Notes under the pieces: generated by a model | Seen by the model: the letters and a program-made list of their open reading frames with translations, nothing else | The model's database searches: none | Told to the model about the DNA's origin: nothing | Shown: one piece after another, positions 1 to 64,000 of the stretch | Layout: each line of letters begins with the position of its first letter | Numbering within the stretch: the stretch's first letter is position 1 | Made by a program: the position numbers and the translations under genes | Source: an uncultured bacterium | GTDB taxonomy: Bacteria > Auribacterota > Erginobacteria > Erginobacterales > CAZKCI01 | Length of the DNA: 64,000 bases | Direction of reading: 5' to 3' | Assembly (NCBI GenBank): GCA_964551475.1 | Contig: CAZKCI010000121.1 | Span: 14,308 to 78,307 of the forward strand

Positions 1-970
1 GACCGCCCGAGAGCCATCCGATCCCATTGGCGATCCAGAGAGGGAGCAGGATAACGATCCATACCCGGAGTTGAAACCAGTCCGGGGATTGGAAGCGGAC
101 GGCCCGCTCCAGGGTGTCGGACGCGCGGATGATGCTTGCCAGATAGGGGGATGCCGCCGCCAAGGCCAGCGCGAGCGAGAGCAGGCCGAAGAGGGCGAAT
201 CTCCGCTCGACGCTCCTCCGCGGGAACGGAAAGACCAGCATCTGCAGGAAGAAAATCAGACACACGGCGATCAAGGCCCCCCCGGTGACAAGATTGAGAT
301 AAAGGGTGAGAAGCAGCATCAGCCAGAACGCCAGCCAGACCCCGGCCCGGGGACGATCGAGCCAGTCGAACAAAAGCATGACAGCCAGAGCCAGGCCGGC
401 GAGGCTCAAAGCAAATGAATTGGCCACCAGAAACTTCGTCGCCATGAAGCCCATCGTCCCTTCCCACTGAGTGACCACGATCCGCGGAAGATAGGCCCAG
501 ACCCCGCCGGAAAGAATCGGCCCCAGTTGAGAGACGGACCGGAGGACGAGAGGGATGAGGAGAACGCATCCCCACCCGTTCAATCCGAAGGCGACCCAGA
601 CCGCGGCCAGAAAACCGGGGCCGGAATCCCGGCGGCCGGGAGACCTCCGGCCGACCGCGACATAAACGGCGATCAGGAGCGAGAAGAGAGCCAGGGGATT
701 GAGCAGCGCCATGATTATGGGCGGATCCTGACGCAGGAGAGAGCTCAGGGAAGCGACCAGGGCGTTATAGAACCAGTAATAGGGGAGCTCCTCGCCCGCG
801 AGAAAGGGGTTGCGGGGCGGGATTCCGTCTCGCTGGATGGCATAGGCGATCCCGGTATGGATCAAGGCATCGGAAGCGACCTGGAGATCGGCGTTGAGAA
901 AAAGCGGCAAAGAGAGCAGGGCGGAGATCAAGAGCAGCAGCAGACAGGCGGTGATCCGGGTCACGGGCAC
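1..970 (-). CDS. Polytopic integral membrane protein, N-terminal part (gene continues past window start); GTG start near 964/970
   Basis: Reverse strand of 1-975 is an uninterrupted, very hydrophobic reading frame (VTRITACLLLLLISALLS...PYYWFYNALVASL...) with high GC3; the forward ORFs 71-418 and 527-997 are low-complexity R/G/E-rich shadows. Confidence 0.55.
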   Translation of the reverse strand, partial: MPVTRITACLLLLLISALLSLPLFLNADLQVASDALIHTGIAYAIQRDGIPPRNPFLAGEELPYYWFYNALVASLSSLLRQDPPIIMALLNPLALFSLLIAVYVAVGRRSPGRRDSGPGFLAAVWVAFGLNGWGCVLLIPLVLRSVSQLGPILSGGVWAYLPRIVVTQWEGTMGFMATKFLVANSFALSLAGLALAVMLLFDWLDRPRAGVWLAFWLMLLLTLYLNLVTGGALIAVCLIFFLQMLVFPFPRRSVERRFALFGLLSLALALAAASPYLASIIRASDTLERAVRFQSPDWFQLRVWIVILLPLWIANGIGWLSGG

Positions 971-1052
971 ACCTCCAACGCGACTCTATTCCGATGAGCG
1001 GAGATCCGCGCGGGCGAAGACACCCCGACGCAGTCGGAGTTCGCGAACCCCG

Positions 1053-1964
1053 TCATTCCTCCGGACGGACGGCCAGGCAGATGCTGGCCCGGCAGTGAAA
1101 GATTTTCTCTTCAATCGCCTTCCGGAGCTTCTCGGCCAGCGCATGCACCTCGGCCGCGGGCTTGTCCGGAGCGAACTCCAGGAAGATCTCGATAAAAACC
1201 CGGCTCCCCGCCCGCCGGGAGCGGATGCCGTGGAGAGCGTGGTAGTCGTCGTAGCGGAGGGTGAGCTCCTTGAGGATCGCCATCTGGTGCGACTCCTCCA
1301 GCGTCCGGTCGAGAAGGTCCCGGCAGGAGGACCGGAAGATGCCCAGCGCGGCCAGAAGGATCGAAGCCGCGATGATGAGGGAAGCGAGCGGATCGACGGC
1401 CATCGTCCAGGAATAGCCGGTAAAAAGAGAGCTCGTCAGCAGGGCGGCCAGGATGAAGACGTTGGCCGCGGCCTTGATCATAAAAAGGCGCGCCTGAGCG
1501 TCCATGATTGGGGAGAACTCGAGGAGAGCCGCGCGGCGGCTCTTCAGGCACAGTCTGGCGTTGATCGCGGCGTAGACGACCTGGGAGAACATGCTGAGCG
1601 TGACGCCGAGGCCCCTGATGTGGGACGGGCGGGAGAGATGGTGGACCGCGCTCAAAACGATCACCGCCAGGCAGATGACCATCAGGAAGCCGATGAACAG
1701 GCTGGAGAGGTTCTCCAGCTTGTCCAGCCCGTAGTCGTAGGCGTGCTTCGATCCCCGCCGGATCCGGCGGATGGCCAACCAGGAGAGGAGGACCGCGATG
1801 AACTCCAGCGCGGTCTTGAGGAAGTCGGCCAGAATGACCGTCGAACTGGAAAGGAGCAGGCAGAGCAGCGTGGCCAGGGTGTCCGCGCCGCCCGCGATCA
1901 TCGCCGTCCGCGAAGTTCCCTCCTTGGAAGGGGCGCCGCCCGGACCCGTCATGGATTTTCTCAT
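1053..1964 (-). CDS. Cation diffusion facilitator (CDF) family divalent-metal efflux transporter
   Basis: Six-TM N-terminal domain plus cytoplasmic C-terminal domain, typical CDF layout (…LSRPSHIRGLGVTLSMF…, HxxxD-like motifs), ~300 aa. Confidence 0.8.
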   Translation of the reverse strand: MRKSMTGPGGAPSKEGTSRTAMIAGGADTLATLLCLLLSSSTVILADFLKTALEFIAVLLSWLAIRRIRRGSKHAYDYGLDKLENLSSLFIGFLMVICLAVIVLSAVHHLSRPSHIRGLGVTLSMFSQVVYAAINARLCLKSRRAALLEFSPIMDAQARLFMIKAAANVFILAALLTSSLFTGYSWTMAVDPLASLIIAASILLAALGIFRSSCRDLLDRTLEESHQMAILKELTLRYDDYHALHGIRSRRAGSRVFIEIFLEFAPDKPAAEVHALAEKLRKAIEEKIFHCRASICLAVRPEE

Positions 1965-2037
1965 TTGCCCGCTCGCGCTTTTACGAGTATAAGATGGTTG
2001 AGGTTAGCAGGATAACCGAACCCAAGGAGACAGAGAT

Positions 2038-2631
2038 ATGAGAAAAGTCGCCTGGATCATCATCCCCCTGGCCGGACTGCTCGCCGCCGGCTGTCAGAAG
2101 ACGACGAGCCAGGAGAAGCCGACGCCGCCGACGGAGGTTTTCCCCGAAAGAACTGTCAACGCGACCGCGGGGGCGACGACCGTCACCGCGCTGGCCGCCG
2201 CGCCCTCCCCTCTGGCCGCCGGAAGCGCCTCCCCGGCCCAGAGCCTGCGGATCTCCCGGATTGAAAATGCCTGGCTCTCCCAGACCCGGGCGCCCCAGGG
2301 CACGGGCGTCTGCTGGGCCTTCTACAGCGCCGAGAACACCGTCGACGAGCGCGGCCGCTGGGGCTTTCTCTTCGATTCGGACTCGGTCTGGATGCGGCAC
2401 ACCGACCTGGACTCCGCCCCCGTGGCCCTCCTCATCTACCAGAACTCCCACCCGGTGGACGTCCGCGACGGCGACTATGTGACGGTACGCCACGATGGAG
2501 GCAAAACCGTCCGAATCTATCCTCCCGCTCTCTCCGGAGTCAACGGGACATTCTATGTCTCCTCCCAAGGGGAGACCTATCTGGATCGGGAGCTGACCCG
2601 CCCGGCCCGGGCCGCCCCGGCATCCGAATAA
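2038..2631 (+). CDS. Hypothetical lipoprotein (signal peptide with lipobox LAAGC)
   Basis: N-terminus MRKVAWIIIPLAGLLAAGCQK; AAGGAG RBS 8 nt upstream of the ATG; no recognisable domain. Confidence 0.6.
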   Translation: MRKVAWIIIPLAGLLAAGCQKTTSQEKPTPPTEVFPERTVNATAGATTVTALAAAPSPLAAGSASPAQSLRISRIENAWLSQTRAPQGTGVCWAFYSAENTVDERGRWGFLFDSDSVWMRHTDLDSAPVALLIYQNSHPVDVRDGDYVTVRHDGGKTVRIYPPALSGVNGTFYVSSQGETYLDRELTRPARAAPASE

Positions 2632-2913
2632 TCGCGATCACAGATCCGGATACATCTTCTTCCGGCATTCGGGGCAGATGCCGTGGGTGAACTGGGCGTC
2701 CGTCTTCTCTTCGATAGAGGACTCCAGACGACGCCATTTCCCTCCCCCGTCCCGGATCTTTTTGCAGGAAGAGCCGATGGGGAGGAGGCCGGCTCTCGTT
2801 CCTCGCCCCGACTATTTCCCCCTCCGCATATTTGTTTGACGACATTATGACATAATGTTACAGTAGTACCGTCAATTTCGGTCCGCAACAGACAAGAGGC
2901 TAGGAGGTTCGCG

Positions 2914-5151
2914 ATGAACAATATTGCTTGTCTGATTATGGGAGTGTTGGTTCTCGGAGGAGCCGTCTTCCCCGCCCCCCGCGCCTTCAGCCAGGAGATA
3001 TTCCAGGACCTCGACCTCGAGTACTCAACCTACCTGGGCGGGAGCGGGACCGACCAGTGCGGCGATTTCACCGGCAACGGCGGCGGGAAATGCATCGCGG
3101 TCGATTCTGCCCTCTGCGCGTATATCGTCGGATCGACCTCCTCGGCCGATTTCCCCACCGCGAATCCCTACCAGCCGGCCAAAGCCGTCGGGGCCGACGT
3201 TTTCGTCGCCAAGCTCCATCTGGACGGAGATTCCCTGATCTATGCCACCTATCTGGGCGGAGGAAACCCCGACACCGGCCAGGGGATCGCGGTCGACGCC
3301 GCTTTCAACGCCTACGTCGTCGGCTGGACCGGCTCGGCGGATTTCCCCACCGTCAACCCGTACCAGCCGTCCTTCGCCGGGGGTAATGAAGACGCTTTCG
3401 TGGCCAAGCTCGATTCGTCCGGCTCCTCCCTCCTCTTCTCCACCTACCTCGGCGGCCCCACCGGCTCTTCGCCTTATGAGCACGGCCAGGACATCGCCGT
3501 GGATGGATACGGGAACACCTACGTGGCCGGTTCCACCGGGTCGTATGAATTTCCCACGGTCAATCCCTATCAGGCCTCCTACGCCGGGAACGCCGACGCC
3601 TTCGTCTCCAAGCTCGACCCCTCCGGGTCGATTCTAGTCTATTCCACCTACCTCGGCGGAGCCGATTCCGACGAGAGCGCCCGGGGGATCGCAACGGACG
3701 CCGACGGGTCCGCCTTCGTGGTCGGGGACACCAGTTCCGCCGACTTCCCCACCCGCAACCCCATTCAGGCCGCCTGGGTGAACAACGACGACGCCTTCGT
3801 CACCCGTTTCTCCACGTCGGGGAGTTCGCTCCTCTTTTCCACCTATCTGGGCGGGAGCCACCACGACGGCGCCTCCCAAGTGGCGGTGGACGCCGATGGT
3901 TTTGCCTATGTGAGCGGCGACACTTTTTCCGATAACTTCCCCACGGCGAACGCCTACCAGGCGACCAAGGCCGGAGGCTGGGACGCTTTCCTTGCCAAGA
4001 TCGATCCGGTCAACGCCCTTCTGACCTACTCCACCTATTTCGGCGGCAGCGATAACGACAGCGGCAAAGGCCTGGCCGTCTATCTCGACCAGTTCCCCTT
4101 CCTCGCCGGCTACACCGAGTCGACCGACCTGCCGGTGCGGCACGCCTACCAGTCGACCTTCGCCAGCCAGACCGGGGGCGACGCCTTCCTGGCCAAGTTC
4201 TCCTGCCAGGCCCGACGCCTCATCTTCTCCACCTACCTGGGCGGGGCGGACGACGATTTCGGGGGCGGGGTGGCGGTCGACTTCCAGGGCTCGGCCTATC
4301 TCGCGGGATATACGAAGTCCACCGACTTCCCCCTCGAGGACCCCTACCAGTCGAGCGAAGCCGGGAACGAGGACGTCTTCGTGAGCAAGCTGATCCAGCC
4401 GGTCATCCGCCCGGTCTACGCCTCGGGGGACTATAACGGCGACGGGACGAGCGAAGCGGCCGTCTTCCGCGCCCAGGAAGGACGCTGGCTGGTCCGGAGT
4501 TTCACCCGATTCTACTTTGCCCAGATCCTCGACCTCCTCGCCCCGGGCGACTACAACGGCGACGGCACTTCCGACTTCGGTCTCTTCCGGCCGGCGGAAG
4601 GCCTCTGGGCGATCCGCGGCCTCACCCGGGTGAACTACGGCGGCGCCGACGACCAGTCGGTCCCCGCCGACTACGACGGCGACGGGACCTGCAACATCGC
4701 CCTCTTCCGCCCGTCGATGAGCCTCTGGGCGATCCGCGGGGCGCTGCGCGACTACCTCGGGCTCACGGGCGACCTCCCCGTCCCCGGCGACTACGACGGG
4801 GACGGAAGCGCCGGTGTGGCGATCTTCCGCCCCTCTACCGGGATGTGGTCCGTGAAATACATCACCATCGCCTACTTCGGCGCGGGTAATGACAAGGTCG
4901 TCCCCGGTGACTTCGACGGCAACATGACCTGGGACTGCGGCATCTTCCGCCCCGGCTCCGGCCTCTGGGCGATCCGCAACGTCACCCGTATCTACCTCGG
5001 CGACTGCGAGGACATGCCCATGCCCGCCGACTACGACGCCGTCCCCGGCGACGAGATGGGACTCTTCCGGGAAGGCAACGGTCTCTGGGCGATCTCCGGG
5101 CTCACCCGTTTCTCCTTCGGGGGGGCGGGAGACACGCCGGTGACGAGGTAG
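2914..5151 (+). CDS. Secreted protein with N-terminal SBBP beta-propeller repeats and C-terminal FG-GAP/VCBS-like Ca-binding repeats
   Basis: Signal peptide; about 9 repeats of YSTYLGG..D.G.GIAVD..GNAYV.G.T.S.DFPT.NPYQ...G..DAFVAKLD (SBBP pattern); C-terminal about 7 repeats of GDY(N/D)GDG....A.FRP..GLWAIRG.TR..FG; GGAGG RBS. Confidence 0.8.
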   Translation: MNNIACLIMGVLVLGGAVFPAPRAFSQEIFQDLDLEYSTYLGGSGTDQCGDFTGNGGGKCIAVDSALCAYIVGSTSSADFPTANPYQPAKAVGADVFVAKLHLDGDSLIYATYLGGGNPDTGQGIAVDAAFNAYVVGWTGSADFPTVNPYQPSFAGGNEDAFVAKLDSSGSSLLFSTYLGGPTGSSPYEHGQDIAVDGYGNTYVAGSTGSYEFPTVNPYQASYAGNADAFVSKLDPSGSILVYSTYLGGADSDESARGIATDADGSAFVVGDTSSADFPTRNPIQAAWVNNDDAFVTRFSTSGSSLLFSTYLGGSHHDGASQVAVDADGFAYVSGDTFSDNFPTANAYQATKAGGWDAFLAKIDPVNALLTYSTYFGGSDNDSGKGLAVYLDQFPFLAGYTESTDLPVRHAYQSTFASQTGGDAFLAKFSCQARRLIFSTYLGGADDDFGGGVAVDFQGSAYLAGYTKSTDFPLEDPYQSSEAGNEDVFVSKLIQPVIRPVYASGDYNGDGTSEAAVFRAQEGRWLVRSFTRFYFAQILDLLAPGDYNGDGTSDFGLFRPAEGLWAIRGLTRVNYGGADDQSVPADYDGDGTCNIALFRPSMSLWAIRGALRDYLGLTGDLPVPGDYDGDGSAGVAIFRPSTGMWSVKYITIAYFGAGNDKVVPGDFDGNMTWDCGIFRPGSGLWAIRNVTRIYLGDCEDMPMPADYDAVPGDEMGLFREGNGLWAISGLTRFSFGGAGDTPVTR

Positions 5152-5160
5152 GAGACCGGC

Positions 5161-5216
5161 GAGCGGTAAGCGGTAAACCGGAAGATTCAATTGCCCCGGT
5201 TTACAGTTTACCGCTC
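5161..5216 (+). terminator. Imperfect long hairpin immediately after the beta-propeller gene stop (gagcggtaagcggtaaaccgg ... ccggtttacagtttaccgctc)
   Basis: About 20-bp imperfect inverted repeat 10 nt after the stop codon; no clear U-tract. Confidence 0.3.
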
Positions 5217-5281
5217 ACGGCCGTCGGCTTTCCCAGTCTAACCCCTGGCCAATCCCGGGAGACTGCTGTATCCTGCCTGCC

Positions 5282-5758
5282 ATGACCTGGATCATCTTCC
5301 TCTCCGTCCTGGGCCTGATCCTGATCTGCCTGGAGATCTTCCTCCCGGGAGCGATCATCGGGGCGATCGGGGGGATCGCCCTGCTCGCCTCCGTCGTCCT
5401 CGCCTTCCGCGAGCAGGGTCAGGCCTTTGGCACCTGGTGGCTGGCCGGCACTCTGGCGGTCACGCTGGCCGCCATCTATCTCGCCGTCAAAGCCTTCCCC
5501 CGCTCCCGGACCGGGAAGAAACTCGTTCTGGAGTCGAACGAGACCGGTTTCGTTTCGGGTGGGGAGGGGCTGTCCGCGCTCGTCGGCGCGGCCGGAGCAG
5601 CGCTGAGCGCCCTGAGACCGGCCGGGATGGCCGAGATCGGAGGGAAGCGAATCGACGTCGTCACCGCCGGAGAGTTCATCCCGCCGGGTGAGAAGATAAC
5701 CGTGGTCGCGGTGGAGGGGAGCCGGGTGGTGGTGAAGAAAGCTTCCCCGCGCGCATAA
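5282..5758 (+). CDS. nfeD: NfeD-family membrane protein (membrane anchor plus C-terminal OB-fold), partner of the flotillin-like protein
   Basis: Two to three N-terminal TM helices followed by a soluble beta domain (…[31 protein letters not shown]); located directly upstream of floA. Confidence 0.75.
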
Positions 5759-5789
5759 GAGTCAGCCGATTTATAACCAGGAGGCGAAC

Positions 5790-6818
5790 ATGCAGCCCGT
5801 CGGAGCGTTTATCGTGATGATCCTGATCGTCATCGGCCTCATTGTCCTCGGCTTTTTCTTCTATTTCCTGAAGATCTGGATCCGCGCCCTGGCGGCGGGG
5901 GCGCACGTCGCCATCTTCAACCTGGTGGGGATGAAACTGAGGGGGATCAAACCGGTGGTGATCGTGGACGCCAAGATCATGGCCACCAAGGCCGGGCTCA
6001 ACGTCTCCACCAACGAACTGGAGGCCCACTACCTGGCCGGCGGATCGGTGGCCAAGGTGACCCGGGCCATGATCGCCGCCGACAAGGCGGGGATCCCTCT
6101 AATCTTCAAGCGAGCCTGCGCCATCGACCTGGCCGGCCGCGACATCGAGGAAGCGGTGCGGACCTCCGTCAATCCCCGGGTCATCGACTGCCCCGATCCC
6201 TCCAAGGGGACCACCATGCTCGACGCGGTGGCCAAGGACGGAATCCGCCTGCTGGTAAAAGCGCGGGTGACGGTGCGGGCGAACCTCGACCGCCTGGTGG
6301 GAGGCGCCACCGAAGACACCATCATCGCGCGGGTGGGTCAGGGAATCGTGAGCGCGATCGGATCCTCCGAGAGCTATAAGAACGTCCTGGAAAATCCCGA
6401 CCATATCAGCAAACGCGTCCTCGACAGCGGACTCGACTCCCAGACCGCTTTCGAGATCGTCTCCATCGATATCGCCGACGTCTCGGTGGCCGGCGTCTCG
6501 GGAGTCCGGGAAGTGGCCAACGTAGGGGCGCTCCTCGAGACCGAGCGGGCGGAGGCGGACAAGAAGATGCGCCAGGCCGAGGCCGAGGGGCGGCGGGCGA
6601 CCGCGGTGGCCTTCGAGCAGGAGATGAAGGCTAAGGTTCAGGAGATGCGGGCGCGGGTGGTCGAGGCGGAGGCCGAGGTGCCCCGGGCGATGGCCGAGGC
6701 CTTCCGGAAGGGGAACATGGGGATCATGGACTTCTACCGGATGAAGAACATCCAGTCCGACACCGGGATGAGAGACGCCATCTCGAGTCTCGGGGAGAAG
6801 GGCAAGAAGCAGGAGTAA
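5790..6818 (+). CDS. floA: Flotillin-like protein FloA (UPF0365/YqfA family, SPFH domain)
   Basis: N-terminal TM helix, SPFH core and a coiled-coil C-terminus rich in AEAE; strong match to the FloA pattern (…[27 protein letters not shown]…); AGGAGG RBS. Confidence 0.85.
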
Positions 6819-6821
6819 AAA

Positions 6822-6970
6822 GGTTATCAGGTTCAGCGGTTCAACGGTTCACGGTTCAACGGTTCGGCGGTTCAACGGTTCAGCGGTTCAGCGGTTCAAC
6901 GGTTCGGCGGTTCGGCGGTTCACGGTTATCGTCATCATTTTCAACCGTTGAACCGTGAACCCTTGAACCG
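6822..6970. repeat. Tandem array of about 12 GGTTCRRC octamers followed by an inverted copy (aaccgttgaaccgtgaacc), forming a long dyad; family A copy 1
   Basis: Direct reading of the sequence; the same architecture recurs at 57458-57600 and 63306-63384, and copies 1 and 3 both begin ggttatcaggttca. Confidence 0.9.
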
Positions 6971-7009
6971 ACACCCAAGCCGGATCAAAAAAGATAGACG
7001 GCAAACATT

Positions 7010-7462
7010 ATGTCATCCGGGATGTCATGGTGGATCTGGATCGGTTTCGTCCTCATCTTTCTCTTCAATGTCTTTCGGAAGCTGAAAGCGGGGGGCGACC
7101 CCACGGACAAGATCCTGGGGAAAAATGCGGAAAGGGAAGCCCGCGAGGCGCGCCTGGCGGAGATGCTGGAAACCCTGCGCGAGACCGCCTCGGACCCGTC
7201 CGCCCGAACGCCGCCGGGAAAACGGCCGGAGCCGGCAAAACCATCCCGACGCTTAACCGCCCCGCAACCGGAAAAACCCTCCTCCCCCTCGGCCACGATC
7301 GCAGCACCCGAGGAGATCGGGAAAATCACCGCCGCCGAGGAGGAGCGCCGGTTCGCCGAAGACGCCCTCTGCTTCTCCGACCATCCCCTGGTCCAGGGGA
7401 TCGCGATCTCGGAGATCCTCTCCCTCCCGGTCGCCCTCCGCGCCCCGGAGCGCCTCGTCTGA
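7010..7462 (+). CDS. Hypothetical small membrane-anchored protein
   Basis: N-terminal TM helix (WWIWIGFVLIFLF) then a charged, low-complexity region; overlapping ORFs in other frames look like shadows. Confidence 0.35.
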   Translation: MSSGMSWWIWIGFVLIFLFNVFRKLKAGGDPTDKILGKNAEREAREARLAEMLETLRETASDPSARTPPGKRPEPAKPSRRLTAPQPEKPSSPSATIAAPEEIGKITAAEEERRFAEDALCFSDHPLVQGIAISEILSLPVALRAPERLV

Positions 7463-7653
7463 TCAGCCTGCCTCACCTCCTCTCAATGATTTCCACGAAT
7501 GTGCACGCTTGTCCGCCAGAGCCCCGACTGGTCGGGGCGGAGGCGGGAATTTTCACGAATGAGGTTCGGCTTGTCGCTTTAACCGCGAATTCACGCGCTG
7601 GCGCGCCGCAGCGCTACAGCGCGCAGGCGCGAATAAAGCGCGAATAGCCCGGC

Positions 7654-8886
7654 TTGAACGATTTCAACGCCCTCAACGATTTGAACGATCCGACACCGAT
7701 CTGCCCCCATTTCGGGGAGTGCGGGGGATGCCGCTCACAGGATATCCCCTACCCTGACCAGCTTGCCGCCAAGGCTGCCCGACTGGAGGAGATCCGCGCC
7801 GCCCACGGCCTGCCGCCGGTCATCCTTCCCCCCGTCCCCTCCCCCGCCCTCTGGCATTACCGGAACAAGATGGAATTTTCCTTCGCGGAGAAGGACGGGG
7901 AGATCATCTGCGGACTTCACCACGCCCAGAGGAAAAAAGAGGTGGTGGATATATCCGAATGCCGCATCTTCTCCCCCGCCGCCGGACCCGTCCTCTCCGC
8001 GGTCAGGGATTTCGCCCGCCAAAGCGGCCTTCCCGCTTATAATCCCTATCGGCGGACCGGTTTTTGGAGAAACCTTGTCCTCCGGGAAGAAAAGAACGCG
8101 AAGGGATTCCTGGTCAACCTGATCACCACCTCACGGGGGGAACCGGACTGGGACGGACTGCGCGTTTCTCTCGCCGGCCTCACCACGGAGAAAAGCGTCT
8201 CCTCCCTGATCCGGACCGTCAACGACTCCGTCTCCGATGCGGTGATCCCGGAAAGGACGACCGTCCTCTCCGGCCCGGGCTATCTGGAGGAGACCGTCGG
8301 CGGATTCGCCTTCCGCATCCATCCCTTCTCTTTCTTCCAAACCAACGTCTTTCTTCTCCCCGAGTTTTACCGCCACCTCGCCGCCGCCGCCGCCCTCACC
8401 GCTTCCGAGAAGGCCCTCGATGTCTTCTGCGGAATGGGGCCGATCAGCCTGCTTCTGGCCCGACAGGCGAAAGAGGTCTTCGGGATCGAGCGGGAGGAGA
8501 CGACGGTCGAAAACGCCCGCCTCAACGCCCGTCTCAACCGGGTGGAGAACGCCGTCTTCATCTCCGGACCGGCCCGGAGGGTATTGGTTGATAACCGCGA
8601 CCGTTGGCGGGGTAGAATAGCCGCGGTGGTCGCCAACCCGCCCCGCAGCGGCATGGGAACGAAAGTCGCCCAACGCATCGCCGAGCTCGAAGCCGGCACT
8701 TTCATCTACTCTTCCTGCCGCCCGGAGTCCTTCTTCCCGGAAGCCGCCCTGTTTTTGAACGACTACGATCTGGAGTCGGTCCGGCCCTTCGATTTCTTCC
8801 CTCACACCCCCCACCTCGAGGTGGTCGGCGTCTTCCGGAGGAAGCAGCCGGGACGGTCGGCGGGGGCGGCGGCCGGCGAGCCATGA
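7654..8886 (+). CDS. 23S rRNA (uracil-5)-methyltransferase, RlmC/RlmD (RumB/RumA) family, without TRAM domain; true start possibly downstream of 7654
   Basis: C-x5-C-x2-C [4Fe-4S] motif (CPHFGECGGC); SAM-dependent MTase motifs (DVFCGMGPISL, ANPPRSG); the first about 13 codons (MNDFNALNDLNDP) are encoded by a short direct repeat. Confidence 0.8.
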   Translation: MNDFNALNDLNDPTPICPHFGECGGCRSQDIPYPDQLAAKAARLEEIRAAHGLPPVILPPVPSPALWHYRNKMEFSFAEKDGEIICGLHHAQRKKEVVDISECRIFSPAAGPVLSAVRDFARQSGLPAYNPYRRTGFWRNLVLREEKNAKGFLVNLITTSRGEPDWDGLRVSLAGLTTEKSVSSLIRTVNDSVSDAVIPERTTVLSGPGYLEETVGGFAFRIHPFSFFQTNVFLLPEFYRHLAAAAALTASEKALDVFCGMGPISLLLARQAKEVFGIEREETTVENARLNARLNRVENAVFISGPARRVLVDNRDRWRGRIAAVVANPPRSGMGTKVAQRIAELEAGTFIYSSCRPESFFPEAALFLNDYDLESVRPFDFFPHTPHLEVVGVFRRKQPGRSAGAAAGEP

Positions 8887-11744
8887 GCCGAGACGGAAAA
8901 CGCCGCGCCGAGGCGCCCTCCCCCCGCCGGACCCGGTCGGCCGCGGGCCAACAAGCTCCCCCGCTCCAGTTGTCCGCGGCCGGGGGCGTCCTGAACAAAT
9001 TCCGCGCCATCTTCGGGGCCGCGCGCGACCCCATCCTGCTCTTCGCCCTCGGCGAAGATTTTCTCCCGACTGCCATCGTCAATGCCAACCCCGCGGCGGT
9101 CCGTCTCCTCGGCCGCTCGCGCCGGGATCTCCTCCGCCTGAATCCCCTGGAACTGATGGGGACGGAACGGCGGAAGCACGTGGAAGAGATTCGCGACATC
9201 CTGCGCCGGCAGGGGGCCTGCGTCTTCATCGATCGCCTCAGAGCGGCGGATGGAACCGCGCGCGAGGTGGAGGTCAGCCTGACCGTCGTCAAGATCGACG
9301 GGCGCACCTTCGCGCTCAACATCAGCCGCGACCTCACCGAACAGCGAAAAACCGAACAGGCGCTGCGGGAATCGGAGCAGACCTTCCTCGCCCTGGCCGA
9401 ACAGTCTCCGACCATGATCTTCATCAACCAGGGCGGGAAGATCGTCTACGCCAACCCTTCCTGCGAAAAACTGATGGGTTACTCCCGGGCCGAGTTCTAC
9501 GCCGACGGCTTCGATTTCCTGAGGCTGATCATGCCGGAACACCATCCCGCTATCCGGGAGAATTTCCAGATCCACCAGAACGGCCAGGAAGTGACGCCGA
9601 TCGAATACGCGCTCCGAACCAAAACCGGGCCCAGGCTGTCGGCGATCACCAGCACCCGCCTGATCTATTTTCGGGGCGGCCGGGCCATCCTGGGCGTGGT
9701 CACCGACATCACCGAGCGCAAACGGGCGGAGGCGGAACTCGAGAACTACCGCCTGAACCTGGAGCAGCTGGTGGAGGAGAGGACGGCGGAGCTCTCCTCC
9801 TCCGAGCAGAAGTTCCGAGCCCTGGTGGACAACATCGCCGTCGGCATTTCCCTGATCAGCCCGGAGATGAGGATAGTGACCCTCAACGCCCAGATGCGCC
9901 GCTGGTTCCCCGCCGCTGACCCCGCCGCCGCCCCTCTCTGCTATCGCAGTTTCAACAACCCTCCCCGGGACCAGGTCTGCTCCTACTGCCCGACCATTCA
10001 GACGCTGCGCGACGGACAGGTCCACGAGGCGGTCACCGAGACCCCGGCCGGGGGAGGCATCGTGAACTACCGGGTCATCTCCTCCCCGATCACCGACTCC
10101 CGGGGAAAGGTGATCGCGGCGATCGAGCTGGTGGACGACATCACCGCCCAGCGGCAAACCGAAGAGGAACTGGAGAAATACCGCCGGCGGCTGGAGGATC
10201 TGGTCCGGGAGCGGACCGAGCAGCTGCGCCGGAGCGAGGAGATCTTCCGGATCGCCGCCCAATCCACCAGCGACCTGATCTACGACTGGGACATCGGCAG
10301 CCAGCGGCTGGAATGGCTGGGCAACATCGACCGGGCGCTGGGGTACGAGTCCGGCGAGTTCCCCCGGACCATCTCGGCCTGGGAAAACGCCATCCATCCC
10401 GAAGACCGGGGGCGGGTGCTGGCCGCCCTCCGGGACCATCTGGAACGCCGCCGGGAGTGGGAGCAGGAATACCGGATCCGCACCAAGGGCGGATCATATC
10501 GCCACTGGCTGGACCACGGCAGCGCGATCCGGACGGCGGACGGAGCCGCCTCCCGGATGATCGGCTGCTGCGCCGATGTCACCGAGAAAAATCGGATGGA
10601 AGAGGAACTCCTGAAGGCCCAGAAACTCGAGTCGGTGGGACTGCTCGCCGGCGGGATCGCCCATGACTTCAACAACATCCTCACCGGCATACTCGGCCAC
10701 ATCTCGCTGGGTCGCCTGATCGCCCCTCCCGAATCAAAAATCGCCCGGACCTTGAGCGAAGCGGAGAAGTCCTGCCTCAGGGCGAAAGCCCTGACCCAGC
10801 AGCTGCTGACCTTCTCCCACGGCGGCGCGCCGGTGAAAAAGGCCGGGCACCTGGGGGCGCTGCTGCAGGAGACGGCGGAGTTTGTCCTGCACGGATCGCG
10901 CATCAAGGTCCGCCTGGCCGTTGCCGACGACCTCTGGCCGGTGGAGATGGACGAGGGCCAGATTTCGCAGGTGATCAACAACATCGTCCTCAATGCCGTC
11001 CAAGCCATGCCCGAGGCGGGCACCATCGCCATCCGGGCCGCCAACGTCTTTCTCGACGGGGAATCCGGCCTCCTCCTGAACCCGGGGCCTTATGTCGAGG
11101 TGGAAATCTCCGACCAGGGGGCGGGAATCCCTTCCGAGCATCTCCCGCGGGTCTTCGATCCCTATTTCACCACCAAGCAGAAGGGAAGCGGCCTGGGCCT
11201 GGCCATCGCCTACTCGATCGTCAAGCACCACGGCGGAGTGATCTCGGTCGCGTCGGAGGCGGGCCAGGGCTCCACCTTCATCATCCGTCTGCCCGCCGCG
11301 CCGGGCGCGGCGATCGCGCCGGCGCCGGAGGCGGAGCTGCCTCCGGTGAGGGGGACGGGGAAAATCCTGGTGGTGGACGACGAGGAAACCGTCCGGAGGG
11401 TGGCCACGGAAATCCTTTCCCATCTCGGCTATGAAGCCAAGGATGCCCGGGGATCGTCGGAGGCGATCGAACTCTACGCCCAGGCCCGCGCCGGGGGGGC
11501 GCCCTTTTCGGCGGTGATCATGGATCTGACCATCCCCGGCGACGTCGACGGGGTGGCGGTGGCCTCCAGGATCCTCGAACTCGACCCCGCAGCGAGGATC
11601 ATCGTCTCCAGCGGCTATGCCGTCTCCCCGATCATGTCCGACTACGCCGCCCACGGTTTCGTCGGGGCGATCGCCAAGCCCTACCAGATCCGGGAGCTGA
11701 GCGAGGTGCTGGGAAGGGTACTGAATCTGAAATCTGAGATCTGA
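8883..11744 (+). CDS. Multi-PAS hybrid sensor histidine kinase (about 4 PAS domains, HisKA, HATPase_c, C-terminal receiver domain)
   Basis: H-box IAHDFNNILTGILGH, ATPase N/G boxes, C-terminal REC (KILVVDDEETVRR...MDLTIPG), repeated PAS signatures; start overlaps the upstream stop (ATGA). Confidence 0.9.
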   Translation: MSRDGKRRAEAPSPRRTRSAAGQQAPPLQLSAAGGVLNKFRAIFGAARDPILLFALGEDFLPTAIVNANPAAVRLLGRSRRDLLRLNPLELMGTERRKHVEEIRDILRRQGACVFIDRLRAADGTAREVEVSLTVVKIDGRTFALNISRDLTEQRKTEQALRESEQTFLALAEQSPTMIFINQGGKIVYANPSCEKLMGYSRAEFYADGFDFLRLIMPEHHPAIRENFQIHQNGQEVTPIEYALRTKTGPRLSAITSTRLIYFRGGRAILGVVTDITERKRAEAELENYRLNLEQLVEERTAELSSSEQKFRALVDNIAVGISLISPEMRIVTLNAQMRRWFPAADPAAAPLCYRSFNNPPRDQVCSYCPTIQTLRDGQVHEAVTETPAGGGIVNYRVISSPITDSRGKVIAAIELVDDITAQRQTEEELEKYRRRLEDLVRERTEQLRRSEEIFRIAAQSTSDLIYDWDIGSQRLEWLGNIDRALGYESGEFPRTISAWENAIHPEDRGRVLAALRDHLERRREWEQEYRIRTKGGSYRHWLDHGSAIRTADGAASRMIGCCADVTEKNRMEEELLKAQKLESVGLLAGGIAHDFNNILTGILGHISLGRLIAPPESKIARTLSEAEKSCLRAKALTQQLLTFSHGGAPVKKAGHLGALLQETAEFVLHGSRIKVRLAVADDLWPVEMDEGQISQVINNIVLNAVQAMPEAGTIAIRAANVFLDGESGLLLNPGPYVEVEISDQGAGIPSEHLPRVFDPYFTTKQKGSGLGLAIAYSIVKHHGGVISVASEAGQGSTFIIRLPAAPGAAIAPAPEAELPPVRGTGKILVVDDEETVRRVATEILSHLGYEAKDARGSSEAIELYAQARAGGAPFSAVIMDLTIPGDVDGVAVASRILELDPAARIIVSSGYAVSPIMSDYAAHGFVGAIAKPYQIRELSEVLGRVLNLKSEI

Positions 11745-11757
11745 GATCTGAGATTTT
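11725..11757. repeat. Short GARATCT heptamer array (ctgaatctgaaatctgagatctgagatctgagattttt) forming the 3' end of the kinase gene and its T-run; family B
   Basis: The last 6 codons (NLKSEI) and the stop codon of the kinase lie inside the repeat. Confidence 0.8.
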
Positions 11758-13241
11758 TATTCGCTCCACCTCCCGGCCATCAACTCGCCGTCCTCCCCGT
11801 CCACCTCCCCGTCTCCGTTAAGATCGGCCGGGCCCGATCCCGTCCCGAAGGCGCTCATCAGAATCCCGTAGTCCCGGCTGTCCACCACGCCGTCGTCGTT
11901 GAGATCGGCGTCGATCGGACGGAGCAGGATCGCCGCGGCATGGGGCGGGAGAGTCAGCGAATCGACGGAGGCAAAGGACAGGCTTCCGGAGGGGAGGCCG
12001 TTCTCCGGGACCGCCCCTCCCCCGCTCGCCGAGACCAGGCGGAAACTCCCGCCCAGATCGGAGATCTGCCGAGTCGCCTCCGCAGGGTTCACCAGCACTA
12101 ATCCTTCCTCGTAATCGCGGCGATAGACGTTCCAGGACGAGTCATAAAGACCGGCGACGGCGGCGGGAATCTCCCCGAGGTAGCCGCCGAGGTCGATCTC
12201 GTATTCAGGGAACCACTCGCAGTCCACCTCCGCCCCGGAGAGCGTGACGTAGGTCTGGTTCCCCTTGATCAGAAGGCAGCAACCGACGAGAAACATCCTC
12301 TCCCGATAGTCGGCGACGGGGGGATCGCACTCGAGAAGCAGGATCTTCCCGGCCCGGGCGAGGGCGAGCAGGCGGTCCATCTGGAGGACCCAGTCGGAGG
12401 GATCATAATAATCCCCCGGCCCCCATTCGCCGAAACCCTCGTTCATGCCTCCGTCGCCCAGGGCGGCGTAATCGGTGGCGTCCCAACCCGTCACCAGGCC
12501 GCCCAGATTGGGGAGAAAATAGAAGTTCTCGGTTTGGGCGGCGAAGGCGGACCGGATGCAGGAAGCATACGATTCCAGGTGGGGTATCCAGCCGGCGAGG
12601 CAGGCATCCACGTCGTTGAACCAGGGATGGGCGCTCGCCACCTGTCCGAAGTAGCCGTCGATGGTGAAGGAATCGGCGAAGACGCCGTCGCACTCGGTCC
12701 GCCGCATCTTCGTGAGGCAGGAGGCGACCCAGTACTCAGGATAGCCGGTGGAGGGAGCGGACCCGTTGCATGTGATGTCCATGACATACCATCCCCAGCC
12801 GCTCTGATGGACTCTCTCCCCTCCCCAGAGAACGAACCAGTCGTCCTGGCCGGAGACCGGTCCCGCGCCGGCATAGGAGCGAAAATCGGCTAGGCCGTCG
12901 TCCCAGTCCTGAACCCAGTCGTCTCCGTCGATGAAATGAAACGGTCCCTGGCCGAGGCCGAGCTGATAATGGAGGACAAGAAAATCCCGGTTGTGGCTCC
13001 GCAAAGTCCTGGCTTCGGAGAGGAGAGCCTTCTGGCAGCCGGCATAATGGGTGGCGGCGAATCGCCACTGTTCGTCCGTAAGCCAGGAAGGAAGCTGGTC
13101 GTAGAAAACGCGGATCTCCTCCCGGGTGTCGGGAAAGGGTCGGCGCGCGGCCGGGGAGAGGGGGGGAAGCGCGAACAGCGCCAGAATCATGGAGGAAAAG
13201 GCAACCGGCCGTCGAGCGATCATGCCTCCCTCTCCGAACAC
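11757..13241 (-). CDS. Secreted protein with putative glycoside-hydrolase-like domain and C-terminal type-I dockerin repeat pair
   Basis: Signal peptide; C-terminal DLNDDGVVDSRDYGILMSAF and DLNGDGEVDGEDGELMAGRW match the dockerin Ca-binding repeat consensus; N-terminal domain not confidently assigned. Confidence 0.7.
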   Translation of the reverse strand: MFGEGGMIARRPVAFSSMILALFALPPLSPAARRPFPDTREEIRVFYDQLPSWLTDEQWRFAATHYAGCQKALLSEARTLRSHNRDFLVLHYQLGLGQGPFHFIDGDDWVQDWDDGLADFRSYAGAGPVSGQDDWFVLWGGERVHQSGWGWYVMDITCNGSAPSTGYPEYWVASCLTKMRRTECDGVFADSFTIDGYFGQVASAHPWFNDVDACLAGWIPHLESYASCIRSAFAAQTENFYFLPNLGGLVTGWDATDYAALGDGGMNEGFGEWGPGDYYDPSDWVLQMDRLLALARAGKILLLECDPPVADYRERMFLVGCCLLIKGNQTYVTLSGAEVDCEWFPEYEIDLGGYLGEIPAAVAGLYDSSWNVYRRDYEEGLVLVNPAEATRQISDLGGSFRLVSASGGGAVPENGLPSGSLSFASVDSLTLPPHAAAILLRPIDADLNDDGVVDSRDYGILMSAFGTGSGPADLNGDGEVDGEDGELMAGRWSE

Positions 13242-13242
13242 A

Positions 13243-13395
13243 GCGATCAGTAATCAGTGATCAGTGATTTCAACTTTCAGATTTGAGATCTCAGATTTGA
13301 GGTCTGAAATTTGAGATCTGAAATCTGAGATCTGAAATTTGAAATCTGAGATCTGAAATTTGAAATCTGAGATTTGAGATTTGAGATTCCGGATC
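13243..13395. repeat. Composite heptamer array: CAGTRAT units (13243-13275) then about 17 YTGARAT heptamers; families C and B
   Basis: Every unit falls on a strict 7-bp phase (ttcagat ttgagat ctcagat ttgaggt ctgaaat ...). Confidence 0.9.
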
Positions 13396-13398
13396 TCC

Positions 13399-14685
13399 TC
13401 ACCTGCTCAACGGTATATCTCCCGCCTGGCCGAAGTAGAAGGACGTGTCCTCCCTGACCTCCCAGAACCCCGTCTCGGGGTGAAAGCAGCCCATCCGCGC
13501 CGTTCCCCCCGTCCCCGTGTAATCGGCCGGAACGGGGATGTCTCCGGCGACGCCCGAAAACACCCGGGTGACGCCGCGAACCGTCCAGAGACCGCTCTCC
13601 GGCCGAAAGAGAGCGACGTCGGCCAAGCCGTTGCCGTCATAATCGGCGGGTATGGGAACATCGCCGGAACGGCCGAAGTTGAGTCGGGTGAGATTCCTCA
13701 CCGCCCAGAGGCCGGCGGAGGGGCGAAAGATCGCCGCTTCGGCTCTCCCGTCATGGTCGAAGTCCGCCGGAACGGGATAGTCGTCGGAGTTTCCAAAAAA
13801 GAAGCGGGTGAGGTTTCTCACCGCCCACCTTCCGTCCGCGGGGCGATAGACGGCGATGTCGCACGATCCGTCTCCCGACCAATCCCCCGGCACGGGAAGG
13901 TCGGAAGCACCCCCGAAATAGATTCGCGCGCCGGTTTTCACGGCCCAGAGGCCGGAAGAGATGCGGTAGACCGCGGCCTCGGCCTTGCCGTCGCCGGTGT
14001 AGTCGCCGGGCGCGGGGATATCGCCGGAAGAACCGAGATAAAAAGAGGTGACTCCCCGGACCGCCCAGAGACCGATGCCGGGACGAAAGAGAACCGCCTC
14101 GGCGGCCGGGTCGGCGTCGTAATCGGAGCTCTCCCCCCGCGGCGGCGGAAAGACCCGATAGCTTCCCCCCCAGACCGCGGAGAGGAGATCGGTCCCCAGG
14201 CCGTCGTCCCTGATCGCGTTGGAATCCCCTCCCGCTCCGGGGGCGAGGAAATAATACGTGAGCGCTATCGGGGAAAAGCATCGGACGGGCGTGGCCAGGA
14301 TATCGGCTACGGCCACCGCGCTGCCGTTGAGGGCGGTCTGATGGGGAGTCCCGACCACCACCTGAACTCTCCCGTCCCCGAAAGTCGAGCGGGCCAGAAA
14401 ACGAAATTGTCCCGGTCCGGGAGGATCGGCGACGTTCGGGGTCACGGAGTCGATGCGGAGAGACGCCGGGTCGTAGATCAGAATCGGGTCGGCGACGACC
14501 ACGGACTCCCCCTGTGTGTCCATCGCCATCCGGAACGGGGAAGGGACGCCGTAATACATGCTTCCCGCGCCGGGATCAAGGCTCAAGGTGGCGGCGATAG
14601 CGCCGGCGGGGAGGGAGAGCGACAGGAAAGCGGCGATGACCCGACGGAAGAGAATCCTCGTCGTCAATCCGGGGCGGATGCGCAT
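13399..14685 (-). CDS. Secreted FG-GAP/VCBS-repeat protein, paralogous to the C-terminal half of the 2914-5151 product
   Basis: Signal peptide starting MRIRPGLTTRILFRRVIAAFLSLSLPAGAIA (ATG 14685); about 6 repeats PxPGDYxGDGxxExAVxRPxxGLWAVRxxTRxxFG. Confidence 0.75.
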   Translation of the reverse strand: MRIRPGLTTRILFRRVIAAFLSLSLPAGAIAATLSLDPGAGSMYYGVPSPFRMAMDTQGESVVVADPILIYDPASLRIDSVTPNVADPPGPGQFRFLARSTFGDGRVQVVVGTPHQTALNGSAVAVADILATPVRCFSPIALTYYFLAPGAGGDSNAIRDDGLGTDLLSAVWGGSYRVFPPPRGESSDYDADPAAEAVLFRPGIGLWAVRGVTSFYLGSSGDIPAPGDYTGDGKAEAAVYRISSGLWAVKTGARIYFGGASDLPVPGDWSGDGSCDIAVYRPADGRWAVRNLTRFFFGNSDDYPVPADFDHDGRAEAAIFRPSAGLWAVRNLTRLNFGRSGDVPIPADYDGNGLADVALFRPESGLWTVRGVTRVFSGVAGDIPVPADYTGTGGTARMGCFHPETGFWEVREDTSFYFGQAGDIPLSR

Positions 14686-14785
14686 ACTAATAGTTAGCAC
14701 GCGAGAAGGGGGAAAGCAAATCAAGGAAGGGGTGTTTCTCCCATTCACCATTCACCATTCCCTATTCCCCATTCACTATCTGTTC

Positions 14786-15547
14786 CTAGGAGATCGTCCC
14801 CCCGATGTACTCCCGGGTCATCTCCTTCTGGGGGTTCCGAAAGATCTCCTGGGCGGGACCGGCTTCGATCAGTTCGCCGAGGTAGAGAAAGACGACGTAA
14901 TCGGCGAGCCTTTTCGCCTGGCGGAGGATGTGGGTGACGATGACGATGGTGTAGTCGTCCTTGAGCTCGAGAAACCTCTGCTCGATTTTCCGGCTCGACT
15001 TGGGATCGAGCGCGGAAGTGGGCTCGTCGCCCAGGATGATCTCGGGCTCCACCGCCAGCCCCCGGGCCAGGCAAAGCCTCTGCTGCTGCCCCACGGAAAG
15101 GCGCGAAGCGGGTTGGGAGAGGCGGTCCTTCACTTCCTCCCAGAGATCGGCTTCCCGGAGATATCTCTCGACCAGCGGGACGAGGATCTTGCGGCTCCTC
15201 GTCCCGTGGATGCGGGGGCCGTAGGCGACATTGTCGTAGATCGACATCGGGAGCACGAAAGGGCGCTGGGAGAGGAGGCCCATCTTCTTGCGGATCGCCG
15301 TCACCTCGACCCGCGGATCGAAGATGTTCTCCCCGTCCACCACGATCTCCCCGGAAATCCGCGCCCCCTCCACCAGATCGATCATCCGGTTGAAGGACTT
15401 GAGCAGAGTCGATTTGCCGCAGCCGGAGGGGCCGATGATCGCGGTGATCTTCTTCTCCGGGATCTCCACCGAGATGTTCTTGAGGGCGGGGGCGGGACCG
15501 TAAGAGACGGAGAGGTTGCGAACACTGATATGGGTCTTGAAGTCCAT
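14786..15547 (-). CDS. pstB: Phosphate ABC transporter ATP-binding protein PstB
   Basis: Walker A GPSGCGKST, signature LSVGQQQRL, Walker B, typical PstB length; start taken at MDFKTH. Confidence 0.9.
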   Translation of the reverse strand: MDFKTHISVRNLSVSYGPAPALKNISVEIPEKKITAIIGPSGCGKSTLLKSFNRMIDLVEGARISGEIVVDGENIFDPRVEVTAIRKKMGLLSQRPFVLPMSIYDNVAYGPRIHGTRSRKILVPLVERYLREADLWEEVKDRLSQPASRLSVGQQQRLCLARGLAVEPEIILGDEPTSALDPKSSRKIEQRFLELKDDYTIVIVTHILRQAKRLADYVVFLYLGELIEAGPAQEIFRNPQKEMTREYIGGTIS

Positions 15548-15585
15548 TTTACGTGTTACGTGCAACGTGCCACGTGCCACGGCCA
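15548..15585. repeat. ACGTGYA heptamer array (acgtgtt acgtgca acgtgcc acgtgcc acgg) between pstB and pstA; family H
   Basis: Same heptamer as the 20940-21010 element. Confidence 0.7.
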
Positions 15586-15632
15586 CCCTGGCAGCGGTTC
15601 ATCGCCTTTCTCCGGTTTCACTCCGCCCTTAT

Positions 15633-16484
15633 CTATCTGACCACATGCCTCGTAAACTTCCTGGCCAGGAGACGGGATAGTAGACTGATCAGAAGAATGA
15701 GTAAAGTGAGGATGAGGGCGGAGGCGTAGGCCCGCTCCCGGACCTCCGGGATGGGCGTGCCGAGCTGGAAGAAGACGGCCAGCGGCAGCGTCGCCGCCGG
15801 GCGCAGGAGCGAGGTGGGAAGAGCGTCGGTAAACCCGGCGGTGAGTATGACCGAGGCGGCGTCGCCGATCCCCCGCCCGAAGGCCAAGAGGATCGCGGTC
15901 ACAATCCCGGGAAGGCTTTGGCGGACGAGGACCTTGAGAGCGGTTTCCAGCCTGGTCGCGCCCAGTGAATAAGACGCTTCGCCGAGCTCGGGCGGGGACA
16001 GCCTCATCACCTCGTCCATCGCCCGGCACATGATCGGCAGGACGAGGAGCGCGACCGTCAGGATCCCGGCCAGGAGCGAGGCCTTGAGTCCCAGGGCGAT
16101 CATCAGCGTGAAACCGAAGGCCCCGTAGACGATGGAAGGCACCCCCCAGAGAACGTCCAGCGAAAAACGGGTGAAGCGGGCGAGGGGCGCGCGGGGATGG
16201 GAGTAGACGTTCAGGTAGAGAACGATCGGAAGGCTCAAGGCCAGGGCGAGTATCGTCGCCCCCCCGGCCAGGAAGAGCGATCCGAGGATGGCGTTGAGCA
16301 CCCCTCCCTCCTTCCCGAGATAGTATCCCCCTTTCGGCGTCTGTGTGATCATCGCTAGGGTCAGGGCGGGAAGGCCCTCGACCACCACCGTGGCGATGAT
16401 CAGACCCAGGGTGAGGAAGATGACGACCGTGGAGGCGATCATCAGCCCCCGGAAGATCCCCTCTTCGATTTTTCTCCCGTTCAT
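15633..16484 (-). CDS. pstA: Phosphate ABC transporter permease PstA
   Basis: Six-TM permease with the EAA-like loop of the PstA family. Confidence 0.85.
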   Translation of the reverse strand: MNGRKIEEGIFRGLMIASTVVIFLTLGLIIATVVVEGLPALTLAMITQTPKGGYYLGKEGGVLNAILGSLFLAGGATILALALSLPIVLYLNVYSHPRAPLARFTRFSLDVLWGVPSIVYGAFGFTLMIALGLKASLLAGILTVALLVLPIMCRAMDEVMRLSPPELGEASYSLGATRLETALKVLVRQSLPGIVTAILLAFGRGIGDAASVILTAGFTDALPTSLLRPAATLPLAVFFQLGTPIPEVRERAYASALILTLLILLISLLSRLLARKFTRHVVR

Positions 16485-16485
16485 G

Positions 16486-17382
16486 TCATTCGATCCTGGC
16501 CTGGATCCTCTTCAGGATCAGGCGGGAGACGACGATGAAAAAGATCACCACGGCGAAGAGGACCAGGGCAGAGAAGAGCAAGGCCGAGTCGTAGAGGGGG
16601 ATGGAGAGCATCTCCCCGTAGTTGTTGGCGATCAGGGCCGGCAGAGGATAGGCGGGGTCGAAGACCCCCCGGGGGACGATCGGGACGTTTCCCGCCACCA
16701 TCAGGACAGCCATGGTTTCCCCGAAGGCGCGGGAGATGCCCAAAACCACCGCCGCGATGATCCCGGGGAGGGCCCGCCGCAGGACCACGAACTTGACGGT
16801 CTGGAAACGGGTGGCCCCCAGGGCGAGCGAGGCCTCGCGCACCTCGCCGGGGACGGAGCGGAAGACCTCGACCGAGACGTGGATGATCACCGGAAAGATC
16901 ATGATCGCCAGGACCGCCCCCCCGGCGAGAACGCAGTAGCCGGTGGAATAGGAACCGAAGAAGGGGGCGATCCGGCCGTTGATCAGGGGGACGATCACCA
17001 GCACTCCCCACAGGCCGTAGACCACCGAGGGTATGCCGGCGAGAACGTCCACCAGGGGGCGGGAGAGCTCGCGGATCAGGCGGGGGGCGTATTCCGAGAA
17101 GTAGACCGCGGAGAGGAGGCAGAGGGGGACGGCGATCACGATGGCCACGGCGGTCACCCAGACCGTCCCCAGGAGGAAGGGGAGAAATCCGAACTCGCCC
17201 TGGCTCGGGCGCCAGGCGGAGGAGAAGAGGAGGGAGGAAAGCGGCCGCAGGGAGAGGATGGGCCAGGATTTAACCAACAGGCCGGCGACGACCAGAAAAA
17301 GGATCACGCCCACCGAGAGGGTGACGGCCAGCATGCCGCTTCGAGCGATGCGGTCCTTAATGAGCCGGTAGGCAATCATCAC
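16486..17382 (-). CDS. pstC: Phosphate ABC transporter permease PstC
   Basis: Six-TM permease, PstC family pattern; adjacent to pstA. Confidence 0.85.
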   Translation of the reverse strand: MMIAYRLIKDRIARSGMLAVTLSVGVILFLVVAGLLVKSWPILSLRPLSSLLFSSAWRPSQGEFGFLPFLLGTVWVTAVAIVIAVPLCLLSAVYFSEYAPRLIRELSRPLVDVLAGIPSVVYGLWGVLVIVPLINGRIAPFFGSYSTGYCVLAGGAVLAIMIFPVIIHVSVEVFRSVPGEVREASLALGATRFQTVKFVVLRRALPGIIAAVVLGISRAFGETMAVLMVAGNVPIVPRGVFDPAYPLPALIANNYGEMLSIPLYDSALLFSALVLFAVVIFFIVVSRLILKRIQARIE

Positions 17383-17424
17383 TCACCAATATATATCCGA
17401 AACTCGGATTTCGAATTTAATCTC

Positions 17425-18378
17425 CTACTGCAGTTTCCCCAATTCTCTCTTCAAAGTTTCCTCTGGCAGGACGATATATCCGGTTTCCGGCACATACTTC
17501 TGCCCTTCGCTGAGGACCCAGATCAGGAAGTCCCTGACCGCCGGCCGCGAGGGCTGGCCCTTGCCGACGAAATAAAGGTCGCGGGCGGGAGGCGAGGGAT
17601 ATTTCCCCTCGGCGATCGCCTTCACCATTTTCCCCTGTGTCTCATAGAAGTCTTCGACCGGAGAAATGGTCCCGTTGCCGTCCAGATCGAGCGGGAGAAC
17701 CATAACCCCTTCCACCGGCTTCCCGGACCGGAAATCGTAGGTGAAGCCGATGTTGTTGAAGCCGATCCCGAGGGCGTCCTTGCGCACCGCCTCGGCCAGC
17801 CCCGGATCGCCGTAGACACCGATCCCCTTCAGATCCTCCTGCTTTCCCCCCAGGTATTTCGCCCAGGTCTCGGCCGCGCCGCAGGCGTCGGAGCGCGTGT
17901 AGACGTGGATCGCGCCGGGAAGGTTCGATTTCAGCGCGGCGGACCAGGTCGTAATGGACCCGGCCATCCAGATCCCCTGGAGCGTTTCCTTGGTAACGCC
18001 TTTGGAGAGCAGGGCGGCGAGATGGGGGTTGGCGCCGCTCACCGTCGGCACGACGGCGTCCTTGGTCACCGCCACCTTCCAGGCCCCTTTGGCCTCCTCC
18101 GCCGGGTTGACCTCCCGGGAGACCATCCCGATGTCCACCATGCCGGCCAGGCAGTCGGCGATCCCCTTCCCCGCTCCGCCGGCGGCGATGTCGATTTTGA
18201 CTCCGGGATGGGTCTTCTGATACTCCTCCGCCCATTTCACCGCCATGGGATAGAGCGCCCAGGCGCCGGATAGGCTGATCGTCTCCTCGGCCTGAGACTC
18301 CTCCCCCGCGGGGAGACCAAAAGAGAAAGTCAGCAGGCCGATCAATAATGCCGCGATAGCGAATAAGGTCTTCTTCAT
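17425..18378 (-). CDS. pstS: Phosphate-binding protein PstS (periplasmic lipoprotein or signal peptide)
   Basis: Signal peptide; type-2 periplasmic binding fold motifs (AGGAGKGIADCLAGMVDIGMVSR, SGAN); AGGAGG RBS. Confidence 0.85.
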   Translation of the reverse strand: MKKTLFAIAALLIGLLTFSFGLPAGEESQAEETISLSGAWALYPMAVKWAEEYQKTHPGVKIDIAAGGAGKGIADCLAGMVDIGMVSREVNPAEEAKGAWKVAVTKDAVVPTVSGANPHLAALLSKGVTKETLQGIWMAGSITTWSAALKSNLPGAIHVYTRSDACGAAETWAKYLGGKQEDLKGIGVYGDPGLAEAVRKDALGIGFNNIGFTYDFRSGKPVEGVMVLPLDLDGNGTISPVEDFYETQGKMVKAIAEGKYPSPPARDLYFVGKGQPSRPAVRDFLIWVLSEGQKYVPETGYIVLPEETLKRELGKLQ

Positions 18379-18475
18379 GCATCCTCCTTACTCAATCAGA
18401 TTGTTGTAGTAGATACATCAGCGATTTCAGTCATTGCGAGCGAAGCGAAGCAATCTCTTGGTGCGCATGGGAGGG

Positions 18476-18712
18476 TCATATTAAATAACCGAGCTTCCGC
18501 AGTTTCTCTTTCACATCCTCCAGCTCCTTCTTGTCCCAGACCCGGTCCGCCCGGGGGAACGAGTTGCTGGTGGAGGCGATGTCCCGAAGAACGTAGACCA
18601 CAAAGTCGGTCACCGAATCGAAACCGGAGTTTGAGCTGCCCACCAGTTTCTTCAGGTTGAGATAAAGGGGGCGCGGGATCTTGATGGTTACTTTGTCGTT
18701 CTTCTTTTCCAT
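18476..18712 (-). CDS. Small putative ribbon-helix-helix (CopG-like) DNA-binding protein located between the two pstS genes
   Basis: 78 aa; N-terminal KVTIKIPRPLYLNLKKLV is consistent with an RHH beta-strand and helix; lower GC than neighbours; 25-bp overlap with the pstS2 3' end. Confidence 0.4.
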   Translation of the reverse strand: MEKKNDKVTIKIPRPLYLNLKKLVGSSNSGFDSVTDFVVYVLRDIASTSNSFPRADRVWDKKELEDVKEKLRKLGYLI

Positions 18713-19647
18713 GCTTTCCTCTGCTCTCTGATCTCTGCCGGAGACAGCGGCGCATAGCCGAGATCTCCCACAAACTTGCGCTCCCCGGTAACAACGCCGC
18801 TGAGAAATACAATCTCGGCGTTGCTCAAGGAACCGCGGCGGTAGACCAGATACAGTTCCCGGGCGGGAGGAGAGGGACAGAGACCTCCGGCGATCGCCGC
18901 TTGGAGAGCGTCCCTTCCCCGATAGATATCTTCCCGCGGGGCGAGACTCCCGTCCCCATCCGCATCCACGGGCAGTATCCTCAGTCCCGGCGAAAGCGTC
19001 TTGGTAGCGGTATTGAAGACGTTGATGTAGCTCGCATAACCGATGCCGGAAGGATCCTCGCGGACCGCTTCAACCATCCCCGATGCGCTCGGGACGGTCG
19101 TCCCCCGGAGGGATGGGCCTTCCGCCCCGAGATAATCCGCCCAGGTTTGCGCGTCCCCGCTTGAGCCGGGACGGGTATAAACATGGATGGGGGAACGGGG
19201 GCTCCCCTCGAAAAGATCGCCCCAATCCTTAATCTCCCCGCCGACCCAGATGCTTTTCAGGCGTTCCCGGCTTACGCCCCGACTCAGGAGGGCATCACGC
19301 GCCGGGTTGGCCTCGTTGATAATAACCACTACCGCGTCCCTGGCCACGCAAAGCGCGAGCGCGCCTTTCCCCGTTTCCTCCGGGCTGAGTTTCCGGGAGA
19401 CCATGGCCACATCGGCCGATCGGTCGAACAGATCGGCCATTCCCCGCCCGGAATCCACCGGGGAGATACGGACTTTGAAACCGGTTACGATATCCGTTAT
19501 CTCATCGGCTTGCTTCTCTACAAAGGGATAAAGGGCGCCGGCACCGGATATTCTGAGTGTTTCCTCCAGGGGCTGTGCCGGGGCAAAGGCCGAGAGGAGC
19601 AACGAGCATCCCGTCAGTATCATCAAAGAGACAATCAGCGGTTTCAT
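18688..19647 (-). CDS. Second PstS-family phosphate-binding lipoprotein (paralog)
   Basis: Lipobox LTGCS; same PBP type-2 motifs as pstS (SGRGMADLFDRSADVAMVSR). Confidence 0.8.
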   Translation of the reverse strand: MKPLIVSLMILTGCSLLLSAFAPAQPLEETLRISGAGALYPFVEKQADEITDIVTGFKVRISPVDSGRGMADLFDRSADVAMVSRKLSPEETGKGALALCVARDAVVVIINEANPARDALLSRGVSRERLKSIWVGGEIKDWGDLFEGSPRSPIHVYTRPGSSGDAQTWADYLGAEGPSLRGTTVPSASGMVEAVREDPSGIGYASYINVFNTATKTLSPGLRILPVDADGDGSLAPREDIYRGRDALQAAIAGGLCPSPPARELYLVYRRGSLSNAEIVFLSGVVTGERKFVGDLGYAPLSPAEIREQRKAWKRRTTK

Positions 19648-19749
19648 ATTCTCTTTCGCGCCTTAACCGTCCCGGATGGGACGCTCCCCGCACTCCTATA
19701 ACACTCCATTAGCACTCTTGGTGCACTATATCGACCGCCCCTTCTCCGG

Positions 19750-20265
19750 TCAATAATAATCTTTCTTGCACTGCGTCGCCACAGGAGCGGCGACGGTTCG
19801 TTCAAGAATCGTCTCCAGTTCGGCGGCGAGTATCGCGAGTGTGCGCTCCACCTCGGGGCTGAGCCCCTCCCCTTCCCGCCGGTCCTTCGCCTGGATACCC
19901 AGGAGATAACACCGGACGCCGCCTTCTTTCGCCAGATAATCCAAGACGAGGGAGAGGGGGGCGTTATGCGTGGATACGTTTCCCGCGACCAGGGCGTCGG
20001 ACGGGAGGAGAGACCACTCGCCCGGCTTTTTCCCCATCTCCGCGGCGTCGGCGACGAGGACATAATCGGGGCGGAGTGCGAGGACCGGCCCCAGATAGTT
20101 TTCGGGGGCGCTCCCGGCCGGGATAGCGCCCCCTAATCCCCGCGACTGAAGCCGCCGGGCCAGCTCGTCGCCGGCGGCGTCGTCGCCCCGGCCGGCCCGG
20201 CCCACTCCGAGAAGGACCACCCGCAGACCGCGGAGCGAGTCGAGTGTGTTTGATGCGGGACTCAT
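19750..20265 (-). CDS. hycI: Hydrogenase maturation endopeptidase (HycI/HybD family)
   Basis: LLGVGRAGRGDDAAGDELARRL matches the GxGN/DxxxxDDGxG motif of [NiFe] hydrogenase C-terminal processing proteases; last gene of the hydrogenase operon. Confidence 0.8.
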   Translation of the reverse strand: MSPASNTLDSLRGLRVVLLGVGRAGRGDDAAGDELARRLQSRGLGGAIPAGSAPENYLGPVLALRPDYVLVADAAEMGKKPGEWSLLPSDALVAGNVSTHNAPLSLVLDYLAKEGGVRCYLLGIQAKDRREGEGLSPEVERTLAILAAELETILERTVAAPVATQCKKDYY

Positions 20266-20344
20266 CGGGAGAGGTTGATGCGTTGATAAGGGGCGAGATG
20301 TGCTGCGCCTTATCAACCTATATGCATATCGACGTATCCACCGC

Positions 20345-20935
20345 TCAAGCGCGGTCGGACAGGACCACGTCTCTCTTGCAGCGGGGGCAGAGGACCTTCA
20401 TCCGGTCGGCGCGGACGGGGGGGCGGCCGAGCGGGAGCGCCGTCTCCCCTTCCCGGCGGAAGGACAGGAAGACCGTGGGGCAGGCATAGGCGAGCGAGCC
20501 CAGCCGCTCGTAGATCCAGCGCAGGTGCTCGCGGGTGGCCACGGCCTCCCCGCAGCACTCGCAGAGGACGAGCTCCTTCTCCACCTTTTCGATCGAGGCG
20601 TTGCGGTCGAGACAGGCGAGATCGTAGTCGGTCGAATGGTTGCAGCCGGTCTTGGTGGTGCAGAGGGCATGGCACTGGCCGCAGAAGATGCACATCCCGT
20701 AGCGGCGGACGAGTTTCCTCAGGGCCGCGGGCCCGGAGTCTTCCACCTCGATCGCCCCGGTCGGGCAGACCCGGGCGCAGGCCCCGCAGCCCACGCAGAC
20801 CAACTCGTCCCACTTCATCTGCCCCCGGCTGGTCGCGGGCGGCACGGAGGGGGCCGCCGGAAAGGCGAGCGTGTAGGGACGGCTCACCAGCGAGCGGATA
20901 GCGTAGACGAGTTCGCGAAGTTTGGGCGTTTTCAT
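20345..20935 (-). CDS. 4Fe-4S ferredoxin-type subunit of the membrane-bound hydrogenase (NuoI/HycF/MbhN-like)
   Basis: Two CxxCxxCxxxCP motifs (CVGCGACARVCP, CIFCGQCHALC). Confidence 0.8.
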   Translation of the reverse strand: MKTPKLRELVYAIRSLVSRPYTLAFPAAPSVPPATSRGQMKWDELVCVGCGACARVCPTGAIEVEDSGPAALRKLVRRYGMCIFCGQCHALCTTKTGCNHSTDYDLACLDRNASIEKVEKELVLCECCGEAVATREHLRWIYERLGSLAYACPTVFLSFRREGETALPLGRPPVRADRMKVLCPRCKRDVVLSDRA

Positions 20936-20939
20936 TGCG

Positions 20940-21010
20940 CAACGTATGACGTGCAACGTGTAACGTGCAACGGCCCTGACCGGCGATCCGTTCCACGTTA
21001 CACTTTACAC
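20940..21010. repeat. ACGTGYA heptamer array followed by its inverted copy (dyad) between the ferredoxin gene and mrpG-like gene; family H
   Basis: acgtatg acgtgca acgtgta acgtgca acgg ... ccgttccacgttacactttacacgtcacgcg. Confidence 0.8.
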
Positions 21011-21011
21011 G

Positions 21012-21341
21012 TCACGCGTTCTTATCCTTATGGTAATCGTCTCTCACGCTCCCCTTCCACAAACCCACGCCGGAGCGATGCGCCGCCCGGGCGATGGCAT
21101 GGGCGGCGACCGGCGAGGAGAGGAGCAGAAAAAGGATGCAGAGAAGGCATTTGATCCCGCCGGCGGTGAAGCCGAGCATGAGAAAAGTGCCGAAAAGGAT
21201 GGACGAGGTCCCCAGGGTCACGCACTTGGTGGAGGACTGGAGGCGGTTGTAGAGGTCGGGGAAACGGATCAACCCCAGGCACCCCACGAGGTCGAGAGCC
21301 AGTCCAAAAACCACGAAGACCATGCCGAGCGCGTCACTCAT
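21012..21341 (-). CDS. Mrp/Mnh antiporter subunit G-like (MbhC-like)
   Basis: Three-TM small subunit with the MnhG family pattern. Confidence 0.75.
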   Translation of the reverse strand: MSDALGMVFVVFGLALDLVGCLGLIRFPDLYNRLQSSTKCVTLGTSSILFGTFLMLGFTAGGIKCLLCILFLLLSSPVAAHAIARAAHRSGVGLWKGSVRDDYHKDKNA

Positions 21342-21702
21342 CGAGCCGTTTCCTTTCCAGGTACTTGGCCAGGGCCAGCGTCCCGATGAAAGATTGCAGC
21401 GCCCAGGCGATCCCGATGTCGATGTACCAGCCGCGGCCCGTGGGCACGCCGAGCAGGGCGCAGATGCCCACGATCAAAATCCCCAGGATGTCGATCGCCG
21501 CCACCCGGTCGGGCGCGCTGGGCCCCTTGATGATCCGGAAGACGCAGAAACCGGCGGCGAGCAGAATTATGTACTGGCAGTGCCGGAAGAAACGGGCGTG
21601 GGGCAATCCGGGAGACATCAGACTGGGGAGAGCCTCGATCGTCAGAGCCAGGACGACCGCGGCCAGAATCAGGATGGCGCCGATCAGCCAACGCGCTTTC
21701 AT
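21334..21702 (-). CDS. Mrp/Mnh antiporter subunit F-like (MbhB-like)
   Basis: Three-TM small subunit, MnhF pattern. Confidence 0.7.
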   Translation of the reverse strand: MKARWLIGAILILAAVVLALTIEALPSLMSPGLPHARFFRHCQYIILLAAGFCVFRIIKGPSAPDRVAAIDILGILIVGICALLGVPTGRGWYIDIGIAWALQSFIGTLALAKYLERKRLDE

Positions 21703-22199
21703 TCGAAGATCCTCTTCAGAACGGACTCAAACCGGCCGACGACGGCCCGGGTCGCCTCCTCCATCCCCTCCCCTGGCACCGCGACCCAGTGGACGTAGAG
21801 GACTCCCGCCTCCCGGTCCACATCCACCGTGAGGACGGGGCGGGCCAGAGTGAGCGTATTGGCCAGAAAGGTGAGACCGGTATCGGAGACCAGGCCGGTC
21901 TTGATCCTGACGATACCGGGACGGATGGGGAGCTTCGGATGGATCGTCCGCCAGGCGAGGTCCAGGCTCGCTTTCAGGCATTCCCAGAGAAAGAGGGGGA
22001 GGTAGACGCCGAACCAGGCGTAGCGCCTGACCTCCGCAAGCTGATGGGGACGGCCCACGAACATGTCGCCGGTGAGGACGGCCACCAGGCCCGCCACCAG
22101 AACACCGGCCAGCAGTTCGGGAACCGTCACCGGCCAGGTGAGCCCCAGCCAGACCAGGAGGGAGAAGATAAAGAGCGCGATCCGGCTTTGCGTTTTCAC
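21699..22199 (-). CDS. Mrp/Mnh antiporter subunit E-like (MbhA-like)
   Basis: MnhE-type: two N-terminal TM helices plus soluble domain. Confidence 0.7.
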   Translation of the reverse strand: MKTQSRIALFIFSLLVWLGLTWPVTVPELLAGVLVAGLVAVLTGDMFVGRPHQLAEVRRYAWFGVYLPLFLWECLKASLDLAWRTIHPKLPIRPGIVRIKTGLVSDTGLTFLANTLTLARPVLTVDVDREAGVLYVHWVAVPGEGMEEATRAVVGRFESVLKRIFE

Positions 22200-22200
22200 A

Positions 22201-23691
22201 TCAGTATCCCCCCTGGCCGAACATGGACAACACCCGGTCTCCGTAAGCCCGCCCCGCCGTCAAAACGGCGGCGGCCCGACCGAAATAATCACCGGGACAG
22301 AGCAGCAGGAGACCGCCCAGGAGACAGATCGCAGCCAGTATGACCATGGGAATTGCCATGGAGGGCGGTGGGTCCTTCGCCCCGTCGAGTGCGGGCGGTC
22401 GTTCCCGGAAGAATGTCCCGCGGAGAAACTTCAGGTAGTAAGCGAGCGTGACCACGCTCACCGCCGCCGCCAGGAGCGCCCCGACCACATGCCCGGCGTC
22501 GACGGCGGCGAGTATGAGCAAGAGCTTGCTGAAAAATCCCGCCGTGGGAGGAATCCCCGATATGGAGAAGGCGGCAATGAGGCTGGTCGTCCCCGTGAGC
22601 GGCATCCGGGGAAATAACCCTCCGAGCTTCTTGAGGTCGCGCGTGCCGGCCGAGGCCTCGATCGCTCCGGCGTCGAGGAAGAGGAGCGACTTGGCGGCGG
22701 CATGGTTGACGAGATGGAAAAGGCCGGCCATGAGCGCCAGCGGCGTCCCGATCCCCAGGGCGAAGACGATATAGCCGACCTGGCTGATCGACGAGTAGGC
22801 GAACATCCGCTTGATATCGTCCTGCCCGATGGCGAGAAACGCCCCCACCGTCATGGAGAGGAGACCGGCATAGAGCATCAGGTCGGGAAAGGGGGCGGGG
22901 TTTCCGAAAACATTGAAAAGGATCCGGGCGAAGGAATAGATCCCCAGTGACTTGATCAGGACGCCGGAAAGAAGCGCGGAGACGGGAGCGGGGGCGGCGG
23001 GATGGGCGTCGGGAAGCCAGGAATGAAACGGGACCACGGCGGCCTTGATCCCGAAACCGGCGGTGAAGAGGGCCAGGCTGAAGAAAAGCAGGGGCGTCAT
23101 CTCCAGAGAGGAGGCGAGATGGGCCAGGCTCAGCGTGGAAGCCTGGCCGTAGAGGAGGGCGATCCCGAGAAGGATCAGGCAGGAGGCCAGCCCCCCCATC
23201 ACCAGGTATTTCAAGGAAGCCTCCAGCTCCTCCGCCTCGGTCCCGAAAGCGACCAAGGCGTAGGAGGCGATCGAGGCGATCTCCAGGAAAACGAAGAGGT
23301 TGAAAATGTCGGCAGTGATGACGACGCCGTTCAGACCGGCGATCATCAGGAGAAAGAGGGCGTAGAACTTCCAGCGGTCGGTGAAGCGGTCTACGTAGCG
23401 CACCGCGTAGACCGAACAGAGGGACGCCATCAGATTGACCGTGAGGAGGATCAGGGCGCTCAGATGGTCGAGGACCAGCCCGATCGAAAGCGGCGGGCCC
23501 CATCCCCCCACCCGCCCGACCAGGATCCCCGTCTCGGGCAGGGCGAAGGCGGCGAGCAGGGCGAGGAGGAAGAGGGAGACGGCGGCGGCGACCGAGACGG
23601 TCTCGCCCACGCGCTTGAGCTGGCGCCCCAGGATGGCGATGAGAAAGGCGCCGCCCAGCGGAATCGCCGCAAATAATGGAAGATAATTCAT
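22201..23691 (-). CDS. MrpD/NuoN-like proton-translocating antiporter subunit (MbhH-like)
   Basis: About 14 TM helices; conserved motifs of complex I antiporter-like subunits (…FHSWLPDAH…). Confidence 0.85.
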   Translation of the reverse strand: MNYLPLFAAIPLGGAFLIAILGRQLKRVGETVSVAAAVSLFLLALLAAFALPETGILVGRVGGWGPPLSIGLVLDHLSALILLTVNLMASLCSVYAVRYVDRFTDRWKFYALFLLMIAGLNGVVITADIFNLFVFLEIASIASYALVAFGTEAEELEASLKYLVMGGLASCLILLGIALLYGQASTLSLAHLASSLEMTPLLFFSLALFTAGFGIKAAVVPFHSWLPDAHPAAPAPVSALLSGVLIKSLGIYSFARILFNVFGNPAPFPDLMLYAGLLSMTVGAFLAIGQDDIKRMFAYSSISQVGYIVFALGIGTPLALMAGLFHLVNHAAAKSLLFLDAGAIEASAGTRDLKKLGGLFPRMPLTGTTSLIAAFSISGIPPTAGFFSKLLLILAAVDAGHVVGALLAAAVSVVTLAYYLKFLRGTFFRERPPALDGAKDPPPSMAIPMVILAAICLLGGLLLLCPGDYFGRAAAVLTAGRAYGDRVLSMFGQGGY

Positions 23692-23707
23692 TGTCCGTCC
23701 GTCAAGT

Positions 23708-24049
23708 TCATCCCCTGAGTTTGCGGATCTTGGTGACGTCGAATGTCCCGTATTTCTCGTAGAGCCGGATGGCCAGGGCGACCAGGAGAAGCGTGGTGGC
23801 CAGCCCGATGACGATCGAGGTGTGGGCGATGACCTGGGGGATGGGGTCGACCATCTCCCCGATCACCCGGTCCGGCGCTTCGATCGGGGCATGGCCGCCC
23901 GTCCGGTAGCCGATCAGGACCAGGAGGAGGTTGATCGCATAGGTGATGATCGAGAGGCCGATGATGATCTTGATCAGGTTGCGTTTGGTCGCCAGGCTGT
24001 AGATCCCCACGGCCATCAGGACGAAACAGAGTATGTAGACAAGATTCAT
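23708..24049 (-). CDS. MrpC/NuoK-like subunit (MbhG-like)
   Basis: Three-TM, 113 aa, NuoK/MnhC pattern. Confidence 0.75.
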   Translation of the reverse strand: MNLVYILCFVLMAVGIYSLATKRNLIKIIIGLSIITYAINLLLVLIGYRTGGHAPIEAPDRVIGEMVDPIPQVIAHTSIVIGLATTLLLVALAIRLYEKYGTFDVTKIRKLRG

Positions 24050-24094
24050 TGTGGTTATGCCTCAATCATGCCAGCAAACCGGCGGTCAGGCCGT

Positions 24095-24175
24095 CCATTG
24101 TAGGCCGGTTCTGTGAACCGGCGACCAGCCTCGCCGCCCGCTCACAGAGCGGGCCTACAGCCCGCACGACCGAGC
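24095..24175. repeat. GTAG-type REP pair (CTGTAGGCC plus hairpin, then an inverted copy) inside the hydrogenase operon; family E
   Basis: tgtaggccggttctgtgaaccggc ... gcccgctcacagagcgggcctacag; same family at 36538-36600 and 45514-45630. Confidence 0.85.
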
Positions 24176-24181
24176 TATCTC

Positions 24182-24649
24182 TCATGGCTTCTCCTGGTCG
24201 TCATGCCCGGAGCTGAAAGCGGACATGACGGTGAAAAAGATGTAGATCCCCCCCGCCACCGCGAGGGCGACGGCGATTTCGGAGAGGGGGATGGTCCCGG
24301 CGCCGAGGAGCGCGAAGCGCTGGCCCGCGGGAAGCCAGCTCTGGAAGAAGGCGCCGGCGGCGTAGCCGAAAAGAGCGATGGCAAGGAAGATCAGCGCGCC
24401 CAGGCCGATCAGCGGCAGGGCGGCTTCGGGACCGAACTTTTTCCAGACCCGCTCCCGGCCGAAGGCCAGGACGAGTTCGATCAGGGAGAGGGCGATGATC
24501 ACACCGCCGGCGAATCCGCCCCCCGGCCCGAAGTGCCCGTGGAGAGCGATGTAGACGCCGAAGAGGAGGCTCAAGCCCACGGTGAGCCGGGCGATCGTCT
24601 TCACGATCAGGCTCATCCCTTCCTCGCGGCGATCGTTCTGTCCGTTCAC
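24182..24649 (-). CDS. MnhB-domain subunit (MbhF-like)
   Basis: Four-TM hydrophobic protein with MnhB-like pattern; start may be the internal MSLIV. Confidence 0.65.
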   Translation of the reverse strand: MNGQNDRREEGMSLIVKTIARLTVGLSLLFGVYIALHGHFGPGGGFAGGVIIALSLIELVLAFGRERVWKKFGPEAALPLIGLGALIFLAIALFGYAAGAFFQSWLPAGQRFALLGAGTIPLSEIAVALAVAGGIYIFFTVMSAFSSGHDDQEKP

Positions 24650-25176
24650 GGCTCGTTCCTCCGTCTTCTCCCGATCCGGCGGAGGATCGCAATCGCTCCG
24701 ATCACGGCCGCCACCAGGACCGCCGTCTCCCCCAGCGTGTCATACGCCCGGTAGCCGAGCGCGATGGAGGCGCCGACGTTGGCCGCGCCGGTCGCTGGCG
24801 GGCCCGCCAACTGGTAGATCTGGGCCACGGTCATCCGGGGCGAGCCGAAGGGGGGAAGACCCGTCGCCGCGCGAACGGCGGCGATGATGAAAACCGCCAG
24901 GAAGACGGCCGCGATCGCCCCCACCACCCAGCGGGTCCGGGTGGGGACCGGGTCCTCCTCCCGGTGGGCGGTCGCCCGGATGAGGAGGATCAGGACCAGG
25001 ATTTCCACAACGATCTGGACGATGGCCAGGTTGGGGGCCTGGAGGATGAGGAAGGCGACGGCGAGACCCAGTCCGACCGTCCCCACCACGATCACCGAGG
25101 AGTGGAGGTCCTTCATCTCCACCGCGGCGATGGCGGCGGCGATCATCAGGACGAGAAGTATGATCAGTCCGAGCAT
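24646..25176 (-). CDS. MrpA C-terminal-domain-like subunit (MbhD/MbhE-like)
   Basis: Five-TM hydrophobic protein in MbhD/E position. Confidence 0.6.
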   Translation of the reverse strand: MLGLIILLVLMIAAAIAAVEMKDLHSSVIVVGTVGLGLAVAFLILQAPNLAIVQIVVEILVLILLIRATAHREEDPVPTRTRWVVGAIAAVFLAVFIIAAVRAATGLPPFGSPRMTVAQIYQLAGPPATGAANVGASIALGYRAYDTLGETAVLVAAVIGAIAILRRIGRRRRNEP

Positions 25177-25215
25177 GGCGTCCGAATTATGCTAGTCCAC
25201 GTTTGCTAGTCGATT

Positions 25216-25335
25216 TTGTGGGAGCGACATTCTTGTCGCGATCCCGGCCAACATGGATCGGGGCAAGATGCCCCTCCCACAGTGACAATTTTTTCGCGCT
25301 TGTAAGTTCTAGTGTGGGAGCGGCGTCTGCCCCAT
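25216..25335. repeat. TGTGGGAGCG...CCTCCCACA palindromic element (one full plus one partial copy) inside the hydrogenase operon; family D
   Basis: Outer inverted termini tgtgggag/ctcccaca enclose GC-rich hairpins; recurs at 27216-27430, 48673-48782 and 53095-53300. Confidence 0.85.
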
Positions 25336-25383
25336 CCCGAAATCTTCTTCGGGACTCGCCGCGATCCAGTCCATCATGGCGCA

Positions 25384-27201
25384 TTAGTATTTTCCGATCA
25401 TCACCAGCAACAAGATAATGAGAGCCGCCAGCGCCCAGCTCATATACCAGGGCAGGACGCCGGTGTGGAGCCGCGAGAGGAGAGCGGAGAGCGAGAGTGT
25501 CGCCGCCCTGGCTCCGGCGTAGAGATCGCAGAACGCTTCCCTCTTGAGAAGGCCTCCCACGAGAGGCATCTCGCTGAGCGTGGCGTAAAAACCGGTCCCG
25601 GTGACGCGGGCGTCGTCGGGCAGGGCCTTTTCGCCCCCGATGAAGGGGACGTCCTCGCGGATCTTGGACGAGGCGCCCATCCGGTAGATCAGCCAGCCGA
25701 TCAGGCCGCTACCGACCAGGAGGAGCGCGGCGAGGTCCGGGCGGAAAGAGCCGATGATCGGCCCCCCGGAAGGTCGGGGGACCCAGCCCCCGACCGAACC
25801 GAATATCTTCTCCAGGAACGCGGGCGAGGCCGCGAGTCCCAGGACCACGCAGAGAAGGCTCAAAACGGCCGAAGGTAGCCAGAGCGGCCAGGAGACCTCG
25901 TCCCGCTCTGCGGGAGAGCCGGAGGGACGGACGCCGAGGAAGATCGCGTGGAGGAGCTTCATGAAGCTCGCCAGCGTAAGCGCCGAGCCGAACATCGCCG
26001 CGATCAGCCAGAGGGGCCAGAGTTTGGCGCCCACGCCCGCCATCCCCCTCATCTCGATCACGCCCTGGTAGATCATCCACTTCGACATGAAGCCGTTCAA
26101 GGGCGGGACGCCGGAGATGGCCAGCGCGGGGACGAGGAAAGCCAGGAAAGTGATCGGCATGGCCTTGGCCAGCCCCCCGAGCGAGTCGAGGTCGGTCGTC
26201 CCCCGCTTCTTCTCCACCGCTCCGACGGAGAGGAAGAGGGACTGCTTGTAGATCGCGTTGTTGAGCATATGGAAGAGCGCGCCCAGTATCCCCGCCGCCG
26301 TCCCCGTCCCGATCCCCAGGACCATGTATCCGGCCTGGGAGACGGCGTGCCAGCCCAGGAGTTTCTTCGCGTCGTGCTGGCCCAGGGCGAAGAGGACGGC
26401 GAGGATGATCGTCAGAGAACCGGCGGCGAGCAGGATCAGGGAGAAGACCGGACCGGGCGAGAACAAGACCCGGCAGGTCAAGAAAAGCAGGTAGACGCCC
26501 GCGAGCTTGTCGATGGCCGCGGGGAGGAATGCCGCCGCCGGCAGCGGGGCTTTCTGGGCCGCGTCGGGGAGCCAGGAGTGAAAGGGGACCGCCCCCATCT
26601 TGGCGAAGGCCGCAACCAGAAAGCAGAGAAAGGAGAGCGCTTTCGGCCAGTCGGCCACTGCGACCGGGGCAGCGGGGAAATACCATCCCCCGGTGCAGTG
26701 GGCATAAAGAACGATACCGACAAGAAGAAAAGCGTCTGACCCGCCGACGATGATGAAGGTTTTTTTCGCCGCCCCGGAAGCCGGCGAGCCTCCGGAAGCA
26801 ATCAGCAGATACATGACGGCCCCCAGGATGCCCCAGAAAAGCAGGAGATCGTAAAGAGCGCCCGCAAGAAAGACAGCGAAGGCAGACCCGAGGGCGAAGA
26901 GAAGGCAGGCGTCGTACATCCGGCCTTCCTCGCTGGAAGCGGTAAAACGCTCGGAATAGATAGCGATCAGGAATCCGATAAAGGCCGAGGCCAGAATCAG
27001 AAAAAACCGCATATGAAAATAGGCAAAAGTTTGGAGATCCTCGGGAAAGCGGAAGAATTCCCGGGCGGCGGAAAGAAGACAGTAACCCGCGACCAGGAAG
27101 ACGATCAGTTTCCTCACCCCCCGCCGTTTTTCGGAGAGGAGGAAACAGACGATCCCCGCGACGAAGGGAACCAGAATGATTGTCGGCAACAAGTTCATCA
27201 A
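25384..27201 (-). CDS. NuoL/MrpA/HyfB-like large antiporter-type subunit of the hydrogenase
   Basis: 605 aa, about 16 TM helices, conserved FHSWLPDA motif. Confidence 0.85.
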   Translation of the reverse strand: MMNLLPTIILVPFVAGIVCFLLSEKRRGVRKLIVFLVAGYCLLSAAREFFRFPEDLQTFAYFHMRFFLILASAFIGFLIAIYSERFTASSEEGRMYDACLLFALGSAFAVFLAGALYDLLLFWGILGAVMYLLIASGGSPASGAAKKTFIIVGGSDAFLLVGIVLYAHCTGGWYFPAAPVAVADWPKALSFLCFLVAAFAKMGAVPFHSWLPDAAQKAPLPAAAFLPAAIDKLAGVYLLFLTCRVLFSPGPVFSLILLAAGSLTIILAVLFALGQHDAKKLLGWHAVSQAGYMVLGIGTGTAAGILGALFHMLNNAIYKQSLFLSVGAVEKKRGTTDLDSLGGLAKAMPITFLAFLVPALAISGVPPLNGFMSKWMIYQGVIEMRGMAGVGAKLWPLWLIAAMFGSALTLASFMKLLHAIFLGVRPSGSPAERDEVSWPLWLPSAVLSLLCVVLGLAASPAFLEKIFGSVGGWVPRPSGGPIIGSFRPDLAALLLVGSGLIGWLIYRMGASSKIREDVPFIGGEKALPDDARVTGTGFYATLSEMPLVGGLLKREAFCDLYAGARAATLSLSALLSRLHTGVLPWYMSWALAALIILLLVMIGKY

Positions 27202-27215
27202 AGAGCTATCGCATG

Positions 27216-27430
27216 GTTATATTGTGGGAGCGACATTCCTGCCTGCCCCGATAGTCCCGGCAGAAGTGCGGGACTATCGGGGCCGCGATCCGAGTCAACC
27301 TGGATCGGGGCAAGAATGCCCCTCCCACAATCACACTATCGATCGTGTCTATGTCATTTCTGTGGGAGCGGCGTCTCGCCGCGATCCCTGCCAGCCCGGA
27401 TCGGGCCGAGGACGGCCCTCCCACAAAATC
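27216..27430. repeat. Two family-D palindromic elements between the NuoL-like gene and the hydrogenase large-subunit gene
   Basis: tattgtgggagcgacattcctgcctgccccgatagtcccggcagaagtgcgggactatcgggg...cccctcccaca, plus a second copy at 27355-27425. Confidence 0.85.
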
Positions 27431-27435
27431 ATTCA

Positions 27436-28656
27436 TCAGAGCGCGCGTTCCCGTTTGAACGTCCCTTCCATCGGAAGCCTCAGCTCGCGGGCGATCCGCG
27501 AAGTTTTTTCCCGGGAGAGACGGGCCAGATCCTCTCCGCTCAGGGCGATCTTCCCCGTCTTCGAACGCACCGCCGCCATCCGCTCGGTGCAACAGTAGCA
27601 GGGATCGACCGCAGCCAGGATCAGCGTGGCATCGGAGACGGTCTGCCCTTTCACCGCGATGTAGTTGGTGGGGAGGTTCATGTAGCTGGGCGCCCGGATC
27701 TTGTAGCGAACGGGCCGGGAGGAGCCGTCGGAGAGGACGTAGTGGAAGCACTCGCCCCGGGGGGCCTCGTGGCGGCCGATCCCCTCCCCCGCCGGAAGCG
27801 ACTTCACGCGGAGGTCGAACTCGCCCCCGGGAAGGTGCTTCAGGCACTGCTCGATGATCTTGATCGATTCGTACATCTCCAGAACCCTGACCAGGGCCTT
27901 GTCGAAGACGTCGCCGTTCTTCCCCAGTATCACCTTCCACTCCACGCGGCCGTAGGCGGCGTAGGGATCGTCGCGGCGAACGTCGATATCCACGCCGGAG
28001 GCGCGGGCCGTGGGGCCGAGAGCCCCCGTGGAGATGATGTCCTCCCTGGTCAGCACCCCTACCCCCTTCAAACGCGCGTGGAGAACGGGGTCGTCGAGGA
28101 TCGCCCCCCGGAATGTGTCCAGGACCGGCTTGAGACCGTCCAGCGTTTTCAGTATCCAGGGGATGTCGTCGTTGTTCAGATCCCGGCGGATCCCCCCGAT
28201 CTTCATCATCGCGTAGTGCTGGCGGTTCCCGGTCACCTTCTCGAAGATGTCCAGGACCGGCTCCCGCGTCTTCCAGGACCACATCCAGAGGGTGTTGTAG
28301 CCGATGAAATGGCCGGCCAGTCCCAGCCAGAGAAGATGGCTGTGCAGGCGCTCCAGTTCCCCGATGAAGGTGCGGGCGTAGAGCGCCCGCTCCGGGGCGA
28401 CGATCCCGGCCAGGTCCTCCATCGCGTTCACGCCGGCAAAGGGGTGGCTCGACGAGCAGATCCCGCAGATCCGCTCGACCGCGAAGAGCGACTGGTCGAA
28501 GGTTTTCGACTCGCAGATCTTCTCGATCCCGCGGTGATTGTAGCCGAGATCGATCTCCAGCTTCTCCACCCGCTCCCCTTCGACGTGGAGGCGGAAAAAC
28601 TCCGGCTCCTCCTGGAGCGGGTGGTAGGGGCCGATGGGGATTATGGTTCGAGTCAT
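27436..28656 (-). CDS. Group 4 [NiFe] hydrogenase large (catalytic) subunit, NuoD/HycE/MbhL family, with C-terminal extension
   Basis: N-terminal RICGICSSSH and C-terminal DPCYCCTER Ni-Fe ligating motifs; about 38 residues follow the C-terminal motif, i.e. a cleavable tail consistent with the hycI gene in the operon. Confidence 0.9.
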   Translation of the reverse strand: MTRTIIPIGPYHPLQEEPEFFRLHVEGERVEKLEIDLGYNHRGIEKICESKTFDQSLFAVERICGICSSSHPFAGVNAMEDLAGIVAPERALYARTFIGELERLHSHLLWLGLAGHFIGYNTLWMWSWKTREPVLDIFEKVTGNRQHYAMMKIGGIRRDLNNDDIPWILKTLDGLKPVLDTFRGAILDDPVLHARLKGVGVLTREDIISTGALGPTARASGVDIDVRRDDPYAAYGRVEWKVILGKNGDVFDKALVRVLEMYESIKIIEQCLKHLPGGEFDLRVKSLPAGEGIGRHEAPRGECFHYVLSDGSSRPVRYKIRAPSYMNLPTNYIAVKGQTVSDATLILAAVDPCYCCTERMAAVRSKTGKIALSGEDLARLSREKTSRIARELRLPMEGTFKRERAL

Positions 28657-28685
28657 GATTTAGTCAGGGCCACGGCAGCCAGTTA

Positions 28686-29171
28686 TCATTTGTCATTTAT
28701 CATTTTACATTGGTCAAGCGGCTTCGGCGCGGCCCGACAGGGAGTTTTTCTCAGGGGGAACTTCTTGTCTTTCCACTCCTCGCTGGTCAGCAACCGCTCG
28801 GTCGACGCTCGCCCCTTGAACTCGATCCCCAGGAGCTCGGCCATCTCCCGCTCGATCCAGTCGGCGGCGGGGACAAGGTCGGCGATGGAGTCGACCGCCG
28901 GCTTCTCCTTCCCCAGCCTGACCCGCAGCGAAAGGAAAACGCCGGAGCGGTCGTCGGAGAAATGGTAGAGGACCTGGAAGCCCTCCATCGTCTCCACGCC
29001 GCTCGCGATGCTGAAACGGAAGCCAAGGTCGCGGAAGGCGGCCCCGGCCACGGGGCGGACGGAAGCGGGACGGATCTCGGCGTAGATCCGCTGGGGGCTC
29101 TTCTCCTCCCACTGCAAAATTTCCGAAGGAAATTTTGAGGAGAAATATGTCCGCATCTCTGCCGCGTTCAT
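28686..29171 (-). CDS. NuoC-like (30 kDa) hydrogenase subunit (MbhK/HycE N-terminal-domain-like)
   Basis: NuoC family pattern (…FQVLYHFS…LSLRVRL…); start chosen at MNAAEM. Confidence 0.75.
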   Translation of the reverse strand: MNAAEMRTYFSSKFPSEILQWEEKSPQRIYAEIRPASVRPVAGAAFRDLGFRFSIASGVETMEGFQVLYHFSDDRSGVFLSLRVRLGKEKPAVDSIADLVPAADWIEREMAELLGIEFKGRASTERLLTSEEWKDKKFPLRKTPCRAAPKPLDQCKMINDK

Positions 29172-29605
29172 CGTTTCTTCTCCAGCTTCCCCCTCACCAC
29201 TCCCAGCGCCTTCACCAACCCCGCGATCATCGCCTCCGGCTTGGGCGGGCATCCCGGGATGAAGACGTCCACCGGCAGAACCTGGTCCACCGGCAGGGGG
29301 GCGGTGTAGCAGCCCTTGAACATCCCCTGGTCCATGGCGCAGGCGCCGAAGGCCACCACCGCGCAGGGCTTGGCCATCGACTCGTAGACCTGGCGGACCC
29401 GGGGCGTGGCCTTGAGCGTCATCACACCCGTCACCAGAAGAACATCGGCATGGCGGGGGGATCCCACCAGGAGCACTCCGAAGCGCTCGGCGTCGAAGCG
29501 GGGGGTGAGCAGGTCCAGGATCTCGATGTCGCAGTTGTTGCAGGAACCGGTCGAGAGGTGGAAGACCCAGGGCGATTTCAACAACGCTTTATGGACGAGT
29601 TTCAT
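29168..29605 (-). CDS. [NiFe] hydrogenase small subunit, NuoB/HycG/MbhJ family
   Basis: Cys ligands for the proximal [4Fe-4S] cluster (GSCNNC ... GACAMD ... GCPP); start chosen at MKLVHKAL. Confidence 0.85.
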   Translation of the reverse strand: MKLVHKALLKSPWVFHLSTGSCNNCDIEILDLLTPRFDAERFGVLLVGSPRHADVLLVTGVMTLKATPRVRQVYESMAKPCAVVAFGACAMDQGMFKGCYTAPLPVDQVLPVDVFIPGCPPKPEAMIAGLVKALGVVRGKLEKKR

Positions 29606-29622
29606 CAACCGATATTCTCTCC

Positions 29623-30555
29623 TTATAATCCCAACAACGCCAGAACCACCGCTACTATTGCCAGCCCGGCAACCGGTCCCCAAAAGAATCTCATCGCCTG
29701 ATCAATCCGAACCCGGGGATTGGTGTTTTTGATCACGATGGCGAGGAAAAGAATGAGAACGACCTTGCCTACCCCGGCGAGGATCCCCCCGGCCGTCGTT
29801 CCGATCCCTCCCCAGAAGAGAGCGACGAGAAAGACCGGCAGCGTAAAAAGGAGCATCATCCGGGTCAGGCGGAAAAGAGCGAGCGGGGTCCCCGAGTATT
29901 CCATAAAGACGCCTCCGCTGATCTCGGTCTCGGCGTCGGGGAGATCGAAAGGGGCGAGCGTGAGCTTCGCCTGCTGGCAAAGCAGGAGGACGAGGAAGGC
30001 GATCAGGCCGGAAACGGATCCCAGAAAGACCCCGTGCTCGCCCTGGAAGAGAACGATCTCTCCCAGCCGGATCGAACCGGCCTTGATCACGGGGACGAGG
30101 GCGGCGAGCAGGAAAGGCAGCTCGTAGGAGAGAAGAAGCTTCATTTCCCGGCTCGCCCCCAGCGAGGCGAGCGGATTGGACGAGGCGAATCCCCCTACGA
30201 TCACCGCCGTCGCCGGAACGGTGAGGAGATAGAGAACGACGATCAGGTCTCCGGCCGACGCCCCCCCCGGGGCCAGGATGCCCTTCCAGATGATCAGCGC
30301 CGCCACCACCGCCGCGGCGAAGCCGGCGAGCGGAGAGAGGAGAAAAGCCGCCCGGGAGACTCCGGCGGGGACGATCGTCTCCTTGCCCAGGAGCTTCAGG
30401 ACGTCGGCGGCCGGCTGGAACCAAGGCGGACCGACCCGCCACTGGAAGCGGGCGGAGAGCTTCCGGTCGAAAAAGGAGGCGGCCATCCCCCCGGCGGCGG
30501 TGAAAAGGAAGCCGGGGAAGACCAGCAGAGCGAAGATGGATTGCAGGACTTCCAT
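29623..30555 (-). CDS. NuoH/HycD/MbhM-like membrane subunit
   Basis: Eight-TM protein, NuoH family pattern; start chosen at MEVLQSIF (the upstream R/P-rich extension in the ORF track is unlikely). Confidence 0.8.
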   Translation of the reverse strand: MEVLQSIFALLVFPGFLFTAAGGMAASFFDRKLSARFQWRVGPPWFQPAADVLKLLGKETIVPAGVSRAAFLLSPLAGFAAAVVAALIIWKGILAPGGASAGDLIVVLYLLTVPATAVIVGGFASSNPLASLGASREMKLLLSYELPFLLAALVPVIKAGSIRLGEIVLFQGEHGVFLGSVSGLIAFLVLLLCQQAKLTLAPFDLPDAETEISGGVFMEYSGTPLALFRLTRMMLLFTLPVFLVALFWGGIGTTAGGILAGVGKVVLILFLAIVIKNTNPRVRIDQAMRFFWGPVAGLAIVAVVLALLGL

Positions 30556-30556
30556 A

Positions 30557-31036
30557 TTACACTTTTTCTTTCTCCCACTTCCCCGCTTTAACCAGCACGT
30601 GCTCGCCGTAGGGATAGAGCCCCTGCGCGTCGTCGGCGGCAAAGTCGCCGTAGCGGATCGCCCCCTCCGGAGCGGAGCGGGCGCAGAAGGGGATCTCTCC
30701 TGAAGCCAGGCGCCCCAGGCAGACGTCGCAGGTCGAGGTATGAAGGGGAATGTATCCGGGGATGATCGTCCCGAACGGGCAGGCGGCGGCGCAGGAAAAG
30801 CAGTTGGAGCAACGCAGGACATGGCGCACCACGATATCGTCCGCCCGCTTCTCCAGGGCGTCCTGGGGACAGGAAGCGACGCAGGTGGCGAGCTCGCAGC
30901 GGCGGCAGATCACCACGAAGGTCGCTTTCTCGACCAGGTCCTGAACCCCGCGGTTCTCCGGATGGTCGGAGTAGGAGCAGGAGACAGCGTCAGAGGGAAG
31001 ACGCCGCAGGGCTTCGAGATCTATTAGTAGCTTCAC
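30557..31036 (-). CDS. 4Fe-4S ferredoxin-like iron-sulfur protein
   Basis: Several Cys clusters (CRRCELATCVASCP, CSNCFSCAAACP). Confidence 0.7.
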   Translation of the reverse strand: MKLLIDLEALRRLPSDAVSCSYSDHPENRGVQDLVEKATFVVICRRCELATCVASCPQDALEKRADDIVVRHVLRCSNCFSCAAACPFGTIIPGYIPLHTSTCDVCLGRLASGEIPFCARSAPEGAIRYGDFAADDAQGLYPYGEHVLVKAGKWEKEKV

Positions 31037-31065
31037 GAGAGAGTCAGAGGCGTCCGAGATCCGGT

Positions 31066-31140
31066 GTAATGTGTAAGGTGTAATGTGTAATGAAAAACTG
31101 ACTGGCCATTATTACACCTTACACTTTCCACCTTACACCC
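31066..31140. repeat. GTGTAAK heptamer array with inverted partner (dyad) between the ferredoxin and HydG-like genes; family H variant
   Basis: gtgtaat gtgtaag gtgtaat gtgtaat g ... ttacaccttacactttccaccttacacc. Confidence 0.8.
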
Positions 31141-31973
31141 TAGTGCCATATCCCCTCGATATCCTTGATCTTGTCGTAGGGCAGGACGGGGCCGTCTTGG
31201 CAGACGAAATAGGGCCCCAGGCGGCAGTGGCCGCACTTGCCGATCCCGCAGGACATGTTCTTTTCCATGGATAGATACAGGGAAGCCTGAGGAAGTTTCA
31301 GCTCCGCGATCAGCTTGAAGGTGACGAACTTCATCATCACCGGAGGGCCGCAGACCACCGCCACCGAGCGGGCGATGTCGATATCGAGATTGTCGAGCGT
31401 GGTGGTCACCAGCCCCACCTTCCCGCCCCAGGCCATCCCCTCCGGAACCTTGTCCACGGTTACCCGGAGCTCTATGTTCTTGTGCAGGCGGGGCCAGGAC
31501 TCCATGATCAGGCGCTTGTAGATCATGTCCTCCGGGCTCCTCGCCCCGGCGCAGAGGACGATCCTCGGGTAGGCCTCGATGCCGTGGACCAGGGCCAGGA
31601 AGAGCGCCCGCAGGGGGGCGAGTCCCACCCCTCCCCCGACGAGCACGATCTCCTTCCCCGCGAAGGCGGAGAGAGGGTACTCCTTCCCGAAGGGGCCCCG
31701 CAGACCCACCACCGCCCCTTTCTCGATCCGGTGAAGAGTCTCGGTCACCTTCCCCGCCTTCATGATCGTCACCTCGATCGTCTCCTTCTGAAAGGGAGAG
31801 GAAGAGGGGGTGAAGGGGGCCTCCCCCAGACCGGGTATGGCGAGCTCCACGAACTGACCGGCCCGGAAAGCGAAGGGGGACGACGGCTTCAGGACGAAGG
31901 TCTTGATCGTCGGAGACTCGGTGATGATCTCCGTGATCGTGGCCGGAATCGATTGATAAGGATTTGTCGTCAT
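31140..31973 (-). CDS. FAD/NAD(P)-binding oxidoreductase with C-terminal [2Fe-2S] site, sulfhydrogenase gamma (HydG)/AsrB/PyrK-like
   Basis: Ferredoxin-NADP-reductase-like fold motifs (GQFVEL, LVGGGVGLAPL) and C-terminal CGIGKCGHC cluster. Confidence 0.8.
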   Translation of the reverse strand: MTTNPYQSIPATITEIITESPTIKTFVLKPSSPFAFRAGQFVELAIPGLGEAPFTPSSSPFQKETIEVTIMKAGKVTETLHRIEKGAVVGLRGPFGKEYPLSAFAGKEIVLVGGGVGLAPLRALFLALVHGIEAYPRIVLCAGARSPEDMIYKRLIMESWPRLHKNIELRVTVDKVPEGMAWGGKVGLVTTTLDNLDIDIARSVAVVCGPPVMMKFVTFKLIAELKLPQASLYLSMEKNMSCGIGKCGHCRLGPYFVCQDGPVLPYDKIKDIEGIWH

Positions 31974-31995
31974 AGGACGCCCGGAATGCTTGACC

Positions 31996-33018
31996 TTATT
32001 CCGACTCTATCCTCTTCAGAATCTTGCGAATGTCAATTTTTCCCATGCACGCCTCCACGCAGCGGCCGCATCCCGTGCAGGCCAGGGCGCCGATCAGGTC
32101 GGGGAAAAACTGGAACTTCTTGGAGAAACGGTTGCTGAGCCGCTCGGAGCGGCGGGTGCGCGGGTTGGATCCGCCCGCCTCCCGGGAGAAGCCGGGATAC
32201 TGGCAGGAGTCCCAGTTGCGGAGTCGGACGGAGCCTTCCCGGGCGGGAGACTCCTCCAGAATGAAGCAGTGGCAGGCGGGGCAGACCAGGTTGCAAGCCC
32301 CGCATTCGACGCAGGGGACCGCTTCCTCCTTCCAGAGCGGATCGCGGCTCTTCTCCTTCACCCGAGCCGCCGCAGGCGCCTTGTCCAGCTGGCCCTGTTT
32401 CTTCAGCAGGTCTTTCAGATCGCCGAGAACCTTCTCCCTCAGTTTCGTCCGGGAGGAGATCTCCTCCTCCTTCGCCCCGCGGAAACGGGAAGCGGAGTCC
32501 CGGATGATCGCCTCTCCCTTCTCGCTCCCCGTCTCCACCAGGCAGCCTCCGGGCAGAGGCGTCAGGTTGAGGTCGAAACCCCGCAAGGGATGGGGCCGGC
32601 CGCCGACCACCGGGCAGAAGCAGACCTCCTTGAAGCCGGCGCAGTCCTGGCTCACCAGCAGAGTCTCTTCCCTCGCCTGTCGATAGAAAGGATCGGCGCA
32701 GTTCCCCTGCAAAAAGATGTAATCGAGAACCGGGAGGGCGGCGAGATCGCAGGCCTTGAGGCCGACGAGCGCCCGGGGACGGGATGCGGGCGCGACCGTT
32801 CCGGGGAAACGCGCCACCGTCTCGCGGCCGGAAAAAAGGAAGCTTTTCAGCGATTCGATCGCCCGGTAGGGCGACGGCTCGGCCTTCCCTTCCCCGGACA
32901 GGGGGGAAAACGTCCAATCCCCGTCCAGGCGGCGGGGGATGAGGAGATCCCGGGCGCAGGCGAGATCGGACAGCCAGCGCGGGAACTCCGCGTCAGAGAT
33001 GAAATGGAGAGCGCTCAT
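31996..33018 (-). CDS. Iron-sulfur protein, sulfhydrogenase beta (HydB)/AsrA-like
   Basis: Cys clusters CVECGACNLVCPACHC and CTGCGRCVEAC; pairs with the HydG-like gene. Confidence 0.75.
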   Translation of the reverse strand: MSALHFISDAEFPRWLSDLACARDLLIPRRLDGDWTFSPLSGEGKAEPSPYRAIESLKSFLFSGRETVARFPGTVAPASRPRALVGLKACDLAALPVLDYIFLQGNCADPFYRQAREETLLVSQDCAGFKEVCFCPVVGGRPHPLRGFDLNLTPLPGGCLVETGSEKGEAIIRDSASRFRGAKEEEISSRTKLREKVLGDLKDLLKKQGQLDKAPAAARVKEKSRDPLWKEEAVPCVECGACNLVCPACHCFILEESPAREGSVRLRNWDSCQYPGFSREAGGSNPRTRRSERLSNRFSKKFQFFPDLIGALACTGCGRCVEACMGKIDIRKILKRIESE

Positions 33019-33665
33019 TCCCGCCGTCTCCGGGAATGCAGGCCGAAAGAAAGAGTCGACAGGGATCCGGCCAGGTCGATATCCTCCACGATCACGCTCT
33101 CGGGGAGAGTGAGGCGGGTCGGAGCGAAGTTCAGTATCCCCCGGATCCCGGCCCGGACCATCTCCTCCGAGACCTCCTGGGCGGCGGCGGCGGGGACGGC
33201 GATGACGCCGAGCTTTATCCCCTCCTCTTGCACGGTCCGGTGAAGGTCGGCGAGGGGGCGGATGGTCCGCGACGACCCCGGGACCTTCTGCCCGGCGAGG
33301 CGGGTGTCGAAGACCGCGGCGATCGTGAACTGGCGGCTTCCGAATCCCTTGTGGGAGAAGAGGGCGCGGCCGAGGTTCCCCGCTCCCACCAGGGCGACCT
33401 TCTGCTCCCGGTCGGTGCCCAGAATGCCTTCAATCCGGCCGAGCAGAGTGCCCACGGCGTAACCCTTTCCCCGGACGCCGAACTGGCCGAAGTGGGCGAG
33501 GTCCTTGCGCAGCTGGGCCGGCTGGACGCCGGCCAGTTTCCCGAAACGGGCGGAGGAGACGGTGGCCGTTCTCTCCGCGCCCAGGGACAGCAGGATGCGC
33601 AGATAGAGAGAGAGGCGGGCGATCACCGCCCGGGGGATCGGGGAATTTGCGTTGCGCAGACTCAT
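33015..33665 (-). CDS. rex: Redox-sensing transcriptional repressor Rex (NADH/NAD+ sensor)
   Basis: N-terminal winged helix (IPRAVIARLSLYLRIL), Rossmann GxGxxG (VALVGAGNLGRAL); overlaps the start of the hydB-like gene, so it is first in the operon. Confidence 0.9.
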   Translation of the reverse strand: MSLRNANSPIPRAVIARLSLYLRILLSLGAERTATVSSARFGKLAGVQPAQLRKDLAHFGQFGVRGKGYAVGTLLGRIEGILGTDREQKVALVGAGNLGRALFSHKGFGSRQFTIAAVFDTRLAGQKVPGSSRTIRPLADLHRTVQEEGIKLGVIAVPAAAAQEVSEEMVRAGIRGILNFAPTRLTLPESVIVEDIDLAGSLSTLSFGLHSRRRRE

Positions 33666-33714
33666 GGTTATGAATTGTCGATCATATTCTCCCCGCGGCC
33701 GGAGTCAAGGGCAA

Positions 33715-33732
33715 TTGTGATTTTTTTCACAT
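33715..33732. promoter_or_regulatory. Candidate Rex operator TTGTGATTTTTTTCACAT (16/18 match to TTGTGAAnnnnTTCACAA), 50 bp upstream of rex
   Basis: Direct match to the published Rex box consensus, within the promoter region of the rex-hydrogenase operon. Confidence 0.55.
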
Positions 33733-33860
33733 AAAAAAGCGCTCGCGCGCATTTTTATGGTGATCGCCGCCGACAGCGATCGATCCTTTCTCGATTGCAT
33801 TGGCGATGCGGTCAGCCTATCATGTTATCAGCCTGTTCCATCAACCGAAGGAGGAAAGAC

Positions 33861-34604
33861 ATGATGCTCAAGTGGATGACTGTTGTTCTGGGAACCCTTC
33901 TGGCTTTGGGCTGCGCCGCCCGCCGGCCGCCCGAGATCCCCCCCTCCCAGTCGGAACCTCTTCCGGCTGAAGACATGGCGGTCGCTCCCGCCTCCTCGCC
34001 GGCGGCGGAATCCCCCGCGGCCGTCCCGGCCGCCGAAGTCAAGGGACCGGACTGGAATGAGATCAAGAAGCTCGGGACCGTTTATGAGGTGCAGGCCGGC
34101 GACACCCTGAGCGGCATCGCCGCGAAGCACCAGGTCGGGACCGGCCTCCTCGCGCGCTTGAACGACCTGAACAATCCCAACCTCATCCGGAAGGGACAGA
34201 AGCTCGTCGTGCTGGAGGGCCCCCTCTCCGTCCAGGTGAGCAAGGCGGCCAAAACCATCTCGGTCAAGAAAGACGACGCCGTGCTCGCGTCCTACGCCGT
34301 GGCCCTGGGGAGAAACGACAGCACGCCGGAAGGGGAATTCGCGGTGCTTCGGAAGATGGTCAACCCGCCCTGGACCGACCCCTACCACCGGACGATCGTC
34401 AAGGCGGACAGCCCCGAGTATCCGCTCGGCACCCGCTGGATCGAGTTCAAGGCGCCGCCCGGGGCCTACGGCATCCACGGGACCAAAAGCGCGGCCGACA
34501 TCGGCCAGGATGTTTCCTTCGGCTGCGTCCGCGTGCTCCACCCCCAGGAAGAGGAGATCTACGACTTTGTCATCGTCGGATCCCCGGTGGCAATCGCCCC
34601 GTAA
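33861..34604 (+). CDS. L,D-transpeptidase (YkuD family) with LysM domain
   Basis: Signal peptide or lipobox (LALGCAA); LysM (YEVQAGDTLSGIAAKH); catalytic GIHGT...SFGCVRV. Confidence 0.85.
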   Translation: MMLKWMTVVLGTLLALGCAARRPPEIPPSQSEPLPAEDMAVAPASSPAAESPAAVPAAEVKGPDWNEIKKLGTVYEVQAGDTLSGIAAKHQVGTGLLARLNDLNNPNLIRKGQKLVVLEGPLSVQVSKAAKTISVKKDDAVLASYAVALGRNDSTPEGEFAVLRKMVNPPWTDPYHRTIVKADSPEYPLGTRWIEFKAPPGAYGIHGTKSAADIGQDVSFGCVRVLHPQEEEIYDFVIVGSPVAIAP

Positions 34605-34628
34605 CGGACATTCCGAAATCACGAACAA

Positions 34629-34666
34629 CACTAAACGCCCGACGCGAAAGCGTCGGGCGTTTAGTG
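34629..34666 (+). terminator. Perfect 17-bp stem hairpin with GAAA tetraloop downstream of the L,D-transpeptidase gene
   Basis: cactaaacgcccgacgc gaaa gcgtcgggcgtttagtg, 22 nt after the stop; U-tract weak. Confidence 0.45.
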
Positions 34667-34712
34667 TCGGATGTAAATTGACCCCGTCGCGCGTGCGTGT
34701 TAGGGTGGAAAG

Positions 34713-35783
34713 ATGGACCAGGAATGCGGCATTTCCGATCTCCTGCTCGGCGCGCTCCTGCTCTCCCGCTATCTTCAGTCGTCCCCGGCCGGCGAGGCTG
34801 CCCGCCGGGCTCTCTATCTCCTGATTGACCGGTCCCTTTCCCCGGCCTCGCCGACCGGCGAGAAGAACCTCGCCGAACGATTGGAGACACTGAGCGAACA
34901 GGGAGTGCTGGCTCCCGAAGCGAAGGCGAAGCTCCTCTCGCTTCACCGGGAGCTCCTCTCCTTTTTCGCCGCCGACTCCCGCTATGTCCCCGGATTTATC
35001 CAGAAGCGCGTCGCCGCTTTCGTGGCGGCGGTGAACGGCTTCTACCGCGGGTCGGGCGGAAGGGATCTGGAAAGCGAACTGGGGAAACTCTCCCCGGAGA
35101 GCTGGGCCCGGGTGGAAAAGGCGGCCGGGACGGCCGTCGCCCTGGTCCGCCAGGCGATGGACACGATGTCCATCCGTCCGGAGGACTTCCGCGATCTCTC
35201 CCTCCTTCGTTCCAAGGTCCAGGTCTGGGCGCCCGCCCTCCTCCCCGCTTTGCGGGAGAAAGGCTTCGCCTTCACGCTCGACTCGATATCCCGCGTGAAC
35301 CTCAGCTCGGGCTATATCTGGGTCGCCTTTCTCCCCGATCCCTCGCGGCGGAAGATGGAACAGCCCACCTATTCCTTCTCCTTCACCCCCCGCCACTGCC
35401 GGGCGGGGCTGGAACTGGGAGGGAAAACCCGGGAGGCCCGCGCAGCCTACTATAAGAAGCTTCTCTCCGGCGAACTCGACGACATCATCGCCGCGATGGC
35501 GCCGCTGGGCGGTGTCTTCCTGGACGTGGTCTGGTATTTTTCCGCCCGGGACGCCGTCTCCATGCGCGATTACCTCGCGGACCAGGACGGAGCGAAAAAG
35601 CGCGTTGCCGCCAAGATCGCCGACGGCCGGAAGCGCCTCCCCCGGGACGTCCTGTACACCTGGAACCTTCTCCTCCCGGTGGTCCTGATCACACCCGAGG
35701 AGTTCGCCCGGGAGGGGATCAACGACTTCCTGGTCCGCCTGGCCGATCCGGTGGTAAAGCTCATCCGGCGGATCGGGGGATAA
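34713..35783 (+). CDS. Hypothetical protein
   Basis: Long ORF with normal codon bias; no recognisable motif. Confidence 0.5.
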   Translation: MDQECGISDLLLGALLLSRYLQSSPAGEAARRALYLLIDRSLSPASPTGEKNLAERLETLSEQGVLAPEAKAKLLSLHRELLSFFAADSRYVPGFIQKRVAAFVAAVNGFYRGSGGRDLESELGKLSPESWARVEKAAGTAVALVRQAMDTMSIRPEDFRDLSLLRSKVQVWAPALLPALREKGFAFTLDSISRVNLSSGYIWVAFLPDPSRRKMEQPTYSFSFTPRHCRAGLELGGKTREARAAYYKKLLSGELDDIIAAMAPLGGVFLDVVWYFSARDAVSMRDYLADQDGAKKRVAAKIADGRKRLPRDVLYTWNLLLPVVLITPEEFAREGINDFLVRLADPVVKLIRRIGG

Positions 35784-35847
35784 AAAGATCGCGAGGTTCC
35801 CGACACCCGGCCGGGAACCTCGCGATCTTCTGCTCGGTGGAAAACGG

Positions 35848-36435
35848 CTACTTCTCAGCCGGGGGCGCGGCCGGTCCCTCGGCCGGGCCGCCCATCCCGC
35901 CGCCCATCATCGGACAGCCTTCTTTACCGGGACCGGACGGTCCGCGGCCTTCTTTCTCGCCGCCCGTCCGCTCGCCGCCCTTCCTGGTCCATTCCCTTCC
36001 GCCGCGGCCTCTCTCGCCCCGCTCGCCTCTCGCCCGATTGATCATGCGGGAGACCTTCTCCCACTGCTGGGGGTTGAGTATCTTGCGGACCTCGACCAGG
36101 CGCTGGAGCCCCTGCTCCGTCTGCTTCATGCGGGCGTCAACGATCTCCTTGATGAATTTGGAGATCTCCTCGTCGCTCGTCTTCCCTGCCTTGATCAGGC
36201 GATCGAAGTTGAGCTGGGCGATTTTCGCCTTGGCCTGGAGATCGATGGCGCTCTGGGCATACTTGAAGTCGATCTCCGCGAGCTGGGCGATCTGCTCGGG
36301 AGTGAGGGCCAGATCCTCGACCGCTTTTTTCCTCTCCCAGAATTTCGGCCAGCGGCCGGTCGGTTCGGCCTGGGCCGCCGCTACGACGGTCGTCGCGACC
36401 GCCACGATCACCGCCATCCACAGCCATTTCTTCAT
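35848..36435 (-). CDS. Periplasmic Spy/CpxP-family (LTxxQ motif) protein with Gly/Arg/Glu-rich C-terminal tail
   Basis: Signal peptide; LTPEQIAQL and LNPQQWEKV LTxxQ-like motifs; start chosen at MKKWLW. Confidence 0.6.
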   Translation of the reverse strand: MKKWLWMAVIVAVATTVVAAAQAEPTGRWPKFWERKKAVEDLALTPEQIAQLAEIDFKYAQSAIDLQAKAKIAQLNFDRLIKAGKTSDEEISKFIKEIVDARMKQTEQGLQRLVEVRKILNPQQWEKVSRMINRARGERGERGRGGREWTRKGGERTGGEKEGRGPSGPGKEGCPMMGGGMGGPAEGPAAPPAEK

Positions 36436-36537
36436 CGTGTCACCTCCCCGGGGTTGGTTTCGAGCCCGGCGTATTCGGTTTACTTTCACTTATTAAACTG
36501 GAATACTCGCGGAAGGTTTAACCGATCATGCCTCAGC

Positions 36538-36600
36538 GATGTAGGCCCGCTCTGTGAGCGGGCGTTTCGCCGCCGCCTCACAGAGGCGGCCTACACATAG
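36538..36600. repeat. GTAG-type REP pair (family E)
   Basis: tgtaggcccgctctgtgagcgggcg ... cgccgcctcacagaggcggcctaca. Confidence 0.85.
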
Positions 36601-36612
36601 GTTTTATCGATC

Positions 36613-37563
36613 ATGGGGGCGAGAAGACAGCATTCTTATCCGGACCTCCTGCGCGTCGTCTATCGGACCTTCGACTCCCGTCAGATCGCGATCACGGGAC
36701 TGGGGCTTTTCTTCGCCCTCCTCTCCGCCTACGCTTTCTCCACCCTGGCTTATTTCGCTCAGGGCTCCCTCACCTTCCTCCCCTGGTTCCTGAACCTCCT
36801 GGGGGCGATCTCCTTTTATCTCGTCCTGATCGTCTTCTCCGGCCCCGTCACCTACCTCGCCCTCCAGGAAAACACGGGGGGCGGCGGCGGATTGGGCTCC
36901 GCCCTCCGGCTGGGCATCCGCTACGGCCCCCGCCTCCTGCGCGCCCCCTTGAGCGTCCTCTCCTCCCTCCTCCTCTGCCTGATCCTGCTCGCGGTCCTGA
37001 TCTCGCTCGGCCTGCTTCCCCGGGCCGGGACCGTGATCTGGTCGCTCCTGATCGTCCCCCAGTTCCTCATCTCCCTCTTCATCGTGATCGGCGTCCTCAC
37101 GCTGCTGGCGGGAACGCTCCTCCTCCCCTCCATCATCATCGACCGGGAGATCCCCGCCCGGCGGGCTTTTCAGGAGCTCACCGCCCTGATCAAAGGCCGC
37201 TTCTTCACCTTCTGGGGATACATCTTCACCATCCTTTTCCTCACCGCAGCCTACTTCGCGGTTGCCACCATCGTTCTGATCGGCGCTCTCTCGGTTTTCT
37301 TCGCCCTCTCCGCCTCCATCTTGGGAGACATGCCGGGAAAGGTGATCATGAACATCCCCCCCTTCTTCCACAAGGTGGCGCCCATCCTGGAGACCGCCCT
37401 GCCCATGCCCTCGTCTCTCCCCCCCGCCTCTCCCCTCCTCTCCTTGAGCGGGGCGATCGCGGGTTTCTCCCTCCTCATCATCTACGTCATCTGGCTCTCC
37501 TATCCCGTCCTCTACGCCATAAACTCCGGCGTGGTGGCCTACCTGGCTTTGACCCGGGATTGA
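36613..37563 (+). CDS. Hypothetical integral membrane protein (about 7 TM helices)
   Basis: Hydrophobic ORF with GGGGG-containing loop; no family assignment. Confidence 0.5.
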   Translation: MGARRQHSYPDLLRVVYRTFDSRQIAITGLGLFFALLSAYAFSTLAYFAQGSLTFLPWFLNLLGAISFYLVLIVFSGPVTYLALQENTGGGGGLGSALRLGIRYGPRLLRAPLSVLSSLLLCLILLAVLISLGLLPRAGTVIWSLLIVPQFLISLFIVIGVLTLLAGTLLLPSIIIDREIPARRAFQELTALIKGRFFTFWGYIFTILFLTAAYFAVATIVLIGALSVFFALSASILGDMPGKVIMNIPPFFHKVAPILETALPMPSSLPPASPLLSLSGAIAGFSLLIIYVIWLSYPVLYAINSGVVAYLALTRD

Positions 37564-38275
37564 CACAACCCCTTCGGGGTTGATGGCGGCATCGGCTCCC
37601 CCAACCCGGGGTAGCGCCTCCGGCGCAACCCCGGGCTATGCGATGGAATCCCGTTGGGATTCGGCCTCCGGCGACAATGCCAAAAGATCTGGATTGGGAA
37701 TCGATGCCGGAAAACGCTGTTCGACGACGGCTGGTCCCAACAAAATCATCTTCGATCACCCAGACGTCTTGCCCCTGTGAACGCCACTTTGAAAGTTATC
37801 TTCTTCACCCGGTTTGAAATCTCCCTTTCGGGCCGGCGGTCACATGCCCCAACGGGGCAACGTCCCCTAGCCCAGGGTTGCGCCGGAGGCGCTACCCTGG
37901 GTAAACGACACGCATCGCCAGGCCAACCCCAACGGGGTTGTGTCCCCTAGCCCAGGGTTGCGCCGGAGGCGCTACCCTGGGTAAACGGCGCGCAACGACA
38001 GGCCAACCCCAACGGGGTTGCATCCCCTAGCCCAGGGTTGCGCCGGAGGCGCTACCCTGGGTAAACGACACGCAGCGCCAGGCCAACCCCGACGGGGTTG
38101 CGTCCCCTAGCCCAGGGTTGCGCCGGAGGCGCTACCCTGGGTAAACGGCGCGCAACGACAGGCCAACCCCAACGGGGTTGTGTCCCCTAGCCCAGGGTTG
38201 CGCCGGAGGCGCTACCCTGGGTAAACGACACGCAACGACAACCAACCCCAACGGGGTTGCATCAAAGGAGAACGG
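37560..38275. repeat. REP array upstream of the RAYT: one inverted-orientation unit (37560-37690), a diverged spacer, then five tandem 80-bp structured units
   Basis: Unit cccctagcccagggttgcgccggaggcgctaccctgggtaaacgacacgcaacgacaggccaaccccaacggggttgcgt; contains nested hairpins and a GTAG (as CTAC) tetranucleotide. Confidence 0.9.
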
Positions 38276-38277
38276 CT

Positions 38278-38733
38278 ATGCCACAATCGTTGTCATGCGT
38301 CTACGTCCACCTGGTATTTTCGACGAAAAATCGGGTCCCTTTCATTCGGGAGATGGCGCTACGCGCGGAATTGCAGGCCTATCTGGGCGGGATTTCCAAG
38401 ACATTGGAATGCCCGCCAACCATTGTCGGCGGAACGGATGATCACGTACACATGTTGTGTCGTTTGGGGCGGACGATCGCGCAGGCGAATTGGGTCAAGG
38501 AGGTCAAGCGCGTGTCCAGCGCCTGGATCAAGCAACACGATCCGACGCTGGCGGATTTTGCCTGGCAGACCGGATATGGCGCGTTTTCGGTAAGCGTGTC
38601 AAATCTGGAAAAGGTCCAGGCATATATCTCCAACCAGGAAGAACATCATCGTCAACAATCCTTTCAGGACGAATACCGTGCGTTTCTGAAAAAACACGGC
38701 TTGGAATGCGATGAACGGTATATGTGGGATTGA
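38278..38733 (+). CDS. REP-associated tyrosine transposase (RAYT; IS200/IS605-like Y1 HUH transposase TnpA-REP)
   Basis: HUH motif DDHVHMLCRL, catalytic Tyr in AWQTGYGAFSVS, about 150 aa, flanked on both sides by REP arrays; AAAGGAGA RBS 6 nt before ATG 38278. Confidence 0.85.
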   Translation: MPQSLSCVYVHLVFSTKNRVPFIREMALRAELQAYLGGISKTLECPPTIVGGTDDHVHMLCRLGRTIAQANWVKEVKRVSSAWIKQHDPTLADFAWQTGYGAFSVSVSNLEKVQAYISNQEEHHRQQSFQDEYRAFLKKHGLECDERYMWD

Positions 38734-38739
38734 TAGGTG

Positions 38740-39430
38740 TTGACACAACCCCTTCGGGGTTGACGGGGATATTGCTCTCGTATACCCGGGGTAGCGCCTT
38801 CGGCGCAACCCCGGGCTACATGACAGAATCCCTTTGGGATTCGTCCCCCGCAATTGCCCAAAAGGGGCAATGTCCCCTGGCCAAGCATTGCGCCAAAATC
38901 GTCCGATGGAATCCTATTGGGTATTCGGCTCCTGCAACAACGCTGGGATGCCGAGTACGGAAACCTCACCTGCAACACCATCCCAAACAATATTGTGAGG
39001 CATTCGTTAACCCCAACGGGGTTGCGTCTCCTAGCCCAGGGTTGCGCCGAAGGCGCTACCCTGGGTAAACGACACGCAACGACAGGCCAACCCCAACAGG
39101 GTTGCGTCTCCTAGCCCAGGGTTGCGCCGGAGGCGCTACCCTGGGTAAACGGCGCGCAACGACAGGCCAACCCCAACGGGGTTGCGTCTCCTAGCCCAGG
39201 GTTGCGCCGAAGGCGCTACCCTGGGTTAACGACACGCAACGACAGGCCAACCCCAACGGGGTTGCGTCCCCTAGCCCAGGGTTGCGCCGAAGGCGCTACC
39301 CTGGGTAAACGGCGCGCAACGACAGGCCAACCCCAACGGGGTTGCGTCCCCTAGCCCAGGGTTGCGCCGAAGGCGCTACCCTGGGTTAACGACACGCAAC
39401 GACAGGCCAACCCCAACGGGGTTGCGTCCC
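38740..39430. repeat. REP array downstream of the RAYT: inverted-orientation unit (38740-38870), a diverged spacer, then five tandem 80-bp units
   Basis: Same unit as the upstream array; 38740-38870 and 37560-37690 share ttgacacaaccccttcggggttga...cccggggtagcgcc. Confidence 0.9.
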
Positions 39431-39431
39431 T

Positions 39432-40529
39432 CTATCCCGTGATCGGGGCGGGGACAAAGGAGAGGAGGAGGATCAGAAAGACCAGCCAGCCGAGGAGCCT
39501 CCGGCGGGGATCGAGGGGGGTGACGTCGTCGAGCGGCGGGGGATGGCGGATCCCCATGAGCAGGATCACCAACACCCAGACCAGCCAGCCCTCCCAGAAG
39601 ACGATCCCGAGGAGAACGAGGATCGCGATGAAAATCCGGGCGATCAGGGGATGTTTTGCGCCGAAGAGGGCGTAGGCGATATGGCCCCCGTCGAGCTGGC
39701 CGATGGGGAAGAGGTTGATCGCGGTGACCATGAGTCCCACCCAGCCGGCGAAGGAGACCGCGCCGATCATGATGTCCTGGCCGGGGGCGAGGTGGGGGAA
39801 GCGCAGGCCGAAGATGAACTTGGTGAGGAGCGAATCGCCGAAGTAGATCGCCGCCGGTCCCGGAGGGATTTCGGCGAGCTTGAGCTCGGAAAGGCCGACG
39901 AAGAGTGCGGCGGCGGAGAGGACGAAGGAGGCGATCGGCCCGGCGATCCCCACGTCGAAGAGGCTCTTCCGGTTCGGGAAAGGGGAGCGGCTGACGATCA
40001 GGGCGCCCATCGTCCCGAAGAGGTTCGGGAAGGGGATGAAATAGGGAAGGGACGACTTCACGCCGTGGCGCAGCGAGACGAGGTAGTGGGAGAACTCGTG
40101 GCAGAGAAGTATGGAGAGGAGAGTGAGGGAGAAGGGCCAGCCCCGCAGAAGCAGGAGGGGGCGGGCCATCAGCTCCTGGGCGCCGATCTCCTGGAAGGCG
40201 ACGCCGACGAAGAGCGTGCTGACGACCGTGGCGAGAAACAGGAGGAGATGGACGAGGGGACGGCCGGGTTTCCGTTCCGTCCGCGCGGGGGCGAACTTGA
40301 GCGCCGTCCCCCGTTTGTCCCGCGCCAGGAAGACCAGCAGGCCGAAGGGCGCTGTCTTCTCGCGGATGATCCGGAAGGCCTGATCGGAGGGGAGCCTGAG
40401 CGCGCCCCGAAAGACGAGAAAGGGGCCCTCGTAACCCCGGTCGGATATCTCCATCACCCCGGCGACGAGGTCGGGAAGTTCCCACTGGATATCGTACGAG
40501 GGAGAGTTTATTGCGTCTTGCTCGCTCAT
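39432..40529 (-). CDS. Site-2 protease family (M50) membrane metalloprotease
   Basis: HEFSHY (HExxH) in a TM helix, downstream LDGGH motif. Confidence 0.85.
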   Translation of the reverse strand: MSEQDAINSPSYDIQWELPDLVAGVMEISDRGYEGPFLVFRGALRLPSDQAFRIIREKTAPFGLLVFLARDKRGTALKFAPARTERKPGRPLVHLLLFLATVVSTLFVGVAFQEIGAQELMARPLLLLRGWPFSLTLLSILLCHEFSHYLVSLRHGVKSSLPYFIPFPNLFGTMGALIVSRSPFPNRKSLFDVGIAGPIASFVLSAAALFVGLSELKLAEIPPGPAAIYFGDSLLTKFIFGLRFPHLAPGQDIMIGAVSFAGWVGLMVTAINLFPIGQLDGGHIAYALFGAKHPLIARIFIAILVLLGIVFWEGWLVWVLVILLMGIRHPPPLDDVTPLDPRRRLLGWLVFLILLLSFVPAPITG

Positions 40530-40554
40530 TCAGTAACTGATCACTGATAACTGA

Positions 40555-40854
40555 TCACTGGTTGATCCCCGGCACTACCTCTCCTTCCGGCAGGGCGGCG
40601 CGGAGCTCATCGTACAGCCGCGACGGATCGCCGGACGGATATTTCTCGTAGCGGACCTTTTCCCAGCCGACACCGATCAGCCCCCAGAGAATTGCCGCCA
40701 GAACACCGATCAGCAACCACCTTTCCTGGACGGTGAGGCGGTCGAGACGGGTCAGCGATAAAAAGCGTTCCTCCGCCGCGATCAGTCGTTGACGAAGGGA
40801 AGACAGGACGCGGGAGAGAGAACGGTCCTGGGCGTCGGGCGCAATCATGAGCAC
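40555..40854 (-). CDS. Small hypothetical membrane protein
   Basis: 99 aa with one central TM helix; lies directly upstream (in transcription order) of the M50 gene. Confidence 0.4.
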   Translation of the reverse strand: MLMIAPDAQDRSLSRVLSSLRQRLIAAEERFLSLTRLDRLTVQERWLLIGVLAAILWGLIGVGWEKVRYEKYPSGDPSRLYDELRAALPEGEVVPGINQ

Positions 40855-40885
40855 GGCCGCCTCTGGCGCGCGGATGACCGGCCGA

Positions 40886-43483
40886 TCAGGCGCGCGGCCG
40901 GATAACGATGTTGATCAGGCGGCGGGGGACGACGACCACCTTGATCACCTCACCGGCGATGAAGGGTTTTACCCGCTCGTCCGTAAGGGCCCGGGCGCGA
41001 ATCGACTCCTCGTCCAGATCGGCGGGGACGGTGACGCGTCCGCGCACCTTGCCGTTGACCTGGACCGCCATCTCCACTTCCTCCACCACCAGGGCGGCCG
41101 CGTCGGCCGCGGGCCAGGAGGAACGAAAAACCGATTTTTCGTGGCCGAGCGCCCGCCAGAGCTCCTCGCCGATGTGGGGAACGAAGGGGGCGAGGCAGAG
41201 CACCGCCGCCTCCAGCGCATCCCTCATAACCTTAAGATCGATCTCGCGCCCCTTTTCTTGCACGGAGGCGTCGAAAGTATAGGCTTCGTTGGTGAGCTCC
41301 ATCACGGCGGCGATCGCGGTGTTGAAGTGGAAAGCCCCCTCCATGTCCCGGCTCACCCGGGCGATCGTCTGGTGGGTCTTGCGGGCGAGCTCCTTCTCGG
41401 CGGGAGTCATCGCCGCCCGGTCGACCGGCTTGCGGTCGAGCGAGTTTAGCGACGGGGCGGTCTCCTGGACCTTCTTCCAGAGGCGCTTCAGAAAGCGGGA
41501 GGCCCCTTCCATCGCCTGGTCGTTCCACTCGGCGTCCTTCTCCGGCGGGCCGATAAAGAGGGTGTAGAGGCGGACGGCGTCGGCGCCGTACTCGGCGATG
41601 AGCTTATCCGGCGGCACGACGTTCAGGCGGGACTTGCTCATCTTCTCCATCCGCGCCTCCACCGCCGCGCCGGTCTTGATATCCACCGCTTTCCCGTTCT
41701 CGAAGCGGACCTGGTCCGGTGAGAGGTAGCCCCGCTCCGGCGAATAGTAGGCCTCCTTGCAGATCATCCCCTGCGTGAAGAGGTTCCGGAACGGCTCGGA
41801 GAAACCGAGCAGGCCGGAGTCGCAGAGCACCTTGGCGAAGAAGCGGGCGTAGATCAGGTGCATCGTCGCGTGCTCGACGCCGCCGATGTACTGGTCCACG
41901 GGAAGCCAGCGGTTGCAGAGGTCGGTGTCGAAGGCCTGGGTGCTGTCCCGGGGCGTGAGATAGCGGAGGAAATACCAGGAGGAGTCGACGAAGGTGTCCA
42001 TGGTGTCGGTCTCGCGGACCGCCTTGCCCCCGCACTCCGGGCAGACCGTGTTCTTGAACTCCTCGGAAAGGGCGAGCGGCGACTGGCCGGTGGGAACGAA
42101 ATTGACCTCCCGGGGGAGGAGGACGGGGAGGTCCTTGACCGGGACGGGCACCGCCCCGCATTCCTCGCAGTAGATGATGGGGATGGGCGCGCCCCAGTAG
42201 CGCTGGCGGGAGAGAAGCCAGTCGCGCAGGCGGTAGTGGACGACCGCGTGCCCCAGCTTCTCCTCCGCAAGCCACTCGGTGACATCCCGCTTTCCCTCCC
42301 GGGCGGGCGTGCCGGCGAAGGGACCGGAGTCGACCATCGTTCCTTCGTCCACGTCTTCGTAAGCCTCGGAGAGGGGCTGGCCGTCCCAGTCCGGCGGGGC
42401 GATGACCACCCGGACGGCAAGACCGTGGGCGGAGGCGAAGTCGAAATCCCTCCGGTCGTGGGCGGGGACGGCCATGATCGCCCCCGTCCCGTAGGTCATC
42501 ATCACATAATCGGCGGCCCAGATCGGGATCTCCTCTCCGTTGACCGGGTTGATCGCCCAGGCCCCGGTGAAGACGCCGGTCTTCTCCTTGTCGGCGGACG
42601 AGCGCTCGATCTCCGTCTCCCGTCCGACCTCTTCCCGATAGATCCGGATCTTGCCCTTCTGCTCCGGCGAGGCGATCTCGTCGAGGAGCGGATGCTCCGG
42701 GGCCATGACCATGAAGGTCGCCCCCCAGAGTGTGTCGGGACGGGTGGTGAAGACCTTGAGCGACCGGCGGCGGCCCTTGACCCGGAATTCGACCTCCGCT
42801 CCCTCGCTCCGGCCGATCCAGTTCTCCTGCATGATCTTGACCCGCTCCGGCCAGCCGTCGAGCGTTTTCAGGTCGTCGAGCAGCCTCTGGGCGTAGGCGG
42901 TGATCCGGAAGAACCACTGTTCGAGGTTCTTCTTCTCCACCGTCGAACGGCAGCGCTCGCAGCGGCCGTCGATCACCTGCTCGTTGGCGAGCGAGGTGGA
43001 GCAGGAGGGGCACCAGTTGACCTCGGCCATTTTCTTATAGGCCAGCCCCCGGTCGAAGAAATGGAGGAAGAGCCACTGGGTCCAGCGGTAATACTCCGGG
43101 GAACAGGCGGAGATCTCCCGGTCCCAGTCGTAGCCCACCCCCCACTCCCCCATTTGCCGGTGCATGGTGGCGATGTTGCGGGCGGTGGAGTCGGCCGGGT
43201 GGACGCCGGACTTGATGGCGGCGTTCTCGGCCGGCAGCCCGAAAGAGTCCCAGCCCATGGGGGCGAGCACGTTGTACCCCTTCATCATCTGGTAGCGGGC
43301 GACGGCGTCGCCGATGATGTAGTTCCGCCCGTGGCCGACGTGGAGGGCGGCCGAGGGATAGGGGAACATCATCAGGCAGTAGAACTTCTTCTCCGTCCGG
43401 GAGAGATCGGTCCGAAAGAGGCCGATCTCGTCCCAGTAGGCGCGCCACTTCTTCTCGATGGCCGTGAAGTCGTAGTCGTTCAT
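40886..43483 (-). CDS. leuS: Leucine--tRNA ligase
   Basis: HIGH-type (HVGHGRNY) and KMSKS motifs; 865 aa; editing domain present. Confidence 0.95.
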
Positions 43484-43630
43484 GGTTGGGGTTATGATAC
43501 CATTCCCGCGGGGCTATTCAACGACGGAGTGGCGCGTTCCGTCCCGCGGACCTGGAAGGTCCGCGGCTACGGACGCCATCATCGCAACGTAGACGCGGAC
43601 CTTTAGGTCCGCGTTGTCAGGAGGGAGCGG

Positions 43631-44353
43631 ATGAACGCGAACACCTACGCTGCTATCGGCGAATCCTTCCCTCCCCTCTCCTCACGGGAACCGGATGCCG
43701 CTTTCGTTGCCCGCTGGGAGAGGGAGAACGAGCGCCTGCGGGAGATCGTCCTGTCGGTCAAGGCCGCCGATGAAAAGGTCAAGGATGAGGTTTTGCGGGC
43801 GGGCCTGATGGACCCCCGAAATGCCGTCATCCGGGAGGAGATCAAGTCCTTCTGCGCCATCCCCTACCGGCGTCGGGAGGGACCGCTCGCCCCCTGCGAG
43901 GGAATCACCTACGGTTGGAAAGGCTGTCCACCCCATTCCCCTCCGGTCGCTGAAACCATCTCGCTCCTGCGCTCCGCCTCCGCCTTCCTCATCCTTCAAT
44001 TCAGCGGCCTCAAGCATCACTCCTTCCAGAAGCACATCCACGAGTTCACGCTCTCGCTGGAAGCGGTTCTCCGGGGAAAGGGATGGAAGGTTCTTCAGAG
44101 CTACAGCACCGGCCCCTGCCGTCTCTGCGCCAAGGGGTGCGCCGAAAGCGGGGACTGCCGTCAGCCTCAGAGGAGACGCTTCGCCCTGGAGTCCTGCGGT
44201 TTCTGGGTGAAGAGCCTCTGCCGGGCGGCCGCCCGCTTTCCCCTCTGCGGAGACGGGGAGTGGGAGATTGAGTGGATCCGGGACTGGAACCTGCCCTCCC
44301 AGTCCCCCCCTACCTACCGGGCGGTGACGGGGATACTGCTGGTACATGGGTGA
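43631..44353 (+). CDS. Cys-rich predicted metal-binding protein (DUF2284-like)
   Basis: Several Cys pairs (CEGITYGWKGC, CRLCAKGCAESGDC, CGFWVKSLC). Confidence 0.6.
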   Translation: MNANTYAAIGESFPPLSSREPDAAFVARWERENERLREIVLSVKAADEKVKDEVLRAGLMDPRNAVIREEIKSFCAIPYRRREGPLAPCEGITYGWKGCPPHSPPVAETISLLRSASAFLILQFSGLKHHSFQKHIHEFTLSLEAVLRGKGWKVLQSYSTGPCRLCAKGCAESGDCRQPQRRRFALESCGFWVKSLCRAAARFPLCGDGEWEIEWIRDWNLPSQSPPTYRAVTGILLVHG

Positions 44354-44651
44354 AGGTTAGGAAGTGGGTCTGGGGGATAGGTCAGGGTCAGGTTAGGCCA
44401 GACGGGCTACACTATTAACCTTACCCATTTACCAGACCATCATCCTTACCCTGACCCATCGACCCCGATGGCAAATGGGTAAGGGTCAGGAAGTGGGCCT
44501 GGGGGATGGGTCAGGGTCAGGTGGGGCCAGACGGGCTACACTATTAACCTTACCCATTTACCAGACCATCATCCTTACCCTGACCCATCGACCCCGATGG
44601 TACATGGGTAAGGGTCAGGAAGTGGGTCTGGGGGATGGGTCAGGTCGATGG
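44341..44651. repeat. About 129-bp structured tandem repeat, 2.4 copies, spanning the DUF2284 stop codon to the nfo stop codon
   Basis: Copies start at 44341, 44469 and 44599; each unit holds internal inverted segments (aaatgggtaagggtcagg... versus ...ccttaccctgacccat). Confidence 0.9.
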
Positions 44652-45494
44652 TGCGTCTCGGAATGATTTAAGGAGGGCGAGATTTCTCGGATCGTCCTCC
44701 GGCGTCTGCTTCGGCGTCTCGATGATGAAGGTCTTCTCCCGCAGGGCTTCGTGGCGGGCGATCCTCCGCATCCCGTCGAGACCGATCTTCCCCTCTCCGA
44801 TGTGCTCGTGGCGGTCGCTGTGGGAGTCGAAGCCGTACTTCGAGTCGTTGAAGTGGACGAGGAGGAGGCGGTCGAGGCCGAAGAAACGGTCGATCTCCTC
44901 GAGCGTCCGGTCGAGCCCCGCGGCGGTGGAGACGTCGTATCCGGAGACGAAGGCGTGGCAGGTGTCCAGGCAGAGGTGGAGGCGCTCGGAGACGCCGGAG
45001 CGGTCCATGATCTCGGCGATAAACTCGAAGCGGTGGCCGAGGCTCGACCCCGCGCTGGCGGTGTTTTCCAGGAGAACCTTCACGCCCGTATCGCCGACAC
45101 GGCGCAGGGCCTCGCCCAGGGCACCCGCCATCCGCTCGATACCGGCCGGAAAGCCGTTCCCACGGTGATAGCCGACGTGGGTGACGAACATCTCCGCCCC
45201 CAGAGAGCGGGCCCGCCCGAGATCGGTCTCGAAAAGATCCAGGGATTTGCGAAAGATCTCCTCGTCCGGGGAGGCGAGGTTGATCAGGTAGGGGGTGTGG
45301 ACGATGACCGGCCGGAGAGAGTGCTCCGCGCAGAGGGCGCGGAAGCGGCTCCCCTCGTCGGGGGCGAGGACCTTGACCTTCCAGCCCCGGGGATTGCCGC
45401 TGAAGATCTGGACCGCTTCGCAGCCGACCTCCAGCGCCCGGTCCACCGCCTTCTCCACCCCGCCGGTGATCGATATGTGGGCGCCGACTCTCAC
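44640..45494 (-). CDS. nfo: Endonuclease IV (deoxyribonuclease IV, AP endonuclease)
   Basis: Xylose-isomerase-like TIM barrel with HTPYLINLASP and metal-binding H/E/D residues. Confidence 0.9.
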   Translation of the reverse strand: MRVGAHISITGGVEKAVDRALEVGCEAVQIFSGNPRGWKVKVLAPDEGSRFRALCAEHSLRPVIVHTPYLINLASPDEEIFRKSLDLFETDLGRARSLGAEMFVTHVGYHRGNGFPAGIERMAGALGEALRRVGDTGVKVLLENTASAGSSLGHRFEFIAEIMDRSGVSERLHLCLDTCHAFVSGYDVSTAAGLDRTLEEIDRFFGLDRLLLVHFNDSKYGFDSHSDRHEHIGEGKIGLDGMRRIARHEALREKTFIIETPKQTPEDDPRNLALLKSFRDAPST

Positions 45495-45513
45495 GGCAAG
45501 ATAATTCCGCGGG

Positions 45514-45630
45514 CTGTAGGCCCGTTCTGCGAACGGGCGGCCGGGCTCGAACGCCGGTTCACAGAACCGGCCTACAGTCTCTGACGAAGCGTCCGCCCGC
45601 GGTCGGTAGGCCCGCTCTGCGAGCGGGCGT
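45514..45630. repeat. Three GTAG-type REP units in alternating orientation (family E) between nfo and the aminotransferase gene
   Basis: ctgtaggcccgttctgcgaacgggcgg / gccggttcacagaaccggcctacag / ggtaggcccgctctgcgagcgggcg. Confidence 0.85.
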
Positions 45631-45654
45631 GTGCGGGCCTTGGCTGCCGCTTAT

Positions 45655-46854
45655 TTACGATTTCAGCCGGGCGCAGAAATCGGCGATCTTCCGGTAGGCC
45701 TTTTCCAGGACGTCTTCGGGAGGGAGGAAGACCACCCGGAAATGCTTCGTCCCTTTCGCCTGGCCAAAGCCCGTCCCGGGAACGGTGACCACGCCGCACT
45801 CCTCGATCAGCCTCCGGACAAACTCATCGTCGGAGATGGGAAGATCGAGACGCGGATAGGCGTAAAAAGCGCCCTCGGGCTTGACGCAGGATATGCCGGG
45901 GATGGCGTTGAGCATCTCCACGGTGAGGTTGCGGCGGCGGGAAAGCTTGGCGTTGGTCTTTTCGAGGTGGCTCTGGTCCCCCTCCAGGGCGGGCTTGATC
46001 GCCCACTGCTCGGGATGGTTGGCGCAGAGGCGGGCGCGCAGAAGCTTGTTCACACCCTCGATGTAATCCTGGAGGACCTTCTCGTCTCCGCTGATCACCG
46101 CCCAGCCCACCCGGAAACCGGGGGCGAGATAGTTCTTGGAGAGGCCGGAGAGGGTGACCACGGGGACGCCGCCGTCGAGGGCGGCCGGGGAGACGTATTT
46201 CCCCCCGTCCAGGATCAGGCGGTCGTAGATCTCGTCGGAGAAGATGACCAGGTTGTGCTTCAAGGCCAGGCGCACGATCCCCCGGACCGTCTCCTCGTCG
46301 CAGAGCGCCCCGGTGGGGTTGTTCGGGTTGATCAGGACGATCCCCCGGGTCTTCCGGTCGATCTTCTTCTCGATGTCCTCGAGGGACGGCTGCCAGCGGT
46401 TTCCCTCGTCCAGGACGTAGTCCCGGGGCTCCACCTCGAACTTGTTCAGGATGGCGGAGTAGGTGGGGTAGCCCGGGGAGGGGATGAGCAGGTTCTCCCC
46501 CCGGTCGGCCAGGGCGGCGAAACAGATGTCGATCGCCTCGGTGGCGCCGGTGGTGACGAAGACGTCGCGGATGGTCTTGATCCCCTTCTTCTTCGCCTCC
46601 CGGGCGATCGCCTCCCGGGCCTCGGGCACGCCCGAGGAGGGCGCATAGCCGTTCTGGTTCTCCCTCAAGGCCCGGCAGGTGGCCTCGATGATGTGGGCGG
46701 GGGTGCGGAAGTCGAAGAGGTTGGGGTCGCCGATGTTCAGGTAGAGCATCTCCCTCCCCTGCCGGGCGACCTTCTCCGCCAGAACCACGATGTCCCGGAT
46801 GGCGTAGGTCACACGGGAGGTCCTAAAAGCGGGCTGGATGGCGCGGGTTTTCAT
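45655..46854 (-). CDS. Pyridoxal-phosphate-dependent aminotransferase, class I (alanine/aspartate aminotransferase-like)
   Basis: PLP-lysine motif SGLSKNYLAPGFRVGW; fold-type I pattern. Confidence 0.85.
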   Translation of the reverse strand: MKTRAIQPAFRTSRVTYAIRDIVVLAEKVARQGREMLYLNIGDPNLFDFRTPAHIIEATCRALRENQNGYAPSSGVPEAREAIAREAKKKGIKTIRDVFVTTGATEAIDICFAALADRGENLLIPSPGYPTYSAILNKFEVEPRDYVLDEGNRWQPSLEDIEKKIDRKTRGIVLINPNNPTGALCDEETVRGIVRLALKHNLVIFSDEIYDRLILDGGKYVSPAALDGGVPVVTLSGLSKNYLAPGFRVGWAVISGDEKVLQDYIEGVNKLLRARLCANHPEQWAIKPALEGDQSHLEKTNAKLSRRRNLTVEMLNAIPGISCVKPEGAFYAYPRLDLPISDDEFVRRLIEECGVVTVPGTGFGQAKGTKHFRVVFLPPEDVLEKAYRKIADFCARLKS

Positions 46855-46900
46855 GACAGGGAAATATAACGGGAGGAAGGGGGAGAGGGCAAGAGAAGGT

Positions 46901-48664
46901 TCAGGGTTCTATCCTCGCCATCCTCTCCGGGGCGGTCACGCCCATGATCCCGAGCCCCTCGGCGATCACCGCCCGCACCGCCCAGGAAAGGGCGAGGCGG
47001 GCGAGAGTCACCGCCTTCTCTTCCCCGATCACCCTTTGCCGGTTGTAATAATTATGGAAGGCCCCCGCCAGTTCCTCCAGATAGCTGGGGAGGAGATGGG
47101 GCTGGAAGGAGGCGGCGGCCTGGCGCACCAGCTCGGGGAAGGCGAGGACGAGCTTGATCACCTCCATCTCCTCGGGGAGAACCAGGGGAGAGAGATCCGC
47201 CGAGCCGGGATCGGCGAGATCCTCCCCTCCCCCATCCCGATGCTTGCGGAAGATGGAGCAGACGCGGGCGTGGGCGTACTGGACGTAATAGACGGGGTTG
47301 TCCGGGGACTGCTTCTTGGCCAGCTCCAGGTCGAAATCGAGGGGGGACTCCTTGCGCCGGCGGACGAAGAAATAGCGGGCGGCGTCGGTGCCCACGTCCG
47401 CCATCACCTCGCTCAGGGCGACGAACTGGCCGGCCCGGGTGGACATCCGGACCTCCTCCTTCCCCTGGAAAAGCTTGACCAGCTGCACGATGATCACGTT
47501 GAGCCGCTCCGGATCGCGGCCGAGTGCCTGGAGCGCCCCCTTCAGGCGGACGATGTGCCCATGATGGTCCGGGCCCCAGAAGTCGATCAGGAGATCGAAG
47601 CCGCGGGCGAGCTTGCGGACATGATAGGCGATGTCGGAGGCAAAGTAGGTGAGGTCGCCCCCGGTCTTGGTCAGCACCCGGTCCTCCTGGTCGCCATGGG
47701 AGGTGGAGCGGAACCAGAGGGCGTCGTCCCGCCGGTAGGTCTCCCCCCGCCGGTCGAGTTCGGCCAGAACAGAGGCCACCGCGCCGGAGGCGACCAGCTC
47801 CTTCTCGCTGATCCAGGAGTCCATCCGGACGCGGAAACCGGCGAGCTCGGAACGGTTGAGAGCGAGAAGCTCGTCCATGGCGAACTGGGTGCAGAAATCC
47901 AGCGCCGCTTCCTCGGGCAGATCGGAGAGCGCCCGATCCCTTCCCGGAAGAGGGCCGGCCGGGATCTTCTTCGCCACGTCGATCAGGTACTCTCCCCGGT
48001 AGTGGTCCTTCGTGAACTCCGCCGTTTTTCCCCGGAGCTCCTGCCATCGAAGATAGAGCGACTGGCCCAGGTTCCGCATCTGGCGGCCGCGGTCGTTCAA
48101 ATAATACTCCCGCGTCACCCGGAAACCCGCCTTGATGAGGAGGCTGGCCAGCGTGTCTCCCACCGCCGCCTGGCGTCCGTGGGCGACGGTCAGCGGGCCG
48201 GTGGGGTTGGCGCTGACAAATTCCAGGAGGACGCTGCGTCCCTTCCCCTCATCGCTCTCCCCGAAACGGCCGGAGCGGGAAAAGACGGCGCGCAGAGCCT
48301 GCTGGAAGGCGCGGGGGGCGAGGCGGAAGTTGAGGAACCCCTTTTTCGGATCGGCTTCGACGGCCCGGACCGGATAGCGGTCCTTCTCCGGCCGAGTGTT
48401 GATGATCTCGGACAAGACGGCGGCGATGGCGGCGGGCGGGCGGCGGAGGGGGGCGGCCAGACGCATGGCGACGTTGCTGGCGAGATCCCCGTGCGACCGG
48501 TCGCGGGGAGGCTCCAGCACGACGGCGGGCAGGTCGGCTTCCGGCAGGCTGCCCTTTTTCACCGCTTCCCGGAAAGCCTCCCCGACGAGTCCGGCGATCT
48601 TCTGTCGAATCTCGGGCGTCACGATCCTGTTCCTGGGGACATCTGGATCTAGGGGATATCCCAC
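46901..48664 (-). CDS. argS: Arginine--tRNA ligase
   Basis: Class I aaRS with ArgS-specific N-terminal and DALR anticodon-binding domains; 587 aa. Confidence 0.9.
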   Translation of the reverse strand: MGYPLDPDVPRNRIVTPEIRQKIAGLVGEAFREAVKKGSLPEADLPAVVLEPPRDRSHGDLASNVAMRLAAPLRRPPAAIAAVLSEIINTRPEKDRYPVRAVEADPKKGFLNFRLAPRAFQQALRAVFSRSGRFGESDEGKGRSVLLEFVSANPTGPLTVAHGRQAAVGDTLASLLIKAGFRVTREYYLNDRGRQMRNLGQSLYLRWQELRGKTAEFTKDHYRGEYLIDVAKKIPAGPLPGRDRALSDLPEEAALDFCTQFAMDELLALNRSELAGFRVRMDSWISEKELVASGAVASVLAELDRRGETYRRDDALWFRSTSHGDQEDRVLTKTGGDLTYFASDIAYHVRKLARGFDLLIDFWGPDHHGHIVRLKGALQALGRDPERLNVIIVQLVKLFQGKEEVRMSTRAGQFVALSEVMADVGTDAARYFFVRRRKESPLDFDLELAKKQSPDNPVYYVQYAHARVCSIFRKHRDGGGEDLADPGSADLSPLVLPEEMEVIKLVLAFPELVRQAAASFQPHLLPSYLEELAGAFHNYYNRQRVIGEEKAVTLARLALSWAVRAVIAEGLGIMGVTAPERMARIEP

Positions 48665-48672
48665 TCGTTCGA

Positions 48673-48782
48673 TGGTGGGAGCGACATTCTTGCCTGCCCC
48701 GATAGTCCCGGCAGAAGTGCGGGACTATCGGGGTCGCGATCCGAGTCAACCTGGATCGGGGCGAGACGCCCCTCCCACATAT
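48673..48782. repeat. Family-D palindromic element (tattgtgggagcgacattcttgcctgccccgatagtcccgg...cccctcccacatatgg)
   Basis: Near-identical to the 27216-27330 copy. Confidence 0.85.
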
Positions 48783-48836
48783 GGACGAAACAGCGATCAG
48801 TTACCGATCACTGCTCACTTCAGTTTCAGTTACTGC

Positions 48837-49220
48837 TTACTTTAGCTTGGGCGCGTCTCCCCAGAGCGTCTCCAGGGAGTAGAAGGAGCGGACGGCGGGA
48901 AGAAAAACGTGGATGAAGACGTCCCCGCAGTCCATCACCACCCAGCGGCCGGCGCGGAGACCCTCCATGCCCAGGACGGGGATGCCGGCCTTTTCCAGGC
49001 TCTCCTCGATCGCGCGGGCGATCGCCTCCGCCTGCCGTTCATTATGCGCGGTGCAGATAAAAAAGACATCGGCGAGAGGAGTGATCGCGCGCATATCCAG
49101 CGCCACGATATCCTCCGCCTTCTTCTCTTCCGCCGCCGCCCGGGCGATCCGGACGGTCTCCCGCGCGGGCCAGGTCCGTTTCCGGACGGGCGCCTTTCTC
49201 GTCTTCTTCGTGTTTTTCAT
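48837..49220 (-). CDS. rsfS: Ribosomal silencing factor RsfS (Iojap)
   Basis: Iojap family pattern (DIVALDMR...FFICTAHNERQAEAIA...VHVF). Confidence 0.85.
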   Translation of the reverse strand: MKNTKKTRKAPVRKRTWPARETVRIARAAAEEKKAEDIVALDMRAITPLADVFFICTAHNERQAEAIARAIEESLEKAGIPVLGMEGLRAGRWVVMDCGDVFIHVFLPAVRSFYSLETLWGDAPKLK

Positions 49221-49228
49221 GGGTATCC

Positions 49229-49864
49229 TTATTTAATCACGAATCCCGGCCGACTTGAACGATAAATCCCCTTCCGGTCGATATAGCGCGCTACGGCCGG
49301 GGGGACGAAACCGCCCAGCCCCAGCCCCCGGCGCGCCCGATCCCGGACAGAGCTCGAGGAGACGGGGATCGTGAGCTTCAAGAGATTGCCCGCGCCGGGG
49401 AGGATGATCCTGCCCGCCCAGACGGCGCTTTCTCCCTTGATCAAGCGCAGCGAGTATCCGGGGCGGGTGACGACGATGAAACGGGCCAGGCGGACCAGTT
49501 CGCCGATCCTTTTCCAGGAAGCGATCTCCTTCAGGTTGTCGGCCCCGATGATCAGGTGCAACTCCGCCCGCGGGAATCTTTGTCTCAGATCCCGGACCGT
49601 CCGGAAAGTGTAGGACCTCCCGCCCCGGGCGATCTCCAGCCCGGAGAGGGAGAATTTTTTCTTGCCGCGCAGGGCCAGGCGAAGCATCGCCATCCGGGAG
49701 GAAGCCGGGGCGAGAGCGGCGGAGGATTTGTGCGGAGGGAGAGCGACCGGGATGAAGATGATCCGGTCAAGACGACATCTCTTCAGCGCCTGTCGGGCGA
49801 TCAGGAGATGGCCGTTGTGAACCGGGTTGAACGTTCCCCCCAGGATTCCGATCCGAGTCATCAC
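49229..49864 (-). CDS. nadD: Nicotinate-nucleotide adenylyltransferase
   Basis: GGTFNPVHNGH (HxGH) nucleotidyltransferase motif. Confidence 0.9.
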   Translation of the reverse strand: MMTRIGILGGTFNPVHNGHLLIARQALKRCRLDRIIFIPVALPPHKSSAALAPASSRMAMLRLALRGKKKFSLSGLEIARGGRSYTFRTVRDLRQRFPRAELHLIIGADNLKEIASWKRIGELVRLARFIVVTRPGYSLRLIKGESAVWAGRIILPGAGNLLKLTIPVSSSSVRDRARRGLGLGGFVPPAVARYIDRKGIYRSSRPGFVIK

Positions 49865-49960
49865 AAAGTATGAAAACAGTCGTAAGTTATAAGTTGTAAG
49901 GAAACAGCCGATCGCCAGGAGAAAGCGCGCTTATAACTTACAACCTACAACTGTTTCTTC

Positions 49961-51094
49961 CTACAGTATCAGCAGATTGTCCCGGTGCACGACTTCCTCG
50001 TAATCGAGGCGGCCCAGGAGGGCGGCGATCTGGGAGGTCTTCTTCCCCCGGATCCTCTTCAGATCCTCCGTCCCGTAGTTGCTGAGCCCGCGCGCGAACT
50101 CGATCCCATCCGGACCCGCTATCCCCACCATCTCGCCCGGACGAACATCGCCCGCGATGGCGGTCACACCCGAGGCGAGCAGGCTCTTCCCCCGGGAGAC
50201 CAAGGCCCGGCGGGCGCCGTCGTCCACCGTAATCGTCCCCTTTCTCTGCCGGGAGAAGGCGATCCACCATTGTTTCTCGCCGGCCCGCTTGGGATCGGCC
50301 AGAAACAGGGTCCCGGTGGGGCGGCCTTCGATCAGCTCGGCGAGAACCCCCGGCCGGCGGCCGGAGGCGATCGCCATCATGCCGCCGCTCCGGGACATGA
50401 TCCGCCCCGCCTCCATCTTCGATCGCATCCCGCCGCGGGAGAGCTCCTTGTCGGAGCCGCCGGCCAGTCCCTGGAGTTCCGGCGTGATCCGCTCCACGAT
50501 CGGGATGACGGAGAGGCCGGAGCCTTGGGGGCGAAGCAACCCCTCCACGTCGGTGAGAAGGACCAGGAGCTCGGCCCGGATCAGCACGGCGACCAGGGCG
50601 GCGAGATAATCGTTGTCGCCGAACTTGATCTCGTCCACCGCCACCGAGTCGTTCTCGTTGATGATCGGGACCACGCCCCCCTGGAGCAGCGAGAAAAGGG
50701 TGTGGCGCACGTTCAGGCGGCGGCGGACATCCTCCCGGGTGAGCAGGATCTGCCCCACGGTCAGGCCGTGGGCGGCGAAGGCGGTCCGATAGAGATGCAT
50801 CAGACCCGCCTGGCCTACCGCCGCGGCGGCCTGCAGGCCGGGCAGGTCGCGGGGGCGGCCGGGGAGCTTGAGCTCCAGCACGCCGGCGCCGATCGCCCCG
50901 GAGGTGACCAGGACCACGTCCTTCCCCCGCCGGCGGAGATCGGCGATCTCGGCGGCGATCTTCCTGATCATCTCCGGGTCAAGCGGAGTGCCCTTCCCGG
51001 TGAGAAGATAGGTCCCCACCTTGACCACAATTCTCCGCACGGGCCGGAGCAGCGCCGCGCGATCGACCGATATTCCCGATGATGAGCTTTTCAT
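49961..51094 (-). CDS. proB: Glutamate 5-kinase with PUA domain
   Basis: Amino-acid kinase fold (VVKVGT..L) plus C-terminal PUA. Confidence 0.9.
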   Translation of the reverse strand: MKSSSSGISVDRAALLRPVRRIVVKVGTYLLTGKGTPLDPEMIRKIAAEIADLRRRGKDVVLVTSGAIGAGVLELKLPGRPRDLPGLQAAAAVGQAGLMHLYRTAFAAHGLTVGQILLTREDVRRRLNVRHTLFSLLQGGVVPIINENDSVAVDEIKFGDNDYLAALVAVLIRAELLVLLTDVEGLLRPQGSGLSVIPIVERITPELQGLAGGSDKELSRGGMRSKMEAGRIMSRSGGMMAIASGRRPGVLAELIEGRPTGTLFLADPKRAGEKQWWIAFSRQRKGTITVDDGARRALVSRGKSLLASGVTAIAGDVRPGEMVGIAGPDGIEFARGLSNYGTEDLKRIRGKKTSQIAALLGRLDYEEVVHRDNLLIL

Positions 51095-52098
51095 CCCTTC
51101 TCTCCCAGGGTGAAGAGCGCTTTCTTCAGTTGTTCCAGCCCCTCCCCGGAGAGAGCCGAGATGGGAAACACCCTCCCTTTGGCTAACCGTGAAGAGGAGA
51201 GAAACCGCTTGAGGTTATCATCCGCCCCCGCCAGGTCCATCTTGTTCGCCGCCACCAGAAAGGGTTTGGCGGAGAGCAGGGGGTTGTGGAGCTTGAGCTC
51301 GGAGCGGAGCGAACGGTAATCGTCCAGAGGCGCCCGGCCGTCCACGCCGGCGATATCGAGAACCATGACCAGCACCCGCGTCCGCTCGATATGCCTCAGG
51401 AAATCATGGCCCAACCCCACGTTTTCATGGGCCCCCTCGACCAGGCCGGGGATGTCGGCGATGGTGAGCCGCTGGCCGTCCGCGTCTTCCATGACGCCCA
51501 GGACGGGGGAGAGCGTGGTGAAGGGATAGGGAGCGATCCGGGGGCGGGCGCGGGAGAGGCGCGAGATCAGGGAGGACTTTCCGGCGTTGGGATAGCCGGC
51601 CAGGCCGATGTCGGCGATCAGCTTCAGCTCCAGGAGGAAGACGCCTTCTTCGCCCGGCTCCCCCTTCTCGGCGAAGCGCGGGGTCTGGCGGGTGGAGGTG
51701 GCGAAGGAGGCATTGCCCCGCCCCCCCTTCCCTCCCCGGGCGATGATCAGCGTCTGTCCTTCCGTGACCAGATCACCCAGACTCCGATCGGTCTCGGGAT
51801 CCTTGACCAGCGTGCCTCGGGGAAGCGTGACGGTCAGATCCCGGCCGTTTTTTCCGTGCTGGGTTTTGCCGCGGCCGTTCTCGCCCCCGGCGGCGAAGAG
51901 GAGGGGGCGGTAATAGCAGTCGAGGAGGCTCGTCACGTCGCCGCTGGCCAGGAGGACGACATCCCCCCCTTTCCCTCCGCTGCCCCCGTTCGGACCTCCG
52001 CGCGGAACATACTTTTCCCTCCGGAAGCTGACGCAGCCGTTTCCTCCCCGGCCGGCCCGGACGCGCACGGTGATCCTGTCGACGAATTGGTTCTTCAA
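51091..52098 (-). CDS. obg: GTPase Obg/CgtA
   Basis: Gly-rich Obg fold ([28 protein letters not shown]) plus G-domain motifs. Confidence 0.95.
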
Positions 52099-52355
52099 AC
52101 TTTCGGGGCGACGGGGTGAACGGAGGCGACCTTGCGCGGGCCGCGCTGGTCGAAAGAAAGGGTTCCGTCAGCCAGGGCGAAAAGGGTGTCGTCCTTGGCC
52201 CGGGCGACGTTCAGTCCCGGAAAGATCCGGGTCCCTCTCTGACGGATGATGATCGATCCCTGCCGCACGAACTGGCCGTTGTTTCTCTTCACGCCCAAAC
52301 GCTGGGCGTTGCTGTCCCGGCCGTTGCGGGCTATGCCTGCGCCTTTGGTTCCCAC
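52095..52355 (-). CDS. rpmA: 50S ribosomal protein L27
   Basis: [14 protein letters not shown]...IIRQRGT motif. Confidence 0.9.
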
Positions 52356-52393
52356 TGCTCTGCCTCCTTATTCCGAATCGCCCTGAGGAGCGA

Positions 52394-52837
52394 TTACTTC
52401 TCCGCTCGGTGCGCCTTTTTCGCGGCCGGCTTTTTCTCCGCCGCCTTCTTCCCGGCGACGGCCGGGGCGGGCGGCTTCGCCGCCGCCTCTTCGGGTCCAG
52501 CCGACGCGGCCCGACCCGGGAAGACGATCTCCTTGACGGTCACCGTGAAGACCGCCTGGCGATGGCCCACCTTCCGATGATAGTCCTTGCGGCGTTTGTA
52601 CTTGTAAGCGATAACCTTGGGCCCGCGGGCGGCCGCGACGACCTCCCCCTTCACCGCGTATCCGTCGAGGTAGGGGCGGCCGACAACCAGCTCCTTCCCG
52701 TTCCAGAACAGGATAACCTTGTCCATGGTAAAGGCCTGTCCGGGCTCGGCCGGCAGACGGTCGGTCTGGATGACATCCCCTTCCTTGACCAGGTATTGCT
52801 TTCCCGTGACTTCGATGACCGCTAAATTCATCTTCAT
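52394..52837 (-). CDS. rplU: 50S ribosomal protein L21 with Lys/Ala-rich C-terminal extension
   Basis: MNLAVIEVTGKQYLV... L21 pattern; start taken at MKMNLAV rather than the ORF-track start. Confidence 0.85.
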   Translation of the reverse strand: MKMNLAVIEVTGKQYLVKEGDVIQTDRLPAEPGQAFTMDKVILFWNGKELVVGRPYLDGYAVKGEVVAAARGPKVIAYKYKRRKDYHRKVGHRQAVFTVTVKEIVFPGRAASAGPEEAAAKPPAPAVAGKKAAEKKPAAKKAHRAEK

Positions 52838-53094
52838 GCTCCCTGTGATTGGTGTCTGATCAAGGTGGTATATTAACAGCGAACGCCCTTCTGTCAAGCC
52901 GGATTATGGCCGATTATGGCCGAGAATCCTAAGCTTCCCGTCGTAATCCGGCGTTTGTTCCGTTGCGGGCGCCTCCTGCTTCCGGAATCTATCGCACCAG
53001 GGCAGCCTGCTCCTGATTCGCGGGTATGTTCATTCCCGCGAATTAGTCACTTTCCCGACCACATACACGCTTCTGCGTGTATGTTGTTATGTCC

Positions 53095-53300
53095 TATTGT
53101 GGGAGCGGCGTCTCGCCGCGATCCGAGCCAACAGGATCGGGCCGGGGACGGCCCTCCCACATTGACAACTTTTATGCGCGTGTAAGATCCTATTGTGGGA
53201 GCGGCGTCTCGCCGCGATCCGGGCCAACAGGATCGGGGCCCCGATCTTGATATGCATCTAATCGTAATCGGGGCAGGCAGGAATGCCCCTCCCACAATAA
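53095..53300. repeat. Three family-D palindromic element copies upstream of the rplU operon and downstream of rng
   Basis: tattgtgggagcggcgtctcgccgcgatcc...ccctcccaca, three times. Confidence 0.85.
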
Positions 53301-53368
53301 TATATTTCCAGCTTTCTTCGTGCCTTGGTGCCTTTGTGGCATAATTGGGTTGCGGGCGTCAGCCGGCC

Positions 53369-54892
53369 TTAAACTTTCTGCTGCCCCTCCTCGGTGAGCG
53401 CCCAGAGGATGTACTGGCGGGGTCCCAGGGCCAGTGAGTCGATCACGGTCAGGCGGATCTTCTTCTGATGGGCCAGGGCGCGCAGGTGGTCCCACTCCTC
53501 CTCCAGCAGATAGCGGGCGAAGTCGGGATGGGCCTCCACCCGGAAACGGCGGATGTCGGGAAGGCGGTGGAGGGCGCGGAAGAGCTTCCGCTCCAGCTCC
53601 AGGGCGAGGCTGAAGGGGGATTTCAGCAGTCCCAGGCCGTCGCAGCAGGGACAGCGCTCATAGACCCGGTGGAGGAAGCTCTCCTGCTCCCGCTCCCGGG
53701 TGATCTGGACCAGGCCGAAATCCGACATGGGCAGAACCTTGGTCCGGGCCCGGTCCCGGGAGAACTCCCGGGTCAGAACCGACATCACCTGGCGGCGGAA
53801 CTTCTTCGACTCCATGTCGATGAAGTCGATGACGATGATCCCCCCGACGTTGCGCAGGCGGAGCTGCTTGGCGATCTCCTCCGCCGCCTGGAGGTTACTG
53901 GTGAGGGCGGTCTGCTCCTGGTCGCGGCGGGATTTGTGCTTGCCCGAGTTTACGTCCACGGTGACCAGCGCCTCGGTCTGGTTGAAGACGATGTGCCCCC
54001 CGCAGGAGAGCATGATCTTGGGGAGGTAGAGCTTCTCCACCTCCTCCTCCAGCTTGTACTTCTCGAACAGAGGCTCGGGCCCCTGATGGAGGACCACCTC
54101 GGGCGGGTGGGTGGGAACGAAGGAGGAGATGAACCTCTGGATCGCGCGGTGCTCGTCCTTGGAATCGGTGACGATCCGCTGAACGTCGGTGAGGAGGGCG
54201 TCGCGGATGGAGCGCATGACCAGCCCCATCTCCTCGTGGACCAGGGCCGGCGCCGACACCTGCTTTTCCTTCTCCTGGACCTCCTTCCAGATATCGAGGA
54301 GGCCGGTGAGATCCTTGCTCAGTTCCTTGGCCGTGGCGTGCAGGGCCGCGGTCCGGACGATCAGACCGACCTCGGGGGGAATGCCGATCTCCTGGATCAG
54401 CGAGCGCAAACGGTGGCGCTCGGCCCGGTCGGAGATCTTGCGGGAGACGCCGATCCGGGCTTCCCGCGGCATCAGGACCAGGAAGCGGCCGGGGAGGCTG
54501 ATCTGGGTGGTGAGGCGGGGGCCTTTCGTCCCGATCGGCTCCTTGACCACCTGGACCAGGATCTCATGGTTCCTCTGCAGCAGCTTCTGGATGGTCATCC
54601 CCTTTTTCAGGGGAGGATGCTTCTCTCCGTCTTCCTCGTCGGCAAAATCGTCCCAGAGGGTCGACGATTCCGCCGTCTCGTCCATGGGCAGGAAGCCGTG
54701 CTTGCCGGTCCCGATGTCCACGAAGGCGGCGTTCAGGCCGGGCAGGATGTTGGCGACCTTCCCCTTGTAGATGTTGGCGAGCTGGCGGCGGCCCTCTTCC
54801 CGTTCCAGAAAAAACCAGTCGAGTTTTCCATCGATCAGCACCGCGATCCGGGATTCCCGGGGGTGCGAATCGATAATGATTTCCTTAGTCAT
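53369..54892 (-). CDS. rng: Ribonuclease G/E family endoribonuclease (Rng/CafA-like)
   Basis: S1 domain, DNase-I-like and Zn-link regions; 507 aa. Confidence 0.85.
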   Translation of the reverse strand: MTKEIIIDSHPRESRIAVLIDGKLDWFFLEREEGRRQLANIYKGKVANILPGLNAAFVDIGTGKHGFLPMDETAESSTLWDDFADEEDGEKHPPLKKGMTIQKLLQRNHEILVQVVKEPIGTKGPRLTTQISLPGRFLVLMPREARIGVSRKISDRAERHRLRSLIQEIGIPPEVGLIVRTAALHATAKELSKDLTGLLDIWKEVQEKEKQVSAPALVHEEMGLVMRSIRDALLTDVQRIVTDSKDEHRAIQRFISSFVPTHPPEVVLHQGPEPLFEKYKLEEEVEKLYLPKIMLSCGGHIVFNQTEALVTVDVNSGKHKSRRDQEQTALTSNLQAAEEIAKQLRLRNVGGIIVIDFIDMESKKFRRQVMSVLTREFSRDRARTKVLPMSDFGLVQITREREQESFLHRVYERCPCCDGLGLLKSPFSLALELERKLFRALHRLPDIRRFRVEAHPDFARYLLEEEWDHLRALAHQKKIRLTVIDSLALGPRQYILWALTEEGQQKV

Positions 54893-54974
54893 ACATTCTC
54901 CTCATCAAGAACAAAGTCCCGAGTGTCGGTCTTCGTCAGATCAGAAGACCACGGTTGAAATCCGAATATCGAAT

Positions 54975-55655
54975 TTATTCCCTGTCTCCCGCGGATGCAA
55001 TACCCTTCGGGCGCTCGAGCCCTTCGCCGACAAACCCCAGTCTTCTCCAGAGCGCTCCCCGCAGCTCCTCCGCCGGCTTCTCCAGAAGCGCCTGGAGCAC
55101 GTCGGTCGGGCTCGCTCCCGGCAAGGCTGTCTCGAGGTACAGTTCCCGCCGCCCCCCCTCCCCCGGAGAGAGGGACAATGCCCGCACTCCCCGGCGAGCG
55201 TCGCTCACCTTCTGCCTCCCCTCCCGCATCCGGGAAACCTTCGCCTCGGAAAGGGAGAGAAAAGCCTTTAGCTTCGGCTCGGCAAGCGGCCACTCCGGGA
55301 AGAGCTGAACCGAGTAGCGGGCTCCGGAGATCGCCGCGCCGAGAGTCGGCGAGGACGGGGGAAGCGCCCGCGCTTCCCCGATGCCGATGCCGGAGGGCAA
55401 AACTTTGTTAAGTGTAGCGATTGCCGCCGGGATGTCAATCTCTCCCGTGAGTTCGGCGTCGCAGAGCTCCCGCAGGCCTTCCATCCCGACCCGGAGAGGG
55501 GGGCAGAACTCGAAACGGGGATGGGGCGTGAATCCCTGCGAATAGGCGACCGGAAGACCCGCCCGCGAGAAAGAGCGGAAGAGAACGCGCATCAGGTCGA
55601 GGTGCGAAATGAAGCGAACCAAGCCGACCTTGCCGTAGGCGAAGCGGTATTTCAT
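54975..55655 (-). CDS. TIGR03936-family radical-SAM-associated protein (DUF2344)
   Basis: Family pattern (…VRFISHLDLMRVLFRSFSRAGLPVAYSQGFTPHP…); adjacent to the TIGR03960 radical SAM gene. Confidence 0.7.
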   Translation of the reverse strand: MKYRFAYGKVGLVRFISHLDLMRVLFRSFSRAGLPVAYSQGFTPHPRFEFCPPLRVGMEGLRELCDAELTGEIDIPAAIATLNKVLPSGIGIGEARALPPSSPTLGAAISGARYSVQLFPEWPLAEPKLKAFLSLSEAKVSRMREGRQKVSDARRGVRALSLSPGEGGRRELYLETALPGASPTDVLQALLEKPAEELRGALWRRLGFVGEGLERPKGIASAGDRE

Positions 55656-57466
55656 GCGACCGTCTCCCCGGCTTTCCGCGCTTCCTCGATCAGCGTCGCT
55701 TTATCGACTCCCCCGCCGATATGGTCCCAGGGAAGCGTGTCCTCTCGACCATAGGGCGGACGAAGATAGAACTCGGGCGCGAGACCGGCTTTGGAAAAAG
55801 CCCGCTCCCACCGTTCGCTGGACAGATGCTCCTCCCACTCGTCAAACCGGCATCCCTCTTCGTGGGCGGCCAGGAGGATCCCTCCGACCCGGCGGTCCCC
55901 CCGGGAGATCACGCCCTCGATCAAACTCGTCTCCAGCGAACGGAACTTGAGCCTCACCCGCCGGGAGCGCACGCCGGAGCGGAGCACGGCCTGGGCCGAC
56001 CGGATCTCCTCCCGAGCGGCCATGGGCGCCCACTGGAACGGAGTGGCCGGCTTGGGGACGAAGGTGGAGATCGTGACGTTGGTCTCCCCTCCCCAGCGGG
56101 AGAGGCGGTTGATCATTTCGACGATGGCCTCCACGTCCTCCCTGGTCTCCCCCGGAAGGCCGACCATGAAATAGAGCTTCATCAGACGCCAGCCCATGGC
56201 CTTGAGCTTCTGGCTCAGATCCCAGAGGCGCTGCGGGTCGCAGGATTTTCCGATCGCCCGCTGGAGGCGGGGGCTGGCGGCCTCGGGGGCGAGCGTGATC
56301 CCGCTCTTGCTCACCCGCTTGCTCTCCAGAAGCATCGCCTCCGTGACCGAGGCGATGTTGAGCGAAGGCAGGGAGAGTCCGATCCGCCGTCGGGCCAGAA
56401 CGGGGGAAAGCTCCTCCATCACCGCGGCGATCTCGGGGTGGTCGCCGCTGGAGAGCGAGAGGAGCGAGACCTCTCCCCGGCCGCTCCTCTCGGCGAGCGC
56501 CAGCGCCTGGCGGACCGTCTCCTCCTTCGACTTGCGCCGCACCGGGCGGGAGGTCCAGCCGGCGGCGCAGAAACGGCAGCCGCGGGCGCAGCCGCGCATG
56601 ATCTCGACCGCGGAACGGTCGTGTGTGACCTCGGTCAGGGGGACCAGCGGGGCCGCTATTTGAGATCGGTTCAGGTCGGCAAAAACGCGCTTCTCGATCC
56701 GGGAGGGGATGCCGTCCCCGATCGGACTGATCCCCGTGAACTTCCCGGCCGAATCGTAGGCGGGCCGGTAGAGCGCAGGCGCATACAGCCCCGGAACCCG
56801 GTTCACCATGCGCCGGAGAAGCTCCAGCTTCCCCTCCTCTCTTCTCTCCTGTCGGAGCGAAGCGGAGATCCCGATCGGCGCCACTGGCGATGATCGGGAC
56901 CCTTCCTGCCTTTCTTTTTGATATGCCTCCATTATCTCGACGATGGCTTCCTCGCCGTCCCCGATGAGAAAGAGATCGAAGAAATCCGCCAGCGGCTCGG
57001 GGTTATAGGCGCCGATCCCTCCCCCCAGAACGAGCGGATAACCAGGATGGGCGCGGCGGGAGGCCAGGAGGGGAAGGCCGGCCAGCGAAAGCATGGCCAG
57101 GATATTGGTGTAGGTGAGCTCGGACTGGAGGGAAAATCCCCAGAGATCGAACTCCCGGGCCGGGCGGCGGGATTCCAGCGAGAAGAGGGGGATACCCTTC
57201 GCCTTCATCCTCTCCTCCATGTCGGGCCAGACCGCGAAAGCCCGTTCCGCCGCGAACCGTCCGTCCCGGTTCACGATGTCATAGAGGATCTGCAGGCCGA
57301 GATGGCTCATCCCCAGCTCGTAGACATCCGGATAGCTGAAGAGAATCCGCGCCTCCGCCCGGGGGCGGACGGACGCATTGATCTCCCCCCCGATATAGCG
57401 GGCGGGCTTCTGGACGAAGGGGAGGACCTCCTCTTCCAGAACGCGGATTATGTTCAGAGGGTTCAA
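55652..57466 (-). CDS. TIGR03960-family B12-binding-domain radical SAM protein; TTG start embedded in the family-A repeat
   Basis: Radical SAM CxxxCxxC (CARGCRFCAAG), N-terminal B12-binding-like region; no in-frame ATG near the N-terminus, TTG at 57466. Confidence 0.8.
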   Translation of the reverse strand: MNPLNIIRVLEEEVLPFVQKPARYIGGEINASVRPRAEARILFSYPDVYELGMSHLGLQILYDIVNRDGRFAAERAFAVWPDMEERMKAKGIPLFSLESRRPAREFDLWGFSLQSELTYTNILAMLSLAGLPLLASRRAHPGYPLVLGGGIGAYNPEPLADFFDLFLIGDGEEAIVEIMEAYQKERQEGSRSSPVAPIGISASLRQERREEGKLELLRRMVNRVPGLYAPALYRPAYDSAGKFTGISPIGDGIPSRIEKRVFADLNRSQIAAPLVPLTEVTHDRSAVEIMRGCARGCRFCAAGWTSRPVRRKSKEETVRQALALAERSGRGEVSLLSLSSGDHPEIAAVMEELSPVLARRRIGLSLPSLNIASVTEAMLLESKRVSKSGITLAPEAASPRLQRAIGKSCDPQRLWDLSQKLKAMGWRLMKLYFMVGLPGETREDVEAIVEMINRLSRWGGETNVTISTFVPKPATPFQWAPMAAREEIRSAQAVLRSGVRSRRVRLKFRSLETSLIEGVISRGDRRVGGILLAAHEEGCRFDEWEEHLSSERWERAFSKAGLAPEFYLRPPYGREDTLPWDHIGGGVDKATLIEEARKAGETVA

Positions 57467-57600
57467 CGGTTCAGCGGTTCAACGGTTCAGCGGTTCAACG
57501 GTTCAGCGGTTCAACGGTTCAGCGGTTCAACGGTTCAGCGGTTCAGCGGTTCAGCGGTTCAACGGTTTAAAGGCAACCGTGAACCTTGAACCGTGAACCC
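57458..57600. repeat. Family-A GGTTCRRC octamer array (about 13 units) plus inverted arm
   Basis: ggttcaacggttcagcgg... then aaccgtgaaccttgaaccgtgaacc. Confidence 0.9.
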
Positions 57601-57636
57601 CAACAACCGCACCCCCATCGTCTTCCAACCAAATGT

Positions 57637-58737
57637 TTAATACCAGAATCGTCGGATATAGACGCTCTGGCAGATCCCCATCAGGGAGAGCATCGTGACG
57701 GTGATGGAACCCCCGTAGCTCAGGAAAGGCAACGGCAGTCCGGTGGCTGGGAGGAGCCCCATCACCATCCCCACGTTGATCAGGACATGGCTGGAGAAGA
57801 CCAGGATGCAGCCTGCGACCAGGAGTTTCCCGATGAAATCACGGGAAGCGCGGGCGATCCGGTAGAGTCGGAAAACCACGAGCGCGTAGAGCCCGAGAAC
57901 CGCGAGCGAACCCGCCGCGCCCGATTCCTCCGCCACCACCGAGAAGATGAAGTCGGTCTGGCGCTCGGGAAGAAAACTGAGCATGTTCTGCGTCCCCTGC
58001 ATCCGGCCTTTTCCCCAGATCCCCCCCGATCCGATCGCGATCTTGGACTGGATCACCGTGTATCCCGCCCCCAGCGGATCGCGGGTGGGGTCCAGGAAGA
58101 CCAGGAGACGGTTCTTCTGATAATCCTTGAGGAAAATCCAGAACCCCGGAGATATCACGGCGAAGAGCAGAGCCAGGATGACCAGGTGCTTGATGCGCGC
58201 CCCGGCGATAAAGACCATCCCGATGGTCAGGGGGATGAGCAGAAGCGCCGTCCCCAGATCCGGCTGTTTCAGGATCAGGACCGCCGGGAAGGCGGCCAGC
58301 AGGCAGGGGACAAGGATGAACTTCCAGCGGAGGCGCTGGGCGGAGGCGGAGGAGAGATAGCGGGAGAGGGCCAGGACCAGGGCGAGCTTGGCGAACTCGG
58401 AGGGCTGGACGGTGAAGGCCCCCAGCTGAATCCAGCGCCGGGCGCCGAAACGGATCTCTCCCAGGACCGCGATCAGCAGGAGCAGGGCGAAGACCGCGCC
58501 GTAGATGATGAAGGACGCGGACGCGAGCCGCCGATAGTCGATGAGAGTAAAAAGCATGAACAGGCATCCCCCGATGGCCAGCCAGGTGAGCTGGCGCTGG
58601 GCAAAGTTCACTCCGCTGGTCTGCCGGAGCTGGAAGGAGGCGCTGTCGATGAAGAAGAGGCCGATCGTCGCCAGCGCGAGGAGCGCGGCGATCAGCCACC
58701 AGTCCAAGTATTTCAGCAATCGAAACATATCACTCAT
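57637..58737 (-). CDS. rodA: Rod shape-determining protein RodA (SEDS family peptidoglycan glycosyltransferase)
   Basis: Ten-TM FtsW/RodA/SpoVE pattern. Confidence 0.9.
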   Translation of the reverse strand: MSDMFRLLKYLDWWLIAALLALATIGLFFIDSASFQLRQTSGVNFAQRQLTWLAIGGCLFMLFTLIDYRRLASASFIIYGAVFALLLLIAVLGEIRFGARRWIQLGAFTVQPSEFAKLALVLALSRYLSSASAQRLRWKFILVPCLLAAFPAVLILKQPDLGTALLLIPLTIGMVFIAGARIKHLVILALLFAVISPGFWIFLKDYQKNRLLVFLDPTRDPLGAGYTVIQSKIAIGSGGIWGKGRMQGTQNMLSFLPERQTDFIFSVVAEESGAAGSLAVLGLYALVVFRLYRIARASRDFIGKLLVAGCILVFSSHVLINVGMVMGLLPATGLPLPFLSYGGSITVTMLSLMGICQSVYIRRFWY

Positions 58738-60484
58738 AGTACTTCCGGAAAAACTCCCCCGCGGCCGGCGCGGCTATTTCGCCTCCCGATCCCGGCTCCT
58801 CCAGGATCAGGGCGAGGACCAGCGGCCTTTCCCCGGCGGGGACCAGGGCCAGGAACCAGGCCTGCGTGTCATACTCGGGCGCCACTCCCACCTGCACCGT
58901 CCCCGTCTTCCCGTAGACCGTGACCCGGGGATGGGCGGCCAGCATCCCCGTTCCCCCCTCCTCGTTGACCACCCGGTACATCCCATTCCAGATATCGTCC
59001 CACTGGCGCTCGGGGAGACGAATCTCCCTCCGGATCACCGGGGGAAATTCCTGGATCGTCTCCCCCTTGGAGTTGGTGATCCGCGTCGCCAGGCGGGGCT
59101 GGAAAACCTTGCCCCGGCTGGCGATCAGGCATCCCATCGAGGCCATCTGGAGGGGCGTCACCCGGATATACCCCTGGCCGATGGAGAGGTTGGCCGTATC
59201 CCCCGGATACCATCCCTCGCGCAGCGTCGACTTCTTCCACTGGCGGCTGGGGACGAATCCCGCCTTCTCTCCCACCAGTCCGATCCCCGTCTTTTCCCCG
59301 AACCCCGCCAGCAAGGCCGCTTCCCGGATGCGGTCGAGACCGAGGTCGAGGCCGAGGCGGTAGAAAAATACGTTGCACGAGTTTTTGATCCCCTCCCGGA
59401 GAGCCAGGGGGCCATGGCCGCCCTCTTTCCAGCAGCGGAAGACGGTCGATCCGAGAGAGATCGATCCGGCGCAGTCCGTCGTCGCTTCCGGGTTGAGCTT
59501 GCCCGAACGGAAGCCCGCCAGCGTCACCACCAACTTGAAGGGCGAGCCCGGAGGATATTCCCCGCCCAGGGCCCGGTTCAGGATCGGGGAATCGGGGTGG
59601 GAGAATATCTCCTGGAGATACTCCTCGTCCACCGGACGGGTGAGCAGGTTGGGATCGAAGGACGGTTTGCTGACCAGCGCCAGCAGGTCGCCGTTCCTGG
59701 GATCGAGCGCGACCGCCGCCCCTTTTCGGCCCTCCAGAATTCCGTCCAGGATCGTCTGGGCCCGCAGATCCACCGTCAGATACAGGTTGTTCCCGGGCTG
59801 GGGGTCCCGGCCGGCCAGGACCCGGTCCCGGTAGCCGCGGGCATTGACCTGGATCTGCTCGCCCCCACCCACGCCTCGGAGGAACAGGTCGAAGGACTGC
59901 TCCACGCCGATCTTGCCGATGTCGTCCTGCGATCCGTAGCCAAGATCGCCCAGCCGTTCCAGCTCACGCCCTTCGATCTGACCGACATAGCCGATCAGGT
60001 GAACGAAGGCGGGGCCGTAGGGGTAGTTGCGCACCGGATTCACCCGAACCTCCACGCCTTCCCATTCCGGGCTCCTCTCCTCGAACACCGTGGCCCGGGC
60101 GATCCCGATGTCGGTGGCCAGACGGACCGGCTCGAACGGTTTCTGGCGGAAACGGTTGAGCCGGGTCCGGATCCGCTCCGGCTCGATCTCCAGGACCTCG
60201 CTCAGGCGGGCGATCAGCTTGTCCTGGTCTTTCACCTCGCTCAGGTTGACCAGGGTTTCGAAACCGGGGCGATTGTCGGCGAGAATCTTTCCGTCCCGGT
60301 CGAAGATCGATCCCCGGGGGGCGGGGATGGTCACCAGACGAATGCGGTTGCCTTCGGCCAGACGCTCGTATTCGTCCCCCCGGATCACCTGGATATACCA
60401 GAGAACGGAGGCCAGTGCGCCGGCGGCGACGGCGAGAAGGGTGACGAGAACGGCGAGGCGAAGGTCGGTCCGGGGAAGGTCCAT
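58730..60484 (-). CDS. mrdA: Penicillin-binding protein 2 (elongasome transpeptidase)
   Basis: N-terminal anchor, dimerisation domain, transpeptidase SxxK/SxN/KTG motifs. Confidence 0.9.
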   Translation of the reverse strand: MDLPRTDLRLAVLVTLLAVAAGALASVLWYIQVIRGDEYERLAEGNRIRLVTIPAPRGSIFDRDGKILADNRPGFETLVNLSEVKDQDKLIARLSEVLEIEPERIRTRLNRFRQKPFEPVRLATDIGIARATVFEERSPEWEGVEVRVNPVRNYPYGPAFVHLIGYVGQIEGRELERLGDLGYGSQDDIGKIGVEQSFDLFLRGVGGGEQIQVNARGYRDRVLAGRDPQPGNNLYLTVDLRAQTILDGILEGRKGAAVALDPRNGDLLALVSKPSFDPNLLTRPVDEEYLQEIFSHPDSPILNRALGGEYPPGSPFKLVVTLAGFRSGKLNPEATTDCAGSISLGSTVFRCWKEGGHGPLALREGIKNSCNVFFYRLGLDLGLDRIREAALLAGFGEKTGIGLVGEKAGFVPSRQWKKSTLREGWYPGDTANLSIGQGYIRVTPLQMASMGCLIASRGKVFQPRLATRITNSKGETIQEFPPVIRREIRLPERQWDDIWNGMYRVVNEEGGTGMLAAHPRVTVYGKTGTVQVGVAPEYDTQAWFLALVPAGERPLVLALILEEPGSGGEIAAPAAGEFFRKYYE

Positions 60485-60625
60485 GAGAGATAATCTCAGA
60501 TTTCAGATCTCAGATATCGGATCGCGAATCTCGGATTCGGGATTTCGGATCGTGGATCCCGGTTTGAAATCTCAAATCCCAGCTATCAAATCTCAAATCT
60601 GAAATCTGAGATCTCAAATCCTCCG
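60481..60625. repeat. About 20-unit heptamer array whose first half (tYtcRga) is the reverse complement of its second half (ctSaaat), forming a giant dyad between mrdA and mreD; family B
   Basis: tctcaga tttcaga tctcaga ... ttgaaat ctcaaat ... ctgaaat ctgagat ctcaaat, every unit on a 7-bp phase. Confidence 0.9.
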
Positions 60626-60638
60626 GGCGGCGGCCGTT

Positions 60639-61175
60639 TCATTCGGGAAATACTTTCTCGCAGACCCACCAGACCAGGGGTGAGACAAGCAAAGTCTGCC
60701 AGAGACCCGGCCAGACCGTCTCCTTGAGGGCCCAACCCACGCTCGGCTGGATCCGGTACACGCAGAGCAGAAGGTAATAGACGGCGGCGCCGACGAGCGA
60801 GGCGATCGCGATCATCAGCGCTTTCGTGCCGAAATGGCCGGCACGGAGGGACCGGCAGAGCCGGACCGCTACCCGCGCTCCGGCCGCCAGGGAGAGAGGA
60901 CCCAGGCCGAGACGGCCGGCGGAGAAGATATCGCTGAGGAGCCCCCCCAGAAGGGCCGCCAGCCAGCCCTCGGCCGGGGAACGCGCCGCGTTCCGGAAAA
61001 CAACCAGGATCAGCACCAGGTCGGGGCGGAACCACCCTACCCCCAGCGCCGAGGACAGTCCGCTCTGGAGAAGAACCGCCCCCAGAAGAAGCAGGAAGAG
61101 CAGTCCCCGCTCCCGGTAGGCGCGGGCGCGGAAGGAGGCGGCCAGGACGATCGGACGGCGGACGGCGACGCTCAT
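60639..61175 (-). CDS. mreD: Rod shape-determining protein MreD
   Basis: Small polytopic membrane protein immediately downstream of mreC. Confidence 0.7.
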   Translation of the reverse strand: MSVAVRRPIVLAASFRARAYRERGLLFLLLLGAVLLQSGLSSALGVGWFRPDLVLILVVFRNAARSPAEGWLAALLGGLLSDIFSAGRLGLGPLSLAAGARVAVRLCRSLRAGHFGTKALMIAIASLVGAAVYYLLLCVYRIQPSVGWALKETVWPGLWQTLLVSPLVWWVCEKVFPE

Positions 61176-61963
61176 GGCTGGGAACGCTCGATCACCATCA
61201 CCTGGTCCAGCCGGTCGAAGTCGGCCGCCGGCTCCACGTCCGCGTACTGGTAGAGACCGAATTTCTCGGAATAGACTTTCGTGATCCGTCCGATCGGAAG
61301 GCCGGGGGGATAGAGCTGTCCCAGGCCGGAGGTGACCACCAGCTCATCGAGGGCGATCTCCTGGCGGCGGGGCAGATAATTGATCACCAGCGTGGAGGCG
61401 GAGACCCCCTGGACGATCCCCCCCAGCCGGGAGGACTGCAGGACCCCCCCCACCCGGCTGTTCCCGTCGATCAGGAGCAGAACGCGGCTGGAGTGGGGCG
61501 AGACCTCGATCACCTTCCCGACCACTCCCCGCGGGGAGACCACCGCGGCGTCCTTCTTGACCCCGTCCGCCGCTCCCTTGTCGATCACCACGCTCTGATA
61601 CCAGTTGTGCACGTCCCGGCCGATGACCAGGGCGGCCACTCCGCTCCAGGACTCCCGCTCCCGGAAGGCGAGCAGTGAGCGCATGGTCTCGTTCTCCCTC
61701 TCGACCTCCTGGAGGCGGGAGAGGTCCCGTTCCAGGGCGGCCACCTTCTCTTCCAGAAGGCGGTTTTCCGTTCCCGCCCGAAGCACCCTCCCGACCCCGG
61801 TCGCCCCCTTCCCCAGGAAGGAGAGGAAACGGCTGGAAACGGTCTGGGCGGGGGAGAAAATCTCCAGGAGACGGCTTTTGACGGACTCCGAGGAGGAGGA
61901 GGAGAGGCTCAGAAGCGCGATCAGGGAGAGGATGATCGCGGTGGCAACGAGCGGTCTGCTCAT
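61172..61963 (-). CDS. mreC: Rod shape-determining protein MreC
   Basis: N-terminal TM helix, coiled coil (LERDLSRLQEVERENETMRSLLAF), C-terminal beta domains. Confidence 0.85.
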   Translation of the reverse strand: MSRPLVATAIILSLIALLSLSSSSSESVKSRLLEIFSPAQTVSSRFLSFLGKGATGVGRVLRAGTENRLLEEKVAALERDLSRLQEVERENETMRSLLAFRERESWSGVAALVIGRDVHNWYQSVVIDKGAADGVKKDAAVVSPRGVVGKVIEVSPHSSRVLLLIDGNSRVGGVLQSSRLGGIVQGVSASTLVINYLPRRQEIALDELVVTSGLGQLYPPGLPIGRITKVYSEKFGLYQYADVEPAADFDRLDQVMVIERSQP

Positions 61964-61967
61964 TTTA

Positions 61968-62009
61968 TTCCGAAATATGTCCTGCCGATCGGCAGGACAT
62001 ATTTCGGAA
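61968..62009. promoter_or_regulatory. 42-bp perfect palindrome (ttccgaaatatgtcctgccga|tcggcaggacatatttcggaa) ending 4 nt upstream of the mreC start codon
   Basis: Exact dyad symmetry on direct reading; centre cgatcg. Confidence 0.5.
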
Positions 62010-62097
62010 AAAATATAGCCTGCCGACGCGCGCGAGGTGAGGAGAAGAGGGCCTCTTCCGCAATCCCGGTTCCGATCGTGCGCTCAAACATAAATTC

Positions 62098-62134
62098 CAG
62101 GGGGGCTGACGGCAAATCCGTCAGCCCCCCTGGG
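62098..62134 (-). terminator. Perfect 16-bp GC-rich hairpin (ccaggggggctgacgg caaat ccgtcagcccccctgg) 3 nt after the mreB stop, followed on the minus strand by AAUUUAUGUUUG
   Basis: Canonical intrinsic-terminator geometry on the transcribed strand. Confidence 0.55.
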
Positions 62135-62136
62135 AT

Positions 62137-63183
62137 TTATTGGACATCGGTGGAACGCTCCGAGACCACGATCCGGCGGAGGAAACGAAGCTCCTCCAGG
62201 ACCTTGCCGGTGCCCAGGGCCACCGCGCTGATCGGGTCGTCCGCGACCTGAACCGGCAGGCCGGTCTCTTCGGCCAGCAGCTTGTCGATGCCGCGCAGGA
62301 GCGACCCTCCTCCGGCCAGGATCATGCCCCGGTCGACCAGGTCCGCCGAGAGCTCCGGCGGGCAGCGCTCCAGGCTAATCCTCACCGCTTCCACGATGGT
62401 GGAGATGGGCTCGGCCATGGCCTCGCGGATCTCCTCGGAGCTGACGGTCATGGTCTTGGGCAGTCCCGCCACCAGGTCGCGCCCCTTGACATCCATGGTC
62501 AGCTCCTGCTCCAGGGGATAGGCCGAGCCGATGTTGATCTTGATCATCTCGGAGGTCCGGGGGCCGATCAGGAGGTTGTAGGTGCGCTTCAGGTACTGGA
62601 TGATCGCCTCGTCCAGCTCGTCCCCCCCCACCCGCACGGAGCGGGAGAAGACGATCCCGGCCAGGGAGATGATGGCGACCTCCGAGGTGCCGCCGCCGAT
62701 GTCCACGATCATGTTCCCGGCCGCCTCCTGCACGGGCAGCCCCACGCCGATCGCCGCCGCCATCGGCTCCTCGATCAGATAGACCTCGCGGGCGCCGGCG
62801 TGCTCGGCCGAGTCCTTGACCGCGCGCTTCTCCACCTCGGTGATCCCGGAGGGGATGGCCACCACGATCCGGGGGCGCACCAGCGCCTTGCGGTTGTGGA
62901 CCTTGGTGATGAAGTAGCGGAGCATCGATTCGGTGATCTCGAAATCGGCGATCACGCCGTCCTTGAGCGGACGGATGGCGACGATGTTCCCCGGCGTCCT
63001 CCCCAGCATGTTCTTCGCCTCCTCTCCCACCGCGAGGACGTTGCTGGTCCCCTTCTGGATCGCCACCACCGAAGGCTCGTTGAGAACGATGCCGCGGCCT
63101 TTGACGAAGACCAGGGTGGTGGCGGTCCCCAGGTCGATCCCCATGTCCGAGGAGAACATCCCTAGGATGCGGTCGAAAAACAT
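62137..63183 (-). CDS. mreB: Rod shape-determining protein MreB (actin homolog)
   Basis: N-terminus [27 protein letters not shown] parallels E. coli MreB; actin-fold phosphate motifs. Confidence 0.95.
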
Positions 63184-63305
63184 ATCTTCCTCCTGAAAGG
63201 TCGGTGCGAGCGAATAGTCGTATTCCGGGCGCCCTTCTCCGGGCGCAGGGTGTTTTTAACCATATAGCAAACTCCCTTGGGCCGCAAGCACTTCTTCGTA
63301 ACTCA

Positions 63306-63384
63306 GGTTATCAGGTTCACGGTTCAGAGGTTCACGGTTCAGGGGTTCACGGTTTTCCCCCCCCAACCGTTGAACCCTTGAACC
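63306..63384. repeat. Family-A GGTTCA-core array plus inverted arm (copy 3)
   Basis: ggttatcaggttcacggttcagaggttcacggttcaggggttcacgg ... aaccgttgaacccttgaacc. Confidence 0.85.
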
Positions 63385-63387
63385 AGT

Positions 63388-64000
63388 TTATAGCAGGTAC
63401 TCCTTCACCTTCTCCCGCCACCGCTCCTCCATCATCACTTCGACATAGACGTCGTTTTGATGGTAGTCGATCTTCGCCACCGTCCCCTTCTGGTGGACCC
63501 AGGCGATCAGGTCCGGCCGCCCCTGGGGGATGAGCAGCCGCAGGAGCCGCCGGGAGGCGGCCAGCTCCCGGTCGATCCGGGCGAGCAGACCGTCGAGACC
63601 GGCGCCGGTCAGGGCGGAGACGGCCACCGAATCCGGCAGGCGCGCCGCGAGCTCGGCGAGACGGGAAGGATCGGCGACCAGGTCGGCCTTGTTGAGGACG
63701 GGGATGACCGGCGTGCGTCCGATCTTCAGTTCCCCGAGCACCTTCTCCACCGCCGCGTCCTGCTCGCGGAGGAGTCGGTGGGAAGCGTCCATCACCTTGA
63801 GGAGAATGTCCGCCTCCGCGACCTCCTCCAGCGTGGCCCGGAAAGATTCCACCAGGTGATGGGGAAGCTTCTTGATGAAGCCCACGGTGTCGGAGAAGAG
63901 AACGTTGAGCCCGCTGGGGAGACGGGCCCGGCGGGTGGTCGGGTCGAGCGTGGCAAAGAGCTTGTCTTCGACTTTTGCCTGCGCCCCGGTCAGGGCGTTC
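63388..64000 (-). CDS. hflX: GTPase HflX, C-terminal part (gene continues beyond window end)
   Basis: G-domain motifs and HflX C-terminal pattern (…TVGFIKKLPHHLVESFRATLEE…NKADL…). Confidence 0.85.
   Translation of the reverse strand, partial: NALTGAQAKVEDKLFATLDPTTRRARLPSGLNVLFSDTVGFIKKLPHHLVESFRATLEEVAEADILLKVMDASHRLLREQDAAVEKVLGELKIGRTPVIPVLNKADLVADPSRLAELAARLPDSVAVSALTGAGLDGLLARIDRELAASRRLLRLLIPQGRPDLIAWVHQKGTVAKIDYHQNDVYVEVMMEERWREKVKEYLL

Follow-up and report, generated by a model that had tools for sequence, protein, structure and literature searches.

A GTAG-tagged REP family and its probable cognate tyrosine transposase in an uncultured Auribacterota bacterium

The window considered here is a stretch of 64,000 nucleotides (C121:14308-78307) from a 3.44 Mb assembly of 144 contigs with a G+C content of 62.8%. 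Seven short hairpin units, each tagged with the tetranucleotide GTAG, lie at three of its loci, and the window also holds a gene for a Y1 transposase (Table 1). By definition, REPs are palindromes of 20-50 nt that follow a conserved tetranucleotide, usually GTAG; a REP and an inverted REP often form a BIME, and a single-copy tnpAREP gene together with its REPs is referred to as a REPtron (PMC8266576). A degenerate pattern of the unit matched the window seven times, compared with 0.01 matches expected from dinucleotide-preserving shuffles. An nhmmer profile built from all copies in the genome returned the same seven units and no degenerate extras. A preliminary description of this DNA had reported a GTAG REP family at three loci, arranged as BIME-like inverted pairs or triplets, and both statements are borne out: all seven units were found where it placed them, as two doublets and one triplet. 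A degenerate third unit to the left of locus 1 (~24077-24098), hinted at by BLAST matches to the sister genome G001, was considered as well and set aside for want of support from the nhmmer profile.

Locus 1 occupies a 132-nt gap between an MnhB-like gene (24182-24649, minus strand) and a NuoK/MrpC-like gene (23708-24049, minus strand). The surrounding genes, likewise on the minus strand, form a group 4 [NiFe] hydrogenase cluster of the Mrp/Mbh type, whose products include Mrp antiporter-like subunits and the large subunit of the hydrogenase (Complex1_49kDa plus NiFeSe_Hases). The earlier placement of one locus inside the hydrogenase operon is therefore correct. The two units form a heterodimer, with the unit at 24135..24159 being the inverted partner of the unit at 24099. 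Locus 2 is found between divergent genes, a Metal_resist-domain gene (35848-36489, minus strand) and a gene at 36613-37563 (plus strand). Here, the unit at 36571 is inverted with respect to the unit at 36540, and an 8-nt linker separates the cores. This doublet is bracketed by a 17-nt direct repeat that duplicates the stretch from ribosome site to ATG of the downstream gene (score of 12, reached by shuffled flank pairs at a frequency of 5e-4). Locus 3 is a triplet between an aminotransferase gene (45655-46854, minus strand) and an AP_endonuc_2 TIM-barrel gene (44640-45494, minus strand). Its middle and third units face each other with their GTAG tags inward across a 30-nt linker, and in the third unit (45605..45629) a G instead of a T precedes GTAG.

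Table 1. Repeat units, associated repeats and Y1-type transposase genes. Positions are those of the window unless a contig or piece is named.
Feature	Position	Strand	Core	Score	Remarks
REP unit, G-type, locus 1	24099..24123	+	24100-24122	nhmmer 30.8 bits	Stem GCCGGTTC, loop TGT, then G
Linker centre, locus 1	24124..24134	.			GTAG-outward doublet; 13 nt between the 23-nt cores
REP unit, C-type, locus 1	24135..24159	-	24136-24158	nhmmer 26.6 bits	Stem GCCCGCTC, loop TGT
17-nt direct repeat, left copy	36514..36530	+			Brackets the locus-2 doublet; 14/17 identical
REP unit, C-type, locus 2	36540..36564	+	36541-36563	nhmmer 27.3 bits	Stem GCCCGCTC
REP unit, G-type, locus 2	36571..36595	-	36572-36594	nhmmer 21.7 bits	Stem GCCGCCTC
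17-nt direct repeat, right copy	36599..36615	+			Ends in the ATG (36613) of gene 36613-37563
IS200/IS605-type Y1 transposase gene	38278..38733	+			Own 80-bp tandem arrays at 37840-38260 and 39000-39400
REP unit, C-type, locus 3, first of triplet	45515..45539	+	45516-45538	nhmmer 29.1 bits	Stem GCCCGTTC, loop TGC
REP unit, G-type, locus 3, middle of triplet	45552..45576	-	45553-45575	nhmmer 31.0 bits	Stem GCCGGTTC, loop TGT
REP unit, C-type, locus 3, third of triplet	45605..45629	+	45606-45628	nhmmer 22.8 bits	Stem GCCCGCTC, loop TGC
REP-associated tyrosine transposase (RAYT) gene	C99:6779-7264			NF047646 101.6 bits, cut-off 80	162 aa
RAYT gene on C8	C8			NF047646 128.6 bits	169 aa; HUH and YxNP motifs, E. 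coli-type; flanked by GTGG-tagged REPs
RAYT-like gene on C3	L003 1435-2466 (G000:C3, ~45270-46300)			NF047646 72.3 bits, below the cut-off of 80	343 aa

The consensus of the unit, taken from a position table of the genome copies, is T-GTAG-GCC[G/C][G/c]NTC-TGY-GAN[C/g][C/G]GGC-G. Two positions that took no part in the selection of copies, the T before GTAG (97%) and the G after the stem (99%), are near-invariant, and the conserved unit is consequently counted as 25 nt: T, GTAG, a perfect 8-bp stem with a 3-nt TGY loop, and G. The loop was likewise outside the selection, and its first base is T in 99% and its second base G in 95% of the copies. As single-stranded DNA, one unit folds with -9.2 kcal/mol (z = -5.0). 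The preliminary description had given the hairpin a 7-bp stem; the hairpin stands, and the stem is more aptly read as 8 bp with a 3-nt loop, or as 7 bp with a loop of 5 nt. For an inverted doublet two folds are possible, a pair of separate hairpins and a single long hairpin that is internally mismatched.

Conservation of the structure is seen in the genome at large. A search of the genome for xTAGG ahead of a hairpin that has a 3-nt loop and an 8-bp stem, with no more than one mismatch, gave 194 matches, of which 191 carry GTAG and 187 the family stem GCC-NNNN-C. Pairing is kept by compensatory changes in at least 10 stem variants. For a covariation test that avoids circularity, units were picked on their 5' half and loop alone (n = 219). 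All four variable stem positions were complementary in 182 of these units, compared with 34 after the 3' halves had been shuffled among units.

A census of the genome gave 187 strict units in 104 clusters, or about 200 to 220 copies with degenerate ones included, and thereby disposes of the possibility, raised at the outset, that the family exists at only these three loci. The nhmmer scores are bimodal in distribution, with ~200 copies at 12 bits or more. Inverted doublets are the commonest kind of cluster (49 of the 104), followed by single units (44); clusters of three (6), four (2), five (2) and nine units (1) make up the rest. Adjacent units are inverted relative to each other in 79 of 83 pairs. 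In 73 of these 79 inverted pairs (92%, against an expected 49%; binomial p = 1.6e-16), a G-type unit, whose stem starts with GCCG, is joined to a C-type unit, whose stem starts with GCCC, and either type can be the upstream member of a doublet. Linkers are short where the GTAG tags point outward, with modes of 8-9 and 15 nt, and measure ~29 nt where the tags point inward. Their length follows the stem subtype, such that GGTT and CG[A/C]T units are mostly joined by a semi-conserved linker of 15 nt, GCTT and CGCT units by 9 nt, and GCCT and CGCT units by 8 nt. The largest array (G000:C38:20678-21060) is a tandemly amplified BIME with a period of ~90 bp, in which nine units alternate strictly and are separated by near-identical 15-nt and 29-nt linkers.

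Gene calls from a crude, home-made codon-usage caller, which make 79% of the genome coding, leave roughly four-fifths of the units (151/187, ~81%) outside genes, the 29 "coding" units being taken as called. Most units are located downstream of genes and between convergent genes, and gaps of the latter kind hold 23% of the clusters although they constitute 11% of all gaps. The GTAG tag, the copy number, the extragenic placement, the compensatory stem changes and the alternating inverted units together identify this family as GTAG-tagged REPs organized into BIMEs. In the 50-nt flanks of the 104 clusters, the best direct repeat had a mean score of 5.79, the same as in shuffled flanks (5.79), and the repeat at locus 2 is the only one that stands out. 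This lack of a general flanking direct repeat agrees with transposition of the HUH type, in which the target is not duplicated. All 104 clusters are more than 300 nt away from the nearest contig end, so that the REPs are no visible cause of the fragmentation of the assembly, and there is no sign of a gross undercount in the census.

Four genes of the genome match Y1_Tnp, namely that of the window and one each on contigs C99, C8 and C3. The preliminary description had paired the GTAG REPs with the window gene, which it took to be a RAYT, and had accordingly seen in the window a REP system complete with its enzyme. This gene does encode a genuine Y1/HUH transposase (PF01797, E = 4e-22), is present in a single copy in the genome, and lies 1.7 kb from the locus-2 doublet, its nearest GTAG REP. 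In the NCBIfam collection, however, it passes only the IS200/IS605 model NF033573, and that at threshold (55.9 bits vs a cut-off of 55), while the RAYT model is not matched. Its best solved relative is ISHp608 TnpA rather than TnpAREP, and its flanks consist on both sides of a different, 80-bp unit, without any GTAG REP. The sister genome G001 has 139 to 168 GTAG REPs, including lineage-specific insertions, yet a homolog of the window gene was not found in its 92% complete assembly. At the syntenic site (window 37547-39436, corresponding to the reverse-oriented stretch 31689-32241 of G001:C2), G001 has ~2.5 copies of the 80-bp unit and no Y1 gene. It is thus highly improbable that the window transposase mobilizes the GTAG REPs and that the window holds both enzyme and substrates. 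That model is already largely refuted, and the window transposase and the GTAG hairpins belong to different systems.

The RAYT gene on C99 is a better match to the REP family, both for its score against the RAYT model (101.6 bits vs the required 80) and for the REPs that bracket it. Three GTAG REPs lie upstream and five downstream of this gene, all within 330 bp; given the density of clusters in the genome, the chance of finding a cluster within 250 bp on both of its sides is ~6e-5. The REPs immediately beside the gene are both in minus orientation, and a simple inverted bracket is seen in three of four metagenome homologs. The best solved relative of the C99 protein, and its only one, is TnpAREP of E. 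coli (PDB 4ER8; E = 6.8e-8). In the alignment of the two, the HUH motif (HIH) is kept and Y134 matches the Y115 residue. There is one gene of the C99 clade per genome, and the next-best matches are 33% and 28% identical.

Relatives of the C99 protein number in the thousands in a large protein collection, where many bear the JGI name "REP element-mobilizing transposase RayT". The closest, at 53-60% identity, come from metagenomes and from MAGs labelled as Verrucomicrobiia and Kiritimatiellia. Four such homologs (53-60% identical; on JGI, ENA and NCBI contigs, one being an NCBI Kiritimatiellota MAG) are flanked by REPs on both sides. In all four contigs, the flanking REPs consist of TGTAGGCC, a perfect 8-bp stem with a 3-nt loop, and GGCG, and stem variants alternate. 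REP-flanked homologs in four unrelated metagenome contigs show that the pairing of enzyme and REP is conserved well beyond the genus.

The C8 RAYT might be put forward instead as the enzyme that mobilizes the GTAG REPs, whether by itself or jointly with the C99 enzyme. Against the RAYT model it scores even higher than the C99 protein, and it is an E. coli-type enzyme with both HUH and YxNP motifs. Nevertheless, it is bracketed on both sides by a second REP family, which is tagged with GTGG and present in 161 genomic copies; no GTAG REP on its contig comes closer than 31 kb; and the C8 and C99 enzymes share only 33% identity. A role of this kind for the C8 RAYT is accordingly very unlikely, although either the C8 RAYT or the window enzyme could in principle act on GTAG REPs in trans. 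The core of the GTGG family is GTGGGAG[C/G]GGCGTCTCGCC[G/C]CGATCC, with a compensatory C/G dimorphism. Its tags occur in the window at ~25280 (-), 27362 (+), 48778 (-), 53099 (+) and 53195 (+), two of these copies being inside the hydrogenase gene cluster, and further copies are found at L002 1300-1365 and 1960-2140. The remaining match to Y1_Tnp, the C3 protein, combines an N-terminal RAYT-like Y1 domain with a long C-terminal extension, and there are no REPs of either family within 4.6 kb of its gene.

Each RAYT gene thus has a repeat of its own on both sides, and that of the C99 gene is the GTAG family. The GTAG units are thus very probably a single REP family of non-autonomous mobile DNA whose cognate enzyme is the single-copy C99 RAYT, with the qualification that both genomes are fragmented metagenome assemblies (144 and ~160 contigs) from which additional RAYT genes or REPs may be missing.

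The distribution of the family across the phylum follows that of the C99 gene. A strict REP pattern has 167 matches in this genome, 139 in G001, the only other species of the genus, and none in 39 further relatives. With a looser 25-nt pattern, there are 178 matches here and 168 in G001, and the other 77 genomes of the phylum have 0 or 1, which is the level obtained with the control pattern. G001 is also the only phylum genome with a close ortholog of C99 (73% identity; the next best is 38%), and REPs flank that gene as well, four to one side of it and a single unit to the other. The REP family is therefore confined to two of 79 phylum genomes, both of which have a C99 ortholog, though this co-occurrence counts as a single evolutionary event given that the two are close kin.

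While both species possess the family, they share few of its sites. Over ~55 kb of synteny at ~83% DNA identity, this genome has its three clusters and G001 has three others, none of which are in common. Locus 1 is empty in G001, where there is no spacer at all and the two genes overlap by GTGA. The locus-2 doublet is exactly absent, and the 17-nt stretch that is repeated around it here is single there. The triplet of locus 3 is likewise absent, its place being taken by a 41-nt spacer. Conversely, G001 has a REP and another palindrome in the hydrogenase cluster at the equivalent of window 29182/29187, where the genes of the present genome overlap by ATGA. A precise deletion that recreates an overlapping start and stop is unlikely, and the locus 1 and 29182/29187 sites consequently indicate REP gains in both lineages. 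By this comparison, the three window loci are lineage-specific insertions, of which locus 1 splits a junction between formerly overlapping genes of the hydrogenase operon.

Other features were noted at these orthologous sites. At 29182/29187, the G001 insertion is likewise flanked by a duplicated junction (ribosome-site/ATGA), a weaker duplication than that of locus 2. In such cases a REP may have inserted into a gene start and persisted only by virtue of the duplicated junction. At G001:C2:111244-111284, orthologous to window 45494-45672, G001 has a perfect and unrelated 15-bp palindrome whose loop measures 2 nt. This palindrome is possibly an older hairpin that the REPs displaced or replaced. 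Between its nuoK/mrpC-like and mrpD-like genes, G001 also has ~219 extra bases (G001:C2:130941-131159, orthologous to window 23684-23721) that include no GTAG REP; the corresponding nuoK/mrpC-mrpD spacer of the present genome is 16 nt long.

A wider comparison, covering 0.80 Mb of G001, gave the same picture. Of 22 clusters of this genome that could be mapped, three are occupied in G001, and of 11 mappable G001 clusters the same three are occupied here; in total, 3 of 30 sites are occupied in both species, and with two genomes only, gain and loss are inseparable at most of them. Two of the three shared sites have a single unit in one species and a doublet in the other. With respect to the doublet (REPIN) as a unit, doublets predominate, their 15-nt linker is semi-conserved, and the two species differ by entire doublets; yet 44 clusters are singletons, and one G001 insertion is that of a singleton.

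Every feature found here has precedent among known REP systems. The closest parallel in form is REPtron Sm of Stenotrophomonas maltophilia, whose (SMAG) REP is 23 nt long, with GTAG, a perfect 8-bp palindrome and a 3-nt loop (PMC8266576). Like this group 3-type system, the present family has a 23-nt core with a 5' GTAG, a perfect 8-bp stem and a 3-nt loop. It is similarly high in copy number and intergenic, with conserved loop positions and a single-copy RAYT gene flanked by its own REPs. In contrast, the two systems are unlike in the sequences of stem and loop, and the present one belongs to an uncultured bacterium of the PVC group. The likeness to group 3 TnpAREP (Bertels 2017; subclass 2.5 of Quentin 2018) is one of the short perfect REP palindrome and of that alone.

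In sequence, the enterobacterial REPs offer a second parallel. These start with GTAGGCCcG or GTAGGCCgG and end with cGGC or gGGC (Table 1 of Nunvar et al., PMC2817692), and the foot GTAGGCC[G/C]G...C[C/G]GGC is common to the present family and to the REPs/BIMEs of E. coli (y/z), Citrobacter and Klebsiella. As in enterobacterial BIMEs, there are two variants that differ at the first variable stem position, and inverted units alternate with linkers of two length classes. Enterobacterial REPs are 30-40 nt long and have a bulge that is required for activity, in contrast to the short perfect stem seen here. The preliminary statement that the layout is exactly enterobacterial thus holds for the 5' foot (GTAGGCC[c/g]G, PMC2817692), whereas the layout itself fits the short, perfect-palindrome type.

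A broader frame is provided by the GTAG REP superfamily of Di Nocera et al. (2013), which comprises 24 families from eight phyla, including Verrucomicrobia and Planctomycetes (PMC3733652). Its members prefer gaps between unidirectional and convergent genes, subfamilies with complementary stem changes and heterodimers occur, and REPtrons are repeat-specific where several families coexist (PMC3733652). The present family has the same GTAG tag, a stem within the range of 6-9 bp, a loop within that of 2-3 nt, a predominance of dimers with GTAG outside, and heterodimers of a kind known there. It also shares the complementary stem subfamilies, the preference for unidirectional or convergent gaps and the repeat-specific REPtrons, these 24 families being compared by description rather than by consensus and the host phylum lying outside their survey (PMC3733652).

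Finally, a comparison can be made with the REPINs of Pseudomonas fluorescens, to the extent that Bertels and Rainey (2011) are cited in PMC3733652. By that account, the commonness of inverted doublets (49/104) is REPIN-like, as is the presence or absence of whole doublets or triplets between species. The alternation of singleton and doublet at two of the three shared sites also fits, as if singletons were remnants. Unlike the REPINs so described, a doublet here nearly always joins two different halves, one G-type and one C-type, and its long hairpin consequently contains internal mismatches.

An alternative reading is that the hairpins are mainly host regulatory elements, held at their sites by selection, and not mobile DNA. 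Roles as mRNA stabilizers, attenuators, terminators or sites for nucleoid proteins or gyrase have been documented for the REPs/BIMEs of E. coli (reviewed in PMC8266576), most units lie downstream of genes and between convergent genes, and locus 1 falls within an operon transcript. Against such a reading is the finding that only 3 of 30 sites are conserved between species at ~83% DNA identity. Nor is there an orientation bias of the GTAG strand relative to transcription, which it follows in 12 singletons and opposes in 14. The three window loci have no T-run or terminator-like site of the kind that marks an intrinsic (Rho-independent) terminator, and window positions 23500-46000 gave no Rfam match at the gathering threshold. 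The restriction of the GTAG family to genomes with the cognate RAYT also speaks against a regulatory nature. A mainly regulatory nature is therefore improbable. No dedicated host function of the GTAG REPs is evident; effects on mRNA, such as hairpins in transcripts or loss of translational coupling, would be secondary, if any, and secondary co-option at individual sites is possible.

How the C99 enzyme would mobilize its REPs can be outlined by analogy with the enzymes of E. coli, Stenotrophomonas and Marinomonas. The enzyme would bind the folded hairpin on single-stranded DNA, would use the 5' GTAG for recognition and guidance, and would then cut at a nearby CT-type dinucleotide and rejoin the strands. 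Such cutting and rejoining could spread REP doublets into intergenic spacers. The preliminary description had RAYTs cleave at GTAG, which is imprecise: the dinucleotide cut by characterized RAYTs is CT (or CA) and lies on the 5' or the 3' side of the hairpin, and GTAG serves in recognition and in the selection of the cut site (PMC8266576). A CT lies directly 5' of GTAG in only 29% of the present units, and the sequence therefore does not reveal where the cut is made.

As to origin, a tentative scenario, which we consider possible and somewhat doubtful, is that the REPtron, consisting of the RAYT and a TGTAGGCC REP with an 8-bp hairpin, was gained horizontally by the ancestor of one Auribacterota genus from a PVC-wide clade. 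Its REPs would then have colonized more than 100 spacers independently in each species, translationally coupled junctions among them, with the near-obligate pairing of GCCG and GCCC stems (92%) being a mechanistic necessity and not a matter of chance. The source clade would be one in which enzyme and REP foot are matched down to a protein identity of 53%. If this scenario is true, the GCCG/GCCC pairing mirrors the y/z dimorphism of enterobacterial BIMEs at the same stem position, and the need for it could lie in a requirement for two different substrates or in keeping a long, perfect cruciform from forming.

General knowledge of REPs is unchanged by the GTAG family. What it adds to the known catalogue is a clean, small REPtron from a little-studied candidate phylum, and one that comes with natural controls. 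The genome contains two further systems of Y1 enzyme plus repeat, in each of which the enzyme has a repeat of its own at its flanks; a sister species without the window enzyme keeps the GTAG REP family; and lineage-specific insertions are matched by exact empty sites. These attributes make the family a convenient case for the study of RAYT specificity and for dating the gain and loss of REPs.

Follow-up and report, generated by a model that had tools for sequence, protein, structure and literature searches.

The 64-kb stretch of DNA analysed here (the window) contains a single HUH/Y1 gene, which lies between two five-copy arrays of a hairpin-rich repeat with a period of 80 bp. This arrangement raises the question whether gene and repeat form one system, and if so, of which kind. 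A preliminary description had read the locus as having the architecture of a RAYT/REP system (REPtron), and this reading is borne out: inverted structured repeats flank the Y1 gene. We consider it likely that the locus is REPtron-like, that is, an apparently single-copy chromosomal IS200-like HUH/Y1 gene (TnpAY1 'subclass 1.2') bracketed by its cognate repeat, called U below. The cognate repeat is defined here by its conservation at 11 other homologue loci.

Organization of the locus

The locus opens with an inverted copy of the unit, U(-)1 (37556-37667, minus strand; covariance model R1, 99.1 bits, E = 1.5e-21; also detected by pattern match and as inverted-repeat pairs), whose end contains the stop codon of an upstream gene for 316 amino acids (36613-37563). 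Its hairpins are A' (GAATCCC-AAC-GGGATTC), B' (CCCGGGGTTGCGCCGGAGGCGCTACCCCGGG, 37605-37635) and C' (CAACCCCGAAGGGGTTG). A spacer of 171 nt (37668-37838) leads to array 1 (37839-38269, plus strand), in which five head-to-tail units were recognized by Tandem Repeats Finder (37847-38260, period 80, 5.2 copies, 91% matches, score 709), by exact patterns (B hairpins starting at 37871, 37951, 38031, 38111, and 38191), by R1 (101.8-107.5 bits) and by sequence reading. Direct reading also shows a ribosome-binding site, AAGGAG (38265-38270, plus strand), 5 nt past the last C hairpin and 7 nt ahead of the ATG of the HUH/Y1 gene (38278-38733, plus strand). A second inverted unit, U(-)2 (38736-38847, minus strand; R1, 104.3 bits; B' hairpin at 38785-38815), lies directly after the stop codon of this gene; the last unit of array 1, the gene and U(-)2 make up the conserved unit(+)-gene-unit(-) core. 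In spacer 2 (38848-39002, 155 nt), repeat-family assignment and direct reading reveal decayed unit remnants, such as TTGCCCAAAAGGGGCAA with a degraded B hairpin behind it, and a further stretch matching the A' hairpin region (38904-38943). Array 2 (39003-39434, plus strand) again has five head-to-tail units (Tandem Repeats Finder, 39009-39428, period 80, 5.2 copies, 95% matches, score 770; patterns, with B hairpins starting at 39035, 39115, 39195, 39275, and 39355; R1; alignment). Its end and the stop codon of a convergent M50 peptidase gene (39432-40529, minus strand; Pfam Peptidase_M50) are 8 nt apart.

The five 80-bp copies per side were thus described correctly at the outset, and the REP-like segments noted ahead of each array proved to be full inverted units. 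The two blocks had been called near-duplicates, which holds for the arrays (94% identical, in register) and for the inverted units (83% identical) but not for the spacers of roughly 170 nt, which were unalignable in the global block alignment. The 31-nt hairpin CCCAGGGTTGCGCCGGAGGCGCTACCCTGGG has 12 matches in the window at up to three mismatches, all within 37605-39385, where 100 shuffles led us to expect none, and R1 found no unit in the rest of the 64-kb window.

This confinement bears on an earlier suggestion that the enzyme spreads one or several of the window's other repeats, such as the classical GTAG REPIN family (24100, 36541, 45516, and 45606). The window has no other Y1 gene, and those repeats carry a GTAG at the hairpin foot, a tetranucleotide that hairpin B of the unit also has. 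However, their stems show no sequence relationship to those of the unit, the gene is not bordered by any of those families either here or at the homologue loci, and the repeat actually found beside it has been conserved together with the protein across phyla. Since the window covers only 64 kb of the genome, a class-2 RAYT encoded elsewhere is a simpler source of the GTAGGCCCGC repeats. Nothing links the gene to these families, and we regard the suggestion as very improbable.

The protein is an IS200-like transposase of class 1

The open reading frame encodes 151 amino acids, one more than first counted, and its membership of the HUH/Y1 transposase family is secure (Pfam Y1_Tnp, E = 3.4e-22). 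The HUH motif is D55-H56-V57-H58 (38440-38451), followed by W96-Q97, by the catalytic tyrosine Y116 (38623-38625) in AYISNQEEHH, which aligns with Y127 of IS608 TnpA, and by a conserved C-terminal extension with FQDEY...DERYxW. HUH, WQ, and Y---Q--HH are invariant among 29 homologues. The motifs DDHVHML and GYGAFSVS pointed out before are both present, but the tyrosine of GYGAFSVS is not the catalytic one, given the alignment of IS608 Y127 with Y116.

The protein had been taken for a classical RAYT (TnpA-REP, class 2). We reject this identity: the tyrosine motif is Y---Q--HH and not Y---NP, and the NCBIfam REP_Tyr_transpos model gives 13.6 bits against a cut-off of 80, whereas the NCBIfam IS200 model gives 55.9 bits against a cut-off of 55. 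On an AF2 model of the protein (pLDDT 82), Foldseek ranked 29 IS200/IS605 TnpA chains first; profile and fold searches of the PDB put IS608 and ISDra2 TnpA on top, and the E. coli RAYT 4ER8 ranked much lower (Foldseek E = 3e-3, 12% identity). Its motifs and its predicted fold alike thus place the protein in IS200-like class 1. No tnpB partner is present at the locus. By its motifs, the protein belongs to 'subclass 1.2' of Quentin et al. 2018 (Table 1, PMC6006769), with which it shares DH[IV]H, WQ, and Y---Q--HH (YISNQEEHH here, YIKNQKEHH there), a length of ∼150 amino acids with a conserved C-terminal tail, and low copy number, neither IS-like nor on plasmids.

The repeat unit is a three-hairpin module

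The hairpin-rich unit described before is resolved here, with support from covariation, into three hairpins, A, B, and C. It had been called unusually long at 80 bp; it is indeed longer than a classical REP and forms arrays, but the true element is the three-hairpin module of ∼100-110 nt, and 80 bp is only the array period, in which one hairpin is shared. Hairpin A is conserved in structure and not in sequence, and hairpin C is near-fixed in sequence (CAACCCCAACGGGGTTG). In hairpin B the 8-bp outer stem is conserved (CCCAGGGT/ACCCTGGG) and the inner stem-loop free to vary, and there is a fixed T-T mismatch, which on the opposite strand is an A-A inside GTAG. The GTAG noted earlier on one strand therefore lies within hairpin B, on the strand opposite the array units.

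Across 61 units, 95.5% of the cells are paired, compared with 35-54% in slid controls, and changes at 14 of 27 pairs are compensatory. The covariation score was 0.241 against 0.081 in shuffles, none of 500 of which reached it. Units for the first covariation count were gathered with a pattern that fixes the outer stem of hairpin B, so that the invariance of this stem is partly a matter of ascertainment; units collected by the covariance model alone show compensated outer-stem changes (CCCAGAGT/ACTCTGGG and CCCAGCGT/ACGCTGGG). The units fold very stably, with z-scores of -4.2 to -6.8.

Recurrence in other genomes

The unit(+)-gene-unit(-) arrangement recurs at 11 other homologue loci (L039, L040/L041, L042, L043, L047, L008, L019, L018 with two genes, L052, and Persicobacter L057) from Planctomycetota, Verrucomicrobiota, Gammaproteobacteria, Bacteroidota, and unclassified metagenome contigs. 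The unit in gene orientation ends just ahead of the ATG at all 11, with hairpin C always 8-20 nt ahead of the start codon, and an inverted unit follows the stop codon at 10 of them, placed like U(-)2. The neighbouring genes vary between homologue loci. We count this cross-phylum core as established, and likewise the gene-less copies elsewhere: tail-to-tail dimers of U, REPIN- or MITE-like, are dispersed in homologue-bearing genomes. In total, 104 units were counted in 46 loci, and adjacent units are mostly convergent (26 pairs, with 5 divergent and 3 tandem). A scan for the exact 31-nt hairpin yielded 37 loci, spread over ∼20 MAGs from five or more phyla, where ∼2e-6 chance matches are expected, and in some MAGs up to 7 contigs carry it.

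A relative (L052; LeuRS 87% identical) has the same gene order (M50, array, gene, array, 316-aa gene). A neighbour-joining tree pairs its protein with the window protein as sisters, and its arrays have a period of 83 bp, 4 and ∼2.5 units, and a loop and linker of their own. That the locus has kept its position while its arrays were homogenised separately indicates vertical inheritance in this lineage with concerted evolution of the arrays, and we treat both as established. Since neither the rest of the 64-kb window nor the rest of the relative's 22.6 kb contains a U, any dispersal in the host itself, whose genome was in neither of the two large collections scanned, would have to be sparse, by our estimate below about 1 per 20 kb.

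These observations also weigh on the idea that the locus is an autonomous insertion sequence of IS200/IS605 type, which transposes as a whole with the flanking units as its left and right ends. The protein passes the IS200 model and is structurally closest to IS608 and ISDra2 TnpA, the near identity of the end hairpins between unrelated phyla points to joint movement of gene and ends, and in Persicobacter the gene-carrying element shares both termini with gene-less, mobile-looking dimers. Against this, the flanking hairpins are inverted, where those of IS200/IS605 lie on one strand, so that ordinary IS200 ends are absent, as had been proposed. The gene is single-copy in the window and without tnpB; the relative carries the same locus with a sister protein; an identical protein is known from one genomic context only; phages gave no matches, and plasmids only 2 among 72,556. 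Low copy number without duplicates is also what Quentin et al. and Bertels et al. report for the group. An autonomous insertion sequence is accordingly a quite improbable account.

Another account explains the persistence of the units mainly by a function in the host or in gene regulation that their RNA or DNA structure would fulfil. They could serve the two convergent flanking genes as terminators or mRNA-stabilising hairpins, or control the transposase as a structured 5' leader; the Y1 gene would then be a passenger or else a domesticated enzyme that acts on a different substrate. The arrays do reach exactly to the stop codons of both convergent neighbours, the position of hairpin C ahead of the start codon and the fold stability would suit such a role, and classical REPs have secondary roles of this kind (PMC3733652). 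Rfam, however, returned no family at gathering score and only weak matches at chance level; we found neither a terminator-like T tract nor promoter-like sites beyond those expected; five copies per side exceed any terminator need; and local regulation leaves the cross-phylum linkage to one protein family unexplained. We think a mainly regulatory role unlikely.

Origin of the arrays

Within the arrays adjacent units have one hairpin in common, the C of one unit being the A of the next, and array 1 has six A/C hairpins for five units. Two linker variants alternate as a-b-a-b-a in both arrays, and homologous loci have other periods (83 nt in L052, 79 nt in L035 and L051, 156 and 210 nt in L040). 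The head-to-tail arrays probably arose by local amplification of the 80 nt that run from a point past hairpin A to the equivalent point past hairpin C, growing by recombination or replication slippage between these identical hairpins or, alternatively, by enzyme-catalysed strand exchange; an array would then have been copied as a block across the gene. The higher-order repeat and the periods of 156 and 210 nt are fitted better by recombination than by transposition of one unit at a time.

For this step only, a competing explanation is that the arrays are ordinary minisatellites in whose formation the Y1 protein plays no part. A unit with identical A and C, a direct repeat of 17-21 nt placed 80 nt apart, would have grown by slippage or unequal crossing-over, and gene conversion would have carried the array across the gene. 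The a-b-a-b-a order in both arrays and their in-register identity fit dimer-wise unequal exchange and block copying, the other periods are in keeping with it, and tandem order is rare among dispersed copies (3 of 34 adjacent pairs). On the other hand, large clusters directly adjoin the gene in several genomes (window, L052, L040, L043, and L019), and enzyme-driven amplification has a precedent, since strand exchange between REP and linker sites has been demonstrated for E. coli TnpA-REP and local amplification of BIMEs beside the gene has been proposed (Ton-Hoang et al., PMC3333891). We give the minisatellite origin slightly less than an even chance.

Comparison with known systems

Several features of the REPtron-like locus recall the E. 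coli REPtron (Nunvar 2010; Ton-Hoang 2012, PMC3333891; Messing 2012; TnpA-REP, PDB 4ER8): a single-copy Y1 gene at a fixed chromosomal site with variable cognate repeats in both orientations, two repeat subtypes paired inverted, a stem mismatch, GTAG, and local amplification beside the gene. In contrast, the E. coli protein is of class 2 (Y---NP), only the fold is common to both, its REP is a single hairpin of 30-40 nt with GTAG outside the stem, its repeats are species-specific and number hundreds of copies, and its arrays alternate in orientation where those here run head to tail. The dimers resemble the REPINs of Pseudomonas fluorescens SBW25 (Bertels and Rainey 2011, PMC3116915), which are dispersed, non-autonomous pairs of inverted repeats, sometimes clustered and related to the flanks of a single-copy Y1 gene; REPIN arms, however, are REPs of ∼25 nt, whereas the arms here are modules of ∼100 nt and different subtypes, in dimers of 215-300 bp. 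As in MITEs, gene-less derivatives keep both termini of a gene-carrying parent (directly seen in Persicobacter), but MITEs derive from DDE transposons and have target-site duplications, while a Y1 single-strand transposase is presumed here and no consistent target duplication was seen for U elements.

The closest proteins by sequence profile and fold are the TnpA of IS200/IS605 elements (IS608, ISDra2), likewise with HUH and a single tyrosine on a C-terminal helix, which recognise imperfect hairpins with an unpaired base in single-stranded DNA. Those elements are multi-copy, often with tnpB, and have short, direct ends on one strand; here the ends are inverted, long, and composite, and the gene is single-copy, syntenic, and without tnpB. 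By analogy with these TnpA proteins and with E. coli TnpA-REP, the protein would bind hairpin B in single-stranded DNA, with the mismatch letting it tell the strands apart. Cleavage and rejoining nearby would use Y116 and an HUH-bound metal, and U dimers would thereby be mobilised in trans. It is from these relatives that we infer the binding site, the active strand, and the cleavage sites.

Subclass 1.2 has been described as low-copy, not IS-like, and without REPs (Quentin et al. 2018, PMC6006769). It may correspond to Group 3 of Bertels, who recorded abundant 16-mers in the flanks but no duplication of the gene. Unlike in the description by Quentin et al., the gene in the clade studied here invariably lies between copies of a conserved, covarying three-hairpin repeat; the clade has members in Planctomycetota, Verrucomicrobiota, Gammaproteobacteria, Bacteroidota, and an unplaced lineage. 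A pairing of gene and repeat is thus found in a transposase subclass that was earlier reported without such repeats.

Results

Architecture of the locus

The gene at 38278–38733 on the forward strand encodes a 151-aa HUH/Y1 transposase-family protein and has AAGGAG 7 nt upstream. No second Y1 gene copy was found in the 64-kb window, and a protein identical to this one was met in one genomic context only. Tandem Repeats Finder placed an array on each side of the gene, at 37847–38260 (period 80, 5.2 copies, score 709) and 39009–39428 (period 80, 5.2 copies, score 770), and two whole inverted copies of the repeat unit, U(-), occupy 37556–37667 and 38736–38847, a spacer separating each from the array behind it. 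The arrays, inverted copies and ORF of the region 37556–39434 lie exactly where the preliminary description had put them. With ≤3 mismatches allowed, the core hairpin of the unit (31 nt, CCCAGGGTTGCGCCGGAGGCGCTACCCTGGG) gave 12 matches, all inside 37556–39434, against 0 predicted from shuffled sequences.

The window belongs to contig Ga0393266_0000038 (94.8 kb) of JGI metagenome 3300036982. JGI calls the Y1 gene as a 126-aa product with an internal Met start (window 38278–38352; locus L038, 10001), and so loses 25 N-terminal residues that every homologue conserves. The start was placed at 38278 because all homologues are 151 aa long and begin with MPQSLS.

A repeat unit of three conserved hairpins

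Read on the array strand, the unit consists of three hairpins. Hairpin A (stem 5–7 bp, loop 3 nt) is separated by ∼10 nt, the last two being AG, from hairpin B, in which a T-T mismatch sets the 8-bp outer stem apart from an inner stem with its loop. A linker of ∼22 nt leads on to hairpin C (CAACCCCAACGGGGTTG), after which comes YGKC. Within an array, neighbouring units share a hairpin, which is C to the one and A to the other, so that each array has five B hairpins with six A/C hairpins. The 80-bp unit of the preliminary description is real as a period, but it hides a three-hairpin module with shared hairpins. The array linkers are 22–24 nt long and come in two near-identical variants in alternation. 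A CRISPR array was considered and rejected, because unique spacers are missing.

An alignment of 61 units from 40 loci backs all three helices, with 95.5% of cells paired and compensatory changes in 14 of 27 pairs. The covariation score was 0.241, whereas shuffles gave 0.081 and came up to the observed value in 0 of 500 cases. Slid controls gave only 35–54% pairing, and an independent RNAalifold prediction returned the same three hairpins. Hairpin A varies freely in sequence with its pairs kept, and hairpin C hardly changes. In the inner stem of hairpin B, GCGCC/GGCGC gives way to GCCGC/GCGGC, GCGCG/CGCGC, GCGGG/CCCGC or longer stems. The conservation of the B outer stem in this set has to be read with the caveat that the 61 units were gathered with a pattern fixing that stem. 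Units recovered by the covariance model of the unit alone include the compensated outer-stem variants CCCAGAGT/ACTCTGGG and CCCAGCGT/ACGCTGGG, and also a simplified Bacteroidota form, CGATGGGT-loop-ACCCATCG. The base-paired structure of the unit is under selection.

On the complementary strand, hairpin B reads CCCAGG-GTAG-CGCC..GGCG-CAAC-CCTGGG, where GTAG covers outer stem, mismatch and inner stem. IS608 TnpA recognises an imperfect hairpin. Likewise, binding and cleavage by E. coli TnpA-REP need a stem mismatch plus GTAG (Ton-Hoang 2012, PMC3333891). The U(-) copies carry a G-C variant of the outer stem (CCCGGGG/CCCCGGG) and the array units an A-T variant, both in the window and in L052, a relative with an 87% identical LeuRS. 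Because this division holds in both genomes, two unit subtypes are maintained, resembling the y and z REPs of E. coli.

Known RNA families gave no match at gathering score in the window, and weak matches (RsmW, SorX, miRNA precursors) were at chance level. Promoter and terminator scans returned nothing above shuffle expectation. A promoter-like reading inside the unit, TTGCGC-N18-TAAACG, was dropped, as only 3 of 6 positions agree in each hexamer.

An IS200-clade enzyme

The protein matches the Pfam Y1_Tnp profile (PF01797) at E = 3.4e-22 and 79.3 bits (cut-off 23) over profile positions 4–121 of 121, which bears out the transposase fold expected in the preliminary description. Invariant across 29 homologues are D55-H56-V57-H58 (the HUH motif), W96-Q97, and Y116 in YISNQEEHH. 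Y116 aligns to the catalytic Y127 of IS608 TnpA (VKQYIENQ in IS608, VQAYISNQ in the window); GYGAFSVS, earlier taken for the catalytic-tyrosine region, is therefore a conserved motif, but the catalytic tyrosine lies elsewhere.

The preliminary description had called the protein a REP-associated tyrosine transposase (RAYT). Profile and fold searches place it nearest to IS200/IS605 TnpA instead. The AF2 model (pLDDT 82.2, pTM 0.71) was compared with the PDB by Foldseek, and the top 29 matches of the predicted structure were IS200/IS605 TnpA chains (E = 1e-6 to 4e-5, TM ∼0.6–0.7), the E. coli RAYT 4ER8 following at rank 30 (E = 3e-3, 12% identity). A profile of the 29 homologues found ISDra2 and IS608 TnpA in the PDB at E ∼1e-6 and did not recover 4ER8 at E up to 10. 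The NCBIfam model for REP-associated tyrosine transposases (NF047646) scored 13.6 bits, far below its cut-off of 80, and YISNQ stands in place of Y---NP; membership of the RAYT/TnpA-REP class (class 2) was rejected. The IS200 equivalog model NF033573 was passed at the borderline (55.9 bits, cut-off 55). This is a likeness to an IS200/IS605 insertion sequence, which would show same-strand subterminal hairpins bounding a multi-copy element; the flanking hairpins here are inverted and no second copy of the gene was seen in the 64-kb window, which makes this reading unlikely.

Subclass 1.2 of the Y1 transposases is described by DH[IV]H, WQ and Y---Q--HH together with a C-terminal domain of its own, at a median length of 148 aa (PMC6006769). 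The window protein has the corresponding set: DHVH, AWQ, YISNQEEHH, 151 aa, and a conserved FQDEY...DERYxW tail. By profile, predicted fold and motifs it is an IS200-clade enzyme of subclass 1.2 and not a RAYT, the assignment to the subclass being by motif only. The family comprises 292 clusters (50% identity level) at E ≤ 1e-30, and >100 clusters at the 90% identity level are 64–77% identical to the window protein. Among the 150 best family representatives, some 20 (P0241, P0244, P0249, P0252 and others) are 270–315 aa long and match the query twice; they consist of two fused Y1 domains, possibly a single-chain version of the TnpA dimer.

Unit and gene are linked across phyla

The exact 31-nt hairpin was found at 37 loci in ∼20 MAGs in 596 Gb searched, where ∼2e-6 chance matches are expected; the genome contig scan did not include the host genome. 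The MAGs bear the labels Planctomycetota/Phycisphaerae, Verrucomicrobiota, Acidobacteria, Methylococcaceae and Odyssella, and the A-B-C frame around the exact hairpin is kept in every case. From Planctomycetota to Gammaproteobacteria, the near-invariant hairpin is kept with a protein that is 65–77% identical.

Structured repeats flank the gene in the window and at 11 of 11 other homologue loci examined (L039, L040/L041, L042, L043, L047, L008, L019, L018 with two genes, L052, and L057 of Persicobacter), one of which is from Bacteroidota. At these 11 loci, whose proteins are 46–74% identical to that of the window, a unit in gene orientation ends 8–20 nt before the ATG, and 10 of the 11 have an inverted unit after the stop codon. 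B lies 53–75 nt from the ATG on one side and, where it is recognisable, 41–56 nt from the stop codon on the other. Inverted, REPtron-type flanks were seen in the window and at other homologue loci. The neighbouring genes differ at every homologue locus (secretin/IMPDH, hsdM/hsdS, esterase and others). The conserved linkage with the gene defines the unit as its cognate repeat. A Bernardetia locus encodes a protein of 39% identity between different flanking inverted repeats (AGCTGCGTAGCTGCG), which indicates that the architecture extends further than the unit sequence.

A few loci show further features. One homologue (71% identical) sits between hsdM and hsdS of a type I restriction-modification operon (L040 9415–12151, JGI 3300059090 contig Ga0573892_10; also L041, Logan SRR23588367_576). 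L040 contains a cluster of ∼13 units over ∼2.7 kb with tandem runs of period 156 and 210 nt, part of which is annotated as a 482-aa ORF that has no Pfam match and is most likely spurious. A Verrucomicrobiota MAG contig (CAZGGF010000113.1, L018/L030) carries two Y1 paralogues ∼2.6 kb apart, 57% and 56% identical to the window protein and each with its own flanking units.

Inheritance of the locus and turnover of the arrays

Among named organisms, the host LeuRS is matched best, at ∼57% identity, by sequences of PVC-group phyla and Thermodesulfobacteriota; judged by this one protein, the host lineage is a deep one. In L052 (GCA_016294955.1) the order is that of the window, M50 peptidase, array, Y1 gene, array, 316-aa gene, and here too each array is preceded by an inverted unit. 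A neighbour-joining tree pairs the two Y1 proteins, which share 74% identity, as sisters. The L052 arrays repeat every 83 bp, in 4 and ∼2.5 units; their loop has 4 nt, and their linker is unrelated to that of the window and cannot be aligned with it. Inside either genome the two arrays hardly differ from each other; those of the window agree at 94% and have the same a-b-a-b-a register. From the synteny, the sister relationship of the proteins and the within-genome identity of the arrays, we conclude that the locus has been inherited vertically since before the split of window and L052, and that its arrays undergo turnover and homogenisation on either side of the gene.

A more distant relative (LeuRS 70% identical) has the site without a Y1 gene. 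L053, a strain with an identical LeuRS, seemed to lack the gene, but its syntenic locus (14100–14517, ENA ERZ28615405 scaffold_29) has an N run, a scaffold gap, across the repeat region, which would hide the gene and makes the locus uninformative on its presence.

Dispersed units without a gene

The covariance model recovered 104 units in 46 loci, 60 of them in loci without the gene. Adjacent units formed 26 convergent pairs (tail to tail, their C hairpins touching or common to both), 5 divergent and 3 tandem pairs, and the arms of a dimer are usually of different subtypes (GCGCC against GCCGC inner stem). The repeated element of the Phycisphaerae MAG JAGVHG measures ∼300 bp and has terminal inverted GTGTTTAGCG. 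Persicobacter has five gene-less dimers ≤8 kb from the gene, and none was found in ∼90 kb more. These share both termini with the gene-carrying element and have ∼40 nt in place of the gene. Dimers are thus REPIN- or MITE-like derivatives of the unit-gene-unit element.

In the 64-kb window the covariance model found no unit outside the locus, and units lie on several contigs of other MAGs. A host-biased 35-nt pattern matched only two metagenome contigs (L050 and L051) and missed even the contig of the window, the sample of the host not being among those covered. Target-site analysis found no conserved flank of the dispersed dimers. A single dimer (L017, ∼1180–1290 and 1560–1600) has a ∼35-nt sequence, ccacccgtgagtggtttgtcgacctggtcagcaac, on both sides; such a long flank duplication is not an expected product of a Y1 transposase. 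None of 50,697 phage records contained the Y1 family, and of 72,556 plasmids only 2 did, both of them megaplasmids >600 kb. Units stand at contig ends in the JAZDHF MAG (L004, L013, L028, L032, L033), where arrays or dimers break the assembly.

Other repeats in the window

It had been proposed that the Y1 gene spreads other repeat families of the window. These have unrelated sequences and never flank the gene, which leaves the proposal unsupported. A classical GTAG REPIN, two inverted GTAG hairpins (GTAGGCCCGCTCTGTGAGCGGGC - gtttc - GCCGCCTCACAGAGGCGGCCTAC) unrelated in sequence to the Y1 unit, has four copies (36541–36600, 24100, 45516 and 45606) and would be consistent with a class-2 RAYT in another part of the genome. 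A dispersed ∼100-nt family with terminal inverted TGTGGGAG/CTCCCACA lies at 25235–25281, 27216–27424, 48667–48779 and 53085–53237; it has internal hairpins GCCGCGATCCGAG..GGATCGGGGC and 5–6 copies, some in tandem at 96-nt spacing.

Short-period arrays occupy 6830–6927, 57460–57567 and 63314–63354; 11721–11754, 13275–13388 and 60567–60620; 14741–14779; and 31064–31092. The repeated words are octamers, (GGTTCARC)n, at three window sites and heptamers (TYTGARA/ATCTGAG, CCATTCA, GTGTAAT) at several, which we take to be similar to the short tandem heptamers of cyanobacterial genomes. At 44346–44644 lies a tandem repeat of 129 bp (2.3 copies, 94% matches), and the coding region at 3094–5100 has periods of ∼195 and ∼120 nt, whose Asp/Gly-rich motifs look like protein repeats.

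Discussion

REP/RAYT is the textbook case of a domesticated bacterial transposase. To our knowledge, REP/RAYT experiments have dealt only with class-2 enzymes of Proteobacteria. Here the REPtron syndrome, that is, a single syntenic gene, cognate inverted flanking repeats, dispersed gene-less dimers and local arrays by the gene, is found in a different Y1 subclass, inside the IS200 clade, that was published as repeat-less. By analogy, the locus may work functionally like a REPtron.

Subclass 1.2 was described as close to IS200, low-copy, not IS-like and ‘REP: no’, and as occurring mostly in Cyanobacteria and Bacteroidetes (Quentin et al. 2018, PMC6006769). Of the window gene one copy was seen in 64 kb; its locus is syntenic in a relative, and its family is nearly absent from plasmids and phages. 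The gene differs in that the subclass was published without REPs or terminal structures, whereas structured repeats occur here and at all 11 other loci; the repeat flanks are a departure from the published description and no ground for exclusion. The ‘IS200 Group 3’ of Bertels et al. 2017, with RAYT-like behaviour, no duplicates, no plasmid-borne members and abundant flanking 16-mers, would be the same group, we infer. A classical REP is a single stem-loop of 20–40 nt with an unpaired GTAG at its 5′ foot (Di Nocera 2013), whereas the window unit has three hairpins, ∼100 nt and GTAG within hairpin B, a comparison made at the level of the general REP description. The literature searched contained neither the hairpin sequences nor any mention of subclass 1.2 beyond Quentin 2018. 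New are the repeat association of subclass 1.2 and the composite three-hairpin element, as well as the near-identity of the element across phyla and the head-to-tail arrays with shared hairpins. A core hairpin near-identical across phyla is unusual, classical REPs being lineage-specific, and so is the composite element itself.

The components, their conserved arrangement, the gene-less dimers elsewhere and vertical inheritance with concerted evolution are documented here. Beyond these, the protein may bind hairpin B in single-stranded DNA, reading the outer stem and the mismatch with the inner stem as a mere scaffold, and could cut and rejoin nearby through Y116 and the HUH motif. Dimers would be mobilised in trans; as with IS608, replication forks are the probable site. 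For the arrays, either of two routes would give the 80-nt period: slippage or unequal exchange, with the identical A and C hairpins as partners, and strand exchange catalysed by the enzyme, as proposed for BIME amplification (PMC3333891). An attempt to read cleavage sites from the array boundaries was abandoned, because slippage and transposition models predict an identical 80-nt period and the boundaries cannot decide between them. For the later steps at least, recombination is favoured by the alternating higher-order repeat and by the block copy to either side of the gene.

A more far-reaching account, which we regard as rather unlikely, is that the subclass-1.2 enzyme and the three-hairpin unit form one ancient cross-phylum protein-DNA pair. 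The enzyme would then be a domesticated single-strand DNA recombinase that spreads gene-less dimers and builds and homogenises the arrays at its own gene via excised and re-inserted 80-nt circles.

Arrays of this kind break metagenome assemblies and receive spurious ORF annotation. The hairpin is well defined and highly conserved, which makes binding and cleavage experiments straightforward. If confirmed, the system would provide an independent or intermediate case for the domestication of IS200-type transposases. On the more far-reaching account, it would be a REP/RAYT-type system that arose independently in the IS200 clade, or else the missing link between IS200 and RAYT suspected by Bertels et al.

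Follow-up and report, generated by a model that had tools for sequence, protein, structure and literature searches.

The spacer between mreD and mrdA is occupied by what is very probably an inverted pair of heptanucleotide SSR arrays with slippage dynamics, which can be called a "tandem-repeat hairpin". The element is one of a lineage-wide population of tandem-repeat hairpins in the intergenic spacers of an uncultured PVC-group bacterium, probably of Ca. Auribacterota. It is no new kind of element: opposed heptamer arrays of this sort have been described before in other bacteria. The arrays are real and intergenic, and they belong to families that are alike in architecture and differ in their 7–8-nt units. 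Between strains, units are gained and lost in sister elements, and whole hairpins appear and disappear. The overall reading, to which about even confidence is given, is that of a repeat hairpin that is driven by slippage, is transcribed together with the mre-mrd operon, and probably damps or processes mrdA-rodA expression. A regulatory role of the mreD-mrdA hairpin, considered by itself, is proposed only tentatively.

The window, that is, the whole stretch of 64,000 nucleotides that was analysed, contains the following features at and around the spacer (60485–60638, 154 nt).

58730–60484, minus strand: mrdA (PBP2), with PBP_dimer and Transpeptidase domains; start codon at 60482–60484
60493–60562, minus strand: mrdA-proximal arm, 10 heptamers, ending 8 nt before the mrdA ATG
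60563–60565: TTT junction, at which the heptad phase is shifted by 3 nt; approximate dyad apex
60566–60621, minus strand: mreD-proximal arm, 8 heptamers
60493–60515 and 60590–60612: left and right halves of the best inverted pair, 23 nt, 91% complementary; predicted outer stem
60639–61175, minus strand: mreD, with a Pfam MreD match; stop codon at 60639–60641

The first-pass annotation had described about 20 phased heptamers from which the spacer was built entirely. The heptamer runs are real, and the units at 60493–60621 number 18, namely 10 of the ATCTCRG type, the 3-nt junction, and 8 of the [CG]ARATCT type. They take up 130 of the 154 nt of the spacer, and the 8 nt beside the mrdA ATG and 17 nt beside the mreD stop are aperiodic. 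On the + strand, the mrdA-proximal arm reads ATCTCAG ATTTCAG ATCTCAG ATATCGG ATCGCGA ATCTCGG ATTCGGG ATTTCGG ATCGTGG ATCCCGG, which corresponds to YYGARAT-type units on the sense (−) strand. The mreD-proximal arm, read in the same way, is GAAATCT CAAATCC CAGCTAT CAAATCT CAAATCT GAAATCT GAGATCT CAAATCC. It is a mixture of units complementary to the other arm and same-sense variants. The heptad phase, also described as strict, is strict only within each arm because of the 3-nt shift at the centre.

TRF detects 60493–60562 (period 7, 10 copies) and 60567–60620 (period 7, 7.7 copies). The units are degenerate, with a match of 72–74%, and the GAT/ATC core is almost invariant among them. The autocorrelation of the array is 0.61, 0.55, and 0.52 at lags 7, 14, and 21, against ~0.25 at the other lags. 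The value at lag 7 corresponds to z = 10 relative to mononucleotide shuffles, and such a level is reached window-wide only by this array and the 13.2-kb array. These are the properties of an SSR, a head-to-tail repetition of a 5–11-nt unit that is longer than expected by chance. The arms are on opposite strands and close together, as in an inverted pair of heptamer arrays. Enrichment of GATC (Dam sites) in the array was set aside, since it follows from the unit sequence and most of the other unit families are without it.

The earlier proposal that the region can be folded into one long imperfect hairpin agrees with the 23-nt inverted pair and with MFEs below those of shuffled sequences. The RNA MFE is −64.3 kcal/mol (z −3.7) for the sense (−) strand and −61.9 kcal/mol (z −2.8) for the + strand. 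When the order of the 18 units is shuffled, the mean folds are −30.9 and −35.7, against −49.3 and −52.3 for the native array, and only 0–1 of 500 shuffles fold as well (z −3.2 to −3.8). Since the native array outfolds the unit-order shuffles, it is not enough to attribute the dyad to the near-palindromic AGATCT core of the units. The first units had been described as the reverse complement of the last units. This is nearly perfect for the outer two to three units, but pairing of the inner units is imperfect, with G-U pairs and mismatches. Alternative registers of the inverted pair are 7 nt apart. Rfam gives no match at the gathering score in the whole window, and at E ≤ 10 the spacer has only sub-threshold matches to miRNA-precursor-like hairpins.

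Sequences related to this array are seen elsewhere in the window. The di-unit pattern YTGARATYTGARAT, with one mismatch at most, is matched 29 times against 0.18 expected, and all matches are inside 11727–11754, 13267–13387, and 60493–60619. This search bears out the earlier view that the CTGARAT-type unit builds other arrays, here at 13246–13388 and 11724–11754, and that the three loci represent a dispersed unit family and no one-off local event. The sister arrays and dyads are as follows.

5154–5225: dyad, AGCGGTA ×2 and TTACMGY ×2, directly 3' of a stop codon
6830–6970: dyad, GGTTCARC and AACCGTTG, post-rodA dyad family, 3' of floA
11724–11754: sister array, CTGARAT ×4.4, between convergent genes
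13246–13388: sister array, ~20 heptamers, TGARATY units with ATCAGTR units before them
20939–21020: dyad, ACGTGYA ×3.4 and TTACACG-type ×3
31064–31139: dyad, GTGTAAK ×4 and TTACACY ×4
49874–49955: dyad, AGTTRTA ×3 and TTAYAAC ×3
57460–57599: post-rodA dyad, (GGTTCARC)×13.5, loop, (AACCGTG)×3.6
63305–63384: dyad, GGTTCAC and AACCSTTG, post-rodA dyad family, 3' of hflX

The array at 13246–13388 takes up a spacer with a minus-strand gene on either side; it shows a higher-order period of 21 nt and is predicted to fold into two hairpins. The array at 11724–11754 provides the TGA stop of a histidine-kinase gene. At least nine repeat hairpins with differing 7–8-nt units are present in the window, and at least eight unrelated units share one architecture. 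Among the 13 tracts of period 7 or 8, 12 are mostly or partly in the non-coding 11% of the window, and the remaining one is within a predicted ORF, near its 5' end. Such a preference for non-coding DNA is characteristic of long SSRs whose unit length is not divisible by 3.

The PBP2 clade of the relatives includes Ca. Erginobacter occultus, of the phylum Ca. Auribacterota, and the gene order hflX-mreBCD-mrdA-rodA is kept across the clade. Relatives carry repeat hairpins of this 7–8-nt kind at 3–6 per 10 kb, which is ~8–15 times as dense as in other phyla. Counted at syntenic loci, the clade has 11.8 period-7 and 5.0 period-8 arrays per 100 kb, compared with 1.5 and 0.34, respectively, in 76 loci of other phyla. 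The spacers of mreC, mreD, and mrdA in relatives contain other dyads (CAAATC/GATTTG, ATCAGG/CCTGAT, and CCTAAAT/ATTTAGG). A YYGARAT tract directly 5' of mrdA is also found in L001, L209, and L210–214, where the upstream gene is different. In L001 and L210, the homologue of the array upstream of mrdA differs by substitutions and length, in contigs that are incomplete there. A paper on the phylum (PMC9324843) does not mention repeats.

The post-rodA dyad has an orthologous hairpin, differing in unit number, in each of L001, L209, and L210. In three related genomes its arms have ~4/3, 6/6, and 3.5/14 units, and its loop is conserved. These numbers fit the suggestion made from the sequence alone that the array is a replication-slippage-prone structural element.

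The combination of heptad periodicity with dyad symmetry had been described as foreign to the known classical REP/BIME, ERIC, and MITE elements, but it is not unknown, and two systems already contain it. The GGGAATC heptamers of Xanthomonas form convergent (inverted) array pairs, 70–75 per genome (Rehm et al. 2015, PMC4692102). Most of them are transcribed, and related species retain the type but differ in the length (PMC4692102). In both cases, intergenic tandem heptamers in a GC-rich genome form opposed arrays able to make a stem-loop. Unlike GGGAATC, the unit here is A/T-rich (ATCTCAG/CTGAGAT), many unit families are present, 8-mers included, instead of one, and the host belongs to an uncultured PVC phylum. 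The G-rich GGGNATC unit and G-quadruplex potential were not found, and the mreD-mrdA units contain no regular G3 tracts.

The other precedent is the hmw1 5'-UTR of Haemophilus influenzae, in which (ATCTTTC)n makes up one of the two arms of a long hairpin that RNase III processes (PMC12721329). There, the repeat number tunes expression, and RNase III and transcription are suggested to be needed for its change (PMC12721329). Similar to hmw1, a heptanucleotide SSR is immediately 5' of a gene and within a predicted long hairpin of the sense strand, and it is probably transcribed, to judge by the operon context and the lack of promoter or terminator motifs. The second arm of hmw1 is a non-repetitive G-rich tract, whereas both arms are arrays here, and hmw1 is a phase-variable adhesin of a pathogen, whereas mrdA encodes the housekeeping PBP2 in an operon.

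The experimentally studied hmw1 hairpin provides the mechanistic model for mrdA. The mreD-mrdA pair is flanked by mreC, mreB, and rodA. The spacer is probably transcribed within the mre-mrd message, because the genes are co-directional, the order mreB-mreC-mreD-mrdA-rodA is syntenic clade-wide, and a promoter/terminator scan of 57300–63500 finds neither a sigma-70-like promoter nor a terminator-like site in the spacer. The RNA would form an imperfect hairpin of ~130 nt with a near-perfect outer stem of ~16–23 bp, ending 8 nt before the mrdA AUG. This hairpin would occlude translation initiation and/or be a substrate of RNase III, so that the expression of PBP2-RodA would be uncoupled from and lowered relative to that of MreBCD, with a strength that follows the unit number. 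The arrays would lengthen and shorten by slipped-strand mispairing. The arms would stay roughly matched either because the hairpin is selected for or because it participates in its own generation.

No canonical SD is present between the heptamer array and the mrdA ATG. An SD-like GGAGGA is seen 3' of the mreD stop on the sense strand, at the 5' foot of the hairpin. A split ribosome-binding site, in which the fold brings GGAGGA beside the AUG, is no more than a speculation: a canonical SD is found in only 20 of the 59 genes of the window, and in the MFE structure GGAGGA is paired to the pyrimidine tract that precedes the AUG.

A neutral or selfish by-product, in which slippage hairpins accumulate in tolerant spacers and are useless to the mre-mrd operon, is possible but somewhat unlikely. 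Such hairpins have a high turnover, and their units, lengths, and positions differ among relatives. Strains that are nearly identical can differ in the presence of a whole element. In the clade member L086, the mreD-mrdA spacer is 34 nt long and has no array, so that the array is dispensable for the operon. Arm lengths are sometimes very unequal, e.g., 13.5 vs 3.6 units. Folding also shows no strand bias: among nine dyads, the sense strand folds better in five and the antisense strand in three, with one tie, and as both strands fold about equally there is no signature of selection on RNA rather than DNA. GC skew gives no usable signal within the 64 kb by which array orientation could be related to replication direction. 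Against neutrality, matched inverted arms recur with many unrelated units and are usually similar in length. Both arms of the post-rodA hairpin are larger in L210 than in L001, which is not expected from slippage of one arm alone. Its loop and loop-proximal stem are conserved above synonymous sites, with ~19 of 20 positions matching vs 62% identity at third positions. Besides, it is improbable that so stable a stem, ending 8 nt from a start codon, has no consequences.

It is rather improbable that these hairpins are non-autonomous mobile elements of the MITE or REP type, copied by a transposase such as Y1/HUH and resized later by slippage. In L213, L001, and L209, the mrdA stop is directly followed by a discrete 110-nt dyad; it is absent from L210 and L214, whose PBP2 is identical. 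The 15-nt edge AGGTTATCAGGTTCA is common to the dyad at 63305–63384 and the element at 6821; this degenerate edge of two GGTTCA dyads 56 kb apart is found twice vs 0.01 expected. Several loci, and also different genomes, have the same unit families in common, and a Y1_Tnp (RAYT-like) protein is encoded in the window. However, the repeat that flanks the Y1_Tnp gene is another one, of 80 bp. The 110-nt indel, the only clean one seen, has no target-site duplication and a terminal inverted match of 5 nt only, and it is equally explicable as a hairpin-mediated deletion. The missing duplication, the short terminal match, and the widely differing copy lengths led to the rejection of a MITE.

REP/BIME elements are single GC-rich palindromes of 20–40 nt with a conserved GTAG head and RAYT transposases (PMC3333891, PMC3116915). 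The heptamer dyads resemble them as abundant intergenic hairpin-forming repeats, often inside operons. Unlike REP/BIME, they have no GTAG head and a variable unit number, and REP stems lack the 7-nt periodicity. The mreD-mrdA array, with its A/U-rich, periodic stem, is not a REP/BIME. REP-like elements with a GTAG head are present elsewhere in the window.

A transcription attenuator or terminator dividing mreBCD from mrdA-rodA is distinctly improbable. The predicted hairpin is long and stable, and several sister dyads (5152, 6819, 57455, and 63300) are directly after stop codons. However, the stem is rich in AU and GU and not in GC, it is followed by UAUCUCUCAUG without a U-tract, and the scan does not flag the array, which was thereby rejected as an intrinsic terminator. 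The same scan finds a canonical terminator-like hairpin 3' of mreB, indicating how such sites look here. Nor is a promoter-like site found that would restart the transcription of mrdA.

The first-pass annotation had offered a single repeat-binding protein with a heptad register. A binding array for such a sequence-specific DNA- or RNA-binding protein is highly improbable. Its almost invariant GAT/ATC core would suit a binding site, and it has been proposed that proteins bind the heptamer repeats of Nostoc and Beggiatoaceae (bioRxiv 10.1101/2022.06.06.494920; PMC4679880). In a metagenome scan with three YTGARAT units, arrays are found in many unrelated contigs; the raw match count is near chance for a terabase-scale database, and what qualifies the matches as arrays is solely that 63 of 80 continue for four or more units. 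On the other hand, at least eight unrelated units with 7- and 8-nt periods share the same architecture within 64 kb, and further units are seen in relatives, so that many binding proteins would be required. The mreD-mrdA units are also degenerate, and no candidate protein was identified.

An assembly artefact, i.e., a collapsed or chimeric repeat, is a negligible possibility: short-read contigs often break within such arrays and long near-perfect ones (e.g., 57460–57567) may have a mis-estimated copy number, but the mreD-mrdA array is unambiguous to assemble because its units are degenerate, homologous tracts exist in other genomes, and it is base-for-base identical in one JGI contig and two Logan assemblies from different runs, all three of the same strain and without copy-number variation.

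To our knowledge, the function of bacterial heptamer repeat arrays is almost unstudied. Ca. Auribacterota has an unusually high density of heptamer arrays in a hairpin arrangement, even inside the conserved mre-mrd cell-shape operon. It can be speculated, with little confidence, that tandem-repeat hairpins may be a distinct class of self-propagating elements in this phylum. In that case, hairpins would insert at gene boundaries, and their arms would co-expand via a mechanism that depends on the hairpin or the transcript, of the kind suggested for hmw1. The copy number would then be a heritable and tunable rheostat of intercistronic expression in many operons, the core elongasome operon included. 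Should the hairpins prove to be mobile or to tune expression, they would offer a natural system for learning how gene dosage within operons depends on repeat number and RNA structure. In practice, short-read assemblies break at these arrays, and the calling of start codons in MAGs of the lineage can be distorted by them.

Heptamers are the commonest class of long SSRs in prokaryotes (PMC4679880). Those of cyanobacteria (Calothrix; Mrazek et al. 2007, summarised in PMC4679880 and PMC4692102) are, similar to the arrays here, dispersed and mostly intergenic, with several unit families per genome. Cyanobacterial and other prokaryotic heptamer SSRs differ by 7-nt increments between strains (PMC4679880, PMC4692102). 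The cyanobacterial arrays are mostly direct, in contrast to the inverted pairs here, and paired inverted arrays are rare in Nostoc (PMC4692102). TAACTGA direct repeats are found immediately 5' of start codons in Beggiatoaceae, cyanobacteria, and Bacteroidetes (PMC4679880). The mreD-mrdA array shares with them UGA-containing sense-strand heptamers a few nt from a start codon, in a spacer without a canonical RBS. Its unit is CTGARAT, which places it outside the TAACTGA repeats, and the arrays here have a greater length and an inverted partner arm. TAACTGA/TCACTGA units are present in the window at 40530–40554 and 13246–13268.

The element in the mreD-mrdA spacer, at 60493-60621, is very probably a pair of opposed heptamer arrays within a lineage-wide population of repeat hairpins. 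The kind of element is known; its density here, in a little-known phylum, is unusual, and this one lies within an elongasome operon. A crude gene call based on GC3 puts about 89% of the window, whose GC content is 64%, in coding sequence.

Genes and arrays around the mreD-mrdA spacer
58730-60484, minus strand: mrdA, encoding PBP2 (PBP_dimer and Transpeptidase)
60485-60638: mreD-mrdA spacer, 154 nt
60493-60562: period-7 array, 10 copies (Tandem Repeats Finder)
60567-60620: period-7 array, 7.7 copies (Tandem Repeats Finder)
60639-61175, minus strand: mreD (Pfam MreD)
Upstream of the mreD-mrdA pair: mreC, mreB, hflX
Downstream of mrdA: rodA

By hand parsing, the first arm has ten units (ATCTCAG, ATTTCAG, ATCTCAG, ATATCGG, ATCGCGA, ATCTCGG, ATTCGGG, ATTTCGG, ATCGTGG, ATCCCGG) and the second arm eight (GAAATCT, CAAATCC, CAGCTAT, CAAATCT, CAAATCT, GAAATCT, GAGATCT, CAAATCC), separated by a TTT junction. 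The autocorrelation is 0.61, 0.55 and 0.52 at lags 7, 14 and 21, ten standard deviations over shuffles, and is equalled in the window only by the array at about 13.3 kb. The heptamer run described between mrdA and mreD in the first-pass annotation is recovered as the two period-7 arrays, with minor corrections. Its periodicity stands, but its phase is not unbroken: there is a 3-nt shift at the centre, and the spacer edges (8 nt beside the mrdA ATG and 17 nt beside the mreD stop) are non-periodic. Elsewhere in the cluster, a strong terminator-like hairpin of 16 pairs (13 G-C) is seen on the minus strand at 62097-62133, 4 nt past the mreB stop, and suggests attenuation between mreB and mreC.

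The AGATCT core of the unit is palindromic in its own right, which gives every array of this kind some self-complementarity. For this reason, the order of the 18 heptamers was shuffled. The native folds reach -49.3 kcal/mol (plus strand) and -52.3 kcal/mol (minus strand), against unit-order shuffle means of -30.9 and -35.7, and 0-1 of 500 such shuffles fold as well as the native dyad. These predicted folds favour the earlier proposal of one long imperfect hairpin. Compared with its dinucleotide shuffles, the 176-nt region folds with z = -3.7 as sense strand and -2.8 as antisense strand. The best inverted pair is 60493-60515 with 60590-60612 (23 nt, 91% complementary), and additional pairing registers are offset by 7 nt. 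The shuffle controls and the best pair show that the true complements are the outer two to three units, the inner units being imperfectly paired.

With at most one mismatch, the two-unit pattern YTGARATYTGARAT has 29 matches in the window against 0.18 expected, all at three loci (11727-11754, 13267-13387, and 60493-60619), as expected for the dispersed heptamer family proposed earlier. The same architecture, in which tandem units are followed by a short loop and tandem reverse-complement units, recurs with unrelated units.

Sister dyads in the window
5154-5225: AGCGGTA / TTACCGC
6830-6970, 57460-57599, 63305-63384: GGTTCARC / GTTGAACC
20939-21020: ACGTGYA / TTACACG
31064-31139: GTGTAAK / TTACACY
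49874-49955: AGTTRTA / TTAYAAC

On whichever strand folds better, the sister dyads have z-scores between -3.5 and -7.4, and the transcribed strand is not consistently preferred. CCATTCA, ACGTGCC, and TNACTGA form direct arrays without an inverted partner. Twelve of the 13 period-7/8 tracts are mostly or partly in the non-coding 11% of the window. The CTGARAT array at 11724-11754 overlaps the final codons of a PAS/histidine-kinase/receiver gene (8883-11744) and supplies its TGA stop; as the period is 7 nt, three units put TGA in all reading frames. The longest-ORF starts of several genes are inside arrays (57466, 20956, and 13241); that of the radical-SAM gene, a TTG, is at 57466. Such starts are probably wrong, and automatic start prediction is likely to be misled by the arrays of this lineage.

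In a species-level genome collection, the closest PBP2 is 86% identical (locus L001, from a MAG), and the next 56%. In the protein database, about 36 PBP2 sequences form a clade at 53-88% identity, below which the identities drop to about 42%. One member carries the name Candidatus Erginobacter occultus (phylum Ca. Auribacterota, PVC group), and on this one marker protein the window organism probably belongs to Auribacterota. One paper on Ca. Auribacterota genomes (PMC9324843) makes no mention of repeats. The gene order hflX-mreB-mreC-mreD-mrdA-rodA-radical SAM-DUF2344-RNase E/G-L21-L27-obg is conserved clade-wide. The spacers are unconserved; that of mreD-mrdA is 34, 154, 265, 287 or 485 nt long, and the 34-nt spacer, in one clade member, is without an array. 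Relatives hold other hairpins in this spacer, CAAATC/GATTTG (L085) and ATCAGG/CCTGAT (L088), and CCTAAAT/ATTTAGG is found in the mreC-mreD spacer of L087. At a single TRF setting, the seven clade loci have 3-6 arrays per 10 kb. Their period-7 arrays number 11.8 per 100 kb versus 1.5 in 76 loci of other phyla, and their period-8 arrays 5.0 versus 0.34. At locus L002, several different tandem repeats of 6-9 nt (CTACATGTC, CGAGTA, TAATCTGTG, and others) make up composite blocks, at 1726-1942 and 8855-9019, that flank the mre-mrd region of that genome. They are about 7 kb apart and mutually reverse-complementary (arms 50-76 nt, 83-90% complementary).

At the relatives' loci L001, L209, and L210-214, mreD is not the upstream neighbour of mrdA; that position is taken by a gene with weak NAD_synthase and Asn_synthase Pfam matches. 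A YYGARAT tract is nevertheless present on the sense strand directly before the mrdA ATG, which indicates that the proximal arm travels with mrdA. Alternatively, the arrays mark rearrangement breakpoints. In L001 and L209, a CbiMQ-type ABC transporter cluster is also upstream of mrdA with the heptamer tract at the junction, a possible repeat-associated synteny breakpoint.

Sister elements change unit number, and one is wholly present or absent between close strains. The post-rodA hairpin (57460-57599) has an orthologue in the 86%-identity species, with a nearly identical loop, GGTTGC(C)TTT(A/C)AACC, and loop-proximal stem; third-codon positions of conserved mrdA residues are only 62% identical in this pair. 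The arms have about 4/3 units in L001 and L209, 6/6 in L210-213, and 3.5/14 in the window. This is copy-number change by whole units in both arms, and it bears out the slippage-prone nature suggested for these repeats. A 110-nt GTGTCAG/CTGACAC hairpin is directly past the mrdA stop in L213, L001, and L209 and is absent from L210 and L214 (L213 1813-1952 versus L210 1813-1842; also L001 7756-7895). The PBP2 of L213 and L210 are identical. At this 110-nt indel, no target-site duplication was found and the terminal inverted match is only 5 nt. In the window, two GGTTCA hairpins separated by 56 kb have an identical 15-nt degenerate edge, which points to whole-element copying rather than independent origins.

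Outside the lineage, scanning JGI metagenome contigs for three YTGARAT units gave at least 120 stretches, a raw count by itself little above chance at that database size. The 80 loci examined range from 31% to 65% GC. Many extend to at least four units (63/80) or at least five (32/80), and in five an inverted partner is no more than 250 nt away, the order being ATYTCAR...YTGARAT in every case, matching the window. These features indicate that both the YTGARAT unit and its dyad are widespread among environmental bacteria.

Heptanucleotide repeats are the most abundant long simple repeats reported in prokaryotes, and polymerase slippage is their proposed origin (summarised in PMC4679880, PMC4692102). 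The view in the first-pass annotation that such elements are unknown is not borne out: convergent heptamer pairs are already described in Xanthomonas, with about 180 GGGAATC arrays per genome, of which 70-75 cases are convergent pairs capable of forming stem-loops (PMC4692102). These arrays are mostly transcribed, and their length varies across species while the type is kept (PMC4692102). In Beggiatoaceae, cyanobacteria, and Bacteroidetes, TAACTGA repeats abound immediately ahead of start codons (PMC4679880). TAACTGA/TCACTGA/TTACTGA heptamers also occur in the window at 40530-40554 and 13246-13268, the latter on the sense strand directly ahead of the predicted start of a GHL15-family gene. In Nostoc, heptamer repeats near start codons affect recF and recO expression (bioRxiv 10.1101/2022.06.06.494920). 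In Haemophilus influenzae, transcribed (ATCTTTC)n upstream of hmw1A is one arm of a long 5'-UTR hairpin that is cleaved by RNase III, and more repeats lower expression (PMC12721329).

The mreD-mrdA spacer is probably in the mre-mrd transcript, since the genes are co-directional in a conserved cluster and a motif scan of the spacer found no promoter-like or terminator-like motif. The predicted RNA hairpin would span about 130 nt, its near-perfect outer stem ending 8 nt before the mrdA AUG, near which a canonical Shine-Dalgarno is absent. By analogy with hmw1, the hairpin might hinder initiation or recruit RNase III, and PBP2-RodA synthesis might be lowered or uncoupled relative to MreBCD, to a degree set by unit number. 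Such a regulatory role is a tentative proposal. Against a required function are the array-free 34-nt spacer, the strand-indifferent folding, and the strain-polymorphic whole elements. That the element is a neutral by-product is possible, if doubtful. A mobile hairpin element, compatible with the lineage-wide population of repeat hairpins, is rather improbable. An attenuator or terminator is quite unlikely, as the element is without a U-tract and is not flagged by the terminator scan. A binding protein reading the heptad register, as proposed earlier, is very unlikely, because too many unrelated units share the architecture for one protein.

The chance that an assembly artefact explains the element is negligible. 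The spacer is base-for-base identical in a 94.8-kb JGI contig (sample 3300036982) and the Logan assemblies of SRR11848694 and SRR12667042, which removes the artefact raised in the first-pass annotation. Short-read contigs often terminate within these arrays, so the copy number is less certain for those arrays elsewhere in the window that are long and near-perfect than for the degenerate mreD-mrdA array. The contigs L083, L084, and L210-214 all terminate inside arrays.

Other repeat families are also seen in the window. A Y1_Tnp/IS200-like protein of 158 aa (38257-38733; PF01797, E 4e-22) sits between two arrays of the same orientation, at 37847-38260 and 39009-39428, each with 5.2 copies of an 80-bp unit that contains a hairpin; the stretch 37847-39428 resembles a RAYT gene accompanied by BIME-like REP arrays. 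A family distinct from the heptamer dyads consists of REP-like hairpins headed by GTAG (TGTAGGCCCGCTCTGTGAGCGGGC and variants), which often form inverted pairs (24050-24181, 36490-36612, and 45495-45654; L001 13350-13497). A third dispersed intergenic family is an 80-100-nt hairpin element, TGTGGGAGCG...GCGATCC...GGATCGGGGC...CCCTCCCACA, with several copies (25177-25383, 27202-27435, 48665-48760, and 52898-53368). Between convergent genes at 44346-44644, there is a 129-bp tandem repeat of 2.3 copies with 94% identity.
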